Shown: piece after piece, positions 1 to 62,374 of the stretch
Layout of the letters: the number at the start of each line of letters is the position of its first letter
Numbering within the stretch: the first letter of the stretch is position 1
DNA from: a virus
Lineage: Duplodnaviria > Caudoviricetes
IMG/VR virus record: IMGVR_UViG_3300020171_000028
Span: 1-62,374 of that record
Reading direction: 5' to 3' (one strand)
Length of the DNA: 62,374 nucleotides
Program-made: the position numbers and the translations under genes
Notes under the pieces: model-generated
The model's database searches: none
What the model was told of the DNA's origin: nothing
Seen by the model: only the letters and a program-made list of their open reading frames with translations

Positions 1-250
1 ACCGAGGAAGAGGAAGAAGAAGAGAAGGAAAAACCAGCTCGCAAAAGAAAACCAGCTCCTACTCCTGAGCCGGAAGAGGAAGAGGAAGAGGAAGAGGAAG
101 AGGAAGAGGAAGAGGAAGAGGAAGAGGAAGAGGAAGAGGAAGAGGAAGAGGAAGAAGATGAGAAGGAAAAACCAGCTCGCAAAAGAAAACCAGCTCCTAC
201 TCCTGAGCCGGAAGAGGAAGAGGAAGAGGAAGAGGAAGAGGAAGAGGAAG
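1..250 (+). repeat. Coding tandem repeat: (GAGGAA)n tracts plus two copies of a ~70-bp unit 138 bp apart
   Basis: aaaccagctcgcaaaagaaaaccagctcctactcctgagccg at 31 and 169; another copy near 62259. Confidence 0.95.
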
Positions 251-429
251 CTCCTAAACCAGTTCGCAAAAAGAAAACAGCTTTCCCACCTGCCCCTGAG
301 CCTGAGAAAAAATCTTCAAAAAATAAATGTCCTCACGGATTTAAATTCGGGGTAGACACCGAGATGTATGATGAATGTGATTCCTGTGCCGTATGGGATG
401 CTTGCGATGATGAAAATGCAAAAAAATAA
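1..429 (+). CDS. C-terminal part of gp32-like ssDNA-binding protein (continues from 61475 across the contig junction): poly-Glu/KPARKRKPAPTPEP repeats and Cys-rich tail
   Basis: Frame 1 is open from base 1 to TAA 427-429 (…KCPHGFKFGVDTEMYDECDSCAVWDACDDENAKK*). The same repeat unit ends the window at ~62229-62374. Confidence 0.85.
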   Translation, partial: TEEEEEEEKEKPARKRKPAPTPEPEEEEEEEEEEEEEEEEEEEEEEEEEEEEDEKEKPARKRKPAPTPEPEEEEEEEEEEEEEAPKPVRKKKTAFPPAPEPEKKSSKNKCPHGFKFGVDTEMYDECDSCAVWDACDDENAKK

Positions 430-436
430 AATAACC

Positions 437-793
437 ATGCGATTTTTTAGAAGTAAAACAAAAACAGACGAAGAACAACAGCAAACAAATTTCGTAGGGG
501 CTCAATGCCCTTACGGAATTGTTTCTTACCTTGCTCTGTATGGAATGATTGAAGGTATTAGTAAATCTTACTTAATTCGAGAAGCCTTGGCGCGTCAAGT
601 GCGTTTGTTAGAGAAAGACTTACCATTGATTCGATTAAAAGAAAAAGCAATTGTTCAAATCCGTGCCGGATGGAAAGAAAAAGATTCCAGCTCCATCATT
701 GAATACAATAATTTCAAAACTTTTGTTATGAAAGAAATGGAAGGTAAAGGAGTATCAAAAGAAGTAATAGAGCAAATTTTCTCAGAATTATGA
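437..793 (+). CDS. Hypothetical protein, possibly ribbon-helix-helix-like DNA-binding
   Basis: ATG at 437 just after the SSB stop; GISKSYLIREAL motif. Confidence 0.55.
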   Translation: MRFFRSKTKTDEEQQQTNFVGAQCPYGIVSYLALYGMIEGISKSYLIREALARQVRLLEKDLPLIRLKEKAIVQIRAGWKEKDSSSIIEYNNFKTFVMKEMEGKGVSKEVIEQIFSEL

Positions 794-1845
794 TAAGAAA
801 AGAAAAGTCATTAACCTCCCAGATTAAGAAAAGAGTATCTGCAGTAGTTCCGAAATCAGAAATGAAGTATGCTGGGACCACAGAAACAATGATAAGTACA
901 GGGTCCACCTTATTAGATTTAGCTATTTCTGGAGGCCGTATTAGAGGAGGAGGCTTACCTGCTGGAATTCTTGTAGAAATCTTCGGTCCTAGCGGTAGTG
1001 GGAAAACTGTTCTTCTTAGCGAAATAGCCGGGGCAATCCAAAGACAACAAGGACGTATTATGTTTCACGACCCAGAAAGTAGATTGAATAAACAATTCGC
1101 ACAACTATTTGGATTTGATTTAGAAAAAGAAAGTTACTCTCGCCCTGATACGGTACCGGAAGTATTCAAAGCTATTCGAGAATGGGAACCAGAAATAAAA
1201 AACAAAACTGCAATCAATGCTATTTTCGCAGATAGTTTAGCTGCTTTGTCTACAAATCTTGAAATGACCAATGATGATGGGGATAAGATGGGAATGAGGA
1301 GAGCTAAAGAATTCAGTGAAGAATTGAGAAAAACTGCCCGTATCCTAACCCAAAAAAATTATTTATTAGTTTGTAGCAATCAAGTACGAGTTAATGTAGA
1401 TGCTGGCCCTTACGGACAAAAATATGTTAGTCCTGGTGGGGAATCTATAGGGTTTTATTCCAGTTTACGTCTTCGGGTCAGTTCCCCTTCAAAAATCAAA
1501 GAAAAGAAAAAAGTAGCTGGGAAAGAGATTAGTCGAGTAGTTGGAATTGAAGTTATTGTGGAAGTATATAAAAGTTCCATTTGGAAGCCTTACCGGACAG
1601 CTCCTTTAACTATTAAGTTTGACTACGGAATAGATGACATCCGCGAAAACCTCCAATTCATCAAAGACTATTCTAAAAATACTACATACACTGTAGGCGG
1701 GGAATCCTTCGGCGTTAGTAAGGACGATGCCGTGAAAGCAGTGGAAGAGCAAGGGCTTGAAAAAGTATTGAGAGAAGAAGTAATTGATTTGTGGGAAGAT
1801 ATAGAATCCAGATTCGAAACTCCTAGGAAAAGTAAAGAGCGATAG
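790..1845 (+). CDS. recA: RecA/UvsX-like recombinase
   Basis: ISTGS..LD.A..GG, Walker A GPSGSGKT, DSLAAL, NQVR, SPGG..FYSSLR. Confidence 0.93.
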   Translation: MIRKEKSLTSQIKKRVSAVVPKSEMKYAGTTETMISTGSTLLDLAISGGRIRGGGLPAGILVEIFGPSGSGKTVLLSEIAGAIQRQQGRIMFHDPESRLNKQFAQLFGFDLEKESYSRPDTVPEVFKAIREWEPEIKNKTAINAIFADSLAALSTNLEMTNDDGDKMGMRRAKEFSEELRKTARILTQKNYLLVCSNQVRVNVDAGPYGQKYVSPGGESIGFYSSLRLRVSSPSKIKEKKKVAGKEISRVVGIEVIVEVYKSSIWKPYRTAPLTIKFDYGIDDIRENLQFIKDYSKNTTYTVGGESFGVSKDDAVKAVEEQGLEKVLREEVIDLWEDIESRFETPRKSKER

Positions 1846-1852
1846 ATACTTT

Positions 1853-2074
1853 ATGAATAAACATAAATTGAAAGAAAACGTAAACCGGCAACAAAATGCT
1901 GAAGCTATTGAAAAATTAGTTTTAAGTGATGTAGATATGGATACGCAGATTCTACAAGATTTAAGTCAAATCGCCATAAACAACAATCTTAAAGCTGGTA
2001 AATTTGAAGCAGCAGAAAAAATCATTACTTTTTTTGAAGACATCAAAGAATGGAAACGTAAAAGAAAGAATTAA
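1853..2074 (+). CDS. Hypothetical protein
   Basis: ORF tightly packed in operon. Confidence 0.6.
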   Translation: MNKHKLKENVNRQQNAEAIEKLVLSDVDMDTQILQDLSQIAINNNLKAGKFEAAEKIITFFEDIKEWKRKRKN

Positions 2075-2098
2075 AAATAAATACATCCAAGATAGACA

Positions 2099-2626
2099 AT
2101 GGAGCGAACTAGAAATAAATACATCCAAGATAAACTTTACATAGGTATAGATAATGGAGTTAGCGGCACTATTGCTGTTATTTACAACAATGAGGTTGAA
2201 TTCTTTCTCACTCCTATTAAATCAGAACAAAACTACACTAAGAAAAAAGGGAATATTTCTAGAGTAGATTTCTTGCTTCTTGATACTTTAATGAAGGATA
2301 TGATTAGAAAATACCATCCTCAGTCAATTTTCTGTTTAATAGAACGCCCAATGGTCAACCCAGGTAGGTTTGCTGCTACTATTTCTGCTTTGCGAGCCTT
2401 AGAAGCCACTTTGATTGTTATAGAAAGAAATGGAGTTCCTTATCAATATTTAGATAGTAAAGAATGGCAAAAAATACTCTTACCTAACGGAAGCAAAGGC
2501 GAGCAATTGAAAAAAGATAGTTGTGATATCGGCTGTCGTTTATTCCCCCAATTTACAGAAGAAATCCGAAAACACAAAGATGCAGATGGATTGTTGATTG
2601 CTGAGTATTGTCGCCGATATTTTTAA
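2099..2626 (+). CDS. RuvC-like Holliday junction resolvase
   Basis: YIGIDNG, IERP, KEWQK, DADGLLIAEY acidic RNase H-fold motifs. Confidence 0.8.
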   Translation: MERTRNKYIQDKLYIGIDNGVSGTIAVIYNNEVEFFLTPIKSEQNYTKKKGNISRVDFLLLDTLMKDMIRKYHPQSIFCLIERPMVNPGRFAATISALRALEATLIVIERNGVPYQYLDSKEWQKILLPNGSKGEQLKKDSCDIGCRLFPQFTEEIRKHKDADGLLIAEYCRRYF

Positions 2627-2629
2627 ATT

Positions 2630-2639
2630 TTTGTATAAT
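2630..2639 (+). promoter_or_regulatory. Putative phage middle promoter TTTGTATAAT
   Basis: Identical intergenic 10-mer also at 46301, 50206, 51368 and 59486, each 11-17 nt before an ATG. Confidence 0.7.
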
Positions 2640-2650
2640 AAAAGAAAAAG

Positions 2651-2839
2651 ATGAAAAAAATAGTATTGATTAGTAAAGAATTATTTTTGGGAATAGTAGG
2701 GGTAGGTGTCATTATTCTTATTTCTACTTTTTTAGGAGAAAATACAGGATATGTAAAGGAAGCTAATTTAGTGACTTTACTTACTAACATAGCATGGTCT
2801 TGTTATATAGGATTACGAATCGCTTCCCATATAGATTAA
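2651..2839 (+). CDS. Small membrane protein
   Basis: Two hydrophobic segments. Confidence 0.6.
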   Translation: MKKIVLISKELFLGIVGVGVIILISTFLGENTGYVKEANLVTLLTNIAWSCYIGLRIASHID

Positions 2840-2851
2840 CCTTAAAAAAAC

Positions 2852-3931
2852 ATGATACAATCTATCGAAATAAAAAATTTCCAGTCCCACAAAAATACTA
2901 AATTGCAATTCTCACCAGGAGTAAATGTAATTGTAGGGACAAGTGATTCAGGAAAAACAGCAATACTGAGAGCCCTTAAATGGGCTGCCACCAATAAACC
3001 TTCCGGAGATGCTTTTTGTTCTACTTGGGGAGGGGTAACTGAAGTGACGTTGAAAACGAACAAAGCTACTGTTGTCCGTAAGAAAGAAGGGAGTAAAAAT
3101 CAATATAGTTTGATAAATGGGTTAAACGGAGCGTCTCCTATAGTTTTTGAGGCATTCGGTACCAATATACCAGAAGAAATAGATAATGCGTTAAATCTAA
3201 AGGAAACCAACTTACAACAGCAATTAGATGCTCCTTTCCTTTTATCGGAAACGTCAGGGACTGTTGCTTCTCATTTCAATCGAATTGCAAACTTAGAAGT
3301 AATCGATAAAGCTTCTCAAAAAATAGACAAAGCAATCCGGGAAATCAAATCCAATACTACTTTTAAAGAAAATGCAGAAATAACCCAAAGAACCCTACTA
3401 AGTAAATTTGAATACTTAGATAAGTTTGAAGTTGATTTAGAGGTATTGGAAGATATGGAAAAAGATATGGTTCGGCAATTCAATGAAGTCCGCGCAGTCA
3501 CAATACTTCTTAATTCTTTAGATGAGATTAGTAGAAAAATCAATTCTTATTCCTATTTACTAGCATACGAAAAGGAAGTAAATTCTATCCTTTCATTGAT
3601 GCAAACAGAACAAGAAATCTATAAGAGAATAGAAAGAATAGAAACTTTCATCGCTTCTTTAGAATACAAAGAGGAACAATTGCTTGAAGCCAAAGAAATT
3701 CTAAAATATGAAAAGGAAGTAAATTCTATCCTTTTATTACTCCCTGCCAAGGATTCTTATAAGAAAGAAATCAAAGAATTGGATTTATTTCTGTATAATC
3801 TAGAAAGAACGGAAGAAAAATTTGAAAAACAAAAAAGCAAATTAAATAGGATGCAAAAACAATTCACTCAAAATATGCCTAGCACCTGTCCTTTATGTGG
3901 AACCAAATTAAAAAACAATGCAAAGAACTAA
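2852..3931 (+). CDS. SbcC/Rad50 (gp46-like) ATPase, N-terminal half ending in zinc hook
   Basis: IEIKNFQSH, Walker A GTSDSGKT, Q-loop, coiled coil, terminal CPLCG; no Walker B. Confidence 0.88.
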   Translation: MIQSIEIKNFQSHKNTKLQFSPGVNVIVGTSDSGKTAILRALKWAATNKPSGDAFCSTWGGVTEVTLKTNKATVVRKKEGSKNQYSLINGLNGASPIVFEAFGTNIPEEIDNALNLKETNLQQQLDAPFLLSETSGTVASHFNRIANLEVIDKASQKIDKAIREIKSNTTFKENAEITQRTLLSKFEYLDKFEVDLEVLEDMEKDMVRQFNEVRAVTILLNSLDEISRKINSYSYLLAYEKEVNSILSLMQTEQEIYKRIERIETFIASLEYKEEQLLEAKEILKYEKEVNSILLLLPAKDSYKKEIKELDLFLYNLERTEEKFEKQKSKLNRMQKQFTQNMPSTCPLCGTKLKNNAKN

Positions 3932-4799
3932 TCTGATGAAAGAAGAAACTCCAGATGCTATCTTAACAGCAGATTGGCATCTGAGGGAAACCCAACCGGT
4001 TTGTCGGTTAGATGACTTCTGGGAAGCCCAGTGGAAAGCTGTTGGTTTCGTATCCACATTACAAAAGAAATATGATTGTGACGTTTGGCATGGAGGGGAT
4101 TTATTCCATCATTGGAAACCTAGTCCAAATCTATTATCAGTTACTATCAAAAACCTCCCAAAGAAATTCCGTTCTATATATGGCAACCATGACCTTCCAC
4201 AACATTCAATGGAATTAGTAGAAAAATCCGGTATGTATAATCTATATGTAGCCGGGGTACTTGCTATTCTAAAAGGAGGACACTGCGATACTATATTAGA
4301 AGAAGTTAGTTTTGAAATAAAAGGAAGAAAGGTTGCTGTTTGGCACATTATGAATTACCAAGGAAAAGAACCTTGGCCGGGATGTACTTCCCCTAAGGCT
4401 TCTACTTTATTGAGAAAATACCCTCAATTTGATTTAATTCTTACCGGAGACAACCACCAAAGCTTTGTAGAGGAACATGAAGGAAAGTTGCTGGTCAATC
4501 CCGGAAGCCTAACAAGGCAGTCGGCAAAACAAATAGATTTCCAACCAAGTATTTACTTATACTATGCAAGAACCAATACAGTTAAACAAGTATTCATCCC
4601 TATTGAAGGAGAAGTTATAAGCCGGGAACATATAGAAGAAATTGAAAAAAGAGATGCAAGGATTGATGCTTTCATCTCTACTTTAGATAAAGATTGGAAA
4701 ATTGGGTTTGACTTCAAAGAGAATCTAAAAGTATTTGAACAAACCAATACAGTTAAGAAAAGTATTATGGATATAATTTACAATGCAATAGAATCATGA
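3918..4799 (+). CDS. SbcD/Mre11-like metallophosphoesterase nuclease
   Basis: ADWH, GGDLFH, GNHD, TGDNH, NPGS motifs. Confidence 0.9.
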   Translation: MQRTNLMKEETPDAILTADWHLRETQPVCRLDDFWEAQWKAVGFVSTLQKKYDCDVWHGGDLFHHWKPSPNLLSVTIKNLPKKFRSIYGNHDLPQHSMELVEKSGMYNLYVAGVLAILKGGHCDTILEEVSFEIKGRKVAVWHIMNYQGKEPWPGCTSPKASTLLRKYPQFDLILTGDNHQSFVEEHEGKLLVNPGSLTRQSAKQIDFQPSIYLYYARTNTVKQVFIPIEGEVISREHIEEIEKRDARIDAFISTLDKDWKIGFDFKENLKVFEQTNTVKKSIMDIIYNAIES

Positions 4800-5038
4800 C
4801 AGAACAAGATTTATTACAATTGAAACAAGAAATCGATGAGGCAAAAACTGAGATTTCTAAATTAGAAGGAGCTAAGCAAACATTGATGCAACAAGCTAAA
4901 GAAAAATGGAATTGCTCTTCCGCGGCTGAATTAGAAACCTTACTTTCTAAATGGAAAGAAGAAGCATCTACTTTAAATACCCAAATAGTAAATCGCTTGA
5001 AAGATTTAGAAGAGCAAATGGAAGAAAACATGAATTAA
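4796..5038 (+). CDS. Short coiled-coil protein, possibly a middle piece of split SbcC
   Basis: Heptad-rich 80 aa between sbcD and the SbcC C-half. Confidence 0.6.
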   Translation: MTEQDLLQLKQEIDEAKTEISKLEGAKQTLMQQAKEKWNCSSAAELETLLSKWKEEASTLNTQIVNRLKDLEEQMEENMN

Positions 5039-5039
5039 T

Positions 5040-5645
5040 ATGGCAAGTTTACAAAATCTTCGGAATAGGTTCGAGCAACAAAAAGGACGCAAACTTCAAA
5101 TAGAAAATACAGCGGATACTTTGGCAGCAGATATTCGTTTACTAAAACGAGATTTGAGGCAACATGAAAGGGCTCGAGAAATAGTTAAGGAAGTAGGATT
5201 GAAAACACAACAACAACTATCCTTCCATATTTCTGATATTACTAGCCTTGCGTTAGAAGCTGTATTCAATGACCCGTATAAATTAGTGGTTGATTTTGTA
5301 GAGCGAAGAAACAAAACAGAATGCGATTTGTATTTTGAAAGAGAAGGAAACAAAACAGACCCTTTTTCTGCCGCCGGAGGAGGAGCAGTTGATGTAGCTG
5401 CTTTCGCTCTCCGAATTGCTAGCTGGAGCATGGAATACCCTAGAACAGATAATGTCATTGTATTAGATGAGCCGATGAGATTTCTTTCTGTCGACAATCA
5501 AGAAAAAGCTAGTTTGATGATAAAAGAAGTAAGCGAGAAACTAAACATACAATTCATTATCATCACCCATGAACCCACTTTAGCTGTATACGCGGACAAA
5601 ACTTTTGAAGTTTCCATAAAAAAAGGAATCAGTAAAATTCAATAA
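5040..5645 (+). CDS. SbcC/Rad50 C-terminal half (ABC ATPase signature, Walker B)
   Basis: Coiled coil, then AAGGG signature variant, VIVLDEP Walker B, IITH H-loop. Confidence 0.88.
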   Translation: MASLQNLRNRFEQQKGRKLQIENTADTLAADIRLLKRDLRQHERAREIVKEVGLKTQQQLSFHISDITSLALEAVFNDPYKLVVDFVERRNKTECDLYFEREGNKTDPFSAAGGGAVDVAAFALRIASWSMEYPRTDNVIVLDEPMRFLSVDNQEKASLMIKEVSEKLNIQFIIITHEPTLAVYADKTFEVSIKKGISKIQ

Positions 5646-5646
5646 A

Positions 5647-6165
5647 ATGGAGAAATGTTTAGTAACTATCGACGTAATACAAGTTCCGAAGAAAGCTGCA
5701 GTGCCTCTTTCCCCTAAGATTATGGGGTGGACCCGAATATCAAAGAAAAGATGGCTTCCTGATTTCCTCTATCCTAAAGAATTAAAACGTATCAATTACA
5801 ATCTTTATGATATATTAGTGCTTTACAAAAACCCAAACTACACGTACACTCAAACAAATGTAGATTCTTTGTACGACATTATTAAAGAAAAGTTTGATGT
5901 GTCTTTAGAACAAATAAAAGGCCCAAGAGGAAAAGATAACATTGTATTTGCTAGGCAACTGTTTCATTATGCATATGTAAAACTAAACCTTGGTAGCAAA
6001 AGTGCAGCAGGAAGAGAAACTAATAACAATCATTGTTCCGTTCTCCACAGTATAAAAACTGTAGAAAACGCGAAACAAATAGATAAAGGATGGCGAAAAG
6101 ATTGGATTAAGAAAATTGATGATGCCTTGATTAAAATAACAAAACAAAACATTAAATCATCTTAA
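5647..6165 (+). CDS. Protein with DnaA C-terminal (domain IV) HTH-like domain
   Basis: F.VSLEQIKG..GK..IVFARQLFHY…NHCSVLHSIKTVE resembles Bac_DnaA_C. Confidence 0.7.
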   Translation: MEKCLVTIDVIQVPKKAAVPLSPKIMGWTRISKKRWLPDFLYPKELKRINYNLYDILVLYKNPNYTYTQTNVDSLYDIIKEKFDVSLEQIKGPRGKDNIVFARQLFHYAYVKLNLGSKSAAGRETNNNHCSVLHSIKTVENAKQIDKGWRKDWIKKIDDALIKITKQNIKSS

Positions 6166-6166
6166 T

Positions 6167-6397
6167 ATGAAAACAGTATTAATATTATTAATTATTCTTT
6201 GTGTGATTATCTTTATTGCAGTTATTCTTGAAATAAGAAAAGCCCCGGAAGTACCAGATTCTTTCTGGAGGTATAGCGCAAAAAAGAAAAGGATTGAAAT
6301 CCTTCATGGAGCAAAAGAAACGTATGTTCCTATGGATAGTTTTTTAGAGGCTGTTGAATATATGAAAAACAGCCCAGCCATCTACATAGGAGATTAA
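6167..6397 (+). CDS. Small membrane-anchored protein
   Basis: N-terminal TM helix; last gene of the plus arm. Confidence 0.6.
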   Translation: MKTVLILLIILCVIIFIAVILEIRKAPEVPDSFWRYSAKKKRIEILHGAKETYVPMDSFLEAVEYMKNSPAIYIGD

Positions 6398-6951
6398 CGA
6401 ATTTTGTAAAACACTCCTAATTCGTAGTAATTTTGAAATGGATTGAAAGCGGCTTTGTAAGCCGTTTTTTTATTGTTTAAATATAAGATACCAAAACTAA
6501 AAGAAAGTTCGTTAAAACGGCTTATTTGCCCTCCTAGATATATATGTCCGGTAGTAGGAGAAGCAATAGTTATAGTTTTAGTAATGTAAGTAGGAAAATA
6601 ATGTATGGAAGGTTGTCGATATATTATCTTGTTCTCAGAAATAGAATCTTGCAAAGCTACAAATACATGTTCATTGTTTATTAACGTGTCGTGGTAAAAA
6701 TACTTAGCAAAATAATCAATCAAGATTGCTCCTGTATCAATTTTTTGAGTTTTCCATTTCGTGCTTCCTGTATCTCGGTAAAAAGGTACAGGCTTATATT
6801 TTACTACCGGATATGGAATAGAATCTCCTTTGATAGTATCATATCTAATTTCTATATCCGGTTGAGTAGTACGGATTGTATAATCTCTAACAAATATCAA
6901 AGACCCAATCCATAATACTAATACCAATACGGTTATTATTTTTGTTTTCAT
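6394..6951 (-). CDS. Lysis-module membrane protein (spanin-like candidate)
   Basis: Likely start MKTKII overlaps the amidase stop; N-terminal TM; follows endolysin. Confidence 0.6.
   Translation of the reverse strand: MKTKIITVLVLVLWIGSLIFVRDYTIRTTQPDIEIRYDTIKGDSIPYPVVKYKPVPFYRDTGSTKWKTQKIDTGAILIDYFAKYFYHDTLINNEHVFVALQDSISENKIIYRQPSIHYFPTYITKTITIASPTTGHIYLGGQISRFNELSFSFGILYLNNKKTAYKAAFNPFQNYYELGVFYKIR
6446..6471 (+). terminator. Intrinsic terminator where the two arms converge
   Basis: aaagcggctt-tgt-aagccgtttttttt. Confidence 0.6.
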
Positions 6952-7520
6952 GGGAACATCTTTTGTAAGGCATTTATATGGATTTCCGCAATTGTTTTTC
7001 TTCCTTCCTCTGACATAATGAAACGGCAATCTTTCTCAGTATCCATGAAAAGATTTTCTGTTAGTACCGCTGGGCAAATAGTGTTTTTCAAAATATAGAA
7101 ATCACTTTCTTTGTCAAAGTCCCCATCCACTATATCTTTCCTAATCGGAAATAAATCTTTCAATTTTTTGATAGCTTCTATATACAGTAAAGTAGCAATA
7201 GCATCACTTTTTGTTTCTCCGATAGAAGTAAAAGCCTCCCAGCCGGTACCCCTTCCTGCATTTGCATGAATAGAAATTAATATAGCTTTTTCTTTTTTTG
7301 CAATCGTATTTACTCGTTTAACTCGTTCCACTAAGGAAATATCATACAATTCAGGAACAAGAAATACTGAATCTATTCCTTTTGCAGCCAATCCGAAATG
7401 TACTCGAGACACGATATCCCTATTGAATTCAAATTCAAATAATTGAGTTCCGTCCCTCCATACCGGACTTCTTTTACCTGCAGTATTGTTTCCGTGCCCA
7501 TTATCAAGTAATATCTTCAT
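6948..7520 (-). CDS. Endolysin, N-acetylmuramoyl-L-alanine amidase (Amidase_3)
   Basis: LLDNGHG, E, ISIHANA, PAVLTENLFMD. Confidence 0.93.
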   Translation of the reverse strand: MKILLDNGHGNNTAGKRSPVWRDGTQLFEFEFNRDIVSRVHFGLAAKGIDSVFLVPELYDISLVERVKRVNTIAKKEKAILISIHANAGRGTGWEAFTSIGETKSDAIATLLYIEAIKKLKDLFPIRKDIVDGDFDKESDFYILKNTICPAVLTENLFMDTEKDCRFIMSEEGRKTIAEIHINALQKMFP

Positions 7521-7758
7521 CTTCTTTTTCTTTTTTATCTGAAATTTGATTATCTACTATTGGAGGAACTCCTTTTGGAGAATTGAAATATGCGTCGAAA
7601 AATTGTTTTCCTAATATCAATCCTACAATAAATGGAATTGAAAATGTCATTAATGCAGCATCTTTTAACAAGTAAACTGCAATAAGAAGAAGAAGGGCCA
7701 TTACCTTGCTAAAAGTAATAACAAATCTAAATTTAATATCAAAAGAAACTTTCTTCAT
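7504..7758 (-). CDS. Putative holin
   Basis: Two TM segments, charged C-tail, immediately upstream of endolysin. Confidence 0.6.
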   Translation of the reverse strand: MKKVSFDIKFRFVITFSKVMALLLLIAVYLLKDAALMTFSIPFIVGLILGKQFFDAYFNSPKGVPPIVDNQISDKKEKEDEDIT

Positions 7759-7759
7759 A

Positions 7760-8080
7760 TCAACCCCCTAAAGAAAGAAACCAAGTCATTAAAACTCCTC
7801 CGGCGCAAGTAGCAAGTAAATCCAACTTATCAAATTTTCGTCCTTGTATTTTATCTAAAACTTCTTTTTGTATACCTAAAAATACAGCAAAACTTAATCC
7901 AAACACCAAAGAAACTCCGTAACAAGGGATTCCTGCTAGTCCTAAAACTAACTGAGAATACAAGAATCCTAAAAAAGCAGCCACTCCCCCGATAACAAAA
8001 TGAAATACTTTATCATGTGCTAGTAAATAAGCATAGATAATCCCCCACAATTCAATTAACTTTTCTTTTAACTTTTTCAT
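7760..8080 (-). CDS. Membrane protein (DK..H…KE..D…D..DL.A motif family)
   Basis: Three TM segments; HDKVFHF, KEVLD, DKLDLLAT. Confidence 0.6.
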   Translation of the reverse strand: MKKLKEKLIELWGIIYAYLLAHDKVFHFVIGGVAAFLGFLYSQLVLGLAGIPCYGVSLVFGLSFAVFLGIQKEVLDKIQGRKFDKLDLLATCAGGVLMTWFLSLGG

Positions 8081-8093
8081 TTTTCTTTATTTT

Positions 8094-8477
8094 TTAGTTT
8101 AACAATTTATCTAACCCCAAAATCAAAGTCATCAGACTACTTAGAATTGCAACAATCCAAACAATCCTTTCCTTCCATTTACGAGGAGCATCTGCTGCGG
8201 AAAGTAATTTTTGTTGCTTTATTATTCTAACCACTTCTAATTCCTCTTTTTCTTTTCTTTTTAATCGTTCGTTCTCTAAGAATTCATTCATACTTACCTT
8301 ATCTCTAGGGCATTCTTGGTCTCGTAAAGCTTCCAAATCTTTAGAAATTACAACGATTTCTCTTTGTAATTTACTTATGTTTTCATTAGTATAACGAGAT
8401 AATCGGTCTAATCCTGTTGCCATCCTTTGGGAATCCGCAACTAGATTGTCTAGTAAACTCTGAATTTCAATCTGCAT
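8094..8477 (-). CDS. Coiled-coil protein with C-terminal TM anchor (lysis region)
   Basis: Coiled coil plus terminal hydrophobic helix. Confidence 0.6.
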   Translation of the reverse strand: MQIEIQSLLDNLVADSQRMATGLDRLSRYTNENISKLQREIVVISKDLEALRDQECPRDKVSMNEFLENERLKRKEKEELEVVRIIKQQKLLSAADAPRKWKERIVWIVAILSSLMTLILGLDKLLN

Positions 8478-8928
8478 CTTTTTTAAGTATTACTGAAAAC
8501 CCCAGAATTCCTAGTACCTCTCCTTTTTCATTCTTTATAGGAAATTTGTCAGTTCTCAAAGTTATGTTAGTGTCAAATAGTTTTTCAATTCTACCTAATA
8601 AAGGTTCCCCTTTTAAAAAGACTTTCAAATCATTTTGGGCATACTTACTTGCTTGTATTTTATTTTCCATCAACTCCAATACATTCTTTCCTTGAAAGTC
8701 ATTTTTTTCTCCTCCTAAAACATCACAGAAATATTGATTGACCCTTATAATGTTATTTTCCTTATCTTTGAAAAACAATAGAGCTTCTATGTTATCCCAT
8801 ACAGTTTCTAATAAAGTAACATAGGAAGAGTACGACTGAATACTCCTCCTTGTCTTTGCTAAAGACTGTTGAATAGAATGAATCTCATCTCTTAAATCAC
8901 ATACTTCAAAGTCTTCTTTTCCCATCAC
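8467..8928 (-). CDS. Stand-alone PAS-domain protein
   Basis: WDNIEALLFFKDKENNIIRVNQYFC…GKNVLEL…DLKVFLKGEP…KFPIKNEKGEVLGILGFS matches the PAS_4/PAC pattern. Confidence 0.8.
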   Translation of the reverse strand: MMGKEDFEVCDLRDEIHSIQQSLAKTRRSIQSYSSYVTLLETVWDNIEALLFFKDKENNIIRVNQYFCDVLGGEKNDFQGKNVLELMENKIQASKYAQNDLKVFLKGEPLLGRIEKLFDTNITLRTDKFPIKNEKGEVLGILGFSVILKKDAD

Positions 8929-8930
8929 TT

Positions 8931-9431
8931 TTACTCCTTTATCTTAAAAAACTTAAGAGCTATTTCCATTTGCTCCACTGTAATATCCTTAGGAAACTGC
9001 TTTTCTGAAATCTCTTGCAACTTCAAAGTGGATTCCTCTTGAAGTGCTTCCTGATATTTCTTTTCTTTTTCTTTTTGCTCCTCGATTAAAGCCTTGTGTT
9101 TTTTCTCAAGTTTAGCAATCTCTTTTTTCCTTTCATCCTCCTTTTCAGGGTCAAGGTCAAAAAATTGCAATTGTTGTCCGTCTTTGTAATTAATGGTTTT
9201 AACTTTAGCATCTCCGTTTTCGTCCTTTAAAGAAAACTTCTTATTTACCTCACGGGCTTCCGTCTGGTATTCTTCAAATTCTTTAGAGATTTTTACCATT
9301 TCTTCCAAAACTTCCTGCTCTTGCTTCAAAAGAGCTTTTCCTTTTGCTATTCCTAAAACAAAAGAAAATCCGGACAATCCATTTAGTTTAGCTGCATCTT
9401 GTAGCAGCGCTTGTGCTTCAATGTTTTTCAT
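8931..9431 (-). CDS. Hypothetical coiled-coil protein
   Basis: ORF in late operon. Confidence 0.7.
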   Translation of the reverse strand: MKNIEAQALLQDAAKLNGLSGFSFVLGIAKGKALLKQEQEVLEEMVKISKEFEEYQTEAREVNKKFSLKDENGDAKVKTINYKDGQQLQFFDLDPEKEDERKKEIAKLEKKHKALIEEQKEKEKKYQEALQEESTLKLQEISEKQFPKDITVEQMEIALKFFKIKE

Positions 9432-9453
9432 CTTTGATTAGATTTTTTAAAAT

Positions 9454-9612
9454 TTATACTCTGTTTTTCAAGTCCTTTTTTCCATTTGAACCGCTGCCTG
9501 TTGTTCCAGAACTAGTCCCTTTCTTTTCTACTTTTTTCTTACTTTTCATATAGAGAACAACTCCTGTTCCTATAATGAATCCAATTACTAAAATTCCAAA
9601 TAATGTTTTCAT
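9454..9612 (-). CDS. Small membrane protein (52 aa, not in ORF track)
   Basis: MKTLFGILVIGFIIGTGVVLYMKSKKK…NRV*; fills the gap in the operon. Confidence 0.6.
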   Translation of the reverse strand: MKTLFGILVIGFIIGTGVVLYMKSKKKVEKKGTSSGTTGSGSNGKKDLKNRV

Positions 9613-9628
9613 AATGTTTTTCCTTTCT

Positions 9629-10705
9629 TTATACCGGATTTGCCATTTGTGTTATTGTTATTACTACTGGGGTTGCTTCCCCCCAAGTATCTGTTATTGT
9701 TACTTTACAGCTTCTTGGAAGCCCTGTTGTGTTCTCTGATGATGCTTGAACCGTAAGCGTATAATCGCCTGTTGCTGTTGCTCCAGCAATTACTGTTATA
9801 AAAATACCATCACCCGTATCGCCTGCCACAGATGTAGTAGCCATAGCATCCGGAGTCACATTAACAGTTATACTTCCTTGAGATTTCCATTCCCAACTGA
9901 TATTGATTGTTGTTGAACTAGGAACAATAGATAAATTATTATTAAAAGTCCCTTTATTCAAACCGCTTATTCCTGTTGATTGTGCTGGTGTGATGATAAT
10001 CACTTCACCTGTGTGTGCTGCTTGAGCCGCAGATAACGTTTGCCATCTTTCCGCTTCTCCATTTGTTATCTCTTGCGAACTTATAAAGGCAGTCCAGCGA
10101 TAATCTCCAGTATAAGATGAACTAAACGGTGTTATATGATAATCAAATGGAATAGCAACCGCCCCACTAGCCAATGTGGATGCTACAGTCTGTACATATT
10201 TGTTCTCCCACGAAGCCCCCCACTCGATAAGTATTCCAAAGTAATAAGTTGAAATACCCATATCGGAAACAGTTATCCCTGCACTTGCTGTATTGATAAT
10301 TTGATTCCATGCCTGACTACCTAAACCTCTTATATTTCCCGAAGGATACGTATTTACATTTATAGTTGGGACGGAAGTGTGTTCATACCCCCTAAAATCC
10401 CCTAACCTGAAACCTTCTAACGGATAAGTCCCATAATCACCTCTAGGTCTTAAATAAGTCCAGAAACTATCTGCTGTATATGCTAAATCATCTAATCCAT
10501 TCGTCAATGGAGAAGTAAGAATACTATACAATACATTTGCCGCAGTATATTCCCACCAATTAGGACTGCCGTGCTGCCGTACAGGCTTCTTCTTACTCCA
10601 TTGATTTATACTAGAGGCAGTACATAATACCCCTACATTACGACTGGCACTTCCAATCGCTGTTCCTACCGAAGCAGTTGTGATATTTGTTTCTGGGAGA
10701 GCCAT
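9629..10705 (-). CDS. Tail/receptor-binding protein with C-terminal BACON-like domain
   Basis: C-terminus ASSENTTGLPRSCKVTIT…VITITQ; N-terminus INQWSKKKPVR…FRLGDFRGY typical of Bacteroidota phage tail proteins. Confidence 0.6.
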   Translation of the reverse strand: MALPETNITTASVGTAIGSASRNVGVLCTASSINQWSKKKPVRQHGSPNWWEYTAANVLYSILTSPLTNGLDDLAYTADSFWTYLRPRGDYGTYPLEGFRLGDFRGYEHTSVPTINVNTYPSGNIRGLGSQAWNQIINTASAGITVSDMGISTYYFGILIEWGASWENKYVQTVASTLASGAVAIPFDYHITPFSSSYTGDYRWTAFISSQEITNGEAERWQTLSAAQAAHTGEVIIITPAQSTGISGLNKGTFNNNLSIVPSSTTINISWEWKSQGSITVNVTPDAMATTSVAGDTGDGIFITVIAGATATGDYTLTVQASSENTTGLPRSCKVTITDTWGEATPVVITITQMANPV

Positions 10706-10712
10706 TTACTCT

Positions 10713-11033
10713 TTATTTCAACACCCAATCACTGTTTTCAAACTTCGTTCTCGGAAGGTTTTTATAATTCTCTTTTAGCAAAGCTACTACCACTTGCTCA
10801 AGAATAGCTTGAAGTTTTTCTTTCAAAGTCAACCCTCCTAAATCCACAACGCCTTCTTGAGCATCAGTGTATTTAGTTCCAACATACATACTAAGCCTAT
10901 CAGGTTCTGTTTCTGGCATAGGAGTAGCTACATGTTTTGCCATTATAGCAGCACTTTCGAAAATTTCTACGGATACATGTCCGTTACTTTCTGACTTAGG
11001 AACTAATACGTTCCCTTTTGCATTTACAATCAT
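10713..11033 (-). CDS. Hypothetical tail-region protein
   Basis: Position in tail operon. Confidence 0.6.
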   Translation of the reverse strand: MIVNAKGNVLVPKSESNGHVSVEIFESAAIMAKHVATPMPETEPDRLSMYVGTKYTDAQEGVVDLGGLTLKEKLQAILEQVVVALLKENYKNLPRTKFENSDWVLK

Positions 11034-11037
11034 AATT

Positions 11038-11865
11038 TCACTTTTTTAAATTAAACAATTCATTTTCTAATTCAATTACTCTTTTCTTTAATGTTTCTAC
11101 TTCGCTATCTAATTCATTTATAGCTGCGGTATGTATTGGTATCATTTGTTTATAATCCAACGCCAAATAATTTCCGTAAATAGAATGCACTAATTCAGGA
11201 TTGGTTTCTGATATTTCTTGAGCTATGTTTCCGTAATTTATTCTATCATCTTTAATCCCATTTAATTCCTTTGCCTTGTAATTCCAATTGAAAGTGATAG
11301 GATTAAATTTTCTATTCAATTCTAGTCCATTTATTAATGGTTTGATATTTTCTTTCAATCTTATATCGGAAGATGAATAAGCTGTTATTTCATTTGTCGC
11401 TAAAATATTCCCTGCCACTTTCATATTTCCTTGAAATGAATGCGTATCCACTCCACCTGCAAAATTAATTGAATACGCCATACCTAATCCTTGTCCATCT
11501 ATATCCCCGAAAGAAATATCTCCTGTTTCTGCTGTTGGGTTCCCTTGTACTTTTATAATAGCTCCATTTGTATTACTTACAGAAAACAAATTAGTAGCAC
11601 TATTTCCTACCACATTTAAATTACCTGTAAATTGTAAAAGATTTGCAACAGGACTGCTCCATGTAAAATTATCTAAAACTTGTAAAATCGACCGTTGCAA
11701 TGTATCTACATATAATCTATCTTCTACAGACCCTTCTGAAACCATATCGGTATTCAAAGAAGGTAATACAAATGCCTCTCCTCCAAAGCTACTACTAGGA
11801 TTCCTCAAAGAAGAATAGTAATTCTTATTTCGATATCTTTCTGTTATAGTTACGGTTACGCTCAT
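11038..11865 (-). CDS. Tail fibre/spike with peptidase S74 intramolecular chaperone
   Basis: SSDIRLKENIKPL…GNIAQEI….PELV…LDYKQM plus terminal coiled coil. Confidence 0.85.
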   Translation of the reverse strand: MSVTVTITERYRNKNYYSSLRNPSSSFGGEAFVLPSLNTDMVSEGSVEDRLYVDTLQRSILQVLDNFTWSSPVANLLQFTGNLNVVGNSATNLFSVSNTNGAIIKVQGNPTAETGDISFGDIDGQGLGMAYSINFAGGVDTHSFQGNMKVAGNILATNEITAYSSSDIRLKENIKPLINGLELNRKFNPITFNWNYKAKELNGIKDDRINYGNIAQEISETNPELVHSIYGNYLALDYKQMIPIHTAAINELDSEVETLKKRVIELENELFNLKK

Positions 11866-13838
11866 GCTATTACAATTACTGTATCTGTATCAAATTCATA
11901 TAAATCCAACTCGTACTCATCTTCCAAAGGAGAATAAGAATAGCCGGTTAAAACAAATTTCTTATTACTTTGTTTACTGTCTTGGAATAAATCAAACAAT
12001 TCTAAAGTAAGGACATCAAAAACATCAGCAGAAATCCGCTGCCTACTTACATTGTGCATTCTAAACTTATCTATTAATAAAAGGTACATCAAAGAAAAAG
12101 GAGTAGATTCTTGACCTGTCCAAAGAGAAGTTCTTGTCCCTAATGAAGCTCCTCCTAGAATTCCATTAACATAATTAATATTTGCTACATCTGCAATATC
12201 TATATCAATTTCTTTTTTATTCAAAAACAATGTATTGATATTCCCGATTATTTCGTTGTTTTCTAAAGTATCGGTTACAGTAAGTAAGAAATCCCCGAAA
12301 TAAGAAGCTGTAATTTCGTCCTCTTCCCCAGCAGTTACTCTATCTATTCCCGGTTGTCCTACTCCTAAAATAAATGTTTTCTCTCCCAAAGAAGAACCGG
12401 CTATTTCTCCTACTGGTAAAGTTGCTTTGAAGGTAGTAGTCTTTTCTTCTGTATTGAACGCTGAAGAAAGAACTTCAAAAGAATTATAGCCTGTAGAAGT
12501 AGTAGCAGCTACCCATTCATACGCCTCTAATGAATCATTCCATATTAAGAAATTACTTGTCCCAGCTTCTCTTAAATACCAATGTAAAGTAAAATTCCAA
12601 ACATTGTAAGACGCTGCAAAAGAAAAATTGGCATCACAACCGTACTTAAACTCAATCCCTAATTTTGTATCTTCAGCAACTAAAATTCTAAATTTAGTAT
12701 ACAATCCTCTATGAAAATGTTCGCTTGTTACAAACGCTGCTATAACTGGATTGTTTGTTAAATCTAAAATAGGAGAGACTTTCAAAACATTTACAATAGA
12801 ACCAAAGGAACTAGGTTGAGTCCAAGTAATGTCGCTATCCTTTTCCCATACCCTGATATCCGGGTCAGGCAAAACTCCCGCAGTGGAATCATTTGCTATG
12901 TTTGCTAGAACCAAAGAATTTGCTAAATTCAACAACAAATGAGATTCAGAATCTAGATTTATTTGAATTGTCTTGTATCCGGGTTCTATGTATAAGGTTT
13001 GAGATTGCCTCAAGAAAACTAAATCATGCACATCGGTTACAGTACGAGTAATAGGGACTACTGCACCGGTACTTGCCTCAGTATAAGTAACGCCTGTAGT
13101 ATACTCTACATAAGTAACTGATTCATCCCATATATCTGTAAATCTTTCTATATACCAATACCCATCTTTCCAATAGATATAACAATTAAAAGAGGTTAAT
13201 ATCATACGAAGAATTTCTAGATTATTCTTTCTTTTAACATTGTCCTCCCAAAATACTTCTGTATTTATTCCATTCTTGTTAAATAAGGTTTGCCCGCTAG
13301 TCAGCCCTCCTCCATCATGTAAAGAACAATTTACTCGAATATTGTAACTTCCTATGGAAGAAAGAATACTATCTATCAAATTAATGAAATAAACGTCTTG
13401 CAGCGTCTCAACCATGCTAGCGGTATAATTATCCAACTTAGACAAGTAAGTGCTTGCTACGAGCGTTATCGACTGCTTATTCAGGTATCTTTGACTGGTT
13501 GAACCTAAATTTAAGTATCCTTGGAATAAAGTTTGTATTTTAGAGGAAGGGGCAATTACTTCTACTCTAACTCTGTACTCTCTTTCTGTTGCCGTTAGTA
13601 AAGGAAGAATTTCAAAGAAATCAGTAAAATGATTTACCAAAGTAAACGACAATGTTTTTCCTAAAATAGGAGATTCCCAATCTGTCCAATTTTGTTCTAT
13701 ACGTAAATCATCTCCCCCGCTATGTTTCAAAATAAGGTCAGTAACAGCTCCGGAATACCCTTCCAAATCTATGTATAAATACCCTTGTAGCCCTTTTCTA
13801 GAACTCCAACCTGCCTTATATTTTACTCCATATGCCAT
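11862..13838 (-). CDS. Tail tip/hub protein
   Basis: 658 aa directly after the tape measure gene. Confidence 0.65.
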   Translation of the reverse strand: MAYGVKYKAGWSSRKGLQGYLYIDLEGYSGAVTDLILKHSGGDDLRIEQNWTDWESPILGKTLSFTLVNHFTDFFEILPLLTATEREYRVRVEVIAPSSKIQTLFQGYLNLGSTSQRYLNKQSITLVASTYLSKLDNYTASMVETLQDVYFINLIDSILSSIGSYNIRVNCSLHDGGGLTSGQTLFNKNGINTEVFWEDNVKRKNNLEILRMILTSFNCYIYWKDGYWYIERFTDIWDESVTYVEYTTGVTYTEASTGAVVPITRTVTDVHDLVFLRQSQTLYIEPGYKTIQINLDSESHLLLNLANSLVLANIANDSTAGVLPDPDIRVWEKDSDITWTQPSSFGSIVNVLKVSPILDLTNNPVIAAFVTSEHFHRGLYTKFRILVAEDTKLGIEFKYGCDANFSFAASYNVWNFTLHWYLREAGTSNFLIWNDSLEAYEWVAATTSTGYNSFEVLSSAFNTEEKTTTFKATLPVGEIAGSSLGEKTFILGVGQPGIDRVTAGEEDEITASYFGDFLLTVTDTLENNEIIGNINTLFLNKKEIDIDIADVANINYVNGILGGASLGTRTSLWTGQESTPFSLMYLLLIDKFRMHNVSRQRISADVFDVLTLELFDLFQDSKQSNKKFVLTGYSYSPLEDEYELDLYEFDTDTVIVIA

Positions 13839-13840
13839 AG

Positions 13841-16588
13841 TTAATAACTATTTCCGTATTTATCTTGTTCATCCATTATAGCTTCCAAAGTCCTTCCTTT
13901 GATTTGGAATACTACTTTCCGTTCTTTCACTTCTCCTTTCCCCATCATTTCCCCTAACCTATCCAATGGAATTACTGCTTCCTGAGAACTTAGTTTAGCA
14001 TTGAATGTGTCGTTTGGATACCCTGGAGGAATGATACCTCCATCAGCCAAACGAGCTGCGGAATCTGCTTGTTTCTTCGATTGCTGGAACATGGCCATTA
14101 ACGCTCCTACACCTATGGCAGCTGCAGTAAGTCCAAGTAATCCTTTTGTAGCGCCATGCAAGAATAAAGCGGTAAATGCTTCTTTCAACATAGCCCCAAT
14201 CACTTGTTGAGCGGTTCCTAAAATAATTTCAGCAAAACTTTGTGCAGCATCTCCTGCTCCTGCCATCGCTCCTCCGATAGCAAATGCCATATCAGTCGCG
14301 GCATTACTTAAACTATTGAAAACCATTTGCTGCTCTTGCAGTTTTTTTAACTCTTCGGAAGAGGTTGCAATCTCTCCATTCAATTCTTTTATCTTGTTAG
14401 TTACGAAATCATAAGCACTATCCTTAGGCCGGAGCCCTTCATCAAACAGCCTCTTCCACTCAGCAGTCCAAACTGACAATTGCGCGGAAGTAGAATCAAA
14501 AGAATCTCCTAACACTGAATTCTGTTGTGCTATCCAAGCAAGTTGGGAAGTTATATTTTCTGCATCTAAATCGCCTGCGATATTTCCAAACGCTCCACGA
14601 AGTAGATTTGCTGATTGTACCGCAGTCCTGGTGGATTCTCCAATTAAAGATAATTTAGAAGATAATTGGTCAGCTTCTTTCATTATAGGAATACCTCCTC
14701 CACCTCCTGTATCAAGTCCCCCCATAGTCTTTGCCATGGTATTTAATTGATTTAGGTATGTTTGGTAATTCTTTAGGTTGGTTTGATTCTTTTCTAATTC
14801 TGCATCTATTTCTCCTTGTCTTTGGTAAGCTTGTAAAGTAGCTTTACCATTTAACAATTCTTGCTGTTCCCGAAGTAAATTAGAAGTATATTGTTTCTCA
14901 AGGGATAATTGCTCATTCACTCTATCTTTAACCGCATTTACTTGAGCGAGATTCATTGTTTTTACATTCTTCATTGCGGCACCTATGGTTTCTGCTTGTG
15001 CAGCAAAATCAGGAGCTGTAGGAGTAGGTGCTTCCATTGCCGCTTTTAAAAATGCTTGGTTTTTAGTAATTTCTGACATCGAAGCAGCAAACTCTCTAGT
15101 TTGTTTGGTAGCTCCTAAAATAGCATTCCCGCCAGAAGTAAACGTATCCCATAAAACACTTCCAAAACTTTGCTGGGCATTGGCGGATTCCATTATTAAT
15201 TTAATCCGGTCCTTCTCCAAAGCAACATACATTTCTTCCGCTGCCTGCGCCCTTGCTTTCTGCTCTAAACTCTTGATGTACAAATCAATTGCTTTCTGAG
15301 CTATACCAGTTCTAACTGCATCCTCATCTATAAATCCCAGATAAGCGGGAGAAATACGGTTTAGGTCTTCTATTGCTAATTTTTTCTTTTCCTTTGAGGC
15401 AGTATCATCATTAACCGTTGCAATTAACTTCTCAATATTTCTTTTTTCCTCTACCATAGATTGAGAGACTTTGATAGAAAGATCATTTGCTAGTTTTTGA
15501 GTAGCTGTCAATTTACCCATACTATTGTATACCCCGTAAGCAGCTGCTCCAACAGCAATAAGAGCCATCGCAAGTACTCCCATTGGGTTGGCTATTATAA
15601 CGGCATTTAAAGCAGTAAACATAGCTACTAACTTTCCTCCTGCAAGAATTATTCCCGGAATTACGGTACTTGTGAGAAATCCTATTGCCATCGCCAACGG
15701 TCCTATTGCCGCTGCAACTAAAGCAATTCCAACTATCCAAGTTCTTTGCCTTTCCGTCATCCTACCAATAGCTTGCATGATTTCGTTTATCTTTGCAAGT
15801 ACAGGAGTTAATACAGGAAGTAAAATTTGCCCAAAAGTAGCACCTACCTCTTTCAAAGATTCTTGGAATATTCTCATCTGGTTTGCAGCTCCGTCTGAAG
15901 TTCTCGCGAAGTCTCCTTGAGAATTCTTAGTAACATTCAAGATGTAATTGTATCTAAGCATAACTTTCTCAGATTGGCTCATATCATTTACCTTCTGCTT
16001 AATTCCCTGCGAAAATGCATATTCTTGCAGATTAACTTCTGTTAATACAATACCGAGTTTCTTCAAAGATTCAGTTTCCCCAGTAAAAATACCTGCCAAT
16101 GCAGTTTGCGCTGTTTCTATTTGAATGTTTTTAAAGGAAGCCAAATCCCCTGCCAATCCTACTAAACTTTTTGACATATCCGCAGCCCTTGCAGTACTTA
16201 ATCCCATACTGGTCCCCATATCTCCAAATAAAGAAGCCATTTCCAAAGCACTACTTTGTGCTATACCAAAAGAAGTTAAAGTAGTTTTACTCCATTCTTT
16301 TATATTTTCAGCATTCTCCTTAAACGCTACATCTGTTTTATTTATATTCTCTTCCAAATCAGATGCCATTTTAAAAGCAACTCCAGCAACAGCAAGTAAT
16401 GGTAAAGTAACATACGTAGAAGCTACTTTTCCAAACTGAGAAATTTTCTTTCCTGTATCCTCTAATTTAGAGTTAATCTTAGATATAGATTTATTCATGG
16501 AAGCTTCTGTCTGTTGCATTCTTTGCACAGCCTTATCTAACCCGCTGGTATCTACTCCTAATGTCGCTGTAAGTGCTCCTATATTCAT
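13841..16588 (-). CDS. Tail tape measure protein
   Basis: 915 aa, Ala/Gly-rich helical, N-terminus IGALTATLGVDTSG; follows chaperone genes. Confidence 0.92.
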   Translation of the reverse strand: MNIGALTATLGVDTSGLDKAVQRMQQTEASMNKSISKINSKLEDTGKKISQFGKVASTYVTLPLLAVAGVAFKMASDLEENINKTDVAFKENAENIKEWSKTTLTSFGIAQSSALEMASLFGDMGTSMGLSTARAADMSKSLVGLAGDLASFKNIQIETAQTALAGIFTGETESLKKLGIVLTEVNLQEYAFSQGIKQKVNDMSQSEKVMLRYNYILNVTKNSQGDFARTSDGAANQMRIFQESLKEVGATFGQILLPVLTPVLAKINEIMQAIGRMTERQRTWIVGIALVAAAIGPLAMAIGFLTSTVIPGIILAGGKLVAMFTALNAVIIANPMGVLAMALIAVGAAAYGVYNSMGKLTATQKLANDLSIKVSQSMVEEKRNIEKLIATVNDDTASKEKKKLAIEDLNRISPAYLGFIDEDAVRTGIAQKAIDLYIKSLEQKARAQAAEEMYVALEKDRIKLIMESANAQQSFGSVLWDTFTSGGNAILGATKQTREFAASMSEITKNQAFLKAAMEAPTPTAPDFAAQAETIGAAMKNVKTMNLAQVNAVKDRVNEQLSLEKQYTSNLLREQQELLNGKATLQAYQRQGEIDAELEKNQTNLKNYQTYLNQLNTMAKTMGGLDTGGGGGIPIMKEADQLSSKLSLIGESTRTAVQSANLLRGAFGNIAGDLDAENITSQLAWIAQQNSVLGDSFDSTSAQLSVWTAEWKRLFDEGLRPKDSAYDFVTNKIKELNGEIATSSEELKKLQEQQMVFNSLSNAATDMAFAIGGAMAGAGDAAQSFAEIILGTAQQVIGAMLKEAFTALFLHGATKGLLGLTAAAIGVGALMAMFQQSKKQADSAARLADGGIIPPGYPNDTFNAKLSSQEAVIPLDRLGEMMGKGEVKERKVVFQIKGRTLEAIMDEQDKYGNSY

Positions 16589-16893
16589 GTTTCCTTTTGT
16601 TTTCTAACCATTTTCTTTGGCTTGTACCCTCTTGCAAGATTCAATAAAATTTCTTTCATTTCCTCCGGCGTTTGTTCTTTACTCTTTCTCCTAGCTTCTT
16701 CATCCCAAATCAACATAAAATCACTAACCTCTGTTAACTTAGCTTCTTTCTTTCCGTATTGACGAAGAGCTATATTTGTAATCAAAGAACTTATAAATGC
16801 TAATCGGTAATCCTCTCTCCAACTTCCTATTGGGTCCAACTTATCGTATGCCAACCATTCACTTATTTGTTTAGAAGTTAAATCCGCTAACAA
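16585..16893 (-). CDS. Tail assembly chaperone, frameshifted (GT-like) C-terminal part
   Basis: Frame is open upstream to slippery site A-AAA-AAC at 16965-16971. Confidence 0.8.
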   Translation of the reverse strand: MLADLTSKQISEWLAYDKLDPIGSWREDYRLAFISSLITNIALRQYGKKEAKLTEVSDFMLIWDEEARRKSKEQTPEEMKEILLNLARGYKPKKMVRKQKET

Positions 16894-16913
16894 ATAATCC
16901 GGATGGGCATACC

Positions 16914-17333
16914 CTAACTCTTTACAGAGTCGGAAGTAGAATTGCCGCTCGGGGCGGCTTCTGAGTTTTTTACCAACTCCTCCTTATCCTGTTCTGAAAT
17001 ATTATTCAAAGCCTGTGCAGCATTTACAATTTTCTCTAAACGTGCCGCACTCATACTTGTACTCAATACTTCTATATCAGTCGGACGAAGTAATAAACTG
17101 CCTGTTTCATCACATACAGTACATACTACTAATTTTGCCCTAAAATCTTCTAAACTACGTTTGTATTCTACTGCCCCTTTTGCTCCTTTTTCTTCCTTGA
17201 TTAAAGATTGTTCAAAACGGTCTCTTTCTCTTCCGGTCATCTGACGGACAAATACAAATTCATCCTTTCCTAATTCTACTTTCTGAACGGATAAATCTTC
17301 TTTCTTTAATAAACTATTTCTATCTAATAACAT
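16914..17333 (-). CDS. Tail assembly chaperone (G-like)
   Basis: Between tail tube and TMP; VFVRQMTGRERDRFE; contains slippery VKN codons. Confidence 0.85.
   Translation of the reverse strand: MLLDRNSLLKKEDLSVQKVELGKDEFVFVRQMTGRERDRFEQSLIKEEKGAKGAVEYKRSLEDFRAKLVVCTVCDETGSLLLRPTDIEVLSTSMSAARLEKIVNAAQALNNISEQDKEELVKNSEAAPSGNSTSDSVKS
16965..16971 (-). other. -1 programmed ribosomal frameshift site AAAAAAC
   Basis: -1 frame reads LRSRPERQFYFRLCKELGYAHPDYLLADL into ORF 16585-16893; GC hairpin gccgccccgagcggc just downstream. Confidence 0.8.
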
Positions 17334-17394
17334 CTGATTAATTTTTTTGTTTTTTTTTTTGTAATTAAAAATCTTGATTAGATTTTCTTTCTAC

Positions 17395-17826
17395 TTATAC
17401 TGGGGATTCACTTCCTCCAGACCCAATGCTCAAGGCACTAGTAATCTTGATAGTAGTTTCTAATCCAATCGCATCTCCTACTGCTACAGACAACGGCATC
17501 TCAGTTACTAAGCCTTCAAACTCAATTGAAGTGGCTACAGAATCTGATAATACTATTTGGTAGTTTTGAAGATCATCACTTTCAAAATCTGCCAACATTG
17601 CATTGTATCCAGCTCGAGTGTAATTCATGGAAAGAGCCACTGTTCCGGCATCTCTGAACCCGGCAATGAATTCCTTGTAGCCACTTGTGGAGTCTAAAGA
17701 AGTAACATCTATTGTGTCCCTTGACATACTAGGACCTGATATACTCTTTATCTCCGCGATAGCAACCCAAGCAGAACCATTCCATCGTTCAAAAGTTGTT
17801 CCAACTCCATTTACGGCATTGCTCAT
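17395..17826 (-). CDS. Major tail tube protein
   Basis: IAEIKSISGPSMSRDTIDVTSLDS…KEFIAGFRDAG (lambda gpV/TP901-like). Confidence 0.88.
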   Translation of the reverse strand: MSNAVNGVGTTFERWNGSAWVAIAEIKSISGPSMSRDTIDVTSLDSTSGYKEFIAGFRDAGTVALSMNYTRAGYNAMLADFESDDLQNYQIVLSDSVATSIEFEGLVTEMPLSVAVGDAIGLETTIKITSALSIGSGGSESPV

Positions 17827-17829
17827 TTT

Positions 17830-18222
17830 TTACCTCCTTTGGATATTAAAGTTTACAATAATATGTACCCTATTGTTTTGGTCCCAGTTTAGCATCGCTG
17901 GTCCACTGGAAACATAGATAATAGAATACAACGTACCATTCCACGTTTCTTGTGCCCTTCCGTGTAATGCGTTTGTGATTGATTGAATAAATTCCCAACC
18001 ACTAGTGTACGAGCTATTTCTAACTCTTATCTGGATTGAAGGCCTCTCAAAAGAAAGAGCATCCAATGTCAGTTCAGGATTCGCTCCTATAGTATCAAAT
18101 ATAGTTACGACGTTTGAAGGTTCTGCGGGCTCTCTTCCTATGAATAAGGTAGTACCAAATTCTAAGGCAAGAGCACTTTCAGCCACCAACATATCTTTTA
18201 TATCTTCCGAACAAGCATTCAT
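17830..18222 (-). CDS. Tail terminator / neck protein
   Basis: PSIQIRVR motif; synteny. Confidence 0.7.
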   Translation of the reverse strand: MNACSEDIKDMLVAESALALEFGTTLFIGREPAEPSNVVTIFDTIGANPELTLDALSFERPSIQIRVRNSSYTSGWEFIQSITNALHGRAQETWNGTLYSIIYVSSGPAMLNWDQNNRVHIIVNFNIQRR

Positions 18223-18223
18223 C

Positions 18224-18607
18224 TTAATCTAACTTTACATTTTCTTGAATAATTTTCAATACTTTCTTGGAATTTCTTTTAATGGAAGCTTCAAAGAATT
18301 TAGGACCTGAGCCCGGTCTATTCCAATTAACTGCCATCATATTTTCATGCACAAATACAGCATAGTTAGCAGTGAAGCCTATTAAAACCGCAGGTCCGTG
18401 TTGGTCATACATAGTCACCACCGTCCAACTTCCTCTAAGATTTCCGACATCAACCGGAATCAAAGGAGGAGTGATATCCATATCTCTACGAATAACAATT
18501 GCACTTTTTATCAAACCAGCCATTGTTACTCCTTTTATCTTAGCAATCTGTTTGTTTAAATTACTAACAACATTATCAAATCCTTCTATTTTTGCTCCGC
18601 CTTCCAT
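18224..18607 (-). CDS. HK97 gp10-like tail completion protein
   Basis: PVDVGNLRGS, YAVFVHE, PKFFE. Confidence 0.8.
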   Translation of the reverse strand: MEGGAKIEGFDNVVSNLNKQIAKIKGVTMAGLIKSAIVIRRDMDITPPLIPVDVGNLRGSWTVVTMYDQHGPAVLIGFTANYAVFVHENMMAVNWNRPGSGPKFFEASIKRNSKKVLKIIQENVKLD

Positions 18608-18996
18608 TACACAAATACTGTTCTTACAAATTCTGTAGTTGATTTAATCATTGGCACTTTCTTTACCGAGATAATTTCCTTCGCCCCTTCTATATTTTGA
18701 GGAAGAATATTTTCTCCATCACTTTCATAATACTGCTCTAAATCCATTAAATAACCTAAGTAAAGGAATCCTTGTAAATCTAAATCCTCAAGTACTAAGA
18801 TTTCCGCGCTCGCTTGCAATTCTTTTCCTGTTTGGGTTACTCCTTGTTGATTAATTAAGGAAACTTTATCTGTCCACCTACATTTGATTTCAACCGGGTC
18901 TGCGTAAGACATAGTCCCATATCCATCCTTAACCGGGCTTCCCCAATACACTGCAGTTTGAACACACACTTTCGATATAAATTTACTTATTCCCAT
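18607..18996 (-). CDS. Head closure / head-tail adaptor
   Basis: QTAVYW…DGYG…PVEIKCRW; synteny. Confidence 0.7.
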   Translation of the reverse strand: MGISKFISKVCVQTAVYWGSPVKDGYGTMSYADPVEIKCRWTDKVSLINQQGVTQTGKELQASAEILVLEDLDLQGFLYLGYLMDLEQYYESDGENILPQNIEGAKEIISVKKVPMIKSTTEFVRTVFV

Positions 18997-19004
18997 TTCT
19001 TTCT

Positions 19005-21416
19005 TTATAATATAATCCAATTTGTCCCATTGGATTGAATTTGTATATTATCCCATTGATTCAATGTTTGAGTTAACGCGCTATCAATTGTTTCTGTTCC
19101 AGAAGCATCTACTGTAATTACTCCTGTGCCGGTATTCTTAATATTGTAAATCCTTCCAACTATTCCGATAGCTGTCGGGAGGTAAATTGTAAAAGTATTT
19201 GCGGTACATTCCACTGTAAAATCAGAAGAAGTTAATGTGTATTGCGCAGTTTTTTGTACATAAGAAGTAGAAAACGAACCGGCAGTATGTAGTAAACTAT
19301 TCGGACTCGTCGTCCCGATGCCGACGTTGCCTGCGTTTGAAATAGTGATAGCTTCAATATTACTGCCTCCATTATTTATTCCAAATTTCAAAGAATTATC
19401 TACAGGAAATTCAATATATGACCTATCATTTCCTAAATATTGAGAAATAATTTTATTAGTTCTTTCTATTCCAATATTTCCTGTAACTTCCAGCTTTTCG
19501 TTAGGGCTCGTCGTCCCGATGCCGACGTTGCCAGTTACATACAAATCGCCTCTTGGAACATTAACTGCTTCTTGTCCATAAGGGTCTGTTTGTGTAGAGG
19601 TAATATAAACGCCCGCCCCCCAGAATATTTGTGAATAATTATTACCAGAAAAATCTTGTGTAAAACCTTTTGTTGTACTTCCACTTCTTCCTAGCCTAAC
19701 TCCCCCACCATTGCCTAATATTGAATAAGAACCGTCAATGATTATATTACCGCCAGCAACTTCCAACTTCGCCCCCGGACTCGTCGTCCCTATGCCGAGC
19801 CTACCATTTACTTCATCATAAGCACTAGCACTTCCAAAGAATATCTTTCCTTTTGTTGTATGTGCTGTTGAGCCTAGTGTTAGATTCTCGCTTGCTGCAT
19901 TTCCTCCATAGGCTGTTTGTCCTGTTGCTCTACCTGCTAGTAATAAATATGCTGTTAAATCTGGTGCTCCTGTAAAGTTAGCGTAATCTAAATAATAAGA
20001 ACCGTGTTGTCCATCTAATAAATCAGCGTTAAGATTAGCATTTAGAGTCGTTGATGTTGCAGAATAAGGAGCTGTTCCTGTGGCTACATTGGAGATAAAT
20101 CTACTTCCTCTTGCTATCGCCGAGCCTGCCTCTCCTAAGTAAACATCTGTTACACTCGTATTTCCTAATGTAGCTGTATTACTTCCATTTCCGATAGCCG
20201 AGCGACCGATTACGATTTGGTTTGATTCTCCATTAGCGTTTGACCTTGCGCCTGATCCTATCAAAATTGAATCTGTTACATTAGTTAAGCTACTCCCTAC
20301 TCTATTTTGAATCCCAGCAGCTTTTCCAATGAAAATACTATTTGTCCCGGTTGTTATTGAATTTGCTGCCGATACTCCGATGCTTACTATACCTCCAGTA
20401 TTAACATTCACAAAAAGTGAGTATTTCCCAATAGCAATATTATCTCTATAATTATAATCATCAACCGCCCCAGCTCCTTCTCCTATAAAAACGCTATTAC
20501 CAGTATTCAATACACTTAATCTACCTCTTAAAATAACTGCCCCTTTGACGGAATGAGAAGTTGATAAAAGTTCTAAGTTTTCAGAGGCTCCTGTACCTCC
20601 ATAGATAACCTGCCCTCCAGAACGTCCTGCTAACAAAGCATACTGGGTATGATCATCATTAGTTAAATTAGTTAATCCACTATGGGGTCTTGTGGTTATA
20701 TCTGCTAAAGAAGAAGTCGTCTTATCTATCTGTGCCCAAGTATAATCATTTGCCACGGCTGCTACTGCCCCTGTTCTTCCAAATACACTCAATACAGTAT
20801 CTGTAGGGGTTAATAATTCAGACCAATCTGTCATATCCCCTACACTACCTCCATTTTGAATATAGCTCTTACTTAAATCAGTTCGTATTGCTACATCTCC
20901 TTCCTGTGCAGTTAATGCTAATTGAGCTACTTCCGAGGCTACTACAAATGTTTCTGTAATAGCCAATGCAGGAAGCTGAGCTGTAGGAACTTTTCCATTA
21001 GCATCTAATTCCGCCAATCCACTTACAGCTCCTTTTAGATTTATAAAAGTTTGCACATTTGTAGTTAGGTTTGAAAGATATCCTAATTCAGCAGCAGATA
21101 CTGCAGATACAGCGACCTTACCGTTAACATCCGAAACTAAGGCTTTGCTAGCAGTCAAATCAGAACTCAATATAGATGTGGCAGCGCCGGTAATTGCTGC
21201 CTGCTTGGCGTCCCAACTACTTATTTGGGTATCAGACACAAATCGATTAGTTTCCGTATCGTTAATGTTATCGGTAGTGATTGTAATGTTCCCATCCACT
21301 TGTTCTATTTCATTTACAGAAACCGGCAATCCAGGAATCCCTTGCTCTCCCTGTGGACCCGGTACATATACAGCCACTTGCTGCGGCGTTTGTTCTATTA
21401 CTTGTACTACTGTCAT
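19005..21416 (-). CDS. Long fibre protein (collar/head or tail fibre)
   Basis: Short collagen GPQGEQGIPG, LDANGKVP, VLSVFGRTG, NADLLDGQH, repeated GNVGIGTTSP. Confidence 0.8.
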   Translation of the reverse strand: MTVVQVIEQTPQQVAVYVPGPQGEQGIPGLPVSVNEIEQVDGNITITTDNINDTETNRFVSDTQISSWDAKQAAITGAATSILSSDLTASKALVSDVNGKVAVSAVSAAELGYLSNLTTNVQTFINLKGAVSGLAELDANGKVPTAQLPALAITETFVVASEVAQLALTAQEGDVAIRTDLSKSYIQNGGSVGDMTDWSELLTPTDTVLSVFGRTGAVAAVANDYTWAQIDKTTSSLADITTRPHSGLTNLTNDDHTQYALLAGRSGGQVIYGGTGASENLELLSTSHSVKGAVILRGRLSVLNTGNSVFIGEGAGAVDDYNYRDNIAIGKYSLFVNVNTGGIVSIGVSAANSITTGTNSIFIGKAAGIQNRVGSSLTNVTDSILIGSGARSNANGESNQIVIGRSAIGNGSNTATLGNTSVTDVYLGEAGSAIARGSRFISNVATGTAPYSATSTTLNANLNADLLDGQHGSYYLDYANFTGAPDLTAYLLLAGRATGQTAYGGNAASENLTLGSTAHTTKGKIFFGSASAYDEVNGRLGIGTTSPGAKLEVAGGNIIIDGSYSILGNGGGVRLGRSGSTTKGFTQDFSGNNYSQIFWGAGVYITSTQTDPYGQEAVNVPRGDLYVTGNVGIGTTSPNEKLEVTGNIGIERTNKIISQYLGNDRSYIEFPVDNSLKFGINNGGSNIEAITISNAGNVGIGTTSPNSLLHTAGSFSTSYVQKTAQYTLTSSDFTVECTANTFTIYLPTAIGIVGRIYNIKNTGTGVITVDASGTETIDSALTQTLNQWDNIQIQSNGTNWIIL
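19302..19798 (-). repeat. Three GC-rich direct repeats encoding (G)NVGIGTTSP
   Basis: ctcgtcgtcccgatgccgacgttgcc identical at 19306 and 19507; near copy at 19780. Confidence 0.9.
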
Positions 21417-21805
21417 ATCAATTGTGTTAATTGTGGTACAACTTCCATATCCCCTTCAATGATAGTGGTTATATCTTCTACATCAGAATCATCTGTAAAC
21501 ATAACCACTGTAAAATAATATAACAAAATCGGACGCACGCCTACTGATAAAATAGGAATATTAGCCATTTCATCTGCTGTTTTATAGAAACGAACAGTGG
21601 TTAATGTTGTGCTCACTATTGTTTTCTGAATGGAATTATCGTCTTCTGAGAAAGTTAAAACAGGTTCAGAATCTTTATCCTTCCTTACTTGACATCTCAA
21701 TGTTTTCCCAGTTAAATCTATCCCTGAAATCTGAAAAGTAACGTCGAACAAATCTCCAACGAAAACATTTCTGAACCTTAACCTTCCTACTTCTATTGCT
21801 GGCAT
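21413..21805 (-). CDS. Fibre-anchoring/adaptor protein (BppU-N-like)
   Basis: GD.F…IDLTGKTLRCQVRK…IIEGDMEV; precedes the fibre gene. Confidence 0.55.
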   Translation of the reverse strand: MPAIEVGRLRFRNVFVGDLFDVTFQISGIDLTGKTLRCQVRKDKDSEPVLTFSEDDNSIQKTIVSTTLTTVRFYKTADEMANIPILSVGVRPILLYYFTVVMFTDDSDVEDITTIIEGDMEVVPQLTQLI

Positions 21806-21822
21806 ATTTAATTCCTCCTTTT

Positions 21823-22197
21823 TTACCTATCATATCCTTTTATAGCTTGGATGCTAACCGTTTTTCCTCCTAAGGCAGCTAATTTCCCGGTGGTATCCAT
21901 TGTAACTGCCATCTGTCCATAGGAACTAGCACTCAACCCCATTCCATAAGTTCCGGTGTATTCAATGGACGCTCCTCCTGCTCCTTCTTTACTTGCCATC
22001 CTTTCTCTTGTGACCGAAATTAAATGTGCCGCTACATATCTTTCTAATTCTTTATGTAAGGCAGCAGAAATAGTAGCCGTGCCTAAAGCAGAAGTTACCA
22101 TAGCAGAGGCTCCTGTTATGAAAGATGTAATAACTACGTCGGATAACGATGAATCATCTAAAATTGATTTAACTTCATCTACTGTTACAAGTGCCAT
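21823..22197 (-). CDS. Head-tail connector
   Basis: ELERYVAAHL…SSYGQ; synteny. Confidence 0.7.
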   Translation of the reverse strand: MALVTVDEVKSILDDSSLSDVVITSFITGASAMVTSALGTATISAALHKELERYVAAHLISVTRERMASKEGAGGASIEYTGTYGMGLSASSYGQMAVTMDTTGKLAALGGKTVSIQAIKGYDR

Positions 22198-22199
22198 AT

Positions 22200-22862
22200 C
22201 TAATTCCTCCTACTTTTCTTTAACAAAGGTTCCATAATATTTGGTATCTCTGGATTCCATTCCAACCCTAACCATTCTAATGTTTCGTGTATTTGAAGGT
22301 AGTCCCCGGTTACCATTCTTTCCGGCCATACGGTTTTACAATTAACGCCTTGGGTAATCATACTTACCCAAGCTTCTTCGTATTTATGAATCCACCACAA
22401 CCAAGCCTCCTCCTCAGTTTTGGTTTCAATTAATTTTCTATTTGATTCTTGCTTAAACAAAGTCATGTACGCTGTTTTTACACAAGAATTTACAATATCT
22501 GCAGAACGTCTCCTTACAATTATCCAGCGAGCATCCGGAAAAGCTTCATTCCAAGTCTGCCACATCTGAGTAAGCCAAGCGCCTTTTATCATCCACTGCC
22601 GTTCAATTGCTTCTCCATTGAAAGAGGTTAATACTTTTTCTTTCCAATCTTGGTTTACTTGAGAAAAAGAAGGGAAAGGAAAAGATTCAGAATGTTTCCG
22701 TATGTAATGGAATGTCAACTCTTGTATTTTCCTATGCTCATACATAGTATTGATGGCTCCTGTAGAAACATTGCTTGCTTCTAATATCCGAGCAATCAAA
22801 GCGCTTCCAGAACGGTCTGCACCAGTTACTAATATAGGACTATTTATCTTACTCGTCTTCAT
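22200..22862 (-). CDS. Sulfotransferase-family P-loop protein
   Basis: PILVTGADRSGSALIARIL, WMIKG, FPDARWIIVRR…IVNS. Confidence 0.7.
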   Translation of the reverse strand: MKTSKINSPILVTGADRSGSALIARILEASNVSTGAINTMYEHRKIQELTFHYIRKHSESFPFPSFSQVNQDWKEKVLTSFNGEAIERQWMIKGAWLTQMWQTWNEAFPDARWIIVRRRSADIVNSCVKTAYMTLFKQESNRKLIETKTEEEAWLWWIHKYEEAWVSMITQGVNCKTVWPERMVTGDYLQIHETLEWLGLEWNPEIPNIMEPLLKKSRRN

Positions 22863-23550
22863 CGATACTATATTTTACATACTCATATATCCAACTAATG
22901 TTGGAAGCTGCTTCATAGATACTAGGCTTTCCGTGAAAGCAAATTATAGATTTATCTTCCGGTTTCGTTAACAAAGGTTTCTTCTTTGGTTGAGGTTTGA
23001 AACTACCTATCAAACTAGTATAACTTTGAAAGAATGTTTTCTTGTTTAATGTGGCATCAATGAAATCCTGGTCTCCTCTATAGATTTTCATCCAAGACTC
23101 GGGATTAACTATCCAATTTTGCCATAAATACTCTAATTCGTCTGTGTCTGGAATCCACATCATTCCGGAAGCCATATTCAACGGACGATAAAAGTCATGC
23201 AAACAAATAAATTCGTTCCTTTGTGCTTTCTTTGGAATTATTTTACTGTAATCGCCTAAAATAACCGTATCTAAATCTAAGTAAAGGAAGGGTTTCAAAG
23301 AAGAAATAGCAAAAGAAGGATCGAAAAGATTCATCTTAGACCACCATCCCGGCCATTTGAAATACTCCATAGGTAAGAAATTAATATCAAACAATCTCAA
23401 GGCTAATTTCATTTCATTGTAAAGACAGTATATCTCTACATCCAGATTGCCCTTCCACTTATTCAAATGGTAGGCAAGCAACCGAACATCTTTAATAGAA
23501 TATCTTCCTCCGGATTGTAATACTAACACTATGTTTAATTTCTCTTTCAT
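22849..23550 (-). CDS. Glycosyltransferase (GT8-like, GT-A fold)
   Basis: GWWSKMNLF, YLDLD (DxD), SGMM, GDQDFI, FHGKP. Confidence 0.8.
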   Translation of the reverse strand: MKEKLNIVLVLQSGGRYSIKDVRLLAYHLNKWKGNLDVEIYCLYNEMKLALRLFDINFLPMEYFKWPGWWSKMNLFDPSFAISSLKPFLYLDLDTVILGDYSKIIPKKAQRNEFICLHDFYRPLNMASGMMWIPDTDELEYLWQNWIVNPESWMKIYRGDQDFIDATLNKKTFFQSYTSLIGSFKPQPKKKPLLTKPEDKSIICFHGKPSIYEAASNISWIYEYVKYSIDEDE

Positions 23551-24194
23551 ACCTTCATTTTATAATAGGCCCTTTTCTCCAACTCCATTCTTCCTTTTAA
23601 ATCTATCTTAGAAGTAGTGCCGGCAAACGCTGTTTCAATCTCAACCCCTTTAAAAGTATAAGCATTCCACTTCTCATACAATATCATATCCCCAAACCAA
23701 ACCTTGATGTCTTTTGGAATGTATGTTTTCAAAAAAGTAGTTTTAGTAAGAATTAGGAATGTCCCGTACCCGTGATTCATTTTAGGAGTTTTCCCTGCCT
23801 CAATAACAATATCTCCTTCATACAACCCTTTACTTCTATAACAATTCGCAGAAGGTCCAAATACTTTTCCTTCTAATCCAACTTCATTTATTTTCACTAA
23901 CAATTCTTCCAAATCTCCTTTTATAAGGATATCATCATTAGCTAAAATGATATTTTCTGTATCTGCAAGGGATGCGCCGAGTCTCCAGCTAGGATTCACG
24001 TATAGATTAATGCCTAACCCGATTTTCCTTAGTTTTAACGAACTCAAATTGTTTTCTGGTATCTTATTATTGTTTACTAATAAAATTTCGTAAATCAAAG
24101 GATTTGCCGTATATACATCAAGCATCCTCTGTAACTTTTCATTGTGAAAGTACATGGTCGGTATTATGACAGTATATTGGACTGCTTTTCTCAT
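23547..24194 (-). CDS. Glycosyltransferase (GT2-like)
   Basis: TVIIPT, EILLVNN, NPSW, LANDD, WFGD. Confidence 0.75.
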   Translation of the reverse strand: MRKAVQYTVIIPTMYFHNEKLQRMLDVYTANPLIYEILLVNNNKIPENNLSSLKLRKIGLGINLYVNPSWRLGASLADTENIILANDDILIKGDLEELLVKINEVGLEGKVFGPSANCYRSKGLYEGDIVIEAGKTPKMNHGYGTFLILTKTTFLKTYIPKDIKVWFGDMILYEKWNAYTFKGVEIETAFAGTTSKIDLKGRMELEKRAYYKMKV

Positions 24195-24703
24195 TTCTTT
24201 ATTCCATAAAACTGTAAATCTGTTCCTACTACTTGTAATCTATAATCTTTAAACAAATGCCCCGGCAACTGTCTGTTAAATTCTTTCAAATAAATATTTT
24301 TGTAATATCCTAAAGTTCCTGGAGAAGATTCTGGTTCCTTTTCATGTGTGCCGTGTTCTTTTCTTCCTTTAGTTGCACATGTGATTAACATCAACCCTCC
24401 TTCCCTAAGTAAATCGTACATTGCTTTTAAACTTGCTTTCCAATACTTATCGTGCTCAAGCATTTCTGTACTAACTACGACATCTACTTGCCTAATAGGA
24501 ATGTATTCATGAACTGGAATAACTATATCTACATTCTTTCCTTTCAAAACATCTATTCCTATATACTCACAATCCTCAAACAAATACCGATTAGTTCCGT
24601 TGATATCTAAACTTCCCACGTCGAGGACTTTAGTACCTTTGAAATATTCAGGAAAACATTTCTTCACTTCCTGACAGAATTGTATCTGTTCTTTATGTGC
24701 CAT
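24191..24703 (-). CDS. Class I SAM-dependent methyltransferase
   Basis: VLDVGSLDING, YIGID, STEMLEHD, LLREGG. Confidence 0.85.
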   Translation of the reverse strand: MAHKEQIQFCQEVKKCFPEYFKGTKVLDVGSLDINGTNRYLFEDCEYIGIDVLKGKNVDIVIPVHEYIPIRQVDVVVSTEMLEHDKYWKASLKAMYDLLREGGLMLITCATKGRKEHGTHEKEPESSPGTLGYYKNIYLKEFNRQLPGHLFKDYRLQVVGTDLQFYGIKK

Positions 24704-25409
24704 AAGATAAAGCTTCTTTAAGATTCATTTTTGGAAAATTTTCTATTTTACTTTCTGGATTTACATTTATTATTTCAATTCCTCGAACAATAGCATCTTC
24801 TTTTATTTGAGAAAATCCTCTTATATGCATAGAGAAAGGACCTCCGGCCTTTTCTGTTCTTCTATTCTTTACATTGTCTTTCTTTGGTGCGTAGGCATTG
24901 TGCCAATGCTGTCGATTACTTTCATCCAACTGCATATCGAATCCAAGAAGAAATATTTTCTTTGCTCCGGCATTGGCTGCTACTGAAATTGCGGCAGCAC
25001 CACTATTTAGATTCCAACTAACCATTCCGGGTTCTGAAGAAATTCCAGACGCCTTTTTTCCGTCCTTTTTCAAATACTTGCACCAATCGTATTTAGCTAC
25101 CATTGGATTACAAGAAACCCTGATTCCTCGAAACTGCAATAACTCTTGTTTGAATTTTAGAAAAAATCCATTGTCTCCAAAAAAAGCAATATCTACCCAA
25201 TCCCCTAACATAAAGGCAACATTTACTCCTATTATATGTTTACTATGAAGAGGTTTCATGTATTCAGAATAAGAAGAAAAAGGCATAGTCCCTTGCCTAA
25301 CCGCAAAAACAATTTCTTCCGGGATGTTGAATTGTTTAGTAAGGGAAGGGCCGCCTCCTATTATCCAAACAGAACCTCCACTCCATATACTAGGGACCTG
25401 CCAATTCAT
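24693..25409 (-). CDS. DUF115/Maf-like (MptE-like fold) putative glycosyltransferase
   Basis: IIGGGPSL, IGVN, NSGAAAISVA…GAKKIFLLGFDM. Confidence 0.7.
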   Translation of the reverse strand: MNWQVPSIWSGGSVWIIGGGPSLTKQFNIPEEIVFAVRQGTMPFSSYSEYMKPLHSKHIIGVNVAFMLGDWVDIAFFGDNGFFLKFKQELLQFRGIRVSCNPMVAKYDWCKYLKKDGKKASGISSEPGMVSWNLNSGAAAISVAANAGAKKIFLLGFDMQLDESNRQHWHNAYAPKKDNVKNRRTEKAGGPFSMHIRGFSQIKEDAIVRGIEIINVNPESKIENFPKMNLKEALSYGT

Positions 25410-25411
25410 TT

Positions 25412-25765
25412 CTATAAAACTTTAATAGTTTCTTCTGCTTCTTTCTTTGTCATTGGAGTTTCGTTGATTACTTTTCCTTTTTCATCTACGATATCCCATA
25501 AATACGCTCCGGTTGGGGATTTCTTTTCCTCATTCTTTTGTAAAGAATATTGAACAGGAATTATCTCCTCTACAGCTTCTTCTATTTCAAAAATTTCTCC
25601 TTTTGAGGAAAGGCAGACAATACAATCTTTGAAATTATTAGGAATTTCTTCTGCCCGAGCTTCAAATACTTCATTAGGTTTTATGATTCTTCCCCCAAAA
25701 CGTAAAGAACCTCCACCTTCTTTTCTCCATTTCAATACTCCGGTTTCTTTTTCTACTCTTTTCAT
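25412..25765 (-). CDS. Hypothetical head-region protein
   Basis: Directly downstream of major capsid gene. Confidence 0.65.
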   Translation of the reverse strand: MKRVEKETGVLKWRKEGGGSLRFGGRIIKPNEVFEARAEEIPNNFKDCIVCLSSKGEIFEIEEAVEEIIPVQYSLQKNEEKKSPTGAYLWDIVDEKGKVINETPMTKKEAEETIKVL

Positions 25766-25816
25766 AACATCTTTTATTTCTTGATTAAAAAATTCACTTG
25801 ATTAGTGAATCATTAG

Positions 25817-26917
25817 TTACATAGCCAGATGCGTTACGCCGGAATTGCCATCCTGGTCAGAACGAATCTGAGGTACTTGGATGGTGATTACTTTGTATTT
25901 GTTAATGAACTGACCTTCAGTTTGCCACTGAACGTTTTGAATTCCCATACCTTGTATCAAACGAACAACATCAGAAGTCATTTGAACAAATACGACGTTA
26001 TTGGCAGGAAGAGTGTCGATAACCTTTACTCCTTTAATACCGGCAATCTTGAGAATACGTTCTCTGATTGTGGTTCCGGGAGTGGTAGTATCGTAATCTT
26101 CATCCAAAACAGTTTCGTAAGCGGTAGGAATATAAAGCATCCAAGGACCGTAGTGTTTCGCGTCAATCGAAGTTTGTTTCAAACTCAATACTTCTGCTAA
26201 AATCTGAGCAGCAGTTTTTGCGCTGTCATCCCAAGCAACAGTCATCGTAACTTGATTTCTGTCCGGATGATTTACATAGGAGTAAATAGAATTACGAGAA
26301 CGACTATCTACTGCACCAAAACTATAAGTAGTATTGGTGAATAGCATGTTTTCAAGTTTTTCATTTACTTTTCTTGCAGCTCTTTCAGCTAAAGTGGTAT
26401 CTAACGGATTACCTAAACTACGACTAGCAGCCAATACCCTTGCGTTGATTTCATAATCGGCATGGATAATTGGAATAGGTAAATAATTGTGTTGGAATTT
26501 AGGACGGTCATTCTGTCCTCTTGTCACACCGTCCATTGTAAGGTCAGCGCTCAAAGCATCAGAAACGTCATGCCATTCAAGAACGGTAGTTCCCATTGCA
26601 TTACCTAACTGGTAGGTTAATCCATTGGCAAGTAAGTCAGCAATACCGTTTAAACGGGTTTCTGAAATTTTCAGAATCGCATCATCCAACGTTTTCCATT
26701 CGTCTCTTCTCAAAGTAGCATTGGCTACCATAGAGACTACATAATTCGCGGGGACAGCAGGGTCGCCTCCTTTAAATGTGGAAATAAAAGCTTTTCCAGT
26801 ACCTAAGTCAATGAAGGGTTTCATTGCGCCAATACTAAGAGCTCCATTCGCATTCAAGTGCTCAGCTACTATACCTTGTGATTCTCCGCGTCCAATCAAA
26901 TCTACATTTGCATTCAT
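25817..26917 (-). CDS. Major capsid protein (HK97 fold, encapsulin/linocin-like family)
   Basis: LRRDEWKTLDDA…LPIPIIHADY.INAR.L.ASR…GPWMLY; strong SD; synteny. Confidence 0.85.
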   Translation of the reverse strand: MNANVDLIGRGESQGIVAEHLNANGALSIGAMKPFIDLGTGKAFISTFKGGDPAVPANYVVSMVANATLRRDEWKTLDDAILKISETRLNGIADLLANGLTYQLGNAMGTTVLEWHDVSDALSADLTMDGVTRGQNDRPKFQHNYLPIPIIHADYEINARVLAASRSLGNPLDTTLAERAARKVNEKLENMLFTNTTYSFGAVDSRSRNSIYSYVNHPDRNQVTMTVAWDDSAKTAAQILAEVLSLKQTSIDAKHYGPWMLYIPTAYETVLDEDYDTTTPGTTIRERILKIAGIKGVKVIDTLPANNVVFVQMTSDVVRLIQGMGIQNVQWQTEGQFINKYKVITIQVPQIRSDQDGNSGVTHLAM

Positions 26918-26938
26918 TTGTTTTTCTCCTTTCTTTCT

Positions 26939-27388
26939 TTAGATTATCTTAACTCGGATTTTGGTATCTACAGCACCTGAACCTGATAAATCAACTGCAG
27001 CCATTGCAATACCTACAATCACATTGGGATAATAAATCCCAGTAGAATCTGCCCCGTGGGCTCGTAATTTACCAGCACCGTTGCTTTCTAGGAAATCTCC
27101 GATACTTACATTTTGTCCTGCAGCCAAAATAGCATTCACTTCTTCTCCTCTTTGAGGAACCCAAACTTGAATCTTTGCACTTGCTGCGTAATTGTCAGCG
27201 ATGCCGTTACCTTGTAGTTCATCCTCAAGGGCAAACATAGGTAAAACGTTTCCACCGGCAGTTGCATGAGCCTTAACAGCTCCTGTACTAGTTACCTCCA
27301 ATAACATTCCGGGAGTAATTACAGCAGCAGTTGCGGTATATTCTTCCAGTAAGTCGAGGTACTTTTTCAATTTAATTGTATTTGCCAT
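26939..27388 (-). CDS. Capsid decoration/cement protein
   Basis: Small Ala/Gly-rich beta protein between protease and MCP. Confidence 0.7.
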   Translation of the reverse strand: MANTIKLKKYLDLLEEYTATAAVITPGMLLEVTSTGAVKAHATAGGNVLPMFALEDELQGNGIADNYAASAKIQVWVPQRGEEVNAILAAGQNVSIGDFLESNGAGKLRAHGADSTGIYYPNVIVGIAMAAVDLSGSGAVDTKIRVKII

Positions 27389-27404
27389 AACTTAATCCTC
27401 CTTT

Positions 27405-28907
27405 CTAAGATTGTTTTAAAGTTACTCCTGGTAAAGGCATTGGGGCAACTGTTGGGGTATTCTCAACCTTCGGAGGAGTAAATCTTCCAAATACTGAATA
27501 ATCCACTACAGATTCGTCCACAGTAACTGATTTTGCTAATTTCTGAAGAGTCTCGAAATTCATTGTTCCCAATTCTTCTTTCGACCAAACTCCTTCTTTA
27601 GTGTTCGCCACCACGCTGTCAATTAACTTGGCACGCTGGGCGTTGTAGATATTCAAACCAAATTGCATTTGCTCTTCGAACTCTTTTGGATTTTTAATTC
27701 CAAGTGTTGCAAAAGCTTGCTCTTTAGTTATCGGTTTAGGCTCCACTGTATTAACAGCAGGAGCAGGAGTCTTTGGAACCAATTTATCTAATTGGGCTTC
27801 TTCCAGTGACTCCAACCATTCGCGATCTTCCTCTTGTAAAGCAACTGAAGTATTTGCTATCAAAGCATCTACTTTCTTCTTTACGCAAGGAGTGCATTTG
27901 TTGTCTTCCATAACTAGAATCTCCTTTTTGTTTGTTTTCGTTCTTTTCAAATCTTCCTGAGCAACCGGCACAGGTCGGTATGTAATATTCTGAACTACTT
28001 GCATAGGGGCACCTACCCAAATAATAGAGCCATCATCAGCAACTTGATACGCTTGCTTCCACATGGTTCCTTCGCCATCCATTTTTCGAAGGCGTTTCCG
28101 ATATATTACAGTATCTTCAAATAATTCTACTACATAGCAACTAACCTCTTCGGTATCCATTGCATTTATAGCAGAATACAATCTATCCACTAATTTAGTT
28201 AGACTCTCATCCACTACTAATCTGGAAATATTTATTCCTTGTTTGTTCAACACCTCTAAGTCTTCCGGAGAGATATTGAAATTTTCTCCATTGATTACAA
28301 TCGCTTTCTTCATTTCATTATTTTCTCCTTTCTTTTCGTTTACTCTTATTCCACAACCATCAGCTACAGAGCAAGCTCCTTCCCCAGCAGGGAGTAAAGC
28401 TAAATGGTCTGGTTTCAGGTTGTAAGCAATAGCATTGTATTCTTCCCCTTCCCAAGTTCCTGTCTCTTCTGTGGCTTCCGTAAATGCTCCAATACTCACT
28501 TCAATGATTGTGGAAGTATTGATAGCCTCGTATGCCAATGGAGATACTGCTTGCAATTTTAGAGAATCCAACCAAGCCTCCGCTACTAATTTCTTTGCTT
28601 TCATATGGGTGTTAAACACATACCCAACTGCATTCTGCTCCAATACTTGAGGAGAATTAGCTGATATATAGGTTCCGTTCGTGTCCGTTGGATGATTTAT
28701 AACTACAGGACGCCCGTTCCAGGCATCTGGAATCTTTCCTAATTCTTCTTTGCTATGGAATAAAGCCCCTTTGGAACCTCTATGAACTCCTTCCACCATC
28801 ATCACCACCGGGACTACTATGTATTCCTTTCCTTCAAATGTCTCAACCCTTTTTTCGTAGGTTGGCATCTGGAGGAAATATACATGTATGTCTTTTGTTT
28901 TCATCAT
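27405..28907 (-). CDS. Prohead protease/scaffold (DUF2213-like)
   Basis: WNGRPVVINHP, EVSIG, PDHLALLP.GEGACS..DGCG. Confidence 0.8.
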   Translation of the reverse strand: MMKTKDIHVYFLQMPTYEKRVETFEGKEYIVVPVVMMVEGVHRGSKGALFHSKEELGKIPDAWNGRPVVINHPTDTNGTYISANSPQVLEQNAVGYVFNTHMKAKKLVAEAWLDSLKLQAVSPLAYEAINTSTIIEVSIGAFTEATEETGTWEGEEYNAIAYNLKPDHLALLPAGEGACSVADGCGIRVNEKKGENNEMKKAIVINGENFNISPEDLEVLNKQGINISRLVVDESLTKLVDRLYSAINAMDTEEVSCYVVELFEDTVIYRKRLRKMDGEGTMWKQAYQVADDGSIIWVGAPMQVVQNITYRPVPVAQEDLKRTKTNKKEILVMEDNKCTPCVKKKVDALIANTSVALQEEDREWLESLEEAQLDKLVPKTPAPAVNTVEPKPITKEQAFATLGIKNPKEFEEQMQFGLNIYNAQRAKLIDSVVANTKEGVWSKEELGTMNFETLQKLAKSVTVDESVVDYSVFGRFTPPKVENTPTVAPMPLPGVTLKQS

Positions 28908-29113
28908 TACAAAAATTTACCGTTTACTTTTACTTTGTAATACCTTTCTTCCCCCATGGCTTCAGCTTCTTTTACTTTACCTTCTCTCATTAATCGAGCG
29001 TAACGAAATCCATCTCCGGAAATTCCATCCGCAGCCATGTTGTATACCGGTTCACCATTAACTATGGTGACTGGTTCAATTGGTATTCTTTCTATTTTTA
29101 TTTTCTTTTTCAT
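28907..29113 (-). CDS. Hypothetical protein
   Basis: Translationally coupled to the MuF gene. Confidence 0.55.
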   Translation of the reverse strand: MKKKIKIERIPIEPVTIVNGEPVYNMAADGISGDGFRYARLMREGKVKEAEAMGEERYYKVKVNGKFL

Positions 29114-31005
29114 CGAATTGTCAATTTTCCGTAATCAAAAAGTAAAGTCCTGCCATCTTTCAATACTATCTCTACATATAAACTACTTAACTTATATTTT
29201 TTACCTACATACCCTTTAACCACATATTCCGTCTCCCCTGCCATCCCAGTACGAAATATTCCTGACCAAAATTCTTTTGGAGTAATTATATCCGACAAAG
29301 GAACTTTAGAGCGCATTATTAATTTAGCAGAAGTCATATCTTCATAAAGCTCTTTAACAAACGCCTTAGAAAAATCATCCGCACTAATAAAATTATCCGC
29401 ATACCCTACAAGCGCTTTATCTGTAATTAGATGATTTCTTTGTAATGCATTCTCCCCATGTTTTTTATAAGCATTCAAAATATCATTTACTACTTTTCCC
29501 CCAGCGTTGCCCCCCATACCTCTAAACAATTCCATAGATTGTTTATCATATAAAGTATTCATCATACTTTGATTAAATGCTCTCCAATGGGTATAATTGT
29601 TTTTCAACTTATCGAGGCCTTTTTCTGCAATATATCGCAAAACTTCTTCTTCTTGAGCGGTTCCTACTTTGAACACCATTTCAGGAAGTCCTTTTTCTAC
29701 CGAACGGGCAACAGCTTTGAAAACTTGCGGGTTTAACTTCTGGGTTGAGGACATCCACTCGTAAGCCGCATCATCTATAAGAAAAAACTCTCCTTTATAA
29801 TTTTCTTGAACCCAAAGTTTAAGTTTATTTGAAATAGGGTCATCCCATATCCTAGACCCTGGTTCATTAGAAAGTTTACGAATAATTTCTTTCAAATCAT
29901 CCGGCATCTCTGCAAATACCGCATCATATTCTTTCCTTAATTTCAAATACTCAGCAGCTTCTTTTTCTGAATAGAATTGACTAGCTACCGGGTCAGCTTC
30001 TATTTGTTGCTGTAGTTCTGTTTTTTCTTCTGCTTCCTCTCCTGGCAGTATAGGAATTGTAAAACATCGACATTGTGGGTGAACCGGAATTTTGTTCTCT
30101 ATCTCATCCAAAGTCCATATAGTTCCTTGCAAACTTGCACATTGACTACAAACCCTATCGTCTCCGGCAGTCCTGAATTCAGCTTGCACATCTACTCCTT
30201 CGACTCCCCAGTTTCTATATTCTTGGATAGTTGCTTTGTGGTGTGCTCTTATTATCTCAGTTCTTGCCATTATTTCCGCCCGCCGTTTAGCCGGTATAAA
30301 CCGTCCTAAAGTGTCGGTGATACCTAAGGTACCAGCTCCGCTTCCATCTATTGCAGAGACGAGCTTTCGAGCCAGCAAACGCGGATTATCCCCATCAGCT
30401 ATTCCTTGAGAAAGAATTCTACTGATTTGAGTATCCATTGCGGTAGTGATTCCTTTTAATTCGCTATAAGCTCTACTGTATAACAATCCTAATCGGTCAG
30501 CATGTAAAGGAGTAGCCATCGACATTCCAATTCCTCCTGTGGCATCCATACCCGGAACTCCGAATCCTCTTTTCTGCAATTCATATCTTGCCCGGATAAC
30601 TCCTTTCTTGTAAGAATCCTCTATATAGATGTTTGCCCAAGAACTTTCGATTGCTTTACCTACTTGTTGTTGTGTACTGGTTTGTAATATACCAGCATCT
30701 ACTCTTCCTTGCAACCACTTGCTAAACAAATTGACTTTTTCTGCACTGGAAGCAAACTGGAATGCTTTAGGACCGGGGGAAGCATAAGTACTTAATGTCT
30801 GGTATGTAGTTATAGGCTTCTGTAAATCAAATACATCGTCGGTCAATACAGCTTGGATGATGTCTCCTTTTAGTTGATTGAATCTTTTGTTGAGAGCTTG
30901 TACAAAGGCATTCCGTATCGACAAAGTCCTAGTAGGGTCGTATGCATTTGCATTTACTACCAACTTCTTTGTGCTAACTACTATGTCTTGACAAACTTCA
31001 CACAT
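29110..31005 (-). CDS. Head morphogenesis protein (MuF/SPP1 gp7) with ~300-aa C-terminal extension
   Basis: RAEIMARTEIIRAH, TAGDDRVCSQC, PVHPQCRC, then extension with FRG…GETEY. Confidence 0.88.
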   Translation of the reverse strand: MCEVCQDIVVSTKKLVVNANAYDPTRTLSIRNAFVQALNKRFNQLKGDIIQAVLTDDVFDLQKPITTYQTLSTYASPGPKAFQFASSAEKVNLFSKWLQGRVDAGILQTSTQQQVGKAIESSWANIYIEDSYKKGVIRARYELQKRGFGVPGMDATGGIGMSMATPLHADRLGLLYSRAYSELKGITTAMDTQISRILSQGIADGDNPRLLARKLVSAIDGSGAGTLGITDTLGRFIPAKRRAEIMARTEIIRAHHKATIQEYRNWGVEGVDVQAEFRTAGDDRVCSQCASLQGTIWTLDEIENKIPVHPQCRCFTIPILPGEEAEEKTELQQQIEADPVASQFYSEKEAAEYLKLRKEYDAVFAEMPDDLKEIIRKLSNEPGSRIWDDPISNKLKLWVQENYKGEFFLIDDAAYEWMSSTQKLNPQVFKAVARSVEKGLPEMVFKVGTAQEEEVLRYIAEKGLDKLKNNYTHWRAFNQSMMNTLYDKQSMELFRGMGGNAGGKVVNDILNAYKKHGENALQRNHLITDKALVGYADNFISADDFSKAFVKELYEDMTSAKLIMRSKVPLSDIITPKEFWSGIFRTGMAGETEYVVKGYVGKKYKLSSLYVEIVLKDGRTLLFDYGKLTIR

Positions 31006-31012
31006 CTTCTTT

Positions 31013-32875
31013 CTAATTATCGTCTATCATCCCTTTTATCCAAGTAGAAGGGACAGAATCAAAAATCTGAACCCCTTGCTTACTTATCTCTACTATTCCG
31101 TCATTCTTCCAGCTTTTCGGAACATTGAATACAAAAACATCCCCTGCTTTAAATCCTTCTTTTACCCCAGCAGTATATATTGCAGATGTATTTGCCCAAA
31201 CGCTTCCAGATATCTCAGCATCCAATCCTTTTTTTCCTATAGAAGCAATATTCTTTGCATTAGTTTCATGAAAATAAGTAACTCCACCTCCTTCTGGCCC
31301 TACATAATTGGGATTCTTGTAATAAGGCATAGTTTTTCCTCCTATATTAATAGAAGATTGCTCCCACCCTTCCGGGCCTCTTCCAGCACCACCTCCCCCA
31401 GGACGAATAGTCCTATGTCCTTTTATTCCACTACCTTTACCTCCTAACACTTCAACCATAGAAGCAACTTCTAATAAATCCTCTTCTTCCGGTTCTATTT
31501 CTTCCTCTTCTTCCGGTTCTATTCTAGGCTCTTCTAAAATAGCTTGCTCTCTCATCTCTTCAATGATACTTATCTGGTCAGGAGTCAATCCTACAAAGTA
31601 TTCAAGGAACGCAGCCGGTGGAATAGTGGCTTCCGCCATAGGAGAATCGGCATACGCTTTCAACGCCTCTGTACGAGTTTTACCAATATCCACCCTTTCT
31701 TTTTCTGACATCGCAAATAAATCAGCCCATTTGATTGAATACTCTTCTTTAGGTGCCGGAAGCACTTTCATTTCGACGCATTTATCTACAAAAGGCCTGA
31801 TGATGGTCAATTCTGCGTATTCCTCTCTTCTTGATTGTATATATGTTTTCCACTCGTCTGAATCTTGAGAACTGGATAATTCTCCTCTTTCACTCCCTAT
31901 CAAAATTCTTTTAGGAATTCCAGTTGCTGCGGATATCATTTGTATTTGAATATCTACGTGGTTTAAGGGGTCTGCTACCTGTTGTGCCAAAGACTCAAAA
32001 GAAACTCCTTGATTGACTAACATCCGGCGTAGGTTGTGCTCGTATTCATCTATTTGATTACGTAACTCCTCTTCTCCTACAGTATCGATATTGTAATCCT
32101 TGTCTACTTTACCTACGTACCCCGGACGAGCCCCTTTCCAAAACATTTCGGCATCCCCACCTACTATCTTTTCTAAATCCATCAAGCGATTGAATACGTT
32201 TTTCAACCTCGGGGTACCTATTACTTCGTTCTCCAACATGTCTTCTACTATATGAAGAACCCTTGAATAATGCACTTGGATGGATTTAGTTGCTCCTTTA
32301 TCAGATTCCTCTACTTCTAACCGGTACATAAAAGGAAGCCCGTATCTTTTATTGGTAGTGTCACTAACATAACTTTCTATTTGCGCAGATTTTTCACTCA
32401 AAGGCTTCAAATACATTAGTTTTGCGCCTACAGAAAGAGGATTCTTCCATTCCTCTTCCGTTTTTACATCAGACATTCCAAACAACAGTACTCCGTATTG
32501 GCCTATTCCAGTAAGCTTATCTAAACGAGAAAAAACGGATTTCAATTTAAGATTCTTTTGTAAAAGACTCCATGCCTTCTCCAAAGGAGTTTCCATGTCA
32601 TCGTCTGCCTCTACAACATCTAAAGGTCCTTGCCAAGTAGCCTTGACCGGTCTATCTATAAGAGCTTTTGCAATGTCTTGCCGGTCGTATCTAACAAAAT
32701 AATCATCAAAGGTTAATTCCAATGGATAACCTAATGCTTCGTATATATGTCTATCTCCGTCAAAACTTTGCTGATTTAAGCGGGATGCCAAACCAGCCCG
32801 GTTGGCTATGGTTGATAAGACAAGTAATCTTTTCTCCAAAGCCTCTATACTGGAAGATGTTTTCGTTCTTTCCAT
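31013..32875 (-). CDS. Portal protein (DUF1073-like) with C-terminal extension
   Basis: Position after TerL; YDRQDIAKALID, VHYSRVLH, ISAATGIPKRIL.G. Confidence 0.88.
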   Translation of the reverse strand: MERTKTSSSIEALEKRLLVLSTIANRAGLASRLNQQSFDGDRHIYEALGYPLELTFDDYFVRYDRQDIAKALIDRPVKATWQGPLDVVEADDDMETPLEKAWSLLQKNLKLKSVFSRLDKLTGIGQYGVLLFGMSDVKTEEEWKNPLSVGAKLMYLKPLSEKSAQIESYVSDTTNKRYGLPFMYRLEVEESDKGATKSIQVHYSRVLHIVEDMLENEVIGTPRLKNVFNRLMDLEKIVGGDAEMFWKGARPGYVGKVDKDYNIDTVGEEELRNQIDEYEHNLRRMLVNQGVSFESLAQQVADPLNHVDIQIQMISAATGIPKRILIGSERGELSSSQDSDEWKTYIQSRREEYAELTIIRPFVDKCVEMKVLPAPKEEYSIKWADLFAMSEKERVDIGKTRTEALKAYADSPMAEATIPPAAFLEYFVGLTPDQISIIEEMREQAILEEPRIEPEEEEEIEPEEEDLLEVASMVEVLGGKGSGIKGHRTIRPGGGGAGRGPEGWEQSSINIGGKTMPYYKNPNYVGPEGGGVTYFHETNAKNIASIGKKGLDAEISGSVWANTSAIYTAGVKEGFKAGDVFVFNVPKSWKNDGIVEISKQGVQIFDSVPSTWIKGMIDDN

Positions 32876-33079
32876 TTATTCTTGTATTTCTTTATCTAAA
32901 ACAAACATAGGTATTACTTTTGCTCCAAAACATACATTACAGGGAACCAACCCAGCTTTAATAGAACCGCCTGTATTTTCTCCAAAGTATTTCTGAACAA
33001 ATACTTCCCCATCCCCATTGCACTTTGGGCACAATTGATATGGAATAGCTTTTACTATTTTTACTTCTATTGCTTCCAT
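32876..33079 (-). CDS. Small DnaJ-type zinc-finger protein
   Basis: CPKCNGDG and CNVCFGAK; likely start MEAIE. Confidence 0.65.
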   Translation of the reverse strand: MEAIEVKIVKAIPYQLCPKCNGDGEVFVQKYFGENTGGSIKAGLVPCNVCFGAKVIPMFVLDKEIQE

Positions 33080-33084
33080 GGCTT

Positions 33085-34626
33085 CTATGTAATTCGTTTC
33101 ACCATTCTTTTGTTCATCAAATAATTGAATCCTGCGGCACAACTATCCACTATATCTTTGTAGGTACCAAATGGAAAATATCTGAATTCTTCTATCAAAT
33201 CGTGGTTCCATTCCCCTTGCATCAGTAAAACATTGCCGTTGTTCACTTGTACTGATAGAGGGTCGGCCCTAAACACCTTGTCTCCGGTAGGTCTATCTGC
33301 CAATACTACATATCCTGCTAGATTCCTTATTGTATTTTCCGCACTTTCTTTTCCTCCACTCCCAGGCTCCTGCTCAACTATAACAGTAACATTCCGACCA
33401 TCTATCTCTGCAGTTTCTTTTATTATCCGTTCTCTTTCCTCACTCGACCACTGTCCTCGCTTTACATCCTCAATTACTATTTTGTTTGTATTTAAACGAG
33501 ATATTTTGGTACCTGTGGTATACGCACCTCCTCCGGCAGTACCAGCCTTGTCCCAATATCTAACCGTCTGAACATAGTTTACAGGATTGAGTATTGTACG
33601 AAGCATTTGAAAGTGGTCTACCTTAAACATACCACCGCCAGGAGGTGTTGGATTCTGTCCTACTTGTCCTGCATAACCATACTGTCCTAAATCCGCTTCT
33701 AATTCCTCTAATACTGCCCAATTCATTCTGTTGGGGTCCAAAAGGCCGTCCTTGTAATACTTTACCATTTCAGGAGGCTGTACTTTGTCCTCGTAATTGC
33801 GAATTTCTCCCGGAAGACATATATGCCTAACTTTTGCTTTCTTCTTTGCTAAGATATGCCCGGAAGGGTCATCCTGGTGGAGTCTTTGCATAATACCAAT
33901 GGTAACTGATATTCTTTTGTCAGTCTTTCGGGTACTCAATGTAAGGTCCACCCAATTGTTTGCTGTTTCCCTTTCTTTATCAGATACTGCCTGCTTAGGA
34001 TTCAAAGGGTCGTCCCAGATATTGATGTCTCCATGGAATCCTGTTAAGGTTCCTCCTACGGATGTACTATACCTGTTTCCTCCATTTATATTGGCAGGCA
34101 GCTTGTTCATCGCGTGTCTCCAAACTTTTTTTATCACCTGGTAATTCCCTTTACTATCCTTGTCTTCCTTGATGTCTAGGTCCGGGTACACTTTCTTAAA
34201 CCTGTCGGACCGTATTAAGTCTCTACTATACTCAGCAGACTGTAAACTAAGGCTAGAGGAATAGGAACCTGTAATGAACCTCATCCAATGCCATTTAGTC
34301 CAGCACCATACTGGAAATACTATGCTACATATGATAGTCTTTGTCATTCCGGGGGGAATGTTTATGATAAGGTCGTATGCTTTTTCTTCTCTGTTTGCTA
34401 CTCTATATGCTACTTTCTCTAATTCTTCGCAAAGGAATTCTATATGCCAATTTGATTCGAATGGTAAGGAACTTACTTCGTCCCAAGCCCAAGTTAAGAA
34501 ATGATACAAGCTTCTATTGTTCAATTCCCTTGTTATCATATAAGGGTTTCTTACAGCCTCCTTCATCCTTTGTAACTTAGGAGCAATTGTTCTTGTCATT
34601 TCTAAAGAATCAATTTCTGTTGTCAT
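33085..34626 (-). CDS. terL: Terminase large subunit
   Basis: INIPPGMTKT Walker A, WDDP, MQRLHQDD, nuclease WDKA…EQEPGSGGK…KDIVD. Confidence 0.95.
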   Translation of the reverse strand: MTTEIDSLEMTRTIAPKLQRMKEAVRNPYMITRELNNRSLYHFLTWAWDEVSSLPFESNWHIEFLCEELEKVAYRVANREEKAYDLIINIPPGMTKTIICSIVFPVWCWTKWHWMRFITGSYSSSLSLQSAEYSRDLIRSDRFKKVYPDLDIKEDKDSKGNYQVIKKVWRHAMNKLPANINGGNRYSTSVGGTLTGFHGDINIWDDPLNPKQAVSDKERETANNWVDLTLSTRKTDKRISVTIGIMQRLHQDDPSGHILAKKKAKVRHICLPGEIRNYEDKVQPPEMVKYYKDGLLDPNRMNWAVLEELEADLGQYGYAGQVGQNPTPPGGGMFKVDHFQMLRTILNPVNYVQTVRYWDKAGTAGGGAYTTGTKISRLNTNKIVIEDVKRGQWSSEERERIIKETAEIDGRNVTVIVEQEPGSGGKESAENTIRNLAGYVVLADRPTGDKVFRADPLSVQVNNGNVLLMQGEWNHDLIEEFRYFPFGTYKDIVDSCAAGFNYLMNKRMVKRIT

Positions 34627-35176
34627 TGGATAGTAGGGATTGTGTTTGTATTGCTAACTGACGCATTCCTATTTTTTCCATTAGTTTCAATTCTTCGTCG
34701 TTTATTCCTCTTAGGTCTACGCTTAGTTTTATATTGTTGATTGAATTGAATTCGTGTTTGTATACATCCATCCATTTGTCGCCGTGGCGGACTTTTAGTA
34801 AGTATATGCCTGCTGTGGTGCTTGGTTGGATGTGTTTCTTGACTATCTTTCTTGCTCTTACTTTTTCATTGCCTTCTTTGTCGATGTAAGTATCTGTGGT
34901 TACTTCTTCTACTTCGTATCCCATCGCTTGTTTGTATAGGCTTGCAACTACATTTAAACTAGCTAAAAGGCGTCCTTTTTCCATAGCCATATCGAATTCC
35001 GGATATAGTTGTCGGTATTTGTCGAAAGTAGATTCGTGTATATTGTAAAACTCACAGATTTCAAGATTTGTATGTCCAAATCGGGCTAATTTGAAGACTT
35101 CTTTTATCATCGAGTCTTGAAATTTTCCTTTAGGACCACGCTTTTTCTCTTTTTTATGTATTTTTGTACGTACCAT
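34610..35176 (-). CDS. terS: Terminase small subunit
   Basis: HTH-like N-terminus, SLYKQAMGY, PSTTAGIYLLK; upstream of terL. Confidence 0.8.
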   Translation of the reverse strand: MVRTKIHKKEKKRGPKGKFQDSMIKEVFKLARFGHTNLEICEFYNIHESTFDKYRQLYPEFDMAMEKGRLLASLNVVASLYKQAMGYEVEEVTTDTYIDKEGNEKVRARKIVKKHIQPSTTAGIYLLKVRHGDKWMDVYKHEFNSINNIKLSVDLRGINDEELKLMEKIGMRQLAIQTQSLLSNDNRN

Positions 35177-35319
35177 CTTAGGAATAAATATAAGGTAGGA
35201 TTTCAAGAAATCAAAATAAAAAAAATAATAAATTTTTTTTGCCTTGTAATTAATTGAAAATCAATGTGGTTAATTAGGAGGGGAAAAATATTTTTAAAAA
35301 TTTTTTAAAATAATTGTTT

Positions 35320-35356
35320 AAAAATTAGGTTTTGAATATTTATTATATTAATTTTA
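35320..35356 (+). promoter_or_regulatory. Putative early promoter block
   Basis: aaaaattaggttttgaatattt….tattaatttta also at 49024-49060. Confidence 0.65.
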
Positions 35357-35385
35357 CCGAGTAATTATTTAAAAACCTTACAAAA

Positions 35386-35922
35386 ATGAAAACATTAGAG
35401 AAAAGACAAACAGCAAAAGTAGGAGTAGCAGGCTCTTTCTTCAACCAGTTAATGGCAAACAATGCTACAATCCCCCAAGTAGGAAAAGGCGCTACTGAAT
35501 TACTTTACACAGACCGTAGATGTTATGAAGTAATTGAAGTAAGCGAAGACGGGAAAACAGCAAGGCTTCAATTTTTAGAAGCTGAGTGGGATAAAAAATT
35601 AGGAGGAGGACAAGGACATCAAAATTGGATTCTAAAGCCTATTGAAAGATATCTTACAGTAACTTGGAGACAAGGAGCTTGGAGAATGGTAGGAAAAGAA
35701 ATTAGTTTCACAAAGGAATTTCTAAAAGAGTGTGAAAGTAATGGTATTAACTTTATTGGGCAATGGATGAGAAAAAACAATCCAGAATTAGCTGATAAAA
35801 TTTGGGCGGGGGATATTCGTCCGCAGAATGTTGTTGAAGGATATACAAAAGAAAGAATTGTATATGAAAAAATCAAATTAATATTCGGAGTGAAAGAGTA
35901 TTATTACGATTGGGAATTCTAA
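35386..35922 (+). CDS. Early hypothetical protein
   Basis: First gene of plus arm; AAAACCTTAC leader. Confidence 0.75.
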   Translation: MKTLEKRQTAKVGVAGSFFNQLMANNATIPQVGKGATELLYTDRRCYEVIEVSEDGKTARLQFLEAEWDKKLGGGQGHQNWILKPIERYLTVTWRQGAWRMVGKEISFTKEFLKECESNGINFIGQWMRKNNPELADKIWAGDIRPQNVVEGYTKERIVYEKIKLIFGVKEYYYDWEF

Positions 35923-35942
35923 TTGTAGTTTTTATAAACTTA

Positions 35943-35974
35943 GCCCGGCAGTCTTTTATAGATGCCGGGTTTTT
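35943..35974 (+). terminator. Intrinsic terminator-like hairpin
   Basis: gcccggca…tgccgggt followed by tttt. Confidence 0.65.
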
Positions 35975-36004
35975 CGGTGAAAACAATTTAAAAACCTTAC
36001 AACA

Positions 36005-36430
36005 ATGGAATATTATCAAATCTCAAGCAAAACGCTCCTCCCGGTTATTACTAGGGAGAAGAACAATTCCGGAGCAAACTTCACTATCAAAAGCAAAGTT
36101 ACCGGAAAAGAATACACTTTCCAAATCAACCGTTCTTTATTCAAGGGGAACTGGTATACTTTTGTTAAAGTAGAAATAAACTACTTAGATTTCCTTTACT
36201 TAGGAATGTACAAAAATGGAAAAGTTATATTGAAAGGACAAGAAGTGGAATCTCCTTCCGCCAAAGCCATTGCCTATATCTTACGTAAAGTAGAGAATCA
36301 GCAATTTGATTTGTTGGATTCCCAAATAGAACTACTCCATACAGGACATTGTTTAGTTTGCGGAAGAGAATTAACCGATTCAGATAGCATTAAAGCAGGT
36401 ATGGGTCCTGTTTGTAGAGGGGAGGAGTAA
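36005..36430 (+). CDS. DUF6011-like zinc-binding protein
   Basis: CLVCGRELTDSDSIKAGMGPVC. Confidence 0.75.
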   Translation: MEYYQISSKTLLPVITREKNNSGANFTIKSKVTGKEYTFQINRSLFKGNWYTFVKVEINYLDFLYLGMYKNGKVILKGQEVESPSAKAIAYILRKVENQQFDLLDSQIELLHTGHCLVCGRELTDSDSIKAGMGPVCRGEE

Positions 36431-36431
36431 G

Positions 36432-38114
36432 ATGATTTTACGATACGCAAATATTATCACACAAAAAGACGGGAAGCGGATTATCAAGGTCCAATTCCCT
36501 TACTCTTTTGAAGACCTAGCATTCATTAAAACTTTCTCTAACCGTAAATGGCTAGGGGAAGAGAAGCGTTGGTTGATTCCTATTTCTTTAGAAAACACTC
36601 TTGCTTTACTAAGCAAGCAATTCCAAATAGGCCCACAGTTGTCTGAATATCTCAAAATATCTAAACAAAGAAGGGAGGAAGCTGAGTCTGTTCCTATGCC
36701 TACTTTTAAAGAAGGGTTGAGTTTACGACCATACCAAGTGGAGGGGATTAGGTTTATCGAAAAAAGCAATGGGAGAGCTTTGATTGCAGATGAAATGGGT
36801 TTAGGAAAAACCATAGAAGCTATTGGCTGGTGTTGCTTACATCCTGAATTAAAGAAAGTTCTTGTATGCGTTCCTTCCTCGTTGAAAATTAAATGGAGTA
36901 GGGAATGTTTGAAGTGGATGGATAGGCCGTCAGTACAAATCTTACAAGGCCAAACTCCTTTTGAAGTAACCGGGGATGTGGTTATCATCAATCACGACAT
37001 ACTTTCTTATTGGCAATCGGCCTTACGGAAACTAGCATTTGATGTTCTTATAGTAGACGAAATACACCATTTCAAAAATCCTACCGCCCAAAGAACCAAA
37101 GCCCTAAATAAAGTAGCAAAGGGCATACAGCATATAATAGGCATCAGTGGAACTCCTATACAAAATCGACCTGTGGAGATATACAATGTCGGCAAACTAA
37201 TTAACTCAACTGCCTTACCTAATTACATAGAGTTTACTACTAAATTCTGCAATAGGTACCACAATGGATTTGGATGGGATGTAAGTGGTAGTTCTAATAT
37301 TCCTGAACTATTTCAATTGCTTTCCAATACTTTTATGATTCGTAGGTTGAAGAAAGATGTTACAAAAGAGTTGCCGGATAAACAATTCACTTTTGTTCCT
37401 TTTGAAATTGATAACAGAAAGGAATATCAACAAGCTGAGGATGATTTTTTGACTTATATTGGAAACAAGATAGATAAAGAGACAGAAAACACCTTGTCTG
37501 CCTATGAAAGAGCACGTTTAAAGCTCGATAAAATAAAAAAGGTATCTAATGCCCAGACCTTAGTAAAAGTCGGAGAATTAAAGCAATTGGCTGTTAAAGG
37601 GAAAATGGTGGGTGTTATTGAATGGTTGGAGGATTTTCTAAACAGCGGAGAAAAATTGATTGTTTTTGTTAGTCATATTTTTGTTAGTGATATGCTTAGA
37701 AAAGCATTTCCAGATGCTATAAAAATAGATGGCTCTATAACCGGACAAAAAAGACAAGATGTTGTAGATGCTTTCCAAAACGACCCAAAGGTAAAACTTC
37801 TGATAGGAAATCACAAAGCAGCCGGGGAAGGTTTAGATTTAACTGCGGCTTCCAATGTAGCTATTTTAGAATTCCCTTGGACTCCCGGTGCCGTTGACCA
37901 GGATATTGATAGAGTACATAGAATCGGACAAAAAGCCGACAAGGTAAATGTTTACTACCTTGTCGGAGTAGATACAATAGAAGAGCAGTTAGCTAAATTA
38001 ATAGACAAGAAAAGAAAAATTGTTCAAGGAACATTAGACGGTACAGCCGTACCTCAAGATTCTTTATTAAATGAATTGTTGAATACTTATAAAAATCAAA
38101 GCAATGAAATTTAG
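36432..38114 (+). CDS. SNF2-family (HARP/SMARCAL1-like) helicase
   Basis: LRPYQ, ADEMGLGKT, DEIH, SGTP, GEGLDL, DRVHRIGQ. Confidence 0.92.
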   Translation: MILRYANIITQKDGKRIIKVQFPYSFEDLAFIKTFSNRKWLGEEKRWLIPISLENTLALLSKQFQIGPQLSEYLKISKQRREEAESVPMPTFKEGLSLRPYQVEGIRFIEKSNGRALIADEMGLGKTIEAIGWCCLHPELKKVLVCVPSSLKIKWSRECLKWMDRPSVQILQGQTPFEVTGDVVIINHDILSYWQSALRKLAFDVLIVDEIHHFKNPTAQRTKALNKVAKGIQHIIGISGTPIQNRPVEIYNVGKLINSTALPNYIEFTTKFCNRYHNGFGWDVSGSSNIPELFQLLSNTFMIRRLKKDVTKELPDKQFTFVPFEIDNRKEYQQAEDDFLTYIGNKIDKETENTLSAYERARLKLDKIKKVSNAQTLVKVGELKQLAVKGKMVGVIEWLEDFLNSGEKLIVFVSHIFVSDMLRKAFPDAIKIDGSITGQKRQDVVDAFQNDPKVKLLIGNHKAAGEGLDLTAASNVAILEFPWTPGAVDQDIDRVHRIGQKADKVNVYYLVGVDTIEEQLAKLIDKKRKIVQGTLDGTAVPQDSLLNELLNTYKNQSNEI

Positions 38115-38322
38115 ACCAAGAAAAACTCCATTGAAAGAAATTGACGGAAACAGAGTAGGCCACACTAAAAACATCCACGACAAAGCTTTAGAATTAAAAG
38201 CAAAGCACGATGCTTATATGAAAGGCAAAAAGACCATTTTAGTAAAACATCCCACTGCCTTACGCTGTTGGATTGAAAAAATTGTACCTACCAAAACCTT
38301 ACAAAAAAATGAAAAGGACTAA
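38104..38322 (+). CDS. Hypothetical protein
   Basis: ORF in operon. Confidence 0.55.
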   Translation: MKFRPRKTPLKEIDGNRVGHTKNIHDKALELKAKHDAYMKGKKTILVKHPTALRCWIEKIVPTKTLQKNEKD

Positions 38323-38782
38323 TTATAGACATATCAAACATAACATCGGGCTTATCAAAAAAATAGCCACTTCCTTCCATGTCACTACTAGAATAGAATT
38401 AGATGATTTAATTTCAGAAGGATATTTGACTTATTTAGAAACTATAGAAAATTGGAATCCTAGTAGAGGTAAAATATCTACCTACATGTGGTATTGTTTA
38501 CATTCTAATTTAACTAACTATTGCGTAAAAGAAAAAAAATGCGTTCCTACTATTCCTTTAGAAGACATGGATTTCATATCTAAAACTTCTTCTCCTTTCT
38601 TTGAAAGATTAAATGAAGAGGCTTACGTTATTGCAAAAATAATTTTGAACTCTCCGGAAGAATTCATTTCTTTTTCAAAGAAAGCGGTACAAGAAAAATT
38701 AAAAAAAATCTTGTATAATAAAGGATGGACGGAAGAAAGAATCAATTCTGGGTTCGTTTGTTTACAATCTGTATTTAGTTAG
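38309..38782 (+). CDS. Sigma-70 region 2-like phage transcription factor
   Basis: DDLISEGYLTYLETIENWNPSRGKISTYMWYCL. Confidence 0.75.
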   Translation: MKRTNYRHIKHNIGLIKKIATSFHVTTRIELDDLISEGYLTYLETIENWNPSRGKISTYMWYCLHSNLTNYCVKEKKCVPTIPLEDMDFISKTSSPFFERLNEEAYVIAKIILNSPEEFISFSKKAVQEKLKKILYNKGWTEERINSGFVCLQSVFS

Positions 38783-38785
38783 GAT

Positions 38786-38938
38786 ATGAAAAAGATATTA
38801 AGTATAGAAAAAACAATTTGTATGGCTCCTCCTGAAAATTTCACGGATTGGATGGAATATATTAGAAAAGAAATGAAAAGTGTATATAAAGTAAAACGAA
38901 ATATAAATGGACGTCGTATCTTTGTATCAAGACTTTAG
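38786..38938 (+). CDS. Small hypothetical protein (50 aa, not in ORF track)
   Basis: MKKILSIEKTICMAPPENFTDWMEYIRKEM…. Confidence 0.45.
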   Translation: MKKILSIEKTICMAPPENFTDWMEYIRKEMKSVYKVKRNINGRRIFVSRL

Positions 38939-39812
38939 TATTCCTTACAAAACAGAAGGACATAAACACTGTCGGGAAGGGTGGGTAAATACTCAATGCC
39001 CCTTCTGTACAGGAAATTATGGATGGCATCTTAGTTATAACATTCAGGATAACTACTACGCCTGTTGGAGGTGTGGAGGTAAGTCTACTGTTATGGTAGT
39101 TTCTAAGCTTTTGAAAATTACTATTCCTTCCGCTTACTCTATTATCAAGAAATACGGCATGGTTTCCTATATGACCAAACCGACCAATACAAAAATAAAG
39201 CTTAGAAAGAAATCTTTCCGGTTGCCTTCCAACACAGATTCTTTATCTCAAATACATAAGAATTATTTAGAGGAGAGAGGGTTTGAAGTTGAAAAATTAG
39301 AAAAAGAATGGAATCTGTTAGGAACCGGTGTTTTCAGTAAATTAGAAGACATCTCCTACAAAAATAGAATCATCATTCCTTTTGAATGGAATGGAGAAAT
39401 GGTTAGTTTCGATTCAAGAGACATCACCAACAAAGCAACTAATAAGTATATGGCTTGCCCTAAAGATAGAGAAATTATAGAACATAAAACTATACTATAC
39501 GGCAACCAAAAGAAATGGAGTGATGTGGGTATATGTGTAGAAGGACCTACGGATGTTTGGAGGTTGGGTCCTTCTGCTTTTGCTCTCTCCGGAATAAAGT
39601 ATACTAGAAAACAAGTCAGAGAAATTAGAAAAGCATTTAAACGAGTGATTATCTTATTTGATGATGACCCTCAAGCAATCATTCAATCACATAAACTTAT
39701 GGTGGATTTACAATTAACTGGGGTGGAAGCCTCCGAAATAAATATCAAAGGAGACCCTGGAAGTATGTCTCAAGAAGAAGCAAATTACTTAGTAAAACAA
39801 ATAATTAGATAA
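38907..39812 (+). CDS. DNA primase (Zn finger + TOPRIM)
   Basis: CPFC…H…CWRCG, RIIIP, VEGPTD, FDDD, DPG. Confidence 0.88.
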   Translation: MDVVSLYQDFSIPYKTEGHKHCREGWVNTQCPFCTGNYGWHLSYNIQDNYYACWRCGGKSTVMVVSKLLKITIPSAYSIIKKYGMVSYMTKPTNTKIKLRKKSFRLPSNTDSLSQIHKNYLEERGFEVEKLEKEWNLLGTGVFSKLEDISYKNRIIIPFEWNGEMVSFDSRDITNKATNKYMACPKDREIIEHKTILYGNQKKWSDVGICVEGPTDVWRLGPSAFALSGIKYTRKQVREIRKAFKRVIILFDDDPQAIIQSHKLMVDLQLTGVEASEINIKGDPGSMSQEEANYLVKQIIR

Positions 39813-39815
39813 GCT

Positions 39816-40613
39816 ATGGCTGAAGGGAAAAAATCTTTCTTACTTTATACAGATTTACTTTACACAGTAGAACAACTTCCAGATGATATGGCAGGGAAAC
39901 TTTTTAAACATATTTTAGAATACGTTAATGACAAGAATCCCGAAACTGATGATTTAGTACTTAAAGTATCTTTCGAACCTATTAAACAACAATTGAAAAG
40001 GGATTTGAAAAAATTTGAAAACATCTGTGAGCAAAGAAGTGATTCAGGGACATTAGGAAATCTTAAACGGTGGAATGAGGATTTGTTTACTCAAGTAACG
40101 AAAAAACAAATATCACTCAAAGAAGCCTTAGAAATCGCAAACAATCGCAAAAATCGCAAACGCGATAAAATTATCGCAAAAATCGCTGATAATGATAATG
40201 ATAATGATAATGATATAATAAAAAAAAATAAACAAAAAAAAGTGATTGGGATATCTTTAGAGGATAAGAATAAAGAATATTTTCCATTAGCTAAACAACT
40301 ATCCAAAATTGTAAAAGAAAATAAAAACATATCTATCCAGTTACATGTAGTCAAGAATTGGAGCAATGATATTCGATTACTAACAGAAACTTCCAACATA
40401 GATATTCCTAGGATAGAAAAGGTCTTAGATTGGTATTCCAAAAATATAGGGAAAGAATACATCCCAATCATTCTATCTGGTAATGCCTTACGGACAAAAT
40501 TCTTAGCTTTGGAAAGTGCGATGGAAAGGAATGAAAAGAAAACAACTCCAGTGTCTCCTGTAAGATTTAAAAGTAGAACCCAAAGTTATAGAGACCCAGA
40601 TGAAATAATTTAA
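39816..40613 (+). CDS. Replication initiator-like protein with N-terminal DUF6291
   Basis: KKSFLLYTD…EQLPDDMAGKLFKHILEY; internal DNDNDND linker and iterons. Confidence 0.75.
   Translation: MAEGKKSFLLYTDLLYTVEQLPDDMAGKLFKHILEYVNDKNPETDDLVLKVSFEPIKQQLKRDLKKFENICEQRSDSGTLGNLKRWNEDLFTQVTKKQISLKEALEIANNRKNRKRDKIIAKIADNDNDNDNDIIKKNKQKKVIGISLEDKNKEYFPLAKQLSKIVKENKNISIQLHVVKNWSNDIRLLTETSNIDIPRIEKVLDWYSKNIGKEYIPIILSGNALRTKFLALESAMERNEKKTTPVSPVRFKSRTQSYRDPDEII
40132..40215 (+). repeat. Iteron-like ATCGC(AAA) repeats plus (TGATAA)n; probable replication origin
   Basis: aatcgcaaacaatcgcaaaaatcgcaaacgcgataaaattatcgcaaaaatcgctgataatgataatgataatgataatgata, followed by an A-rich tract. Confidence 0.7.
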
Positions 40614-40630
40614 ATTAAAAAATACGAATA

Positions 40631-41179
40631 ATGAAAACAAATTACAGAAAAATCGAGTTTGGAGCTGGTGATAGTATTGAAAGAGCAATGAATGATTTAG
40701 CACGTTTTAAAGAACGTGGCGAATTGGTTTATGGTGAGTTTAACGAGCAAAAATTATACTCAGACATTGACGACATTGATTCAGCTTATCAGAAAATTAC
40801 AGGCAAAACAAAGGCTGAATTTGACGAAGCAAGGCAAAAAGAACATGAAGAATATGAAGCTGAAAAGAAAAGGCACGAACAAGCTATTCCCGAATTAACA
40901 AAACAATGGATCGAAAAAGGGAACTTAATACTTGATGAAAAACATCACGAATTATGGGCTAAAATAGTTCCTGTTAGGCTTAAAGATTTATACAAAGGCT
41001 TTGAATTAGGGGCTTGCCTTGACATAGTGAGAGAGCTTAATGCAGGGTGTGTGTTTGAAAAAGTGAAAACTACAATTGAAGGACAAGGGCACTCTGGAAT
41101 GTCTTTCGCTTTAGTTTGCTCAATGGTAAAATCGTTCTGTGATAGAGGTGCTGAATTTGTAAATTACGCACGTTCTTAG
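40631..41179 (+). CDS. Hypothetical protein (distal cassette ORF 0, no upstream site visible)
   Basis: Ends tctTAG 11 nt before the AAC of site 1, like the other cassettes. Confidence 0.8.
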   Translation: MKTNYRKIEFGAGDSIERAMNDLARFKERGELVYGEFNEQKLYSDIDDIDSAYQKITGKTKAEFDEARQKEHEEYEAEKKRHEQAIPELTKQWIEKGNLILDEKHHELWAKIVPVRLKDLYKGFELGACLDIVRELNAGCVFEKVKTTIEGQGHSGMSFALVCSMVKSFCDRGAEFVNYARS

Positions 41180-41189
41180 TATGAACGCT

Positions 41190-41313
41190 AACGGACGGCA
41201 ATATGAAAAGTGCTGGATTACGAAGCACGGAATTGTCAAACTGCTGCGAACTTTGAAACGAGAACAAATATTTAATAACAGCACGAAACCCAGCATGTTT
41301 TATATTGCGTGTT
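41190..41313. repeat. attC-like site 1 (124 bp)
   Basis: AACG…gcaatatgaaaagtgctgg / ccagcatgttttatattgc…TGTT. Confidence 0.85.
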
Positions 41314-41340
41314 GTGCGTAGTGCTTTAATAATCAAAACA

Positions 41341-41751
41341 ATGACAAAAGAAGAAAAATTATCATTTTATTTGCCTTACAATATTAAAGGGCAATACAGA
41401 TTAGGTGATGTTGTTGAAAATGCACCTAACCCTGATGAAATTAGAGAAAAAACACTAACCACAGAAAATGCAGATTTTTTCTTTAAATTTTGTAAACCGA
41501 TATTAAGACCGATTGAAGATGCAATGACATTGAAAATTGATTTTGATGGAGAAGAAGATTTTTTTCACAATAATTTTTTTGGCTTTACAAATTTTAAAGC
41601 ATATTGGAAGGAATACGAAAGTTATGGAATGGCATATTGGCACAATAGAGCACCTTTTGTTGTTACTAAAAGATTACTTGAATATCATTTTGATGTTTTT
41701 GATATGATTAGATATGGATTGGCAACTTCAATGCACGATGCTGTCTCTTAG
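41341..41751 (+). CDS. Cassette 1 hypothetical protein
   Basis: Flanked by gttgtgcgtagtgct (41311) and agcattacgcacaac (41750). Confidence 0.8.
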   Translation: MTKEEKLSFYLPYNIKGQYRLGDVVENAPNPDEIREKTLTTENADFFFKFCKPILRPIEDAMTLKIDFDGEEDFFHNNFFGFTNFKAYWKEYESYGMAYWHNRAPFVVTKRLLEYHFDVFDMIRYGLATSMHDAVS

Positions 41752-41761
41752 CATTACGCAC

Positions 41762-41882
41762 AACGTCCGCAGGTATGTTGTCGTTGCGTGAATTTAGTAT
41801 AAACTTAAAAATAGAACAAATGAAAAATTTAGTAAGAAACTTATTTAGAGGTAGGAAGCAGCAATGCAATATATCTGATGTT
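41762..41882. repeat. attC-like site 2 (121 bp)
   Basis: caggtatgttgtcgttgc / gcaatgcaatatatctg with bulged T. Confidence 0.85.
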
Positions 41883-42035
41883 AGCGGTTCGTTGACACCT
41901 TTCGGAGAATCAATAAAACTGTTAAGAGATTTAGCTGACTTACAAAATGGCGCACCACTTGAACAGCATAGACAAGAGTGGGAAGAAACAATGGAACAGG
42001 TTTATGACTTCCTTAATAGGTGGGAAAGTCAATGA
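41820..42035 (+). CDS. Cassette 2 hypothetical protein (starts inside site 2)
   Basis: MKNLVRNLFRGRKQQCNISDVSGS…; IR gttagcggttcgttgac / gtcaatgaccgctaac. Confidence 0.7.
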   Translation: MKNLVRNLFRGRKQQCNISDVSGSLTPFGESIKLLRDLADLQNGAPLEQHRQEWEETMEQVYDFLNRWESQ

Positions 42036-42040
42036 CCGCT

Positions 42041-42129
42041 AACGGTGGCGATTGGCGAAGTAAAAGCCCTGCACTACCGTTTATGTTTAGCACTACACTT
42101 AATGGCTTTTATTTTGCCAATTGCGTGTT
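42041..42129. repeat. attC-like site 3 (89 bp)
   Basis: gcgattggcgaagtaaaagcc / ggcttttattttgccaattgc. Confidence 0.88.
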
Positions 42130-42178
42130 AGCGGATGCCCTTTTTCGAATTATTAATTAACAATTTAAAATAACAAAA

Positions 42179-42646
42179 ATGATACAAAAATTTAAAAAGA
42201 AACCTGTTGAGATTGAAGCAATACAATACACAGGTAAAAATGATTTTGAAATTGGTAAATGGTCAAATGATTTAGTTTACCCAAGCCCCGTTTTAGAGCC
42301 AAGTGAAAACAACCCAAGCGGTAGTTATTTGCAGATTAAAACACTTGAAGGCGTAATGACTGCAATAGTTGGCGATTGGATTATAAAAGGTGTTAAAGGC
42401 GAGTTTTACCCTTGCAAAAACGATATATTCTTAATGACTTATGATGTTGTAATTCCAAAAGATGTATTGGATGCTCAAAAATTCATACAAGAATGTGGTC
42501 GAGATATGGGATTTATGGGTTCACCTGAATATGACAGACAAAAGAAAATTGTTGATGCTTATTTTGAGCCTATTAAACAGAAAGAAAAAGAAGATTTAGA
42601 AATGGCTGAATACCTAAAACTCAAATCGAAGTACGAGGGTTCTTAG
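42179..42646 (+). CDS. Cassette 3: common phage protein of KKPVEIEA…GDWIIKGVKGEFYPCK family
   Basis: Motif; IR gttagcggatgccct / agggtttccgctaac. Confidence 0.82.
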   Translation: MIQKFKKKPVEIEAIQYTGKNDFEIGKWSNDLVYPSPVLEPSENNPSGSYLQIKTLEGVMTAIVGDWIIKGVKGEFYPCKNDIFLMTYDVVIPKDVLDAQKFIQECGRDMGFMGSPEYDRQKKIVDAYFEPIKQKEKEDLEMAEYLKLKSKYEGS

Positions 42647-42656
42647 GGTTTCCGCT

Positions 42657-42779
42657 AACGTTAAAATGTATGGTGTCGTGGCTGCCATAAACAAAGCCAC
42701 ATAGTTTAAAAACTTAATAATTTTAAATATGAAAAACGAACTTTCAAAAAACGAGCAGCCATGCACTATACATAGTGTT
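42657..42779. repeat. attC-like site 4 (123 bp)
   Basis: atgtatggtgtcgtggctgc / gcagccatgcactatacat with bulged T. Confidence 0.88.
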
Positions 42780-42947
42780 ATAGCCCGTTTATTAGTTTTA
42801 TTCTTTGCATTGCTAATGTTTACAATGTTTAGAACAGTATTGGACACTGGATGGGCTATTTATTGGGATGCTTTATGTGCAATTGGATGGGCTGGAAACT
42901 TATTGTGGATAAAGCCATTGTCGAAGTCTTTTTTTAATGGGCTATAA
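42729..42947 (+). CDS. Cassette 4 small membrane protein (starts inside site 4)
   Basis: Two TM; IR gttatagcccg / tgggctataac; stop TAA is within TAAC. Confidence 0.72.
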   Translation: MKNELSKNEQPCTIHSVIARLLVLFFALLMFTMFRTVLDTGWAIYWDALCAIGWAGNLLWIKPLSKSFFNGL

Positions 42948-43069
42948 CGTTCAAGTATTGCCGAAGGTGGGGCGTAAAAGTGCTACCGCTTTACCTAAGC
43001 ACAAAAGTTTAATAGTAGCACTAATGTTGAATTTGGGATGGTCTGCCCCACTTTTGGCAATACATTGTT
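42946..43069. repeat. attC-like site 5 (124 bp)
   Basis: gtattgccgaaggtggggc / gccccacttttggcaatac. Confidence 0.88.
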
Positions 43070-43091
43070 AGCAGCCGTTTTTTATCACGAT

Positions 43092-43478
43092 ATGGAAAAT
43101 TTAAAAGAATACATTAAAAACTGGATTGCTATTGATGGACAAAAACCTTGTAATGAGGATTTGTTTGTCAATGAGTTTATTGATTTGATTACAAAAATTG
43201 ATGATGAAAGAGATATTTCATTTGATGGCGAAGGCTCTTATTTTGGCAAACAAATAACGCTTCATTTGAATAGTGGCGTTTGGATTGGTGACCCGTTAAT
43301 TCATTTTGAAATTGCTTATAGCCAAAATCAAATTAGGGTTTACACAGCAAATCATCACGGGTTTTGGTATCCTGAATATTTATCAATGTCAAATAAACAT
43401 CCAAGATTTGAAGAAGTAAAAAAGCCACTATTTAAACTGCTTTACAAGGTTTTTGGTCTGCCCGAAAATGGCTGCTAA
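43092..43478 (+). CDS. Cassette 5 hypothetical protein
   Basis: IR gttagcagccgtttt / aaaatggctgctaac. Confidence 0.78.
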   Translation: MENLKEYIKNWIAIDGQKPCNEDLFVNEFIDLITKIDDERDISFDGEGSYFGKQITLHLNSGVWIGDPLIHFEIAYSQNQIRVYTANHHGFWYPEYLSMSNKHPRFEEVKKPLFKLLYKVFGLPENGC

Positions 43479-43597
43479 CGGTGGCAATAAGAAACGAAAG
43501 GGATTTGAAACCGCTTCTTTATCTACCGTTACAAGCCTTGCAAATAGCTACCACGCTCGAATTACAGATAATACCCTTTTGTTTTTTATTGCGTGTT
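43477..43597. repeat. attC-like site 6 (121 bp)
   Basis: gcaataagaaacgaaaggg / cccttttgttttttattgc. Confidence 0.88.
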
Positions 43598-43622
43598 ATA
43601 AAACGTTAATATTTAAATAATT

Positions 43623-43901
43623 ATGATAAAACATGAACAAATTACAGAAGTAAAAACAATATCAAAAAGGTATTGTGATGATTGCGGAAAAGAAACACCA
43701 TATAGGCGAACTTGTAACTGCTGCGGAAAAGATATGTGTAATGATTGTGTAGGACATGAAGAAAATGATGGTGGTGATTATTCAGATTACTATTGCTTAA
43801 AATGTTGGCACTTAGGAGAACCGTATCGAGATAAAATAAATGAGTTAGAAGTTCAGATAGCAGAACTAAGTGGCGAATGGATGTCGAAGTGTCGTTCTTA
43901 A
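43623..43901 (+). CDS. Cassette 6 Cys-rich zinc-finger protein
   Basis: Four CxxC pairs; IR gttataaaacgtta / taatgttttataac. Confidence 0.78.
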   Translation: MIKHEQITEVKTISKRYCDDCGKETPYRRTCNCCGKDMCNDCVGHEENDGGDYSDYYCLKCWHLGEPYRDKINELEVQIAELSGEWMSKCRS

Positions 43902-43909
43902 TGTTTTAT

Positions 43910-44033
43910 AACGTACTGCAGCCTTACGCAGTGGGGGCTTTTAACCACTGCACTAACTTAAAAGCACAAAATTATGAGTAACGAAAAATTGTCCAACGAA
44001 GCACAGAACCCCCCATTGAGTAAGGGTGTTGTT
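43910..44033. repeat. attC-like site 7 (124 bp)
   Basis: gcagccttacgcagtggggg / cccccattgagtaagggtgt. Confidence 0.82.
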
Positions 44034-44180
44034 ATGCCCCGTTTATTTGCTATTACAGCACAAGAAGGGTGGAATGAAATGTTTTGGGATAAAGAAAAAG
44101 CCCAACACAAAATTGATACACAATACAAAAAAGATTTTCCGAATGATGAATTTTGGGTTGAAGAAGTTAATGTCTCTTAA
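43974..44180 (+). CDS. Cassette 7 hypothetical protein (starts inside site 7)
   Basis: MSNEKLSNEAQNPPLSKGVVMPR…; terminal IRs do not match. Confidence 0.7.
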   Translation: MSNEKLSNEAQNPPLSKGVVMPRLFAITAQEGWNEMFWDKEKAQHKIDTQYKKDFPNDEFWVEEVNVS

Positions 44181-44189
44181 ATGCACCCT

Positions 44190-44315
44190 AACGGTCAGGC
44201 GGTTGGCGTTCGTTGCCGACTTTGGAACACGAAATTGTAAATTTAAAAATATAGTAAATATGAAATACGAAAGTTTGATACCAGAAAGACTCGGCAATGA
44301 CGCTAACCGCTTGTT
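44190..44315. repeat. attC-like site 8 (126 bp)
   Basis: ggcggttggcgttcgttgccga / tcggcaatgacgctaaccgct with bulged T. Confidence 0.88.
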
Positions 44316-44478
44316 ATGTGCAGGGCTTTGTCTGAATTGTAAACATCAGAGTTATAAAAGCGATAAGAACTTTGAAAAGACAGGTATTTGCATAGTGAAA
44401 TTTTGGAAAGACAAGAGATGTAAATTATCACCGAATAAGCCAGTTTTGAAATGTGCGGACTTTGAGCCTTGCACATAA
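44260..44478 (+). CDS. Cassette 8 Cys-rich protein (starts inside site 8)
   Basis: MKYESLIPERLGNDANRLLCAGLCLNC…; IR gttatgtgcagggct / agccttgcacataac. Confidence 0.68.
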   Translation: MKYESLIPERLGNDANRLLCAGLCLNCKHQSYKSDKNFEKTGICIVKFWKDKRCKLSPNKPVLKCADFEPCT

Positions 44479-44563
44479 CGGCTGCAAACATGAGCAGGCG
44501 GGCAATGCTCAATAAACCCGCACATACGCAACTGTGTCAGCCCGCTTGCTTATGTTTGTTGTT
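44477..44563. repeat. attC-like site 9 (87 bp)
   Basis: gcaaacatgagcaggcgggc / gcccgcttgcttatgtttgt. Confidence 0.88.
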
Positions 44564-44589
44564 AAAGGCTGGCGTTAATACTTTGTAAA

Positions 44590-44829
44590 ATGATACACGC
44601 AAGAGCAGATTATGACAGAATCCAAGACCCAAAAGGGAAAATTGGAGAAGATGAACCCGTTTTTTTGCTGAGAGCCAAAGACAGTTTAGCTCCTGGAATT
44701 TTGATGAAGTGGGCAACTGAGTTAATTAACAGAGGTGGCGACAAAAAAATGGCGAAAATGGTAACAGACCACGCTGTTAAAATGGTAGAGTGGCAAGAAA
44801 AAAACGGGTGCAAACTTCCAGATTTGTAG
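44590..44829 (+). CDS. Cassette 9 phage protein (DEPVFLLRAKD motif)
   Basis: IR gttaaaggctggcgt / acgcttgcctttaac. Confidence 0.78.
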   Translation: MIHARADYDRIQDPKGKIGEDEPVFLLRAKDSLAPGILMKWATELINRGGDKKMAKMVTDHAVKMVEWQEKNGCKLPDL

Positions 44830-44870
44830 AATGTTTCAGGTGAGCGTAGGGCTTTCTTACGCTTGCCTTT

Positions 44871-44991
44871 AACGGTTTGGCTAAGAATAGGCAGGGAAAA
44901 GAGCTTTACCCTTTCAGCCTACACGAATGATAAAACAAAACTCACAGGCTTAATTTGCAGACTTCGCCCCTGCTTATTATTAGCCTTTGTT
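44871..44991. repeat. attC-like site 10 (121 bp)
   Basis: ggctaagaataggcaggg / ccctgcttattattagcc. Confidence 0.86.
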
Positions 44992-45015
44992 ATAGGGCGT
45001 TTATAATTTAAGATT

Positions 45016-45441
45016 ATGAATACGGAATTTAAAAGAAAAGTATCTGAATTATTTCTAAAAAGGATTGACACGACTTATTTAAAAGGGTCTTGTGGAGAAC
45101 TTGGCGAATCTGTTAAAACTATTGATTATGATTATTTAAACGACCTTGTTAATGAAATAAGTGAGATTGTTAGCGATAATTTTGAACCAAAAAAATGTAT
45201 GCCTGATGGAATTAATTCTAAAGAGGAACACGATGAATATTTAAAAGCTATTGGGTATGAAAAATACGTGAAGGAATTAGAACACTTCAAAGATAGTCAC
45301 ATTGGACTTTATGTAATTGATAAAATGATTGATGACATCTTTACAGACACTCCATTAGAAAAAGACTGTAAAACAGTTGTCGAAGCTTATTTGGTTCAAC
45401 AATTTAAGCGATTAAAGTCTTTAATGTGGCGGATTTCTTAA
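45016..45441 (+). CDS. Cassette 10 hypothetical protein (integrase-proximal)
   Basis: IR gttatagggcgttt / aaatgccctataac. Confidence 0.78.
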   Translation: MNTEFKRKVSELFLKRIDTTYLKGSCGELGESVKTIDYDYLNDLVNEISEIVSDNFEPKKCMPDGINSKEEHDEYLKAIGYEKYVKELEHFKDSHIGLYVIDKMIDDIFTDTPLEKDCKTVVEAYLVQQFKRLKSLMWRIS

Positions 45442-45489
45442 ATGCCCTATAACATATAAATATATTTAACTTACTTTAACCTATTGATT
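45440..45489 (-). other. Putative attI-like primary insertion site
   Basis: Last AAC (45451-45453) is followed by A rather than G and by no stem-loop, and abuts the recombinase start. Confidence 0.55.
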
Positions 45490-46296
45490 ATGAATAAAGA
45501 TTATGGTAAAATTTTAAACATTTGCATTCAAAAGTTTAAATATTTAAATTACTCAGAAAACACTAGCAATATTTATGCTCATTATATCAAAGAATTCTTA
45601 GTAAAAACAGATAAATATATAGAGCATATAGTTTCAAATGACATGAATGCGTATTTAACAATGTATCGATTTTCCTCTATTTCTCAACAAAATCAAATTA
45701 TTAGTGCTTTAGCTTTTCTTTATAAGAAAGTATTAAATAAAAAATACGATAAAGTAGAATTCACAAGACCCATACGAGAAAAGAAACTTCCTAAAATAAT
45801 AGATAAAACGTACTTAATTAATAAAATATTGCGCATAAAGAATCTTAAACATAAAGCAATTTTAGCATTAGCATATTCTACAGGATTAAGAGTATCTGAA
45901 GTCATTAATTTAAAAATAAACGATATAGATTCAAAAAGAATGATAGTAAAAATAAATCAATCAAAAGGAAATAAAGATAGAATAGTACCATTAACAAACG
46001 ATTTGCTTAAAATACTTCGAGAATATTATTTAGAACATAAACCAAAAGAATTTTTATTTAATGGGCAGAAATCTTTAAAATATTCAGCAGGAAGTTGTAA
46101 TCAGTTAGTTAAGAGACATATAGGAAGCGAGTATCATTTTCATTTACTTAGACATTCTTGTTTCACTCATTTGACTGATCAAGGGGTTGATATTCGAGTT
46201 ATACAGAAACTAGCTGGGCATTCAAATCCTAATACGACTGCGATTTATGCTCAAGTAAGTACTAGTATTTTACATAGATTACCATTAGGAATTTAA
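45490..46296 (+). CDS. Tyrosine recombinase, integron-integrase-like N-terminal SAM domain, no IntI-specific insertion
   Basis: NYSENTSNIY; catalytic R (GLRVSE), K (KGNKDR), HxxR (HLLRH), H (LAGH), Y (TTAIY). Confidence 0.92.
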   Translation: MNKDYGKILNICIQKFKYLNYSENTSNIYAHYIKEFLVKTDKYIEHIVSNDMNAYLTMYRFSSISQQNQIISALAFLYKKVLNKKYDKVEFTRPIREKKLPKIIDKTYLINKILRIKNLKHKAILALAYSTGLRVSEVINLKINDIDSKRMIVKINQSKGNKDRIVPLTNDLLKILREYYLEHKPKEFLFNGQKSLKYSAGSCNQLVKRHIGSEYHFHLLRHSCFTHLTDQGVDIRVIQKLAGHSNPNTTAIYAQVSTSILHRLPLGI

Positions 46297-46300
46297 TTTT

Positions 46301-46310
46301 TTTGTATAAT
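46301..46310 (+). promoter_or_regulatory. Putative middle promoter TTTGTATAAT
   Basis: Repeated intergenic motif. Confidence 0.7.
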
Positions 46311-46326
46311 AAGAAAAAATAAAAAC

Positions 46327-46596
46327 ATGAAAAACAACAACAGAAAAATCACTCGAGGAAGACCTCGCCATTACCAAAGTTTCGATGATGGGACTACTTT
46401 CCTTCATATTACTGAAACAGAAACCCAAAGAATAACCCAGGAAGGTATGCGAAAAAGAATGGAATCTATGAAGCCTCTAAGAGAAGCTTCTAAAGCAACT
46501 AAAGATAAAAAAATACAAAAATTCAGAGGGACTTTAGTTTGGAATTCTTCCAAGGACGGGACCTTTTATGGAAATGTAAAAAGAGATTTGTTTTAA
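46327..46596 (+). CDS. Hypothetical protein
   Basis: ORF after promoter motif. Confidence 0.6.
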   Translation: MKNNNRKITRGRPRHYQSFDDGTTFLHITETETQRITQEGMRKRMESMKPLREASKATKDKKIQKFRGTLVWNSSKDGTFYGNVKRDLF

Positions 46597-46613
46597 CTTA
46601 AAAGAAAAAAGCG

Positions 46614-46916
46614 ATGGAATTTATTGTTATTATGTTAATCAGTTTAATCGGATTAATGATTGTCTATGTACAGTACTTAGAATTACGACAAAAACATTTT
46701 GTTAAAACAGTAAAAAGAGGAGACCCTTGTCTATTTTATTTGAATGGTAAGGTACGAGAAGGAATTGTTTTGATGTATGTGAAAGAAAACATTTACTCTC
46801 ATGTACAAGATAATTATGGAAATATCCATAGAGTATTTACTGAGGATATCACTCCTCCAAAATTATGGAAATGCGAAAAGAAGAAATCTGGAGGAAAAGG
46901 ATTCTCCCAAAACTAA
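46614..46916 (+). CDS. Membrane-anchored hypothetical protein
   Basis: N-terminal TM. Confidence 0.6.
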   Translation: MEFIVIMLISLIGLMIVYVQYLELRQKHFVKTVKRGDPCLFYLNGKVREGIVLMYVKENIYSHVQDNYGNIHRVFTEDITPPKLWKCEKKKSGGKGFSQN

Positions 46917-47425
46917 TAAAAAGATTTACTCCTCGAATACAACAAGACTTACTTAAAATTGAATGGCCTGCAAATTTACCAAATGAAATTTCCAATCTGT
47001 ATCTATACGGGGAAACAGAGGTTGGAAAAACTATTTATGCGGCATTTCTTTGCTTACATGCTAGTAAATTAAAGTATTTAACAGAAGATATTTCCGGAAA
47101 AGATTTTCTTTTTGTTTCTTTTCCGGAATTGTTTATGGAGATAAAAGAAACTTTTGAAGATAAAACAAAATCTGAAGTAACTGTTTTAAACAAATACCGA
47201 GAAGTGGATTTACTTGTATTAGATGATTTCGGGGTTAAGAATAGTAGCGATTGGTTTATAGAAGTGCTTTATGTTATTATCAATTATCGATATGAGCAAC
47301 AAAAAACCACCGTATTCACTAGCAATTATTCTTTACAAGAAATGGCTTCCTTGTTAGGGGATGATAGAATTTCCTCTAGGATTGAACGGATGTGTCGAAT
47401 TATGTTAAAGAAAACTTGGAAATGA
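46865..47425 (+). CDS. DnaC/IstB-like AAA+ helicase loader
   Basis: GETEVGKT, LLVLDDFG, IINYRY, TVFTSN, DRISSRI. Confidence 0.88.
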   Translation: MEMRKEEIWRKRILPKLIKRFTPRIQQDLLKIEWPANLPNEISNLYLYGETEVGKTIYAAFLCLHASKLKYLTEDISGKDFLFVSFPELFMEIKETFEDKTKSEVTVLNKYREVDLLVLDDFGVKNSSDWFIEVLYVIINYRYEQQKTTVFTSNYSLQEMASLLGDDRISSRIERMCRIMLKKTWK

Positions 47426-48963
47426 TAGAACGAAAAATACTTATTTCACTTATCACATCAACTGAATTTTGCAGGCAAATTAAGCCTCACTGGAATCCAC
47501 ATTACTTAGAAAGTACTATTGGAAAACATATAGCCGCTTGGTGCTGGGAGTATTACGATAAATACAAGGAAGCTCCTGGAAGGAATATTGAAGGAATATA
47601 CATCCAGAAAATAAAAGAAGGCCTTGCCGAGGATATAGCAGAAGAAATTGAGGAGGATATTTTACCGGATTTAAGTGAAGAATTTGTAGAAGGAGAATGG
47701 AACCTCCAATTTCAAATCGACCAAACTCTTCAATTCTTTCAAGAAAGACGACTTGTAATTTTAGCCAATCAAATAAAAGGGTTAGTAGAAGATAATAAGA
47801 TAGAAGATGCTGAAAATTTAGCTAAGGCTCATAGAACCGTTTTAAACGCCTCTTCTAATGATCTTGATATAAGTATCCGGAAAGAGGTTTATCGGCGCTT
47901 AAAACTAGCCTTTGACGCCTTACACGAGAATTTAATCTATTACCCAGGTGCGTTAGGCAGTTTTTGGAATGCCCAACTAGTAAGAGGTGGTTTTGTTGCT
48001 TTAATGGCAAGTGAGAAACGGGGCAAGACTTTCATGTTGATAGATATGGCGTTAAGAGCTGCCAAACAAGGAAGGAAAGTAGCCTTTTTTCAGGCCGGGG
48101 ATATGACAGAAGCGCAACAATTACGCCGTATTTGCATTTACTTAGCAAAGAAATCAGACCAAGAACGTTACTTAGGAGAAATGTATGAACCTGTAAAAGA
48201 TTGTATTTTTAATCAATTAGATACTTGCACATTGCCGGAAAGAGAATGTGATTATGGCGTATTTGAAGACAAAGCAGAAATTCAGATAAGAAAAGAAATT
48301 ACTAAGCAAGATTTAATAGAAGCGTTTGAAGATAATAAAGAATACAAACCTTGTTACAATTGCAAGAAATATTACGCAGATAAGTTAGGAGTCCCTTGGA
48401 TAAAGAAAGTAAATGTAGGAAACTCTCCTTTGGAATTAAATGAAGCAAAAAGACTAATTCATCGTTTCTTCATAAAACATTCCAGAGTATTTAAACTCAG
48501 TTCTCATGCCAACGGAACTTTATCTATCCGCAAAGTAGAAGAAATTTTAGAAGGATGGAAAGAAAAGGATGGATTTGTTCCGGATGTCATTGTTACTGAT
48601 TACGCTGATTTGTTTTCAGAAGAAACAAAAGAATTCCGACATAAACAAAATGAAATATGGAAAGGGCATAGAGCCCTAAGCCAAACGTACAATGCATTAG
48701 TTATTACAGCAACACAAGCGGATGCGGATAGTTATGAAAAACACACATTGTCTTTGAAAAATTTCTCTGAAGATAAAAGAAAGTACGGTCATGTTACTTC
48801 ATTCTATGCATTGAATCAGGATAAAGAAGGGAGAGAGAAGGCAATTGGGCTTCTGCGGATTAATGAAATACTAATCCGGGAAGGGGAAAATAATGCAATT
48901 GTTACAGTTTTGCAGAATTTAAAGAGAGGAAGACCTTTTTTAGGTAGTTTTTTAGGAAAGTAA
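47422..48963 (+). CDS. DnaB-like replicative helicase with Cys-rich insertion
   Basis: ASEKRGKT, VIVTDYADL, VITATQA, FSEDKRK. Confidence 0.82.
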   Translation: MIERKILISLITSTEFCRQIKPHWNPHYLESTIGKHIAAWCWEYYDKYKEAPGRNIEGIYIQKIKEGLAEDIAEEIEEDILPDLSEEFVEGEWNLQFQIDQTLQFFQERRLVILANQIKGLVEDNKIEDAENLAKAHRTVLNASSNDLDISIRKEVYRRLKLAFDALHENLIYYPGALGSFWNAQLVRGGFVALMASEKRGKTFMLIDMALRAAKQGRKVAFFQAGDMTEAQQLRRICIYLAKKSDQERYLGEMYEPVKDCIFNQLDTCTLPERECDYGVFEDKAEIQIRKEITKQDLIEAFEDNKEYKPCYNCKKYYADKLGVPWIKKVNVGNSPLELNEAKRLIHRFFIKHSRVFKLSSHANGTLSIRKVEEILEGWKEKDGFVPDVIVTDYADLFSEETKEFRHKQNEIWKGHRALSQTYNALVITATQADADSYEKHTLSLKNFSEDKRKYGHVTSFYALNQDKEGREKAIGLLRINEILIREGENNAIVTVLQNLKRGRPFLGSFLGK

Positions 48964-49023
48964 AAACTCAATGATAGCAAAGGTTCTAAAGGTATTTTAA
49001 AAATAATTTAAAAATAATCTTAA

Positions 49024-49060
49024 AAAAATTAGGTTTTGAATATTTTTCATATTAATTTTA
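49024..49060 (+). promoter_or_regulatory. Putative early promoter block (second copy)
   Basis: Near-identical to 35320-35356. Confidence 0.65.
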
Positions 49061-49104
49061 GGGTGTTGGAAGGCAATAAAGCCTCAGCATAAAAACCTTA
49101 CAAA

Positions 49105-49440
49105 ATGGAAACAACAAATAATATCACTCCAACAAAAGAAAGCCCAGTATTCGTTGCCTACAACGATTATTTAGGTAGAATTGAAAGAAGCCTATATAAA
49201 GAATGGGAAATTAAAGAAAAAGATTGTTGGTCTTGCGGAACCACATTTGCATTAAGATTTACAGATGCGATTGTTGAGTTGCATAAATGGATTCAAGACA
49301 ATGAAGCTTTTATCAACGAATATCCTAAAAGCAATTTCTATATAGAGGTCGTTAATGGAAGTATAGATAAAAAAGGTAATGTAGTTCATACTAAAGTATA
49401 TTCCATCACTGCCAAGAAAGCAAAACAATATTTATTTTAA
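49105..49440 (+). CDS. Early hypothetical protein
   Basis: AAAACCTTAC leader. Confidence 0.7.
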   Translation: METTNNITPTKESPVFVAYNDYLGRIERSLYKEWEIKEKDCWSCGTTFALRFTDAIVELHKWIQDNEAFINEYPKSNFYIEVVNGSIDKKGNVVHTKVYSITAKKAKQYLF

Positions 49441-49462
49441 TCATTTTAAAAACCTTACAATC

Positions 49463-49894
49463 ATGAAAACATTAACAGAAAAACAAAAAACTCATTTAAT
49501 TGAAAGTATCGGACAAGAATTTAACTGGCAGTTGAATGCTGCTCAAAAAAATCTAAAAGATGCTACGGATAGATTAGTAGAAGACCCATCCTATTCATTT
49601 ACTTGGGTGGCGGAAGACATCATCAAATATTCTTATTTGAAAAACACTTACTCCCGTCTAATCTACATTGTAGGCGAAGAATTAAAAAAGGAGGCGGATA
49701 TCCTAGAAGCTGTAGATATATTGGTTAAGCAAGAAAGAAGAAACAAAAACGAAATGTTTAGAATGGTTAGAAGCTCCAACCCATTCAATTTATTACAACA
49801 AAACCTCGAGATGGAAGCTCGTTGTATATTTTTAGAGGAAATGGATAGGCTTATACCTGGTTGCGTAAGAGCAGCAGAAAAAGAAGCTAGTTAG
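49463..49894 (+). CDS. Early hypothetical protein
   Basis: AAAACCTTAC leader. Confidence 0.7.
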   Translation: MKTLTEKQKTHLIESIGQEFNWQLNAAQKNLKDATDRLVEDPSYSFTWVAEDIIKYSYLKNTYSRLIYIVGEELKKEADILEAVDILVKQERRNKNEMFRMVRSSNPFNLLQQNLEMEARCIFLEEMDRLIPGCVRAAEKEAS

Positions 49895-49922
49895 TTTAGT
49901 AAGGTTTTCTAAACTAGCCTCG

Positions 49923-49952
49923 GCCCGCCTCCTTAATTGGTTGCGGGCTTTT
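49923..49952 (+). terminator. Intrinsic terminator-like hairpin
   Basis: gcccgc…gcgggc followed by tttt. Confidence 0.6.
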
Positions 49953-49984
49953 GAGGTGAAAAACAATTTAAAAACCTTATAACA

Positions 49985-50197
49985 ATGGAAACAGGATTAA
50001 CAGTTACTACAAGCAGCCCAGCAGACGATGCTAAGTTAAAACAAATCATTGAACAAAGTGATTTCTACGCAATTTACAATGAAATAGAAAGGTATTTTTT
50101 CTTCCCAGAAGAACCAGGAACTTATGATTCATTGGAACAGGCACTGGAAGAAATCTTAACCATGTATGATATCTATGCTTGCATAGAAAGTATTTAA
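49985..50197 (+). CDS. Acidic early hypothetical protein
   Basis: AAAACCTTAT leader. Confidence 0.65.
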   Translation: METGLTVTTSSPADDAKLKQIIEQSDFYAIYNEIERYFFFPEEPGTYDSLEQALEEILTMYDIYACIESI

Positions 50198-50205
50198 TAA
50201 AAATT

Positions 50206-50215
50206 TTTGTATAAT
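50206..50215 (+). promoter_or_regulatory. Putative middle promoter TTTGTATAAT
   Basis: Repeated intergenic motif. Confidence 0.7.
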
Positions 50216-50230
50216 TAAAGAAAAAACAAC

Positions 50231-50587
50231 ATGTACACAATTTCAAAAGAATTTGCTTTCAGCAGTTCACATCAGTTACCTCACTTGCCGGAAACCCATC
50301 CTTGCGCAAGAATTCACGGACACAATTACATAGTTAAAGTAGAATTGAAAGCCCGAGAATTAAACAAAGACCAATTCATTTTGGATTATCGTCAATTAGA
50401 TAATATTAAGATTTACTTAGACAGTTTTCTTGACCACAGGCATCTAAATGATGTTTTACCTATTTTACCTACCGCAGAAAATATGGCGAAGTACTTGTAT
50501 GAAAAATTCAAAAGTACTGTCCCTTGTCTTTCTGCTGTGGAAGTGTCTGAAACCCCTAAAACCAATGCAAGGTATGAAGTCGGTTAA
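50231..50587 (+). CDS. queD: 6-carboxytetrahydropterin synthase
   Basis: FSSSH, CARIHGHNY, LDHRHLND, PTAEN, VSETP. Confidence 0.93.
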   Translation: MYTISKEFAFSSSHQLPHLPETHPCARIHGHNYIVKVELKARELNKDQFILDYRQLDNIKIYLDSFLDHRHLNDVLPILPTAENMAKYLYEKFKSTVPCLSAVEVSETPKTNARYEVG

Positions 50588-51359
50588 ACAATTAATAGAA
50601 GCATATAAGAACACCGCTCCGGTTTTTGAAATAAAGGAAGGCGCCCCTTTTTTAAGTATTTCAGAATTCTTCATAGACACCATCCAAGGAGAAAATTTTG
50701 TAGGATGGCCTTCTGCCTTTATGCGCTTGCAGCATTGTACTTTAAATTGCGTTTATTGTGACAGCAGGGAAGTATGGAGAACAGGGCGTAAATACGGGTT
50801 CCCGGAAATACATCGATTACTAAATAAAGTAGACTCTTCCAATCGTTCATTGATTGATAAGTTTAAGGAAGGGCAACATCTAGTTCTTACCGGAGGTAGT
50901 CCTTTAAAACAGCAAAAGGAATTGATACTATTCTTGGATGAGTTCAAAGCAAAATATGGCTTCCTGCCTTATATCGAAGTAGAGAATGAATGTACTATTA
51001 TTCCAGCCACAAAATTGATTGAATATGTGAGTTGTTGGAATAATTCTCCTAAACTTGCAAGCAGTTTAAATCCAAGAGAAGTTCGGTACCGTCCGGAAAT
51101 CATTTTGATGTTATCCAATCTAAAAAACAGTTGGTTTAAGTTTGTGATAGGCAATAAAGGCGATTGGAAAGAAATCGAAAATGATTTTTTAAAACAAGGA
51201 CTAGTTGAACGTTCTCAGATAGTACTAATGCCGATGGGGCAAACTAGAGAACAATTAGAAAAAACAAAAGAATTGACAGTAGAATTAGCTATTGAAAACA
51301 ATGTCCGGTATACGTCCAGGGAACATATTGTTCTTTGGGATATGAAAACCGGAGTGTAA
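50574..51359 (+). CDS. queE: 7-carboxy-7-deazaguanine synthase (radical SAM)
   Basis: TIQGE, CTLNCVYCDS, LTGGSP, SPKL, FKFV. Confidence 0.9.
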   Translation: MKSVKQLIEAYKNTAPVFEIKEGAPFLSISEFFIDTIQGENFVGWPSAFMRLQHCTLNCVYCDSREVWRTGRKYGFPEIHRLLNKVDSSNRSLIDKFKEGQHLVLTGGSPLKQQKELILFLDEFKAKYGFLPYIEVENECTIIPATKLIEYVSCWNNSPKLASSLNPREVRYRPEIILMLSNLKNSWFKFVIGNKGDWKEIENDFLKQGLVERSQIVLMPMGQTREQLEKTKELTVELAIENNVRYTSREHIVLWDMKTGV

Positions 51360-51367
51360 AAAATAAA

Positions 51368-51377
51368 TTTGTATAAT
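51368..51377 (+). promoter_or_regulatory. Putative middle promoter TTTGTATAAT
   Basis: Repeated intergenic motif. Confidence 0.7.
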
Positions 51378-51393
51378 AAAAGAAAGTAAAAAG

Positions 51394-52179
51394 ATGAAAA
51401 CATTAGAAAAACAAGACTTAATCAAAGTCGCAAAAGAATTAAACGAGGTCTTAGGGCTTGAACCTGCCATTAATTTGAAAGCAGATGAAGAAACATTGAA
51501 AAATAAGCTAGAGGAAGCTTTTGAATTGATTGACCCAAAAGAAGATGAATTTACAGAATTTACTCAACAAGTAATAGACCAATTCAACACTTCCGGGGAG
51601 ATACTTACAGAAGAAGTGAAAGAAGAAGTGAAAGAAGAAGTGAAAGAAGAAGTGAAAGAAGAAGTTGTATTTGCATCTAAAGAAGCAAAAAGAGTTTTTC
51701 TTTTTAAGGAAATAAAGAAAGCAACTAATATGATGCCTATCCCTGCTGTAAATCATTTAAAAATACTTGTAACAACATATGAAGAATTTGAATCTCTACT
51801 ACCTAATCTTACAGGTAAATTTAATGTTACTACAATGATAGAAGACATGTACCGTGCACTCGGTAGTGAGGACAAAATTGTAGAAAAGCCTGCAAAGAAA
51901 GAAAAGTTTGCAAAGAAAGAAAAGAAAGAAAAGTTTGCAAAGAAAGAAAAGAAAGAAAAGAAAGTAGGTATTGTTGCTACTATTGTAGAATGCGTAGAAA
52001 ATGCAGATAAAAAAGAAGGCGTATCAAAAGAGGAAGTTTTAACTGTTTTAAAACAAAGATTTCCTGAACGCAACGAAACTTCAATGTGGAGTACAGTAAA
52101 ACTACATATCCCATATTTAATAACTAAAGAACGTTGGGAAGTTAAAAAATTAGAAAACGGTAATTTTTGTAAAGCATAG
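51394..52179 (+). CDS. Hypothetical protein with EEVK and KKEKFA repeats
   Basis: 12-bp tandem repeats ~51610-51666 and 27-bp repeats ~51892-51960. Confidence 0.75.
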   Translation: MKTLEKQDLIKVAKELNEVLGLEPAINLKADEETLKNKLEEAFELIDPKEDEFTEFTQQVIDQFNTSGEILTEEVKEEVKEEVKEEVKEEVVFASKEAKRVFLFKEIKKATNMMPIPAVNHLKILVTTYEEFESLLPNLTGKFNVTTMIEDMYRALGSEDKIVEKPAKKEKFAKKEKKEKFAKKEKKEKKVGIVATIVECVENADKKEGVSKEEVLTVLKQRFPERNETSMWSTVKLHIPYLITKERWEVKKLENGNFCKA

Positions 52180-52184
52180 AATAA

Positions 52185-52754
52185 ATGAAGAAAAAAACCA
52201 TTCATGCTGAAATAGAAACAGCTTTATTTAAACAATTAGAATACATTGGGGAAGATACTACCCGAGAAGGCTTACAAGATACTCCTTACAGAGTAGTGAA
52301 GTCTTGGCAGGAGATTTTCAAAGGATATACACAACAGCCGGAAGACATTATGACTGTATTTGATGCCGAAGGATACGACCAAATCATTATTTTGAAAGAT
52401 ATCGAAGTCTATTCCATGTGCGAACACCATATGTTACCTTTTATTGGAAAGGCTCATGTAGCCTATATTCCAGATAAGAAAATTGTTGGTATTTCTAAAC
52501 TTGCCCGCCTTGTAGACATATATGCTCGTAGGCTACAAATACAAGAACGGTTAGGAGAACAAGTAACTTCTGCTTTAATGGAAATCCTTTCTCCGAAAGG
52601 GGCTGCTTGTATTATAGAAGCATCCCATCTTTGTATGCGAATGAGAGGTGTTTCTAAACAAAATTCTATTATGATTACGTCTTCTTTGAAAGGCGCATTT
52701 ATAAGAGATGCTAGTGCAAAGGAAGAATTAATAAAATTAGTAAAAGGACAATAG
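52185..52754 (+). CDS. folE: GTP cyclohydrolase I
   Basis: [41 protein letters not shown]. Confidence 0.96.
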
Positions 52755-52755
52755 T

Positions 52756-53892
52756 ATGAGAAAATTATTTTATTTACCTTTAGAACCTTTACCGGAACGA
52801 TATACAACACAATTAGCAGCTGCAAAAAAAGGTTGGTTGGAAAGTTATTGGATAAAACAAGGTGTATCTTATGTACGAATAGAAGGAGAAAAATTAACAG
52901 ACGAAATAAAAACAGGTTCTGTATTAGATGCTAATGGAAGAGGATATTGGGCGATCAGTCAAATTCAAAAAATACTCTCTTTATTAGACCGTAACGAAAT
53001 CTCAAACGAAGATGTTATTTACTTCGATGATTTTTGGCACCCAGGTATTTCTGCATTACCTTACAGTTTCCATTTAACAGGAGTAAGACCAAAGATGTAT
53101 GCAATGCTTTATGCACAATCGGTAGACCCTTTTGATTTTACATATTCTATGAGATATTGGATGCGTGATTTTGAGAAAGGAATAAGTAAGATTTTAGATG
53201 GTATTTTTGTTACTAGTACTTGTTTACGTGATTCTTTGATATACGCAGGAATAGGAACAAAAGAATCAATTCATGTAACAGGGTTGATATTTAACAGTAA
53301 AGAAGTTGAAACATACTTCCCTCCAACGTTACCTAAAAAGAAGAAACAAGTTATCTTTAGTAGTCGTTGGGATATGGAAAAAAGACCAACGACTTTTTTA
53401 GCTATTGTAGATGCTGTTCTTAAAGTAAGAAAAGATATTACATTTGTTATTACAACAAGTGCGAAAAAACTTAGAAGTAACAATCCTGCATTATTACAAG
53501 TATTAAAGTACTATTTACATAAATATCCTGATAATGTATTCTTACGAGAAAATCAAACAAAGAAACAATATTACGCTTCTTTATTAGAATCTAAAATTCA
53601 AATAAATACAGCCGACCAAGATTTCGTTAGTTTTACTTTATTAGAAGCAACTACTTGTGGTTGTATTCCTTTGTATCCTTATTTTTTAAGTTTTCCAGAA
53701 GCATTAGAATATAAACATTCTTACATGTACCAAAAAGAAGATGTACAAGATGCAGTGACGAAAATATTGAAATTTATAGATTCAACGGAAACAGTTAATT
53801 TAACGTGGGTTTATGAAAAATACAATAAATCTGTAGAAAGAATGTTAAATGTAATGAAAGGAGAAAAATATGAAGCGTTGTATTGTAATTAA
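52756..53892 (+). CDS. GT-B (GT4-like) glycosyltransferase within the deazaguanine cluster
   Basis: FSSRWDMEKRP, QDFVSFTLLEATTCGC.P. Confidence 0.75.
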   Translation: MRKLFYLPLEPLPERYTTQLAAAKKGWLESYWIKQGVSYVRIEGEKLTDEIKTGSVLDANGRGYWAISQIQKILSLLDRNEISNEDVIYFDDFWHPGISALPYSFHLTGVRPKMYAMLYAQSVDPFDFTYSMRYWMRDFEKGISKILDGIFVTSTCLRDSLIYAGIGTKESIHVTGLIFNSKEVETYFPPTLPKKKKQVIFSSRWDMEKRPTTFLAIVDAVLKVRKDITFVITTSAKKLRSNNPALLQVLKYYLHKYPDNVFLRENQTKKQYYASLLESKIQINTADQDFVSFTLLEATTCGCIPLYPYFLSFPEALEYKHSYMYQKEDVQDAVTKILKFIDSTETVNLTWVYEKYNKSVERMLNVMKGEKYEALYCN

Positions 53893-54202
53893 AACTAATT
53901 TTTCTGCGGTACATCATTGGCCGGATTGTCCTATCAAAGAAGTTGCGTATTTAACAATGCCACACCGACATTTGTTTTATGTTACTTTTAAATTTTCTGT
54001 AAATCATAACGATAGAGATATTGAATTTATAAGTAAAAAAATAGAAATAGAAAGATACTTAAATGATGAATTTGCAAATAAATTTATCTCTGCGATGTCT
54101 TGTGAACAAATAGCAGAACAATTATTAATTCATTTCAACGCAGATTTTGTTTCTGTATTCGAAGATAATGAAAATGGAGCGGAGGTATATAATGATAACT
54201 GA
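53870..54202 (+). CDS. QueD-paralog T-fold protein (DpdL-like candidate)
   Basis: HHWP…LTMPHRHLF…HNDRDIEF…SCE…EDNENGA. Confidence 0.65.
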   Translation: MKRCIVIKTNFSAVHHWPDCPIKEVAYLTMPHRHLFYVTFKFSVNHNDRDIEFISKKIEIERYLNDEFANKFISAMSCEQIAEQLLIHFNADFVSVFEDNENGAEVYNDN

Positions 54203-55148
54203 TTTCAAAAATCCACTTTTCATTGATTCAGGTGCGCACGGCTTATACAACGAATATATGGTTCGAAAAGAATTTAAAGCAGGGTATTCTTTTTATGAAA
54301 CTCCTGCTTTTTTACAATACATAGATGAATACGCTGCCTTTATTAAACAAAATAAATCAAAAATAGATGTATTTGCAAATGTAGACGTAATTTTCAATCC
54401 TATGTTAACTTGGAAAGCACAATCCTACTTAGAAAAAACACATAACATAACACCTTTACCAGTTATTCATTACGGAACAGATTTGAAATGGTTAAAAAGG
54501 TACCTTGCAAAAGGCTATGATTATATTGCTTTAGGAGGACTAGGACAAGATGCAACAATGGCTATGTATAAGAATTGGGCAGACCAGGCTTTTGATATAA
54601 TTTGCGACCAACCTAGTAGATTGCCTAAAGTAAAAGTACATGGATTCGCTGTTACATCTTTTGGATTGATGTCTAGATACCCTTGGTATTCTGTTGATTC
54701 TACAAGTTGGTTGAAATATGCTGCATACGGAATGATTATCTTACCTGTATTTCATAAAGGAAAGTGGGATTATACAAAGCCTTTTTATATGATAAAAGTT
54801 ACAGCGAGGCAATCACAAAGTACTATATTATCTATCAACGGGAAACGAAAAGTGTTAATAAAAGATGTTGAAAAATATATCACAGAAAAAGGGTTTCAAT
54901 TAGGAGAATCAAACTTTAAAAAAGTAAAAAAAGGGTATGTTTTGAAAGAAAACGAAAGTTGGGCAGGGAATCAAACACGCAAAACAAAAACAACATTAGT
55001 TGAGGAAATCATCACTCCCGGATTATGTAATAGCGATAGGCAACGAGCAATTTTAAATGCATTATATTATTTAGATTTAGTTAATGAATTACCAGAATGG
55101 CCTTGGCCGTTTTTAAAACACGCACAAAAAAAATTAGAATTGTTATGA
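54192..55148 (+). CDS. dpdA: DpdA/TGT-like DNA base-exchange transglycosylase
   Basis: FIDSGAH, NVDVI, PVIH, YIALGG, KVHGFA, PWYSVDSTSW; next to folE/queD/queE. Confidence 0.75.
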   Translation: MITDFKNPLFIDSGAHGLYNEYMVRKEFKAGYSFYETPAFLQYIDEYAAFIKQNKSKIDVFANVDVIFNPMLTWKAQSYLEKTHNITPLPVIHYGTDLKWLKRYLAKGYDYIALGGLGQDATMAMYKNWADQAFDIICDQPSRLPKVKVHGFAVTSFGLMSRYPWYSVDSTSWLKYAAYGMIILPVFHKGKWDYTKPFYMIKVTARQSQSTILSINGKRKVLIKDVEKYITEKGFQLGESNFKKVKKGYVLKENESWAGNQTRKTKTTLVEEIITPGLCNSDRQRAILNALYYLDLVNELPEWPWPFLKHAQKKLELL

Positions 55149-55318
55149 TAATATATTTAGCAGGAAAATCTCAAAAATTAGAAAATATAGATGTTATTGT
55201 AAATTCCCCAATAAAGAATTGGGGGTTGTTATGGTCTTATAAAGAACTACAAACAAAGGATAAACAGGGTTCTAAACAATTCAAAGAATTAATGAAACGT
55301 ATTAAAACAAAAAAATAA
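55145..55318 (+). CDS. Small protein MIIYLAG…LLWSY, possibly a detached DpdA barrel fragment
   Basis: ATGA overlap with dpdA stop. Confidence 0.55.
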   Translation: MIIYLAGKSQKLENIDVIVNSPIKNWGLLWSYKELQTKDKQGSKQFKELMKRIKTKK

Positions 55319-55319
55319 T

Positions 55320-55871
55320 ATGGAACAAACGCGTTTATTTGATAAAATAGCTCCTATAAAAAAAGGAATAAGCCTTCCAGACGCAATCTTACGAGGGTAC
55401 TCTTTAAAAAAAGAATTATCCGCTGTAGGGTACCATCTTTCTAAAATTCAAAAAAATGACATAGGAATAGGAACACTTTTTCACTTGTATTTTAAAAAAG
55501 ATAAAAGAAAGAAAATGAACCTAATTGTTATCAAACGTCCTTTATCGTATACAATGAAAGATTTTGAAAAAAACGTTATATTATATCCTAGGATAAATGT
55601 AAGTGTAAAAGGAAAAGAATTCCAAGAATGGGAACGCTTCACTTATATGATAAATCTTTACAAACAAGAAAATATGCATTTTCTTATCGTCGCCCCTTTC
55701 GTAACTAAAGAACATAGATATTGGGTCGCTTCTTATTCTTCTTTAGAAAAAGAGCATTGGATTAACAAAGAACGAGAAAAAGAAGCCTGGGATAGATTTG
55801 CATACGCAGGGACAAAAGCAAATTATGTTCTTTTACCTAAATTAACAGAATTATTAACTACATTAATCTAA
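55320..55871 (+). CDS. Hypothetical protein
   Basis: ORF in operon. Confidence 0.65.
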   Translation: MEQTRLFDKIAPIKKGISLPDAILRGYSLKKELSAVGYHLSKIQKNDIGIGTLFHLYFKKDKRKKMNLIVIKRPLSYTMKDFEKNVILYPRINVSVKGKEFQEWERFTYMINLYKQENMHFLIVAPFVTKEHRYWVASYSSLEKEHWINKEREKEAWDRFAYAGTKANYVLLPKLTELLTTLI

Positions 55872-55875
55872 AAAG

Positions 55876-56883
55876 ATGAAGATAACTAAAATAGAATTAT
55901 TAACTGCCTTAGAAGCTGTAAAGGCTGGATTGGCGAATAAAGAATTAATAGAGCAAACTACTTCTTTTGCTTTTATAAAAGGCAAAGTGATTACTTACAA
56001 CGATGAAATCAGCTTTTCACATCCATTGAAAGGATTAAATATTGAAGGGGCCGTACAAGCAGAACAATTGTATAAGTTACTTGCTAAACTTAAAAAAGAA
56101 GAAATAGACTTTACTTTAACTGAAAACGAAATCTTGATTCAAAATGGAAAGATGACAGCTGGATTAGCTTTACAAAAAGAAATAACTTTACCTTTAAATG
56201 AACTTAAAGAAAAGAAAGATTGGTATCCTATCCCTTCTAAATTGTTAAAGCATATGAAACTTACCGTAGGTGCTTGTTCAAGAGATATGAGCCGTCCTGT
56301 ATTAACTTGTATTAATATAGATAAAAAAGGATATGTACAAGGCTCCGACGGCTTTCGTATCGCACAAGGTGTGTTAGGAGAAGAATCTCCAATAGATACT
56401 TTTCTTTTACCAGCCTCCTCTGCTTTAGAAGTAGAAAAATTAGCTCCTATAGAAATGGCACAAAGTGTCGGATGGGTTCATTTCCGCGCAGCAGAAGGAA
56501 CTATTTTATCTTGCCGTATCTTGACTGATAAATTTCCAGATGTACAACCATACTTAGTTTCGAAAGGAATAGAAATAAAATTTCCTTCTTCTATACTAGA
56601 AATTTTGGAACGTGCTGCTGTTTTTTCTAAAAGAGACCATTTACTTGATGAAGAAATTTATATTACTTTAGAAAATAACCGATTATTACTGGAAAGCAAA
56701 TCCAATACAGGATGGTTCAAAGAAGAAGTAAATTGTAAATTCTCTGAAGAAAAAACACAATTCAAAATCACTCCGTATCTTCTAAAGGATGTTTTAACAG
56801 AAGCAAGGCAATGTCTTATGAATGAAAAAACATTATTATTTCAAGGAGAAGATTGGAGTTACTTAACTATGTTAAGAAAGTAG
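55876..56883 (+). CDS. DNA sliding clamp (Pol III beta-like)
   Basis: 335 aa; SRPVLTCINI, GSDGFRIA, KFPDV, LERAAVFS. Confidence 0.82.
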   Translation: MKITKIELLTALEAVKAGLANKELIEQTTSFAFIKGKVITYNDEISFSHPLKGLNIEGAVQAEQLYKLLAKLKKEEIDFTLTENEILIQNGKMTAGLALQKEITLPLNELKEKKDWYPIPSKLLKHMKLTVGACSRDMSRPVLTCINIDKKGYVQGSDGFRIAQGVLGEESPIDTFLLPASSALEVEKLAPIEMAQSVGWVHFRAAEGTILSCRILTDKFPDVQPYLVSKGIEIKFPSSILEILERAAVFSKRDHLLDEEIYITLENNRLLLESKSNTGWFKEEVNCKFSEEKTQFKITPYLLKDVLTEARQCLMNEKTLLFQGEDWSYLTMLRK

Positions 56884-56885
56884 TT

Positions 56886-59474
56886 ATGGAAGGATTCTTT
56901 ACAAAGAAACAAACAGAATCAAAAACTCGTCCTGATGGAAAAGTACATAGTTGCTTTTCCTGTGGATTACTTACGCTTTGTAAAAGCCCTAAGATGTCTC
57001 CAACAGGAAACTTTAAACTTGGTATTTTAAATATTGGAGAAGCGCCTGATACTACCGATGACCGGTTAGGTCTTCCTTTCCGATCCAAAGCTGGACGATA
57101 CTTACAAAAAATGTATAGACAAGTAGGTATAGATTTAGAAGAAGATTGTTTAAATGTAAATGCCATTAAATGCTCCCCGCAAACTAAGGAAGGAAAAAAC
57201 AGAAAACCTACGAACTATGAAATCGATTGTTGTAGAAAATACGTTTTAGAAGTCATAGAAAAATACAACCCGAAAGTAATTGTATTGTTTGGGGCGTCTC
57301 CTTTGTATAGCGTACTAAAAGGACATTACAGTAAAGATTTAGGAGACATCCATAAATGGCAAGGGTGGACTATCCCTGACCAGAAATACAAGGCTTGGCT
57401 TCTTCCTGTGTATGCTCCTGATTTTATTCTTCACCAAGAAAGTCAAGAATCAGAAGTAGTTTGGTTACAAAGTTTAAAGCAAGTAAAAATAAAAGCAAGA
57501 GAGGAATTTCCTATTTATGAAGAACCTAAAATTGAAATCATAGAAGACTTATCTGTTTTAGAAACTATTAAAAGTTCTGAAATTGCTTTTGACTATGAAA
57601 CTACCGGATTGAAGCCACATGCTCCTGAGCACCGAATTGTTTGTGCGGCAGTAGCTCATTCTGAAAATCACGCCTATGTTTTTCGAATGCCTAGAAAAAA
57701 GTCAGAAAGAACCCCTTTCATAAATTTATTGCAAGACCCTGTAATTAAGAAGATGGCACACAATATGAAATTTGAAGACCATTGGACTAATGTAAAATTA
57801 AAAACAGAAATTACAAATTGGTATTGGGATAGTATGTTAGTTGCTCATGTTTTAGACAATCGACCAGGAATCACTGGATTAAAATTTCAAACCTACATAA
57901 ATTTCGGAATTGCTGACTATGATAGTGAAATCAGTCCTTATCTTAAATCTGAGGGAAATAATGATAATGCAGTAAATAACATATTCAAAGCTATCGAAAA
58001 CGGGTATGAAGAAAAATTACTTAAATACTGCGCCTTAGACGCAATTTATCAGTACCGCTTATATAAGTATCAAGAAAAACAAATAAGGAGCGTACAACGG
58101 CTCTACGATGCTTATATGCTAATGCACAACGGTATTCTTGCTATCGCCAAAGCAGAAAGACAAGGATTTCGTATAGATGTAGAATATATACAAAAGAAAA
58201 AAGAATTCTTATCTCGCAAAATCGAGAAAATCGAAACCCAGTTTAAAGAATCTGATTTGTATAAAGAATGGCAAAAACATTCCAAAGGACAAGTTAATAT
58301 CAATTCTGGAAAACAATTAGGAGATTTCTTGTACGGAATTAAGAAATTGAAACCTACAAAAACCACTACCTCCGGATTAGGTAGCACAGATGAGGAGGCT
58401 TTGTTATCCCTAAATCTTCCGGAATTAACTAGATTACTAGAAACTAAGAAATTAAAGAAAATCCGAGATACTTATTTAGATGCTTTCGACCGAGAGCAAG
58501 TAAATGGAATAATCCATCCTTTTTTCAATCTTCATTTAGTACAAACTTACCGGTCTAGTTCTAACAGCCCTAACTTCCAGAATATTCCTAAACGAGACAA
58601 AGAAGCAATGAAAGCGGTTAGGAAAGCAATTTATCCAAGACCGGGACATCAATTACTCGAAGTAGATTTTAGTGGTATAGAAGTTAGAATTGCTGCTTGC
58701 TACCACAAAGACCCTACTATGTTAAAATATATAAATGACCCTACTACCGACATGCATAGGGATATGGCAGAACAAATTTTCAAAATTAATAATTTTAACA
58801 AAGCTCTTCCAGAGCATTCATATTTAAGAAGCGCAGCGAAAAATGGTTTTGTATTCCCTCAATTCTATGGCGATTATTATAAGAATTGTGCTGAAAATTT
58901 AGCTATTAGATGGGGAGGATTATCTGAAGGGAAATGGAAAGCAGGACAAGGTGTAGTGTTTGAAGGAAAAAATTTAGCAGACCATTTACTTAAACAAGGT
59001 ATTCGTTCTTTAGAACAATTCACTGAGCATATCCGTCTTATAGAAAATGATTTTTGGAGTAACAGATTTCCTAAGTATTCTTGGTGGAAAGATGCTACTT
59101 ATGCAACTTATAAGAAATATGGATACTTTACTTTGAAAACTGGATTCGATTGTAAAGGAATCATGCGTAAAAACGAAGTTATAAACTATCCTGTACAAGG
59201 CGCGGCTTTCCATTGTTTACTGTGGTCATTTACTGAGATGGTAAATGCCTTAGAAAAGAAATGTATGGATTCCAAAGTAATAGGACAAATACATGATTCC
59301 ATTGTTTTAGATGTACATCCAGAAGAATTGGAAGAAGTGAAGAAACTGCTCCGCTACATTACAACAATAGCTTTACCAAAACATTGGGATTGGATTATTG
59401 TGCCGATGGATATTGATGCGGAAATAAGTCCTGTGGATGGTAGTTGGGCGGATAAACAAGATTGTAAGATTTGA
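56886..59474 (+). CDS. Family A DNA polymerase with N-terminal family-4 uracil-DNA-glycosylase-like domain
   Basis: CFSC…C, IGEAP, NAIKC; exonuclease DYETTG, HNMKFE, YCALDA; polymerase NFQNIP, DFSGIEVR, AKNGFVFPQFYG, NYPVQG, QIHDS. Confidence 0.93.
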   Translation: MEGFFTKKQTESKTRPDGKVHSCFSCGLLTLCKSPKMSPTGNFKLGILNIGEAPDTTDDRLGLPFRSKAGRYLQKMYRQVGIDLEEDCLNVNAIKCSPQTKEGKNRKPTNYEIDCCRKYVLEVIEKYNPKVIVLFGASPLYSVLKGHYSKDLGDIHKWQGWTIPDQKYKAWLLPVYAPDFILHQESQESEVVWLQSLKQVKIKAREEFPIYEEPKIEIIEDLSVLETIKSSEIAFDYETTGLKPHAPEHRIVCAAVAHSENHAYVFRMPRKKSERTPFINLLQDPVIKKMAHNMKFEDHWTNVKLKTEITNWYWDSMLVAHVLDNRPGITGLKFQTYINFGIADYDSEISPYLKSEGNNDNAVNNIFKAIENGYEEKLLKYCALDAIYQYRLYKYQEKQIRSVQRLYDAYMLMHNGILAIAKAERQGFRIDVEYIQKKKEFLSRKIEKIETQFKESDLYKEWQKHSKGQVNINSGKQLGDFLYGIKKLKPTKTTTSGLGSTDEEALLSLNLPELTRLLETKKLKKIRDTYLDAFDREQVNGIIHPFFNLHLVQTYRSSSNSPNFQNIPKRDKEAMKAVRKAIYPRPGHQLLEVDFSGIEVRIAACYHKDPTMLKYINDPTTDMHRDMAEQIFKINNFNKALPEHSYLRSAAKNGFVFPQFYGDYYKNCAENLAIRWGGLSEGKWKAGQGVVFEGKNLADHLLKQGIRSLEQFTEHIRLIENDFWSNRFPKYSWWKDATYATYKKYGYFTLKTGFDCKGIMRKNEVINYPVQGAAFHCLLWSFTEMVNALEKKCMDSKVIGQIHDSIVLDVHPEELEEVKKLLRYITTIALPKHWDWIIVPMDIDAEISPVDGSWADKQDCKI

Positions 59475-59485
59475 TAAATAAATTT

Positions 59486-59495
59486 TTTGTATAAT
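59486..59495 (+). promoter_or_regulatory. Putative middle promoter TTTGTATAAT
   Basis: Repeated intergenic motif. Confidence 0.7.
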
Positions 59496-59512
59496 AAAGG
59501 AAAAGAAAATAA

Positions 59513-60424
59513 ATGAGTTTATATCACAAATATCGCCCGGAAACATTAGGCAAGGTAAGAGGAAACAAAAAAATCATACCTGTACTGGAAAAGATGTTAC
59601 AAGATAAGACCACCGCTCCACATTCTTTCTTATTTCACGGACCAACAGGTTGCGGAAAAACAACTATAGGAAGAATTGTTGCCCAAGAACTCGGATGCTC
59701 TAAAGAAGATTTCATTGAATTAGATTCCGCTGATTTTAGAGGAATAGATACAGTTAGAGAAATCAGAAAACAAAGTCAATATGCTCCTTTGAACGGAAGT
59801 ATAAGAGTTTGGATGCTGGATGAGATTCATAAAAGTACAAATGATGCTCAAAATGCTTTATTAAAAATCTTAGAAGACCCTCCAGCACATGTATATTTCA
59901 TTCTATGTACTACAGACCCTCAAAAACTACTTCCTACTATAAAAGGAAGATGTAGTCAATTTCAAGTAGAATTGCTATCAGAAATAGATATGCTGCGTTT
60001 GTTAAAAACAGTAGTTAGAGGAGAAGAAGAAACTTTAGAAGAAGAGATATACCAACAAATCACCCAAGATAGTTTAGGCCATCCAAGAAATGCTTTGCAA
60101 ATATTAGAACAAGTACTTTCTTCCGAACCAGAAAAAAGATTACAGATAGCTCAACAAGCAGCATTGGAACAAAGTCAATCTATTGAGCTTTGTCGGGCAT
60201 TGATAGGTGGTAGTGGTTGGAATAAAGTAGCCTCTATTTTACAAGGAGTAAAAGACCAAGACCCGGAAGGGATTAGGCGGCAAGTTATGGGATACGCCCA
60301 AGCAGTTTTATTAAAATCAGACAATCCAACTGCGGGACTTGTTTTAGAATGTTTCTTGGAGCCTTTTTACAATACAGGATTTCCGGGATTAACTTTTGCA
60401 TGTTATCAAGTAGTAAAAAATTAA
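59513..60424 (+). CDS. Clamp loader (DnaX gamma/tau-like AAA+)
   Basis: LYHKYRP, GPTGCGKTT, LDEIH, NALLKILEDPP, TIKGRC. Confidence 0.9.
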   Translation: MSLYHKYRPETLGKVRGNKKIIPVLEKMLQDKTTAPHSFLFHGPTGCGKTTIGRIVAQELGCSKEDFIELDSADFRGIDTVREIRKQSQYAPLNGSIRVWMLDEIHKSTNDAQNALLKILEDPPAHVYFILCTTDPQKLLPTIKGRCSQFQVELLSEIDMLRLLKTVVRGEEETLEEEIYQQITQDSLGHPRNALQILEQVLSSEPEKRLQIAQQAALEQSQSIELCRALIGGSGWNKVASILQGVKDQDPEGIRRQVMGYAQAVLLKSDNPTAGLVLECFLEPFYNTGFPGLTFACYQVVKN

Positions 60425-60427
60425 GAT

Positions 60428-60601
60428 ATGAAACCAACCGAATTACATAAAGCTATTATGAACAGAGATAATTATTCTTTTGAAGAGGCGGATGAACTAG
60501 TAAAGGAATTACGCCAATCAGTCGCTGATGGAGAAAACCCGGAAGAGGTTCTTTATGACGAAGGATTTGAACCTGATTACATTTTTGATATACTTCCTTA
60601 G
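60428..60601 (+). CDS. Small acidic hypothetical protein (57 aa, not in ORF track)
   Basis: MKPTELHKAIMNRD…GFEPDYIFDILP*. Confidence 0.6.
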   Translation: MKPTELHKAIMNRDNYSFEEADELVKELRQSVADGENPEEVLYDEGFEPDYIFDILP

Positions 60602-60602
60602 T

Positions 60603-60821
60603 ATGCACATTATACGAGCAAATGTAGGAACCCATAACTGGAAATTGCAATTCTCAATAAATTTAAGAGGAGCTGTTGTGGATACTTATATTTGTTTACA
60701 ATGTGGAATGGTTGCAAAGAAATACGGAGGTGAACGATATTTCATCGATGAAAAATACGAAATAGAAGAGGTACTTAATTGTGAAAATCAAGAAAAAAAG
60801 AAAATAAGGAGGACAAAATGA
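60603..60821 (+). CDS. Small zinc-ribbon-like protein
   Basis: HNW…CLQCG…C; likely start MHIIR. Confidence 0.55.
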   Translation: MHIIRANVGTHNWKLQFSINLRGAVVDTYICLQCGMVAKKYGGERYFIDEKYEIEEVLNCENQEKKKIRRTK

Positions 60822-61303
60822 ATTACGAAAAGGATATGAAAATTGACGAAACTAGTTTAGACCTTGAATGGTTAGACCAAACTAGTTTAGCTTTCAGTTA
60901 TGGAAAGCATTGGGCAAGATGTCAAAAAGAATTAGAATTAGCTCAGGAAGAAATCAAATTAGTACGGTCGGAATTGATAAAAGAAGTAACAGAAGACCCT
61001 GACAAATATCTAGGAAGCGGAGTAAAAGCCACAGCACCTGTTATCGAAGCTTACTACCGTAACCATAAAAGGCATATAGAAGTCAAAGACCGAATTGTAG
61101 AATTACAATATGAAGCAAATGTGGCTGAAATTGCTAAAACAGAAATCAGTTTTACTCGCAAAGCAGCACTAGAAAATTTAGTTAGGCTTCACGGACAACA
61201 ATACTTTGCCGGTCCTCAGATTCCTAGAGATATTACTGCGGAAAGAGAACAAAAAACAATGAGAGCAAATTCAACCGTTGCTCGTAAACTAAAAAGAGGG
61301 TAA
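60818..61303 (+). CDS. UvsY-like recombination mediator
   Basis: Helical 161 aa, DMKIDETSLDLEWLDQ…RKAALENLV; near SSB and RecA. Confidence 0.6.
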   Translation: MNYEKDMKIDETSLDLEWLDQTSLAFSYGKHWARCQKELELAQEEIKLVRSELIKEVTEDPDKYLGSGVKATAPVIEAYYRNHKRHIEVKDRIVELQYEANVAEIAKTEISFTRKAALENLVRLHGQQYFAGPQIPRDITAEREQKTMRANSTVARKLKRG

Positions 61304-61308
61304 AAGAA

Positions 61309-61491
61309 ATGATAGAATACATGTTAGATAATTGGTTAGCTATTATTTTTATATCTTTGTATGCCTTAGGATGGTTTTACCTGCTTAGTAGAATCACAAT
61401 GACCGGAGCACTGAAAGAATTGAATGATTTCTTAGAAAAAAAAGTAAACGAATACTTAAAAAACAAAGTAAAAAATGAAAAAAAATCGTAA
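61309..61491 (+). CDS. Small membrane protein
   Basis: Single TM. Confidence 0.55.
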   Translation: MIEYMLDNWLAIIFISLYALGWFYLLSRITMTGALKELNDFLEKKVNEYLKNKVKNEKKS

Positions 61492-62374
61492 CAAGAAAAG
61501 TAGTTTTATTGGAAAAACGAATCAAGATGCAAAAAGGCAAAAAACTGCCGCGTCATCTTATGGATTTTTAAAACTCCCAAAAGGGGTAAGTGTTTTTTCC
61601 CCTGAACCAGATAGTAGAGTGAAATTAGATTTCATGCCCTACTTAGTAAAGGATGCAAATCATCCAGATAAGAATGCTCAACTAGATATCGCAGTAAAAG
61701 GTAGTTTGTGGTATAAACGTCCATTCAAAATTCACCGAAATGTAGGCACAGGAAATGATGTCGTTGTATGTCCAACCTCTTTCGGACAGAAATGCCCTAT
61801 CTGTGAATACAGAGCAAAACGATTGAAAGAAGGAGCAGACCAGGAAGAAACTAATGAATACAAAACTTCAAGTAGAAATTTGTATTTAGTAATCCCACTA
61901 GATTCAAAACAACATGAAAAGAAAATACATGTATTTGATGTAAGTCAATACTTATTCCAAAACCTCTTAAACGATGAATTAGAAGAGGATGAAGACAACG
62001 GTGTATTCCCAGATTTAGAAGAAGGATTAACTTTAAAAGTACGATTCAATTCTACTACTATTGGGAAAAGTAAACCTTTTGCAGAAGCTAGCCGTATTGA
62101 TTTTCTTGAAAGAGATAAACCGTATGAAGAATCTATCCTAGACTCCATTCCTTGCTTAGATGAAATGCTCACTATATTAACTTATGAGGAATTAAGTGCA
62201 AAATTCTTTGAAATTGAGAATGAAGATTCCGAGGAAGAGGAAGAAGATGAGAAGGAAAAACCAGCTCGCAAAAGAAAACCAGCTCCTACTCCTGAGCCGG
62301 AAGAGGAAGAGGAAGAGGAAGAGGAAGAGGAAGAGGAAGAGGAAGAGGAAGAGGAAGAGGAAGAGGAAGAGGAA
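61475..62374 (+). CDS. T4 gp32-like single-stranded DNA-binding protein (runs off the end, continues at 1..429)
   Basis: H…C…CPIC zinc motif, RNLY, EGLTLKV, long acidic tail; absent from ORF track because it has no stop in the window. Confidence 0.8.
   Translation, partial: MKKNRNKKSSFIGKTNQDAKRQKTAASSYGFLKLPKGVSVFSPEPDSRVKLDFMPYLVKDANHPDKNAQLDIAVKGSLWYKRPFKIHRNVGTGNDVVVCPTSFGQKCPICEYRAKRLKEGADQEETNEYKTSSRNLYLVIPLDSKQHEKKIHVFDVSQYLFQNLLNDELEEDEDNGVFPDLEEGLTLKVRFNSTTIGKSKPFAEASRIDFLERDKPYEESILDSIPCLDEMLTILTYEELSAKFFEIENEDSEEEEEDEKEKPARKRKPAPTPEPEEEEEEEEEEEEEEEEEEEEEEEEE

Follow-up and report, generated by a model that had tools for sequence, protein, structure and literature searches.

A phage array of small gene cassettes and its Xer-like recombinase: a probable analogue of the integron

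Introduction

Integrons consist of an IntI integrase, an attI site and gene cassettes that are bounded by attC sites. Among other systems, XerC/D acts on dif, on the pdif sites bordering modules in Acinetobacter plasmids and, in CTX-type filamentous phages, on a folded single-stranded attP, and PeSLs are promoter-terminator motifs linked to homologous recombination without a dedicated recombinase. The 62,374-nt stretch of phage DNA analysed here (the window) holds eleven small ORFs, all on the same strand (40631-45441), with ten AAC…GTT hairpin sites between them and a tyrosine recombinase gene after them. This raises the question of whether these genes are mobile cassettes moved by that recombinase and how such a system would relate to those above. 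A full-text literature search found no description of such a phage cassette system.

Results

The features of the region are as follows; each site starts at the AAC that opens its cassette.

40631..41192, + strand: left-edge ORF, 182 aa; no upstream hairpin; cassette-type end (stop, then ATG-N6-AAC)
41190..41764, + strand: cassette 1; site 41190-41313 (124 nt); ORF 41341-41751 (136 aa)
41762..42043, + strand: cassette 2; site 41762-41882 (121 nt); ORF 41820-42035 (71 aa), start in loop
42041..42659, + strand: cassette 3; short site 42041-42129 (89 nt); ORF 42179-42646 (155 aa)
42657..42948, + strand: cassette 4; site 42657-42779 (123 nt); ORF 42729-42947 (72 aa), start in loop
42946..43479, + strand: cassette 5; site 42946-43069 (124 nt); ORF 43092-43478 (128 aa)
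43477..43912, + strand: cassette 6; site 43477-43597 (121 nt); ORF 43623-43901 (92 aa)
43910..44192, + strand: cassette 7; site 43910-44033 (124 nt); ORF 43974-44180 (68 aa), start in loop
44190..44479, + strand: cassette 8; site 44190-44315 (126 nt); ORF 44260-44478 (72 aa), start in loop
44477..44873, + strand: cassette 9; short site 44477-44563 (87 nt); ORF 44590-44829 (79 aa)
44871..45453, + strand: cassette 10; site 44871-44991 (121 nt); ORF 45016-45441 (141 aa); X'-AAC end 45451-45453
45451..45489, + strand: attI-like junction; last AAC, then an A/T-rich stretch without hairpin
45490..46296, + strand: Xer-like tyrosine recombinase, 268 aa, from profile scores and alignments

A preliminary description of this DNA had placed ten boundaries between the ORFs, and all ten lie where it had put them. 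The two length classes it had named are borne out by the measured lengths of 121-126 nt (8 sites) and 87-89 nt (2 sites), and the AACG and TGTT of the architecture it had proposed are invariant in 10/10 window sites. It had also claimed cassette-specific ends, GTT+X at the start and revcomp(X)+AAC at the finish, for nine of ten cassettes; a recount gave the same 9/10, and the only cassette with non-matching ends is cassette 7 (43910-44192; span 44031 to 44192). An eleventh AAC at 45451-45453, which closes cassette 10 and has no hairpin, is missing from that description. A purpose-built scanner, which looks for AAC…GTT sites whose arms can pair, found the ten known sites and no other match on the + strand of the window, and on the - strand it recovered nine of the ten site positions with lower scores. 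When the window was shuffled five times and both strands were searched, 2 matches were obtained in total.

The cargo consists of small phage accessory genes without assigned function. The ORF of cassette 1 belongs to phrog_10841 and that of cassette 3 matches phrog_419 and others, in each case with no function assigned; cassette 3 also has DNA-level matches in phages infecting unrelated hosts. The ORF of cassette 6 has a weak zinc-ribbon match below the cut-off, a family search with the cassette 2 ORF gave none, and the left-edge ORF matched no Pfam family. A homologue of the left-edge ORF in another locus (L037; 73% over 595 nt) is flanked by two hairpin sites, and the homology ends at AAC. 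In four cassettes (sites 41762, 42657, 43910 and 44190) the hairpin loop holds an A/T-rich stretch and the ATG of the next ORF, so that the 3' arm is translated. Cassette 5 has another in-frame ATG at 43038, within the site.

Cassette ends and arms were then counted over 52 arrays with 271 sites and 208 cassettes. The word X formed at least 10 of 12 Watson-Crick pairs with the next X' in 94/208 cassettes, compared with 0/204 for the control with the own flank and 3/158 for that with the next-but-one end. The remaining 114/208 end pairs, with fewer than 10 Watson-Crick pairs, may be due to sites that were missed, a wrongly chosen GTT or decay; the terminal X'-AAC was not obtained in 12 of the 52 arrays. 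Mismatches in the arms were asymmetric: 465 wobbles had G in the 5' arm and T in the 3' arm, versus 67 of the opposite type (T·G) and 116 A·C and C·A pairs combined, and at least one G·T pair was present in 264/271 sites. The outer-box pair was T·G in 139/208 cassettes. Each box holds a conserved T·G wobble, and since this can form a wobble pair on the sense strand only, that strand is taken to be the one that folds. With DNA energies, the + strand folded better than the - strand in 9/10 window sites. Single-site DNA fold z-scores were modest (-1.9 to -4.4, site 2 aside; -4.43 for the cassette 5 site), and site 2 (41762-41882), the weakest fold of the ten, was no better than shuffles (z = 0.07).

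These folds bear on the possibility that the same cassette system works on duplex DNA, by XerC/D-dif-like action at the AAC junctions, with the hairpins a by-product or used for something else. The modest z-scores would fit this, as would the lack of a hairpin at the attI-like junction and the Xer character of the recombinase described below. However, an array junction in duplex form lacks a second, inverted binding site beside the AAC, the partner box being about 85-120 nt off on the other arm, and the strand asymmetry of the wobbles would be meaningless. The cassette-specific X/X' complementarity likewise requires folding or circularity to make sense, and action on duplex DNA is considered rather unlikely.

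A further explanation is that the hairpins act at the RNA level or as regulatory elements (for processing, stabilisation or translation start), that shuffling is homologous or microhomology-mediated as for PeSLs, and that the recombinase is irrelevant. The wobbles are equally compatible with G·U pairing on the transcribed sense strand, the four loops with an ATG fit a role in translation start, short conserved words such as TTGTTTACAAC are common to junctions, and the stem-loops of T4-type phages (PMC2839356, PMC4122927) offer a proposed precedent. On the other hand, the sites are not terminator-like (8 intrinsic-terminator-like matches in the region versus 6.5 expected) and gave no Rfam family matches. 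With the linkage and breakpoint data given below, this explanation is very unlikely as a replacement for a cassette system driven by the recombinase, and an RNA role of the loops is compatible with such a system.

The gene after the array encodes a tyrosine recombinase, as the preliminary description had stated, and it does follow directly; its TTG start at 45484 did not hold, and the ATG at 45490, 36 nt past the terminal AAC of the attI-like junction, is used instead, giving 268 aa. The intact R-K-H-R-H-Y set it had reported was confirmed, with R134, K159/K162, H218, R221, H244 and Y253 invariant in 23/23 aligned relatives; the naming of these residues is presumably correct, and draws on alignments with XerD, XerA and IntI4 and on the known features of the family. 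The highest model scores were those of Xer models (XerA 159 bits, XerD 128, XerC 121), and among solved structures the best relative is of the XerA type. Identity as an IntI was considered and rejected, since the protein lacks the IntI-specific insert, is Xer-like and scores below the IntI model cut-offs. In relatives, the attI-like junction consists of the AAC and then a conserved TATTATATATA-like run; it is conserved in 27 arrays, where the recombinase match starts 27-94 nt downstream of the AAC.

The arrays go together with this recombinase clade, both in presence and in absence. In 104 loci with recombinase relatives, 305 same-strand sites were found upstream of the gene (544,614 nt) versus 18 downstream (761,911 nt), and the longest arrays had 16 sites. 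The control set of 15 loci found through the helicase of the window (213,606 nt in total) contained no recombinase relatives and no arrays, only 9 isolated scanner matches with scores of 32-34. That arrays lie almost only upstream of the recombinase clade, end in a conserved junction by its gene and are absent where it is absent counts against hairpins that are purely RNA elements. In Cellulophaga phage Ingeline, a 39%-identical recombinase is downstream of a run of small ORFs in which the scanner found no AAC…GTT hairpins.

The recombinase could instead be a lysogeny integrase or a genome-dimer resolvase that acts on one attP- or dif-like site, the array being coincidental. Database names are 'integrase' or 'XerD', and the authors describing Freya, Leef and Danklef (PMC8776804) took the gene to hint that these phages might be temperate. 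One relative belongs to a prophage, in the isolate genome of Mesonia aquimarina. However, this gene is flanked by those for the terminase and the portal, and the 18.7 kb covered shows phage-type genes in both directions without reaching a prophage end. Danklef retains an array with a truncated recombinase gene (annotated at 132 nt). In addition, the variation at the site beside the gene in five lineages consists of small-gene cassettes and not host DNA. A lysogeny integrase or resolvase with a coincidental array is therefore extremely unlikely, while the recombinase may have an additional role in dimer resolution.

Natural variants place the breakpoints. The sole differences among ten near-identical Polaribacter phage Freya isolates are cassette loss or gain. 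When Freya_1, 5, 6, 8 and 9 were compared with Freya_10, five junctions were found, every one at AAC (two of the five, in Freya_1 and Freya_8, at the circular closure of the record and not internal), and Freya_6 has a 441-nt insertion of new cassettes. The parental left flanks at the junction share AAC only in Freya_1 and CAAC only in Freya_8; there is little homology, yet the same triplet is hit each time, which again argues against microhomology-mediated shuffling around RNA elements. Four metagenomic loci (L056-L059) have recombinase genes that are 100% identical and three different proximal cassettes, and the near-identical platforms of L062/L065 and L111/L112 likewise have different proximal cassettes; in these three lineages (recombinase genes 99.5-100% identical) all breaks are at (A)TAAC.

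Contigs from another study break in two places at the AAC of the window's own cassettes, which there have different neighbours. One contig from run X5 equals 43908-44833 with 1 differing letter and has another cassette end before the AAC of cassette 7; the second, also from X5, equals 45372-45453 and continues, in place of the recombinase, into a G-started sequence unlike the window. Joints in run X2 were not at AAC and had short sides of 21-30 nt. No circular cassette was seen. Comparison of these genomes and contigs shows that cassettes have been gained, lost and reordered with the break within or beside the AAC at the 5' edge of the hairpin, and that new cassettes enter at the AAC adjoining the recombinase gene. 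The comparison also lends support to the integron-like shuffling suggested in the preliminary description, with breaks at AAC in Freya, the metagenomic lineages and the contigs. Two hairpin modules, those of sites 4 (82% identical to one in L038) and 8 (78% identical to one in L112), are joined to unrelated ORFs in other arrays with breaks at both AAC and GTT. Crossover must therefore, at least rarely, also take place at another point or on the opposite strand; a single AAC crossover point leaves this separation at the GTT edge unexplained.

Discussion

On these sequence comparisons, the locus is probably a phage-encoded analogue of the integron, with a Xer-like recombinase, an attI-like site and ten mobile cassettes. 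Its platform would be the recombinase gene (45490-46296) with the attI-like AAC at 45451 directly upstream, and each cassette would read AAC-G, 5' arm, loop, 3' arm, T-GTT, word X, small ORF and revcomp(X)-AAC. The array would be moved by the phage's own recombinase and an excised cassette would be a circle, in which X' and X could pair into a 12-17 bp outer (R-type) box next to the inner (L-type) box of the hairpin, giving two inverted putative binding sites, ATK-N4-ATA. As the T·G wobbles suggest, the substrate would be the folded sense strand as single-stranded DNA, with one strand exchanged and the product probably resolved by replication in integron fashion.

The integron properties used for comparison come in part from section 3.4 of PMC9892861. 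Both systems have a tyrosine recombinase gene adjoining the insertion site and a promoter-poor array of single-gene cassettes. Both have structure-conserved, sequence-variable imperfect palindromes with AAC/GTT cores (here 87-126 nt), sites that the cassette ends complete only in the circle, and insertion at the recombinase-adjacent site. The folding strand is in both the sense strand of the recombinase gene, with the crossover at its 5' AAC, and reads from distal to proximal array, attI and recombinase. However, the system does not qualify as a true integron. Its recombinase is of the Xer type, has no IntI-specific insert and falls under the IntI cut-offs, and the hairpin is 5' of the cassette ORF and belongs to the downstream cassette, whereas in integrons it belongs to the upstream one. 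The ORFs share the orientation of the recombinase, lying on the folding strand and pointing towards it in 193/208 cassettes, so they cannot be driven by a Pc promoter of the integron type and would be expressed from upstream phage promoters or intra-cassette ones. The outer box here is 12-17 nt and has a cassette-specific core of 4-5 nt, conserved T·G wobbles stand in place of the extrahelical bases of integrons (some of which are possibly also present here), and it is a phage that carries the array.

A Xer-type simple tyrosine recombinase and a folded single strand are shared with CTX-type phages, and discrete gene modules bounded by Xer sites with pdif systems, but those use host XerC/D and dif-like 28-bp sites and have no array by a dedicated recombinase gene, no per-gene hairpin and no cassette-specific end words. 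PeSLs (PMC2839356, PMC4122927) are likewise short stem-loops between small accessory genes in variable phage regions and are linked to modular shuffling; what sets the system here apart is its recombinase, its attI-like site and a crossover triplet that does not vary. CALINs, which are attC clusters without integrase, have been reported in phage genomes by Qi et al. 2023 (PMC9892861), with 17 small clusters in 10,705 genomes and attC-like sites in virulent phages including Polaribacter phage P12002L. According to that paper, IntI1 recombined 5/6 of the phage sites tested in single-stranded form, and phages are read there as ferrying integron components between bacteria, with no phage-own recombinase. 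The array described here differs from CALINs in having a dedicated recombinase that is not an IntI, along with an attI-like site, and in belonging to a large family. In P12002L, the scanner used in this study found two sites of 122-127 nt on the gene-sense strand.

Gene content and architecture of the array

The window, an IMG/VR virus record of 62,374 nt with an estimated completeness of 90%, encodes a terminase, a capsid protein, an SNF2 helicase, a primase, a DUF6291 replication protein, an IstB/DnaC-like loader, a DnaB-like helicase and a family-A polymerase. The nearest relatives of its replication protein are those of Flavobacterium phages. A preliminary description placed a cassette array and its recombinase between the replication initiator and the helicase loader, and this position was confirmed:

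39816-40613, replication protein
about 40631-45453, + strand, cassette array with eleven small ORFs
41190, 41762, 42041, 42657, 42946, 43477, 43910, 44190, 44477 and 44871, + strand, starts of hairpin spacers (sites 1-10)
45451-45453, eleventh AAC, which ends the last cassette and has no hairpin, 36 nt upstream of the recombinase start codon
45490-46296, + strand, tyrosine recombinase (ATG at 45490)
46865-47425, IstB/DnaC-like helicase loader

All ten spacers begin with AACG and end with TGTT, enclosing two imperfectly complementary arms and a variable loop, and they fall into the two length classes originally proposed (121-126 nt for eight sites, 87-89 nt for two). The short class was considered as a possible misparse and this was rejected, sites 3 and 9 being truly 89 and 87 nt long. 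In four sites the 3' arm is coding because the ATG of the next ORF falls in the hairpin loop. The cassettes had also been described as starting with GTT and a word X and ending with its reverse complement, X', and AAC, and this was recovered in 9/10 cassettes with a different X in every cassette. The attI-like stretch that follows the terminal AAC is ATATAAATATA. Six of the eleven array ORFs end with a serine codon and a stop (TCT-TAA or TCT-TAG) just before an ATG-N6-AAC motif (41179, 41751, 42646, 43901, 44180 and 45441). With these endings adjacent to the motif, the conserved site therefore extends into the last codons of the ORFs.

Sites were located with an arm-alignment scanner whose sole criteria were AAC, paired arms, GTT and a length of 70-150 nt. 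On the window it returned precisely the ten sites on the + strand and none in the remaining 56 kb, and five shuffles of the window, scanned on both strands, gave a total of 2 matches. Nine of the ten sites recur on the - strand with lower scores, and folding with DNA parameters favored the + strand over the - strand in 9/10 sites. Single-site fold z-scores were modest (-1.9 to -4.4) and site 2 (41762) could not be told from its shuffles, so the case rests on shared architecture and comparison and not on fold energy. An earlier scan demanding AAC-GTT pairing in the minimum-energy fold found almost no sites in the four compared loci L001-L004, but that scan was too strict because most of the window's own sites would also have been missed. 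A MAFFT alignment of the ten sites proved to be out of structural register beyond the ends, and RNAalifold predicted no more than 14 pairs from it (-0.36 kcal/mol).

The recombinase is Xer-like

As defined for IntegronFinder, an integron consists of IntI, attI and attC cassettes, and IntI has an additional domain near its C-terminal half. The window recombinase (268 aa) has a Pfam Phage_integrase domain and a SAM-like N-terminal domain. Its catalytic residues, reported as intact in the preliminary description, are invariant in 23/23 relatives. The best NCBIfam model is XerA-type (159 bits versus a cut-off of 220) and the best solved-structure match is a XerA-like protein (1.7e-31), with other Xer models below cut-off as well (XerC 121 versus 335, XerD 128 versus 330). 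The IntI models TIGR02249 (138.1 bits, cut-off 265) and PRK15417 (96.9 bits, cut-off 435) each matched in two stretches. Alignment with IntI4 (2a3v) likewise falls into two blocks, residues 10-176 against chain positions 9-180 and residues 213-253 against 265-305, and about 48 chain residues between 181 and 264 therefore have no counterpart in the window protein. We take the IntI-specific insert to lie within those chain positions. The IntI-specific domain is thus a point of difference from integrons, and the model scores together with the missing insert show that the window recombinase is a simple Xer-like enzyme and not an IntI.

Distribution of the recombinase and its linkage to arrays

Homology searches identified 4620 related proteins at E <= 1e-20 from 5495 candidates, the best 120 of the 4620 sharing 59-66% identity and having lengths of 263-284 aa. 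With a profile scan, IMG/VR yielded 435 relatives, of which 80 were kept, and GTDB genomes yielded 24, the latter mainly Bacteroidota MAGs plus three Flavobacteriaceae isolates. A single-protein scan of IMG/VR yielded one relative only, and the profile scan was needed for the 435. By these numbers the platform is common.

When 104 recombinase loci were scanned, 305 sites were found upstream on the recombinase strand (544,614 nt) versus 18 downstream (761,911 nt). The largest arrays had 16 sites, and site lengths peaked near 86 and 122-124 nt, as in the window. Fifteen loci found through the window helicase (213,606 nt) contained no recombinase relative and only 9 isolated matches at the level of the scanner threshold. 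Array and recombinase are thus co-present and co-absent, and the array is real and widespread. The scanner detected no upstream arrays in the nine loci with recombinases below about 45% identity (L129-L137), and no such hairpins in phage Ingeline, whose recombinase is 39% identical.

A third class of sites of about 45 nt with nearly identical sequence was seen in six arrays (L071, L093, L062, L111, L086 and L077), just after a terminal-looking X'-AAC. The 70-150 nt scanner misses this class, and array sizes are therefore underestimates. In two loci (L037, 11634-17864; L070, 17275-18644) additional hairpin sites follow the recombinase gene at a distance of 2-9 kb, and these may be second arrays or arrays flanking both sides. 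Polaribacter phage P12002L has two sites of the 122-127-nt class on the - strand, which is the gene-sense strand (32798-32924 and 39123-39244), and the recombinase homology search found no relative of the window enzyme among its proteins.

Anatomy of the sites

Site anatomy was compared in 52 arrays with 271 sites, comprising the window and 51 loci with at least two upstream matches. Duplicates (L078, L084, L096, L099 and L100) and the distant loci L129-L137 were left out beforehand. The word after GTT and the word before the next AAC formed a mean of 8.0 Watson-Crick pairs of 12, with at least 10 in 94/208 cassettes and poorer pairing in the other 114, as compared with 0/204 for a site's own upstream flank and 3/158 for the next-but-one end. 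The sequence logo at the 5' edge of the sites is A-T-K-N4-M-T-AAC-G, and the 3' arm carries a related A-T-T…T-A-T-A followed by T-GTT-A-K-N5-G-T. The two logos can be read as inverted copies of one predicted binding box in the folded strand, an outer copy formed by the cassette ends and an inner copy in the hairpin.

The boxes and stems differ between the strands. Both boxes have a conserved T opposite G, and the outer pair is T·G in 139/208 cassettes. Stems contained 465 wobbles with G in the 5' arm and T in the 3' arm versus 67 of the opposite kind, along with 116 A·C or C·A, and 264/271 sites had at least one G·T pair. In integrons, extrahelical bases set the recombining strand. There were 100 unpaired letters in the 5' arms and 59 in the 3' arms of the aligned stems (271 sites), and an extra T recurs in some window sites, but the dominant asymmetry is the T·G wobble rather than bulges. 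These pairs are wobbles on the sense strand only and become C·A mismatches on the opposite strand. Together with the better folding of the + strand, they point indirectly to a folded single-stranded substrate. A duplex version of the same cassette system, with dif- or pdif-like sites, has the modest fold energies on its side and the wobble asymmetry against it; we consider it unlikely, though the strongest of the alternatives.

A terminal X'-AAC was identified in 40/52 arrays, and in 27 of these 40 a conserved TATTATATATA-like run comes next; the recombinase match there begins 27-94 nt past the terminal AAC. ORFs had the orientation of the recombinase in 193/208 cassettes, and the median cassette length was 414 nt.

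Cassette movement in related phages

The preliminary description proposed comparing related phages for cassette gain, loss or reordering at AAC, and breaks at AAC were found in the Freya phages and in several metagenomic lineages. The Polaribacter phages Freya_1 to Freya_10 have a recombinase 34% identical to that of the window. Their compared flanks are 99.7-100% identical, their records range from 43,978 to 48,920 nt, and all differences found among them lie within the array before the gene annotated as integrase. Relative to Freya_10, the junctions in Freya_1, 5, 6, 8 and 9 connect what lies left of one AAC with what lies right of a different AAC. Freya_9 is without the last cassette, Freya_8 is without the cassettes between two sites, Freya_1 is without all twelve small ORFs, and Freya_6 has 441 nt of cassettes not present in Freya_10. 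The unit lost, as seen in Freya_9 and Freya_8, is the hairpin, GTT-X, the ORF and X'-AAC, which means that each hairpin forms a unit with the ORF that follows it. Of four Freya sites examined, three fold into hairpins of 124-128 nt, and the arms of one resemble those of window site 4.

Three of the five Freya junctions are internal to the record, and those of Freya_1 and Freya_8 lie at its circular closure. In the circular records MT732463, MT732470 and MT732472, position 1 falls exactly at or right after the AAC of a hairpin site, which suggests that assembly or the authors' rotation broke these records at hairpin sites.

The parental left flanks have only AAC in common at the Freya_1 junction and only CAAC at the Freya_8 junction. 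These short identities argue against the proposal that the spacers are RNA or regulatory hairpins shuffled by homology, as proposed for the T4 PeSLs. A search of the sites against Rfam found no matching family, with one chance snoRNA match below threshold, and promoter and terminator scans found no excess. We regard this reading as improbable.

In Danklef, segments shared with Freya_10 are 88-99.6% identical, the shared cassettes are reordered and the recombinase gene is truncated. The Danklef_1 array beside its broken recombinase is thus a natural recombinase-less cluster. In Danklef_1 (L033) the integrase is annotated at 132 nt (8361-8492), similarity to the Freya gene begins within this stretch, and an ORF on the opposite strand (7973-8245) closely precedes it.

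Among the metagenomic lineages, four contigs (L056-L059) have recombinase genes and junctions that are 100% identical and three different proximal cassettes, the divergence point being just before TAAC. L056 and L058 have the last cassette in common and diverge again at the next ATAAC. The same pattern was found in L062/L065 (recombinase 99.5% identical) and L111/L112 (100%). Metagenome runs matching the window were compared as contigs, and for that reason missing cover or a missing joint in them does not speak for absence. In X5, a run from another study, a 1109-nt contig equals window 43908-44833 with one differing letter, and before the AAC it has 183 nt of a different cassette end with its own stop and a similar motif. 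A second X5 contig equals 45372-45453 and then continues with 106 nt unlike the window, where the window has its attI-like stretch. Joints in run X2 (40327>41334, 41326>44879, 41357>41742 and 43217>46328) have sides of 21-30 nt and none is at AAC. Runs X3 and X4 have the same array in fragments, and the wastewater runs X6-X20 cover small shares of the window.

In L037 a homologue of the left-edge ORF (182 aa) is flanked on either side by a hairpin site, and the homology stops at AAC. Counterparts of the hairpin modules of sites 4 and 8 occur in L038 and L112 (82% and 78% identical), where they are joined to unrelated ORFs and the homology stops at GTT as well as at AAC. The GTT edge is therefore also a place of exchange, on longer time scales, perhaps via the other strand or during cassette genesis.

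Comparison with known systems and proposed mechanism

Integrons are regarded as bacterial, and lately also archaeal, devices defined by IntI. Their attC sites are imperfect palindromes of roughly 57-141 nt, variable in sequence, with an inverse core ending in AAC and a core beginning with GTT. The window sites are like attC in this (10/10 AACG…TGTT, 87-126 nt, unique arms), and the conserved AAC and TATTATATATA-like junction beside the recombinase gene are like attI, with new cassettes apparently entering there. Integron cassette ORFs read away from attI, the attC lies 3' of the ORF, and the Pc promoter is in or near intI. In contrast, array ORFs here point to the recombinase (193/208) and have their hairpin on the 5' side. 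Seen from the recombinase gene, the system agrees with a classical integron in folding strand, array direction and crossover position, and the cassette ORFs are inverted. Since the enzyme is not an IntI and both ORF orientation and hairpin position differ, the system is not classed as an integron, though the integron is its nearest system.

As a further alternative, the enzyme would be a lysogeny integrase or a dimer resolvase that happens to lie beside the array. Xer/dif resolution uses one 28-bp duplex dif-type site with two inverted arms and a 6-8 bp center and carries no cargo, whereas the window has ten hairpin sites with cargo and one junction. A temperate-phage integrase gene with its adjacent attP lies at the prophage end, next to the host junction; in contrast, the one relative examined in this respect, in a Mesonia aquimarina prophage (L124, 47% identical), lies between terminase/HNH and portal/capsid genes. 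The authors of the Freya/Danklef paper conclude from the recombinase gene that these phages may be temperate, and their main text uses none of the terms cassette, indel and variable region (PMC8776804). We consider mere adjacency very improbable and the least likely of the alternatives.

The integron-like recombination first proposed for this phage gains independent support from comparison: breakpoints fall at AAC, arrays are linked to the recombinase, the junction is conserved and the strands are asymmetric, in addition to the shared architecture and the apparent insertion beside the recombinase. In the mechanism we propose, the window recombinase would be the catalyst and would bind both boxes of a folded, single-stranded sense-strand hairpin, cutting within or beside AAC at the hairpin 5' edge. 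For integration, the cut strand would be exchanged with the attI-like junction. For excision, exchange with a second hairpin would release a circle whose outer box is completed by X' and X, and replication would resolve the recombination product. We think it fairly probable that IntI-independent integrons form a large family native to Bacteroidota phages, in which cassettes of one gene each are captured, stored and rearranged by a minimal Xer-like recombinase via folded sense-strand hairpins with T·G-marked boxes, the turnover being so fast that plaque isolates of a single phage, collected in the same sampling campaign, already differ.

Qi et al. (2023) ran IntegronFinder on 10,705 phage genomes and detected 17 attC clusters, all small, and they showed recombination of five phage sites by IntI1 (PMC9892861). 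They read these clusters as parts of bacterial integrons carried by phages and report no recombinase of the phages' own (PMC9892861). The earlier phage reports concern fragments borrowed from bacteria (PMC9892861), whereas here the phage has its own recombinase. Smyshlyaev et al. (2021) mention a few phages with simple Xer-like recombinases, but not cassettes (PMC8138268). Full-text literature searches, with subscription journals outside their scope, turned up no account of a hairpin cassette array served by a recombinase of the phage's own, and the phage cassette platform appears to be undescribed.

If this reading is true, phages own a cassette economy for accessory genes, probably for host takeover and counter-defense, and the integron principle either arose twice or is older and wider than IntI. 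A self-contained platform with a different recombinase would mean that the capture-and-shuffle principle is not tied to IntI, and would offer a concrete mechanism for the fast turnover of small phage accessory genes. Hundreds of short ORFs would then be mobile, selected cargo and candidates for anti-defense or host-takeover functions. The platform also supplies a compact recombinase of 268 aa together with its structured single-strand sites, and the ten Freya isolates with their cultivable, harmless Polaribacter host provide a natural test bed for strand choice, the function of the wobbles and cassette genesis.

Cargo and other genes

Two of ten cassette ORFs match PHROGs of unknown function and none scored above a Pfam cut-off. 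When the DNA of the array was compared with isolate phages, the matches were all short and all fell in ORF 42179-42646 (155 aa). These are 75-82% identical over about 80-110 nt and lie in hypothetical genes of other phages, whose hosts are Clostridium, Bacillus, Streptococcus, Acinetobacter, Stenotrophomonas and Shewanella. The ORF, a small phage gene of unknown function that has travelled very widely, also matches seven PHROGs. One site in Danklef begins 43 nt after the end of a gene annotated as adenine methylase. Outside the array, the window's family-A DNA polymerase (56853-59474, 873 aa, one ORF) has an N-terminal domain of the uracil-DNA-glycosylase superfamily together with a 3'-5' exonuclease domain.

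Follow-up and report, generated by a model that had tools for sequence, protein, structure and literature searches.

The closest described system comes from the Polaribacter phage P12002L, in which Qi et al. 2023 recognized a "CALIN", i.e., a cluster of attC sites lacking an integrase (PMC9892861); this was the single match in our literature search for comparable phage systems. Using integron search tools, these authors reported two sites whose directions they called divergent, treated them as integron parts picked up by the phage, and observed that a P12002L site was recombined into attI1 by IntI1 with one strand delivered, the other strand giving no recombinants (PMC9892861). The main text of that article appears to describe neither a cognate phage recombinase nor reversed cassette polarity or wobble asymmetry. 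Other systems resemble individual parts of the locus described below: In the CTX phage, a single strand of the phage DNA folds into a hairpin that the Xer-type recombinase XerCD uses as its substrate, with the exchange of one strand pair (PMC3442271), and the dif modules of Acinetobacter plasmids are small gene modules bounded by XerC/D sites and found in varied contexts (PMC7399989). In the integron integrase IntI, the I2 helix is held to have enabled single-strand recombination (PMC7790495).

The window, that is, the whole 62,374-nt stretch of phage DNA that we analysed, contains a ten-gene array with a small downstream tyrosine recombinase (Table 1), which together probably constitute an integron-like gene-cassette platform of a Bacteroidota phage. 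The P12002L sites are of the same kind: in its interval 32300-29240 (minus strand), AACG…GTT hairpins are accompanied by cassette-end boxes that match, there are DNA methylase cassettes, and the array closes with a bare half-site; no integrase is annotated in its record, so that an enzyme in cis cannot be a general requirement, which weighs against our reading. As in integrons, the cassettes in our array mostly carry a single ORF with no evident promoter of its own and end in complementary boxes specific to each of them, the palindromic sites are imperfect and lie between …AAC and GTT…, the recombinase gene adjoins the insertion site, the crossover falls in a conserved triplet, and one of the two strands carries marks of being the one that folds; the site lengths (87-126 nt) lie within the attC range. 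Unlike in integrons, the recombinase lies downstream of the cassettes in the same orientation rather than divergently, the hairpin opens the cassette on its 5′ side, so that the ORFs are on the recombined strand, the strand asymmetry stems from fixed G·T wobbles, and the platform is located in the replication operon of a virulent-type phage. The extra unpaired bases, which in attC sites lie on the arm opposite to the crossover-bearing one, are here on the crossover-bearing (cleaved) arm itself. The CTX–XerCD system shares with the platform the Xer-type enzyme and, as proposed here, the folded single-stranded phage DNA; however, there a whole filamentous phage enters the host dif site by means of host enzymes, without an array, cassettes or a phage-encoded recombinase. 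Similarly, the dif modules are small gene units bounded by Xer-type recombinase sites, but there host XerC/D works on dif-like duplexes of 28 bp, without long hairpins, an adjacent dedicated recombinase or an ordered array beside an insertion site.

The recombinase is the sole match to PF00589 in the record (2.8e-37; PF13495, 1.3e-11). It scores 159 bits against the XerA-like and 138 bits against the IntI model, both below the cut-offs, and lacks the IntI-specific insertion (I2 helix); it is thus a Xer/XerA-like enzyme and not IntI. Its gene sits within the replication module, not near a repressor or genome end. The first-pass annotation had spoken of a reversed-ORF integron: the reversed polarity of the cassettes is supported by the relatives, but because the recombinase is not IntI the word integron is valid as an analogy only, for a platform built of parts unlike those of bacterial integrons and distinct from a classical integron.

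Table 1. The cassette array of the window, from the last backbone ORF to the recombinase gene
Feature	Coordinates	Strand	Remarks
Last backbone ORF 5′ of the array, 182 aa, no assigned function	40631..41179	+	From ORF list; no Pfam or PHROG match; follows helicase, primase and DnaD-like gene on the same strand
Distal array end: backbone box and AAC of site 1	41180..41192	+	Read from sequence; no complementary GTT-box partner upstream; would correspond to the left half of the insertion site in its original state
Site 1, 124 nt, AACG…TGTT	41190..41313	+	G·T at 10 and 15 back from GTT
Cassette 1 ORF, 136 aa	41341..41751	+	Span 41192-41763; end repeats pair 15 bp; weak match to phrog_10841, function unassigned there
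Site 2, 121 nt	41762..41882	+	Bulged T in 5′ arm; ORF start in loop
Cassette 2 ORF, 71 aa	41820..42035	+	Starts in site 2 loop; span 41764-42042; no family match
Site 3, 89 nt, short class	42041..42129	+	DNA fold -21.8 (+) vs -17.1 (-); z -4.16 vs -2.52
Cassette 3 ORF, 155 aa	42179..42646	+	Span 42043-42658; phrog_419, E = 5.6e-32; widespread small phage protein (tblastn matches in 784 phage records); homologue in the L004 array
Site 4, 123 nt	42657..42779	+	Bulged T; ORF start in loop; similar to first hairpin of Freya_10
Cassette 4 ORF, 72 aa, hydrophobic	42729..42947	+	Span 42659-42947; TAA stop within next TAAC
Site 5, 124 nt	42946..43069	+	DNA fold -26.8 (+) vs -22.0 (-)
Cassette 5 ORF, 128 aa	43092..43478	+	Span 42948-43478; TAA stop within next TAAC
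Site 6, 121 nt	43477..43597	+	
Cassette 6 ORF, 92 aa, Cys-rich	43623..43901	+	Span 43479-43911; weak zinc-ribbon hint
Site 7, 124 nt	43910..44033	+	ORF start in loop; three stem transversions
Cassette 7 ORF, 68 aa	43974..44180	+	Span 43912-44191; only cassette with non-matching end repeats; alternative in-frame ATG immediately 3′ of GTT
Site 8, 126 nt	44190..44315	+	Bulged T; ORF start in loop; 87% identical to L046 site, homology beginning at AAC
Cassette 8 ORF, 72 aa, Cys-rich	44260..44478	+	Span 44192-44478; TAA stop within next TAAC
Site 9, 87 nt, short class	44477..44563	+	
Cassette 9 ORF, 79 aa	44590..44829	+	Span 44479-44872
Site 10, 121 nt	44871..44991	+	Equal DNA energy on both strands
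Cassette 10 ORF, 141 aa, closest to recombinase	45016..45441	+	Span 44873-45452; end repeats pair 15 bp
Terminal half-site …CCCTATAAC	45444..45453	+	No hairpin 3′ of it; last cassette/insertion-site junction; matches …(T)AAC|constant junctions of relatives
Candidate attI-like constant stretch, A/T-rich, ATATAAATATA…	45453..45489	+	Crossover AAC to recombinase start; modelled on the AAC|TAYTATATA… of relatives; extent uncertain
Tyrosine recombinase, 268 aa from ATG	45490..46296	+	270 aa from TTG at 45484

The ten AAC…GTT hairpins (41190-44991) are either 87-89 or 121-126 nt long, and in a scan of the entire window the eight top-scoring hairpins of this form (at least 28.5) all fall within the array, the remaining two array sites scoring 22 and 25.5 and the best match outside it 28.0. 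All ten start with AACG and end with TGTT; therefore, the flanking pair is invariably the G·T that the first-pass annotation had described. Scoring the stems in a strand-neutral fashion, with both kinds of transition treated equally, we counted 33 wobbles that pair on the plus strand (28 5′G·3′T and 5 5′T·3′G) versus 6 A·C/C·A pairs that would do so on the minus strand (binomial p = 1.4e-5), along with 14 transversions; every one of the six minus-type pairs is at a ragged loop-side end of the alignment. This bears out the annotation's view that stem deviations are mostly 5′G·3′T; its examples from sites 3 and 9 match the sequence exactly, and the bulged T it had placed at an equivalent position of sites 2, 4 and 8 is indeed present in their 5′ arms (…G-T-CG… versus …CA-C…). 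As for the cassette-end repeats, wherein the box after the GTT of one site is complementary to the box before the AAC of the next (9-16 bp in nine of ten cassettes; only 4 bp for 7→8), the annotation was right that their wobbles pair on the plus strand only and mistaken in assigning the G to the 5′ partner: in all ten, the wobble at position 11 is T·G, with the T on that partner.

Folding of both strands agrees with the strand specificity that had been claimed. With DNA parameters the plus strand is the more stable at nine sites, by 0.9-6.0 kcal/mol, with site 10 being equal, and its folding z-score is the more negative at nine, the exception being site 1, which fares better on the minus strand. 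The long hairpin is the minimum-energy DNA fold on the plus strand at 9/10 sites and on the minus strand at 6/10; at site 2 it is so on neither. With RNA parameters the plus strand is more stable at seven sites, far more so at 2, 8 and 9, and about equal at three. The energy advantage is consistent but modest (0-6 kcal/mol), which, like the exceptions at sites 1 and 2 and the unmatched end repeats of cassette 7, tells against our reading.

The contigs checked for recombination joints in the window's phage yielded no clean joint and no close relative of it was found; hence, turnover is seen only in relatives with at most 64% recombinase identity and in the Polaribacter phages of the Freya group (34.5%). 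The flanks of Freya_1 and Freya_10 show 100% identity, but the two phages have a 4921-bp difference whose boundaries coincide with the AAC located 5′ of hairpins: the left joint reads …TTTACAAC|hairpin and the right one …TTGCTAAC|ACCCCTATAAC…, with Freya_1 having …TTTACAAC|ACCCCTATAAC…; the junctions in Freya_6 also count toward this evidence. In four locus groups of relatives with 51-64% recombinase identity, the constant stretch on the recombinase side begins directly 3′ of a variable …(T)AAC. Loci L038 and L040 share one 118-nt cassette end at 100% identity, after which L038 continues with a hairpin and L040 with the constant stretch; between L037 and L039, identity runs from …ATAAC|G-hairpin across the ORF and the recombinase, the sequences upstream being unrelated. 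Homology blocks shared between arrays have 74 internal left ends, 37 of which map to -5..0 nt relative to a site AAC; the attI-like boundaries or shared cassettes come from L037-L040, L043/L045, L065/L074 and L033/L057. L013 has two copies of a 123-nt site at 100% identity, between which homologous recombination could occur.

These joints place the crossover on the AAC side, where the first-pass annotation had predicted it, and therefore each site moves with the gene 3′ of it, a claim with which the L037/L039 identity and the ORF starts within loops concur. The annotation had further put the attI side at the recombinase and the direction of transcription by the phage operon toward it, and both hold: the array opens with a full hairpin and closes with a bare half-site 36 nt 5′ of the recombinase ATG, and the cassette genes and recombinase are all on the plus strand inside the replication operon. 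Thus, from the variation in Freya and the metagenomic relatives, a cassette is a hairpin with the ORF 3′ of it, inserted beside the recombinase and read toward it. At the level of sequence comparison, then, the crossover position, the composition of the unit, the constant recombinase-side site and the linkage of arrays to one recombinase family are shown.

This linkage is widespread. In a viral set of 80 loci with recombinases at 51-64% identity, 324 hairpins scoring at least 28 were found in 325 kb upstream versus 86 in 486 kb downstream; 218 of the 324 have the AACG…TGTT form. Where the upstream sequence reaches at least 3 kb (44 loci), every locus has at least two hairpins and 36 have at least four. 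Among 15 scanned relatives on Bacteroidota genome contigs (40-62% identity), 11 have at least one upstream hairpin, including seven with three or more (L093, L094, L103, L106, L107, L111 and L112), and four have none; five distant recombinases serving as controls (Melioribacteraceae, Lactobacillaceae, Faecalicatena; 23-33% identity) show 0 or 1. Genomes of Flavobacterium and Tenacibaculum isolates also contain relatives. Across the upstream sites there are 933 plus-type versus 333 minus-type transitions (p = 4e-66), the downstream background being 283 versus 243. Position 15 is 5′G·3′T in 193 of 240 distinct sites and position 10 in 88, with 458 plus-type versus 49 minus-type pairs over positions 3-21, and the remaining stem sequence is variable with pairing kept. 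The 5′ arm is longer by 2-5 nt in 211 of 245 sites, and site lengths are bimodal (80-100 and 120-130 nt).

The mobile unit is a hairpin site with one small ORF, approximately C-G-[hairpin]-T-GTT-box-ORF-box′-(T)AA, and we propose that the adjacent 268-aa Xer-like recombinase would exchange DNA within the AAC triplet ending each unit. Units would enter and leave at the A/T-rich site immediately 5′ of its gene and would also swap between hairpin sites. The substrate would most likely be the plus strand, i.e., the gene sense strand, self-folded as single-stranded DNA: the fixed G·T/T·G pairs (AAC-G/T-GTT, positions 10-15 in the inner stem, and position 11 where the two cassette ends pair into an outer helix) are predicted to form on this strand only, the opposite one presenting A·C mismatches at these positions. 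The wobbles, together with an internal loop that is asymmetric, or a bulged T, in the 5′ arm, may signal the strand and thereby the orientation, so that cassettes would always enter with their ORF along the replication operon toward the recombinase.

It is unlikely that the recombination, though real, involves double-stranded DNA, with the G/T bias of the arms reflecting a cruciform or the differing sequence preferences of two half-sites that are not alike. Duplex sites are the usual substrate of Xer enzymes, which counts for this view as the phage enzyme is Xer/XerA-like and without the IntI insertion; the missing I2 helix also counts against our single-strand reading, the constant stretch on the recombinase side has no hairpin, and the energy gap between the strands is modest. 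However, the stems of ~19 bp stay paired while their sequences vary between sites, and wobbles at fixed mirrored positions weaken the second hairpin of a cruciform. Moreover, the arms are 35-250 nt apart, leaving no 6-8 bp spacer to link two duplex half-sites, and by eye none of the ten sites has a dyad partner (GTTA…) within at most 6-8 bp after the AAC.

Since the plus strand is the mRNA sense strand, all of the wobbles are just as much G·U pairs in the transcript, a point against our reading. That these pairs serve mainly an RNA function in the polycistronic mRNA (for example, in its processing, its stability or the translation of the next ORF), with the AAC exchange separate or secondary, is nonetheless quite improbable. 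Hairpins between co-directional ORFs on the sense strand, start codons in four loops, the far higher plus-strand stability of sites 2, 8 and 9 with RNA parameters, and the 87% conservation of the start-codon-bearing site 8 loop in L046 all speak for it. Against it, the hairpins have no Rfam match at E <= 1 and terminator-like sites are not enriched (7 found versus 6.0 expected); further, it leaves unexplained the AAC/GTT boxes, the complementarity of cassette ends, the bare half-site at the recombinase, the 44/44 linkage to one recombinase family and the sharp breaks of homology at AAC. In addition to their part in recombination, the hairpins may have an RNA-level role.

Promoter-stem-loop repeats in T4-type phages have reportedly been proposed to promote module exchange, and by extension our recombinase might be an ordinary lysogeny integrase and the hairpins unrelated intergenic repeats aiding homologous or illegitimate exchange of modules. 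The paper on the isolates takes these recombinase genes as a hint of a possible temperate life style (PMC8776804), relatives reside in the Flavobacterium and Tenacibaculum isolates, and the twin sites of L013 offer homology, but this is very hard to credit given a recombinase gene in the replication module rather than by a repressor or genome end, joints that connect a hairpin site to a hairpin-less stretch with only AAC in common, which homologous exchange cannot do, and hairpin geometry and wobble positions fixed across the family.

Returning to the cassette platform, its cargo consists of accessory genes. In 43 arrays, 445 ORFs of at least 50 aa are on the plus strand versus 102 on the minus strand. 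Orphan DNA methyltransferases, ADP-ribosyltransferases and RNA-repair enzymes are encoded in the arrays of relatives: of the 150 largest ORFs there, 10 are DNA methylases and 3 ART-PolyVal proteins, and RNA ligase, Thg1 and 2′-5′ ligase also occur.

The array lies within the replication module of the phage, where every gene is on the plus strand, and consists of ten small ORFs (68–155 aa) alternating with ten elements, all of which (10/10) begin with AACG and end with TGTT; eight of these measure 121–126 nt and two 87–89 nt. They follow a common hairpin plan: an AAC/GTT pair, a G·T, an asymmetric internal loop (5′ side longer), a stem of about 19 bp and a loop of 35–70 nt. The sites were delimited by scans from each AACG together with curation by eye, chaining of the cassette-end repeats outside GTT and AAC (henceforth end boxes) having worked for only three sites of the window. 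In a strand-neutral scan of the full window for AAC…GTT hairpins, the top eight (score ≥28.5) are all in the array, and the best elsewhere scores 28.0. The end away from the recombinase is a complete hairpin. The TAA stop codons of three cassette ORFs coincide with the TAA of a TAAC, and four ORFs start within the loop of the preceding hairpin and read through its 3′ arm. CheckV estimates the completeness of the record (62,374 bp) at 90%.

Features of the array and its surroundings in the window
Feature	Position	Strand	Remark
Genes upstream of the array		+	helicase, sigma-factor-like gene, primase, DnaD-like gene, 182-aa ORF
Sigma-factor-like ORF	38273–38782	+	169 aa, just upstream of the primase
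DnaD-like ORF	39816–40613	+
GATAAT run	40170–40216		short; inside the DnaD-like ORF
Array	41190–45453	+	ten hairpin sites, ten ORFs
Site with ORF start in its loop	41762–41882	+
Site with ORF start in its loop	42657–42779	+
Site with ORF start in its loop	43910–44033	+
Site with ORF start in its loop	44190–44315	+
Cassette 7	43912–44191	+	end boxes unpaired
Bare half-site	45444–45453	+	…CCCTATAAC; 36 nt before recombinase ATG
Recombinase	45490–46296	+	268 aa from ATG
Genes downstream of the array		+	recombinase, two small ORFs, DnaC-like gene, DnaB-like gene

The sigma-factor-like ORF matches the family phrog_351 (E = 1.1e-11), and hence the operon of the array may be read by a phage-directed polymerase. 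The Bacteroidetes −7 motif TAnnTTTG, considered as a sign of promoters within the loops, shows no enrichment in the window (91 against 84.6 expected), and its single plus-strand match within the sites is located in a stem, not a loop. The GATAAT run in the DnaD-like ORF has AAATCGCAAA repeats nearby.

The first-pass annotation had claimed that deviations from perfect complementarity in the stems are mostly wobbles that pair on the plus strand, and our scoring confirms this. It aligned the 5′ arm to the reverse complement of the 3′ arm and weighted both kinds of transition equally, using an anchored stem alignment (MAFFT on eight full sites had misaligned the arms). The ten stems contain 28 5′G·3′T and five 5′T·3′G pairs versus six A·C/C·A (p = 1.4e-5), which would pair on the minus strand; all six of the latter are at ragged loop ends, and there are 14 transversions besides. 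The bulged T in the 5′ arm noticed in sites 2, 4 and 8 is indeed common to these three. When both strands were folded with DNA parameters, the plus strand was better in nine of the ten sites by 0.9–6 kcal/mol, with site 10 equal, and its folding z-score was also better in nine; with RNA parameters it was better in seven sites and about equal in three. This energy gap is consistent across sites but modest. Further, the end boxes, located after the GTT of one site and before the AAC of the next, pair over 9–16 bp in nine of the ten cassettes, and position 11 of this outer helix is T·G in every one of the ten. The sole cassette with unpaired end boxes (4 bp) is cassette 7, which retains the T·G at position 11 and may have arisen by fusion or internal deletion.

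A megablast of window positions 36000–48000 against 50,697 phage records returned zero matches, and an exact search of IMG/VR for a 28-nt pattern taken from the attI-like sequence beside the recombinase was negative; as close relatives of the window are lacking in these searches, cassette turnover is seen in relatives only and not in the window phage itself. The window is present in groundwater samples. Four sequencing runs contain 66–100% of the sampled window words (data as contigs); X1 among them may be its source, and the Logan contigs of runs X2–X4 are short, breaking in or near the window sites. Three joints in run contigs were rejected: their sides are 22–30 nt with 90% likeness, and they probably derive from other phages with shared site sequences.

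Using tblastn, we recovered recombinases with 34–39% identity in isolates of flavobacterial phages, namely Cellulophaga phage Ingeline and the Polaribacter phages Leef and Freya. The ten Freya isolates have genomes of 43,978–48,920 bp, and Freya_1 and Freya_10 are 100% identical on either side of a 4921-bp block directly upstream of the recombinase. The left joint of this block in Freya_10 is …TTTACAAC|GGATATGG…, where the hairpin is very like window site 4, and the right joint is …TTGCTAAC|ACCCCTATAAC…; the single joint of Freya_1 is …TTTACAAC|ACCCCTATAAC…, and in Freya_6, which has different cassettes, the array ends in …ACTACCAAC|ACCCCTATAAC…. AAC is the sole sequence common to the partners of these joints; the exchange is therefore site-specific and takes place within it, and this AAC is the 5′-side triplet of the hairpins on the gene-sense strand. 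A profile from 18 family members then yielded at least 373 relatives in IMG/VR, the best 80 of which (51–64% identity) were analysed. Four groups of close contigs are near-identical over the recombinase and the ~40–80 nt before it, and unrelated beyond a variable …(T)AAC; the variable ends (e.g., …GGGGTAAC|, …GAGCATAAC| and …GTACATAAC|) are each followed by TATCATATATCAAC…. The crossover at the AAC 5′ of the hairpins, foreseen at AA|C from the window alone, is thus upheld by both the Freya joints and these …(T)AAC|constant breaks.

Other comparisons delimit the mobile unit. Viral loci L037 and L039 share a 100% identical run of …ATAAC|G-hairpin, ORF, constant stretch and recombinase, and differ upstream. 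L038 and L040 have a 118-nt cassette end in common (100% identical), after which L038 continues with a hairpin and L040 with the constant stretch. The homology blocks shared by arrays give 74 internal left ends, of which 37 lie −5 to 0 nt from the AAC of a detected site; the right ends are fuzzy and extend past the GTT. Site 8 of the window has a counterpart in L046 with 87% identity, the homology beginning at AAC. Hence, the junctions and homology blocks in relatives indicate that the unit is a hairpin plus the ORF downstream of it and that new units enter beside the recombinase, which fits the bare half-site, the far-end hairpin, the TAAC stops and the ORF starts in loops seen in the window.

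The association of such hairpins with the recombinase is widely conserved. In the best 80 loci, the 325 kb preceding the recombinase contain 324 hairpins scoring ≥28 and the 486 kb following it 86, and 218 of the 324 are of the AACG…TGTT form; among the loci with at least 3 kb upstream, 44/44 have at least two hairpins and 36/44 at least four. The upstream sites show 933 plus-type transitions (pairing on the plus strand) versus 333 minus-type (p = 4e-66), against a downstream background of 283 versus 243. Of 240 distinct sites, 193 have 5′G·3′T at stem position 15, counted back from the GTT, and 88 have it at position 10; positions 3–21 carry 458 plus-type versus 49 minus-type transitions, and the remaining stem positions are mostly Watson–Crick and variable in sequence. 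The 5′ arm is 2–5 nt longer than the 3′ arm in 211 of 245 sites, and site lengths are bimodal (86 at 80–100 nt, 86 at 120–130 nt). ORFs of at least 50 aa in 43 arrays number 445 on the plus and 102 on the minus strand. Likewise, 21 curated sites from locus L004 and phages P12002L, Freya, Leef and Ingeline have 62 plus-type versus 20 minus-type transitions, a count that omits five short, low-scoring sites seen by eye (L004 ~2327, 3350, 4122 and 4548; P12002L ~17736). In species genomes, relatives of the recombinase with ≥40% identity come almost all from Bacteroidota assemblies, which makes Bacteroidota the most likely host phylum. Upstream hairpins are present in 11 of the 15 such relatives scanned, with at least three in seven, and absent from four; five distant recombinases taken as controls (from Melioribacteraceae, Lactobacillaceae and Faecalicatena) have 0 or 1. 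The contig ends <700 nt upstream of the recombinase in 18 of the 80 loci L012–L091, versus <700 nt downstream in 2; the arrays seem to interrupt assembly, as repeated or heterogeneous sites would.

The recombinase combines Phage_integrase and SAM_4 domains, is the sole PF00589 gene and tyrosine recombinase of the record, and is flanked by replication genes (a DnaD-like gene before it, DnaC- and DnaB-like genes after it). A lysogeny integrase would be expected beside attP in a lysogeny module, its prophage bordered by attL and attR. Every curated family model tried scores it below cut-off: among the IntI models, TIGR02249 gives 138 bits (cut-off 265) and PRK15417 97 (cut-off 435); among the Xer models, the XerA-type NF040815 is best with 159 bits (cut-off 220), followed by XerD with 128 (330) and XerC with 121 (335). 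It accordingly falls outside the curated Xer families, and the “XerD” of source annotations of its relatives is an automatic name. Its match to VchIntIA (2a3v) is split, with query residues 182–217 (36 aa) standing opposite IntI residues 181–264 (84 aa), the region of the IntI-specific insertion. The AF2 model (pLDDT 81.8) shows no helical segment from residue 184 to 199 and no extra helix at the place of that insertion; its top PDB matches, XerA 5hxy and IntI 2a3v, are about equal. The recombinase lacks the IntI-specific insertion (the I2 helix) that marks the IntI clade.

The original proposal of an integron with reversed ORFs finds support for its geometry and for the crossover it predicted; the element is an integron analogue outside the integron family. 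As in integrons, there are attC-type imperfect …AAC/GTT… repeats in all ten sites, cassette-specific outer boxes that pair in nine of ten cassettes, and an attI-like insertion site adjoining the recombinase gene; in relatives, moreover, variable-…AAC|constant junctions mark this site, and whole cassette blocks are present or absent at it. Unlike in integrons, where the integrase is divergent and the promoter lies at the attI end, the phage recombinase is downstream of the cassettes and co-oriented with them, and the attI-like end is operon-distal. The phage hairpin moves with the ORF 3′ of it, whereas attC is at the 3′ end of its ORF. In attC, extrahelical bases on the 3′ arm, opposite to the crossover arm, provide the asymmetry; here it resides in wobbles and additional bases of the 5′ arm, and since these are on the crossover arm, the phage site is not a simple mirror of attC. 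Nor are the 87–126-nt hairpins dif-like, Xer dif sites being ~28–30-bp duplexes with two arms and a 6–8-bp spacer. The AAC|TAYTATATA… stretch, constant next to the recombinase gene in relatives, may itself be a duplex site.

Tyrosine recombinases cleave the strand whose binding arm is 5′ of the spacer; hence, a crossover in the AAC before each hairpin places the cut on the plus strand, folded or not. The fixed wobbles independently point to the plus strand as the folding strand, in agreement with the strand given by the crossover. Both also match the reversed layout suggested earlier: proceeding outward, the order is recombinase, insertion site and cassettes, and the plus strand, which bears the ORFs, takes the place of the “bottom” strand of integrons. 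We infer that the hairpins fold as single-stranded DNA and that the array-adjacent recombinase is the catalyst, and we consider it quite probable that the hairpin cassettes recombine by a single-strand mechanism. The plus strand being also the mRNA strand, the hairpins could conceivably have a role in RNA in addition; by itself, such a role leaves the boxes, the half-site, the linkage with the recombinase and the sharp homology breaks without explanation, an Rfam search gave zero matches and a terminator scan found no enrichment of terminator-like sites. Returning to recombination, we consider it slightly more likely than not that this is an independently evolved integron, in which a large I2-less Xer-like clade of Bacteroidota phages uses single-stranded DNA hairpins, a wobble-coded strand, mirrored polarity and a swapped cassette pool. 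Here, fixed G·T wobbles rather than extrahelical bases would encode the usable strand; the hairpin would come first, with the ORF on the recombined strand and entry at the 3′ end of the replication operon; and the arrays would form a common pool of counter-defence and accessory genes exchanged by virulent phages in co-infection.

The window's ten cassette ORFs are mostly without a family; one (phrog_419) is a small protein widespread among phages, and another weakly matches a PHROG of unknown function. Pfam searches of the 150 largest ORFs of 43 related arrays, some of which are backbone genes as the region limits are loose, gave ten DNA methylases, three ART-PolyVal ADP-ribosyltransferases, RNA ligase, Thg1 and 2′-5′ RNA ligase, most ORFs matching nothing; methylases are clear cassettes in L004 and P12002L. 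The arrays thus appear to carry accessory genes, probably for counter-defence.

Integrons are regarded as a bacterial invention of one integrase clade, whose extra helix enables single-strand recombination. Escudero et al. 2020 (PMC7790495) attribute the move of IntI to single-strand recombination to its acquisition of the I2 helix. The present arrays suggest that the integron logic of hairpin-tagged cassettes, a fixed insertion site and strand choice recurs in phages, where the recombinase is another and smaller one, the cassettes are reversed in polarity and the strand is marked in a different way. If so, this would be a second, independent way of achieving site-specific recombination of single strands. 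It would also account for the hypervariable region of flavobacterial phage isolates (Freya genomes of 44.0–48.9 kb) and provide a large, easily bounded catalogue of phage accessory genes, including methyltransferases and ADP-ribosyltransferases, which are probably under selection by host defence. The full-text literature searched, with most subscription journals outside it, contains no account of these arrays with their recombinase. The accessible part of Qi et al. 2023 (PMC9892861) describes a two-site “CALIN” with methylases in P12002L, one site of which IntI1 recombines from one strand only, and mentions neither a phage recombinase nor reversed polarity; that of Bartlau et al. (PMC8776804) takes the Freya, Leef and Ingeline integrases as hints of a possible temperate life style and does not mention arrays. 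If the mechanism is confirmed, “CALINs” in phage genomes would need rereading, as would annotations that equate integrase with temperate in these phages. Freya, Leef and Ingeline are in culture together with their hosts, Polaribacter and Cellulophaga, which puts the system within direct experimental reach.

Some arrays show additional peculiarities. The array of P12002L (29240–32300, minus strand) terminates in a bare half-site (…GTGCCTAAC), with the next gene on the opposite strand; the 48,689-bp record has no annotated integrase, leaving an array without its recombinase. In Freya_10 (L001 4085–4146), Leef (L007 8070–8136) and Ingeline (L006 7645–7700), a second direct-repeat box, A/GCCCCTATA(A/T)AC or ACCCACATAAC, opens the constant stretch that follows the crossover AAC. 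This box is similar to the end of the last cassette in the window, …CCCTATAAC, and might represent an additional binding site or the relic of a cassette end. Locus L013 has two 123-nt stretches (3828–3950 and 6830–6952), 100% identical and ending in …CACCTAAC, between which homologous recombination could also occur. In the L046 hairpin of the site-8 type, an ORF of 30 codons has its stop just past the hairpin, the window copy extending to 72 codons, and in L004 entire small ORFs lie inside the loops of the hairpins at 4988–5212 and 5626–5858.

Follow-up and report, generated by a model that had tools for sequence, protein, structure and literature searches.

In the 62,374-nt stretch of viral DNA analysed here (the window), a phage genome that is roughly 90% complete, we identified what is very probably a phage-borne, integron-like cassette platform; the phage host probably belongs to the Bacteroidota. 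As in an integron, the gene for a tyrosine recombinase (the integrase) and an attI-like site lie together at that end of the cassette array where variation occurs, and the linkage of integrase, attI and hairpin array is conserved over about 100 loci. The array has a defined anatomy (Table 1), its boxes are complementary across the ORFs, and the breakpoints of natural variants coincide exactly with the AAC. The crossover point is the AAC box immediately 3' of each ORF, a feature absent from the original prediction for this DNA, and the mobile unit is therefore a hairpin plus the ORF that follows it.

Upstream of the integrase, on the same strand, ten imperfect hairpins of 97-135 nt (xxxxxAAC ... 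GTTxxxxx) lie between small ORFs. Exact 8-mer complementarity of the type GTTxxxxx/xxxxxAAC surrounds nine of the ten array ORFs and is imperfect for cassette 7. The three short ORFs that start inside the upstream hairpin (cassettes 2, 4 and 8) fit a unit composed of hairpin plus ORF. Several of the stems are continuous for at least 20 pairs, and the ten folds showed none of the bulged bases typical of classical attC sites. The + strand fold is the more stable in nine of the ten hairpins, the sole exception being hairpin 9, by a slight difference. Hairpins 3 and 7 are 82% and 78% identical to hairpins in two related loci (L022 and L095, respectively).

Table 1. Positions of the array, its hairpins and ORFs, the attI-like site and the recombinase gene in the window; folding energies are in kcal/mol and scores are those of the hairpin detector.
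Feature	Position	Strand	Details
ORF 0, gene before first hairpin	40631..41179	+	distal array boundary (backbone) or oldest cassette
Array of ten units (hairpin body + ORF + xxxxxAAC box)	41193..45453	+	
attC-like hairpin 0 (CGCTAAC ... GTTGTGCG)	41186..41318	+	fold -17.6 (+), -17.0 (-); score 17.0
Cassette 1 ORF	41335-41751	+	unit end 41764
attC-like hairpin 1	41757..41887	+	fold -9.7; score 10.5, sub-threshold; flanking-box complementarity; cassette 2 ORF starts inside
Cassette 2 ORF	41775-42035	+	unit end 42043
attC-like hairpin 2 (CCGCTAAC ... GTTAGCGG)	42036..42134	+	fold -20.8 (+) vs -16.2 (-); score 20.5
Cassette 3 ORF	42179-42646	+	unit end 42659
attC-like hairpin 3	42652..42784	+	fold -16.6; score 10.0; cassette 4 ORF starts inside
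Cassette 4 ORF	42729-42947	+	unit end 42948
attC-like hairpin 4	42941..43074	+	fold -24.4; score 19.5
Cassette 5 ORF	~43098-43478	+	unit end 43479
attC-like hairpin 5	43472..43602	+	fold -17.4; score 18.0
Cassette 6 ORF	43623-43901	+	unit end 43912
attC-like hairpin 6	43905..44038	+	fold -18.3; score 14.5; 3' box ambiguous, two adjacent GTT triplets
Cassette 7 ORF	43974-44180	+	unit end 44192
attC-like hairpin 7	44186..44320	+	fold -21.9; score 12.5; cassette 8 ORF starts inside
Cassette 8 ORF	44260-44478	+	unit end 44479
attC-like hairpin 8	44472..44568	+	fold -20.1; score 18.5
Cassette 9 ORF	44590-44829	+	unit end 44873
attC-like hairpin 9	44866..44996	+	fold -15.7 (+) vs -16.2 (-); score 16.5
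Cassette 10 ORF	45016-45441	+	unit end 45453
attI-like site: last R box (GCCCTATAAC) and AT-rich segment to start codon	45444..45489	+	
Tyrosine recombinase ORF (268 aa from ATG)	45490..46296	+	putative cassette integrase; TTG alternative start 45484

Exact 8-mer complementarity alone proved too noisy in AT-rich relatives, so hairpins were sought with a custom stem-based detector that allows G.T pairs and whose threshold was set on this window. At a score of at least 12.5 it gives eight matches in the 62-kb window, all on the + strand between 41190 and 44991, and none elsewhere on either strand; the remaining two hairpins score 10.0 and 10.5. None of the array ORFs matches a Pfam family at E<=0.001, and PHROGs assigns only families of unknown function, to two of the ORFs. 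A sigma-70 promoter scan, which does not cover Bacteroidota promoters, showed no excess. ORF 0, originally taken as the oldest cassette, may instead belong to the phage backbone, as neither a hairpin nor a matching GTT box lies upstream of it. A homologue (64% identical), 5.3 kb upstream of the integrase in another locus (L021), is ambiguous in this respect, being preceded by a hairpin with mismatched boxes.

At the other end of the array, the last R box (45444-45453) contains the AAC of the putative crossover (45451-45453) and ends 37 nt before the integrase start codon. As had been noticed at the outset, this cassette end is followed by an AT-rich stretch with two TTTAAC motifs (45465-45470 and 45475-45480) and then by the ATG at 45490; DNA folding gave no long hairpin between the last box and the ATG. 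The junction of cassette 10, attI and integrase is not an assembly artefact, since a contig from a second metagenome run spans it (44255-45692) without differences. In 95 of 104 related loci an equivalent motif, AAC+TAnnATATA, lies no more than 140 nt ahead of the integrase gene; the other nine loci lack it. Breakpoints in Freya isolates and in metagenome pairs (see below) fall at the AAC of this site.

The recombinase, which contains DLLKILREYYLEHKPKEFLFNG, matches the Pfam families Phage_integrase (2.8e-37) and Phage_int_SAM_4 (1.3e-11), and PHROGs places it in the category integration and excision. IntI enzymes carry an insertion, the I2 helix, between patches II and III for recognition of folded attC. 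Aligned to the solved Vibrio integron integrase (2a3v), residues 13-179 and 216-256 of the phage protein correspond to 9-180 and 265-305 of the chain; it thus lacks the IntI insertion, having 36 residues between the two stretches where 2a3v has 84. Consistent with this, the IntI model TIGR02249 is matched only at model positions 6-177 and 254-301 (178-253 are unmatched), and an AlphaFold2 model (pLDDT 83.4) has a mere loop (184-199) joining helices 170-183 and 200-210. The alignment with XerA (4a8e) is colinear over 21-261, and XerA is the best match in the Protein Data Bank by sequence and by fold (fold search: 5hxy, 2e-13; 2a3v, 4.3e-13 with TMq 0.70). The catalytic residues R134, H218, R221, H244 and Y253, together with K159 and K162 of the beta-hairpin, do not vary among 22 aligned family sequences, and the catalytic residues match up with the corresponding motifs of XerA, XerD and IntI4.

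The phage protein scores under the cut-off of both integron-integrase models (TIGR02249, 138 bits against 265; NF011946, 97 against 435), whereas true IntI, found in 84 of 401 Pseudomonadota genomes, reach 274-530 bits. It also falls below the Xer models (XerA, 159 against 220; XerD, 128 against 329.6; XerC, 121 against 335). The original prediction of a recombinase that lacks the IntI insertion, would be missed by IntI models and would be annotated as XerD-like is supported. The source names of the 120 relatives listed are all generic XerD, integrase or tyrosine-recombinase labels, most of them 'XerD' and none of them integron integrase.

The family is large (2939 of 3600 candidate proteins match at E<=1e-20) and of uniform size (263-284 aa); the 119 relatives listed are 58-66% identical. 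An alignment-based scan of viral contigs found relatives in at least 435 viral loci (a single-protein scan gave one locus only). In a quick tree of 74 proteins, in which the IntI came from a single phylum and XerA, XerH and archaeal IntI were left out of the sampling, XerC/D split off with an SH-aLRT support of 100 and the recombinase family fell on the IntI side. The 30 true IntI formed one clade (support 100) that excluded all 32 members of the family, whose own monophyly had thin support (SH-aLRT 80). The recombinase is thus most likely related to IntI yet a separate clade, the distinct lineage that had been anticipated.

The association with hairpin arrays extends to the relatives, as the original prediction expected. 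In the regions upstream of the integrase in 104 loci (438 kb), the detector found 308 hairpins on the integrase strand versus 67 on the opposite strand; the downstream control (620 kb) yielded 25 on the + strand and 17 on the - strand. Folding energy favours the + strand in 263 of 288 hairpins, a bias that is partly built in because the detector allows G.T pairs, and the fair strand comparison is that of the upstream counts. Of the 53 non-duplicate loci with at least 3 kb of upstream sequence, 50 have one or more hairpins in the 3 kb before the integrase (40 have two or more, 33 three or more, and three have none); in the downstream control, six of 82 loci have at least one hairpin and none has two or more. 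The phage Ingeline has no hairpin at threshold, and the lengths of its nine records vary by no more than 4 nt.

ORFs of at least 60 aa inside the arrays lie on the integrase strand in 341 cases and on the other strand in 17. Across the ORF, full complementarity of the five variable box positions is seen in 114 of 204 pairs of neighbouring hairpins, compared with nine of 286 within one hairpin and 120 of 5000 random pairs. The hairpins in related loci are 50-230 nt long and strand-asymmetric, with the consensus (A/C)T-AAC-G(G/T)TT on the 5' side and TATA-n5-T-GTT-A on the 3' side, and with spacers of most often 4-5 nt and 1-2 nt, respectively. The integrase and its array occupy conserved positions in several phage families, inside replication or packaging modules or adjacent to them.

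Natural variants show where the arrays change. Seven cultured isolates of the Polaribacter phage Freya have arrays of 66, 908, 1810, 2282, 4106, 4701 and 5008 nt, and their genome lengths differ by exactly the differences in array length. Five of these arrays are nested, with the extra units at the integrase end; one further array has a unique proximal unit and another lacks an internal unit of 902 nt. The breakpoints share AAC or CAAC only. In metagenomes, five lineages (seven non-redundant pairs) are identical at 197 or more of 200 nt over the stretch that begins at the AAC and enters the integrase gene; on the upstream side of the AAC the members of each pair are unrelated (26-39% identity), the divergence beginning 1-3 nt before it. 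Variability is thus polarised at the integrase-proximal end in the Freya isolates and the metagenomic lineages alike, which is the pattern first predicted. The nested Freya series is ambiguous as to direction, being compatible with serial gain and with serial loss from the attI side. By extension from this series rather than from the window phage, cassette 10 would be the newest insertion.

In the window phage, no array variation was seen: contigs from three further groundwater runs are at least 99% identical to parts of the window array. The joints reported from contigs of four groundwater runs had sides of at most 30 letters (at 90% likeness), too short to use; neither these nor a bin without cover in runs X3 and X4 (45197-45453) count as evidence for or against variation.

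The variants might alternatively have arisen by homologous or illegitimate recombination between hairpins, or through host XerC/D as on dif modules, with the linked recombinase uninvolved. Hairpin bodies that are 72-82% identical between unrelated loci could indeed feed homologous recombination. We nevertheless consider this explanation improbable: the breakpoints share only 3-4 nt, and homologous recombination cannot explain the events on the attI side, because that side is unlike any hairpin body. The constant order and orientation in which integrase, attI and array are linked at about 100 loci also speak against it. Against host XerC/D, no dif-like palindrome was noticed in the stretches read, and the sites are long, strand-asymmetric hairpins. 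A weak further argument comes from the phage Danklef, in which a 5'-truncated integrase accompanies an array that is identical over 6231 nt in the two isolates compared of five; the Danklef length differences fall outside these 6231 nt, and the series thus provided no second example of array variation.

Slightly less probable still is that the gene encodes an ordinary lysogeny integrase with its attP beside it, the hairpins being unrelated terminators or regulatory stem-loops. The authors of the related cultured phages interpreted the gene as indicating that these phages are temperate, the PHROGs category agrees, and 16 of 100 contigs end within 300 nt upstream of the gene and could pass for prophage ends. 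Yet at all three bacterial-genome loci examined, the integrase has phage genes on either side. Two of these loci are prophages, as they are on contigs of 590-698 kb, and since phage genes flank the integrase on both sides, the prophages were not integrated through the attI-like site. At one of the three loci (L111) a large terminase lies upstream of the integrase and a portal downstream. Terminator-like sites are not in excess (five found versus 3.9 expected), a search of 4227 Rfam families (E<=1) across 40000-46500 gave no match, and lysogeny leaves the complementarity of boxes across ORFs and the AAC breakpoints unexplained.

Capture of a classical integron or CALIN from a bacterium, with a degenerate IntI, is suggested by R boxes of the RYYYAAC/GTTRRRY type, by imperfect palindromes of attC size and by integron fragments and attC clusters reported in phages (PMC9892861), but it is very improbable. 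The integrase belongs to a large family of uniform size that falls outside the IntI clade, and is not a decayed IntI; 341 of 358 ORFs have the opposite orientation to that of the classical layout, and the system has conserved positions in several phage families.

For the integron-like platform that we favour, we propose that the 268-aa recombinase recombines the attI-like site upstream of its own start codon with the attC-like hairpins. The crossover would take place in or at the AAC triplet of the hairpin 5' box, on the coding strand, and the mobile unit would consist of hairpin body, GTTxxxxx, one or more ORFs and xxxxxAA. Units would be gained or lost next to the integrase via attI x attC, and internal units would be excised via attC x attC. 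The linked integrase is probably the enzyme responsible, and by analogy with integrons its substrate may be the folded single + strand. Two features could direct the choice of strand: an asymmetric internal loop, with 4-5 unpaired nucleotides after AAC against 1-2 before GTT, and G.T wobble pairs that exist on the + strand only. Both may replace the extrahelical bases that are read by the I2 helix, which is missing here.

The cassettes are presumably expressed by read-through from the phage replication module, and much of the cargo may consist of counter-defence or host-takeover genes. A Pfam family was found for 17 of the 100 longest array ORFs (of 287), including eight DNA methyltransferases and two RNA ligases.

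With some reserve, we lean towards a broader reading in which Bacteroidota phages own a second integron lineage. A compact IntI-related recombinase would act on folded hairpins without an I2 domain or bulges, so that accessory genes, many of them serving counter-defence (orphan methyltransferases, for example), would be gained, lost and exchanged rapidly in otherwise near-identical genomes; the lineage would be widespread in metagenomes and would have escaped notice through the usual annotation of the enzyme as XerD. IntI with its extra domain defines the integron, and it is this domain that surveys look for. If this reading is correct, a large sister system without it, with at least 2939 relatives, would widen the definition of the integron and pose the question of how a minimal recombinase picks the folded strand. 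It would also provide a smaller enzyme for single-strand cassette recombination and explain near-identical phages that differ only in a block of small genes, the methyltransferases among the annotated ORFs making such blocks likely counter-defence stores. The system is directly testable, since the variation is already visible in the cultured Polaribacter phages Freya 1-10.

The phage platform resembles bacterial integrons in that single-gene units form an array with a tyrosine recombinase gene and attI at one of its ends, and in that imperfect palindromes bearing ...AAC and GTT... boxes part these units. Complementarity of the boxes extends across the gene, which a crossover in the conserved triplet would predict; variation is likewise concentrated beside the integrase, and most of the cargo has no known function. 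In a classical integron, each ORF lies before its own attC, and a Pc promoter drives its transcription in the direction away from intI. In the phage platform, by contrast, the ORFs point towards the integrase and each hairpin lies upstream of its own ORF. Further differences are an integrase that lacks the IntI insertion, fails the IntI models and forms a separate clade, an asymmetric internal loop in the hairpins, with no bulges seen in the ten window folds, and a location in phage genomes, in or beside replication or packaging modules.

The likeness to XerC, XerD and XerA is that of simple two-domain tyrosine recombinases of the same size. Unlike these enzymes, the phage recombinase falls below all Xer cut-offs and is separated from XerC/D by a branch with a support of 100, and its sites are long, strand-asymmetric hairpins beside the gene, not the 28-bp dif of Xer.

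Also among the closest known systems are the phage CALINs and integron fragments of Qi et al. 2023 (PMC9892861), in which attC-like sites lie between small genes and which include a Polaribacter phage and orphan DNA methyltransferase cassettes; the same paper gives, for classical integrons, a G|TT crossover and a preference for one folded strand. Those phage sites were found with IntI- and attC-based tools and are there reported without an integrase, whereas here a non-IntI recombinase and an attI are linked to the array. A search of the text of PMC9892861 returned no mention of Cellulophaga or XerD, and its Polaribacter phage P12002L is absent from the 32 integrase matches at E<=1e-18. In the accessible literature, supplements excluded, we found no description of this system. 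The phage family may be among the insertion-less members of the 'Integron-like' simple tyrosine recombinases of Smyshlyaev et al. 2021 (PMC8138268); these are assigned no function, site or cassette array in the accessible part of that source.

We identified ten attC-like elements of 97-99 or 131-135 nt in the window, each starting with xxxxxAAC and ending with GTTxxxxx. All ten fold into long imperfect hairpins, the + strand being more stable in nine, and exactly complementary 8-mers lie either side of 9 of the 10 intervening ORFs (GTTATAGG with CCTATAAC, for example); the same search returned four extra pairs, one derived from a shared box and three that are chance matches in AT-rich sequence. 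A stem-based detector (score at least 12.5) recovered eight of the ten elements, with no other hit on either strand in the 62 kb. The hairpins match no Rfam family and do not look like terminators (five terminator-like sites, 3.9 expected). Three short ORFs start within the preceding hairpin. The AT-rich, non-folding stretch originally predicted between the last cassette end and the start codon is present: 36 bases with two TTTAAC motifs and no hairpin 3' of the last box.

Coordinates of features in the window and at related loci
Feature	Sequence	Position	Strand
Structural genes	window	up to ~35 kb	-
Sigma-factor-like protein (phrog_351, 1.1e-11)	window	38273-38782	
Replisome organiser	window	39816-40613	
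Ten hairpin elements	window	41186-44996	+
ORF starts within hairpins	window	41775, 42729, 44260	
Hairpin similar to L022 3755-3901	window	42652-42783	
Hairpin similar to L095 108-234	window	44189-44316	
Stretch matched by non-source contig	window	44255-45692	
8-mer GTTATAGG	window	44989	
8-mer CCTATAAC	window	45446	
AAC of last box	window	45451-45453	
Integrase ORF	window	45490-46296	+
Helicase loader	window	46865-47425	
7-deazaguanine/queuosine-type cluster	window	50448-55148	
Lone AAC...GTT hairpin	L021	10540-10626	
attI-like site	Ingeline_1 (L002)	6830-6950	
5'-truncated integrase	Danklef_1 (L174)	7977-8492	

The integrase is a tyrosine recombinase of 268 aa (Pfam Phage_integrase, 2.8e-37; N-terminal SAM-like domain, 1.3e-11) that falls under all NCBIfam curated cut-offs scored. 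Scores against cut-offs are 159/220 for XerA, 128/329.6 for XerD, 121/335 for XerC, 138/265 for the integron integrase model, matched in two stretches, and 97/435 for a second IntI model. It aligns colinearly with the solved structure of XerA (4a8e, 1.6e-31). The alignment to the Vibrio integron integrase 2a3v falls into two blocks, separated by 36 query residues versus 84 in 2a3v, IntI model positions 178-253 find no match, and in the AlphaFold2 model (pLDDT 83.4) the protein is a tyrosine recombinase of simple two-domain build whose residues 184-199 form a loop. The original prediction was therefore right that the IntI insertion is absent. The best Foldseek matches to the model are XerA 5hxy (2e-13) and then 2a3v (4.3e-13, TMq 0.70). 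According to MacDonald et al. 2006, the I2 helix reportedly touches extrahelical bases. A classification of tyrosine recombinases (PMC8138268) states that the insertion is necessary for integron function and is not kept across the whole 'integron-like' subgroup.

Among 3600 candidates, 2939 are relatives of the recombinase at E<=1e-20; the 119 listed are 263-284 aa long and 58-66% identical, and their source labels, where given, are generic (XerD most often, integrase or tyrosine recombinase). The closest relatives in the phage collection, at 34-39% identity, come from three families of cultured North Sea flavobacterial phages: Ingeline, Leef and Freya/Danklef. The authors of those phages, in the available portion of their paper, bring up the integrase solely as a sign that the phages may be temperate, and a word search of the paper did not find 'integron'. 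A quick, midpoint-rooted IQ-TREE phylogeny of limited sampling (74 proteins after removal of two fragments: 32 family, 30 IntI from Pseudomonadota, 9 XerC/D and 3 other Bacteroidota recombinases) supports the XerC/D split at 100 and the IntI clade at 100, and places the family on one side of a branch with support 80. Three Bacteroidota chromosomal recombinases (L173, G002:C3; L125, G004:C22; L172, G004:C25), with open frames of 392-407 aa, match the IntI model in both halves without the insertion; two of them adjoin true IntI (support 83).

Hairpins accompany the integrase at most related loci. An alignment-based scan took 80 viral loci from 435 confirmed viral relatives and also gave 24 genome loci, Bacteroidota for the most part. 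At 104 loci the detector counted 308 upstream hairpins on the integrase strand (438 kb), versus 67 on the opposite strand and, downstream, 25 on the + strand (620 kb) and 17 on the - strand. With six duplicate and three cultured-phage loci left out, a hairpin lies within 3 kb upstream at 50 of the 53 loci with at least 3 kb upstream (at least two in 40, at least three in 33); in the downstream control, 6 of 82 loci have one and none has two. Within the arrays, 341 ORFs share the integrase strand versus 17 on the other. The consensus ends of the 287 unique hairpins are (A/C)T-AAC-G(G/T)TT (5') and TATA-n5-T-GTT-A (3'); the unpaired spacer is 4-5 nt on the 5' side versus 1-2 nt on the 3' side, and lengths are bimodal (80-100 and 120-140 nt). 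If the conserved triplet is where crossover takes place, pairing of the variable box positions is expected across the gene and not within the hairpin. All five positions are complementary across the ORF in 114 of 204 neighbouring pairs, where misses are expected wherever an in-between hairpin scored under threshold, compared with 9/286 within hairpins and 120/5000 random pairs. At 95 of the 104 loci, AAC followed by TAnnATATA forms a conserved site in the 140 nt that precede the integrase.

Of 100 contigs, 16 break off no more than 300 nt upstream of the integrase and 4 at that distance downstream; within 3 kb the counts are 43 upstream versus 12 downstream (L020, L024, L034, L037, L038, L045, L053, L075, L078, L098, L099, L105-L108 and others), as expected of assemblies breaking at a variable, repeat-rich array. 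A lone hairpin (score 20) lies outside the array, ~2.7 kb downstream of the L021 integrase; similar ones may occur elsewhere in these phage genomes. In the Cellulophaga phage Ingeline_1, an attI-like box ...TTGCTAAC and then ACCCACATAAC precede the integrase and no hairpin exceeds the detector threshold. The nine Ingeline records vary in length by no more than 4 nt; Ingeline may be a platform that carries few cassettes, if any.

The ten Freya isolates provide natural variants. They have genomes of 43,978-48,920 bp, and seven sequences were compared (Freya_3 and _4 equal _2 in length, _7 equals _6). The last backbone gene is 66, 908, 1810, 2282, 4106, 4701 or 5008 nt from the integrase ATG, and the differences in this distance account exactly for those in genome length. 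Freya_1, 2, 5, 9 and 10 carry nested arrays, identical distally and with additional units at the integrase end; Freya_6 has a unique proximal unit of 469 nt, and Freya_8 is without one internal unit of 902 nt. The breakpoints share only AAC (CAAC for the internal case), the attI side being constant. Seven non-redundant metagenomic pairs from five lineages (20 listed: 7 duplicates, 4 uninformative and 9 divergent, two redundant) show at least 197/200 identity from AAC into the integrase and unrelated sequence upstream (26-39% identity), splitting 1-3 nt before AAC. The putative crossover point is the AAC box immediately 3' of every ORF. Four groundwater metagenome runs contain the integrase stretch of the window phage; no usable variant joints were seen in their contigs. 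The cassette/attI/integrase junction is real, since a non-source contig spans it with zero differences. A lysogeny attachment site is very unlikely: phage genes flank the integrase on both sides in all three bacterial-genome loci examined, in Mesonia, Polaribacter and Flavobacterium (contigs of 698 kb in Mesonia and 590 kb in Polaribacter).

The Polaribacter phage Danklef retains only the C-terminal 177 residues of its integrase (5'-truncated in Danklef_1 and at L175), 90% identical to residues 96-272 of the Freya enzyme. Its array, which includes an adenine DNA methylase cassette, is identical in the two isolates compared out of five (Danklef_1 and Danklef_5). The truncated integrase and unchanged array are consistent, if weakly, with the cassette-platform model.

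At E<=0.001, none of the array ORFs in the window matches a Pfam family. Among the 100 longest of 287 array ORFs of relatives, 17 do: seven N6_N4 methylases, one MT-A70, two RNA ligases, an Rv2179c-like exoribonuclease, a phosphatase, an Arr-ms-like domain, YopX and three DUFs. Window cassettes 3 and 6 have homologues at integrase-proximal positions in other phages. Hairpin 'types' seem to circulate independently of cargo, because phages with unrelated cassette genes share hairpin bodies at 78-82% identity.

The window is a full, linear IMG/VR record of 62,374 bp (~90% complete, CheckV estimate). Its array and integrase lie between replisome organiser and helicase loader, inside a + strand replication module (SNF2 helicase, sigma factor, primase, DnaD-like organiser, DnaC-like loader, DnaB-like helicase, 7-deazaguanine genes, polymerase and clamp loader). 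The sigma-factor-like protein upstream of the array may drive its transcription, and cassettes would be expressed via read-through. A 7-deazaguanine/queuosine-type cluster (QueE-like radical SAM, GTP cyclohydrolase and tgt-like transglycosylase) suggests that the phage DNA is modified.

The full-text literature searched, mostly outside subscription journals, holds no description of such a system, and an earlier account may exist. The nearest published work reports IntI-type phage integron fragments and attC clusters without integrase (PMC9892861). The same paper gives the crossover of classical integrons as between G and TT, with the bottom strand preferred (PMC9892861). In the phages, the recombination substrate would be a folded strand arising during replication. 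Viewed on the opposite strand, the integrase is oriented away from attI and the first unit has GTT at its start and the hairpin at its end, as in classical integron geometry. Unlike in classical integrons, the phage cassette genes read towards the integrase on the 'bottom' strand, which is also the better-folding strand.
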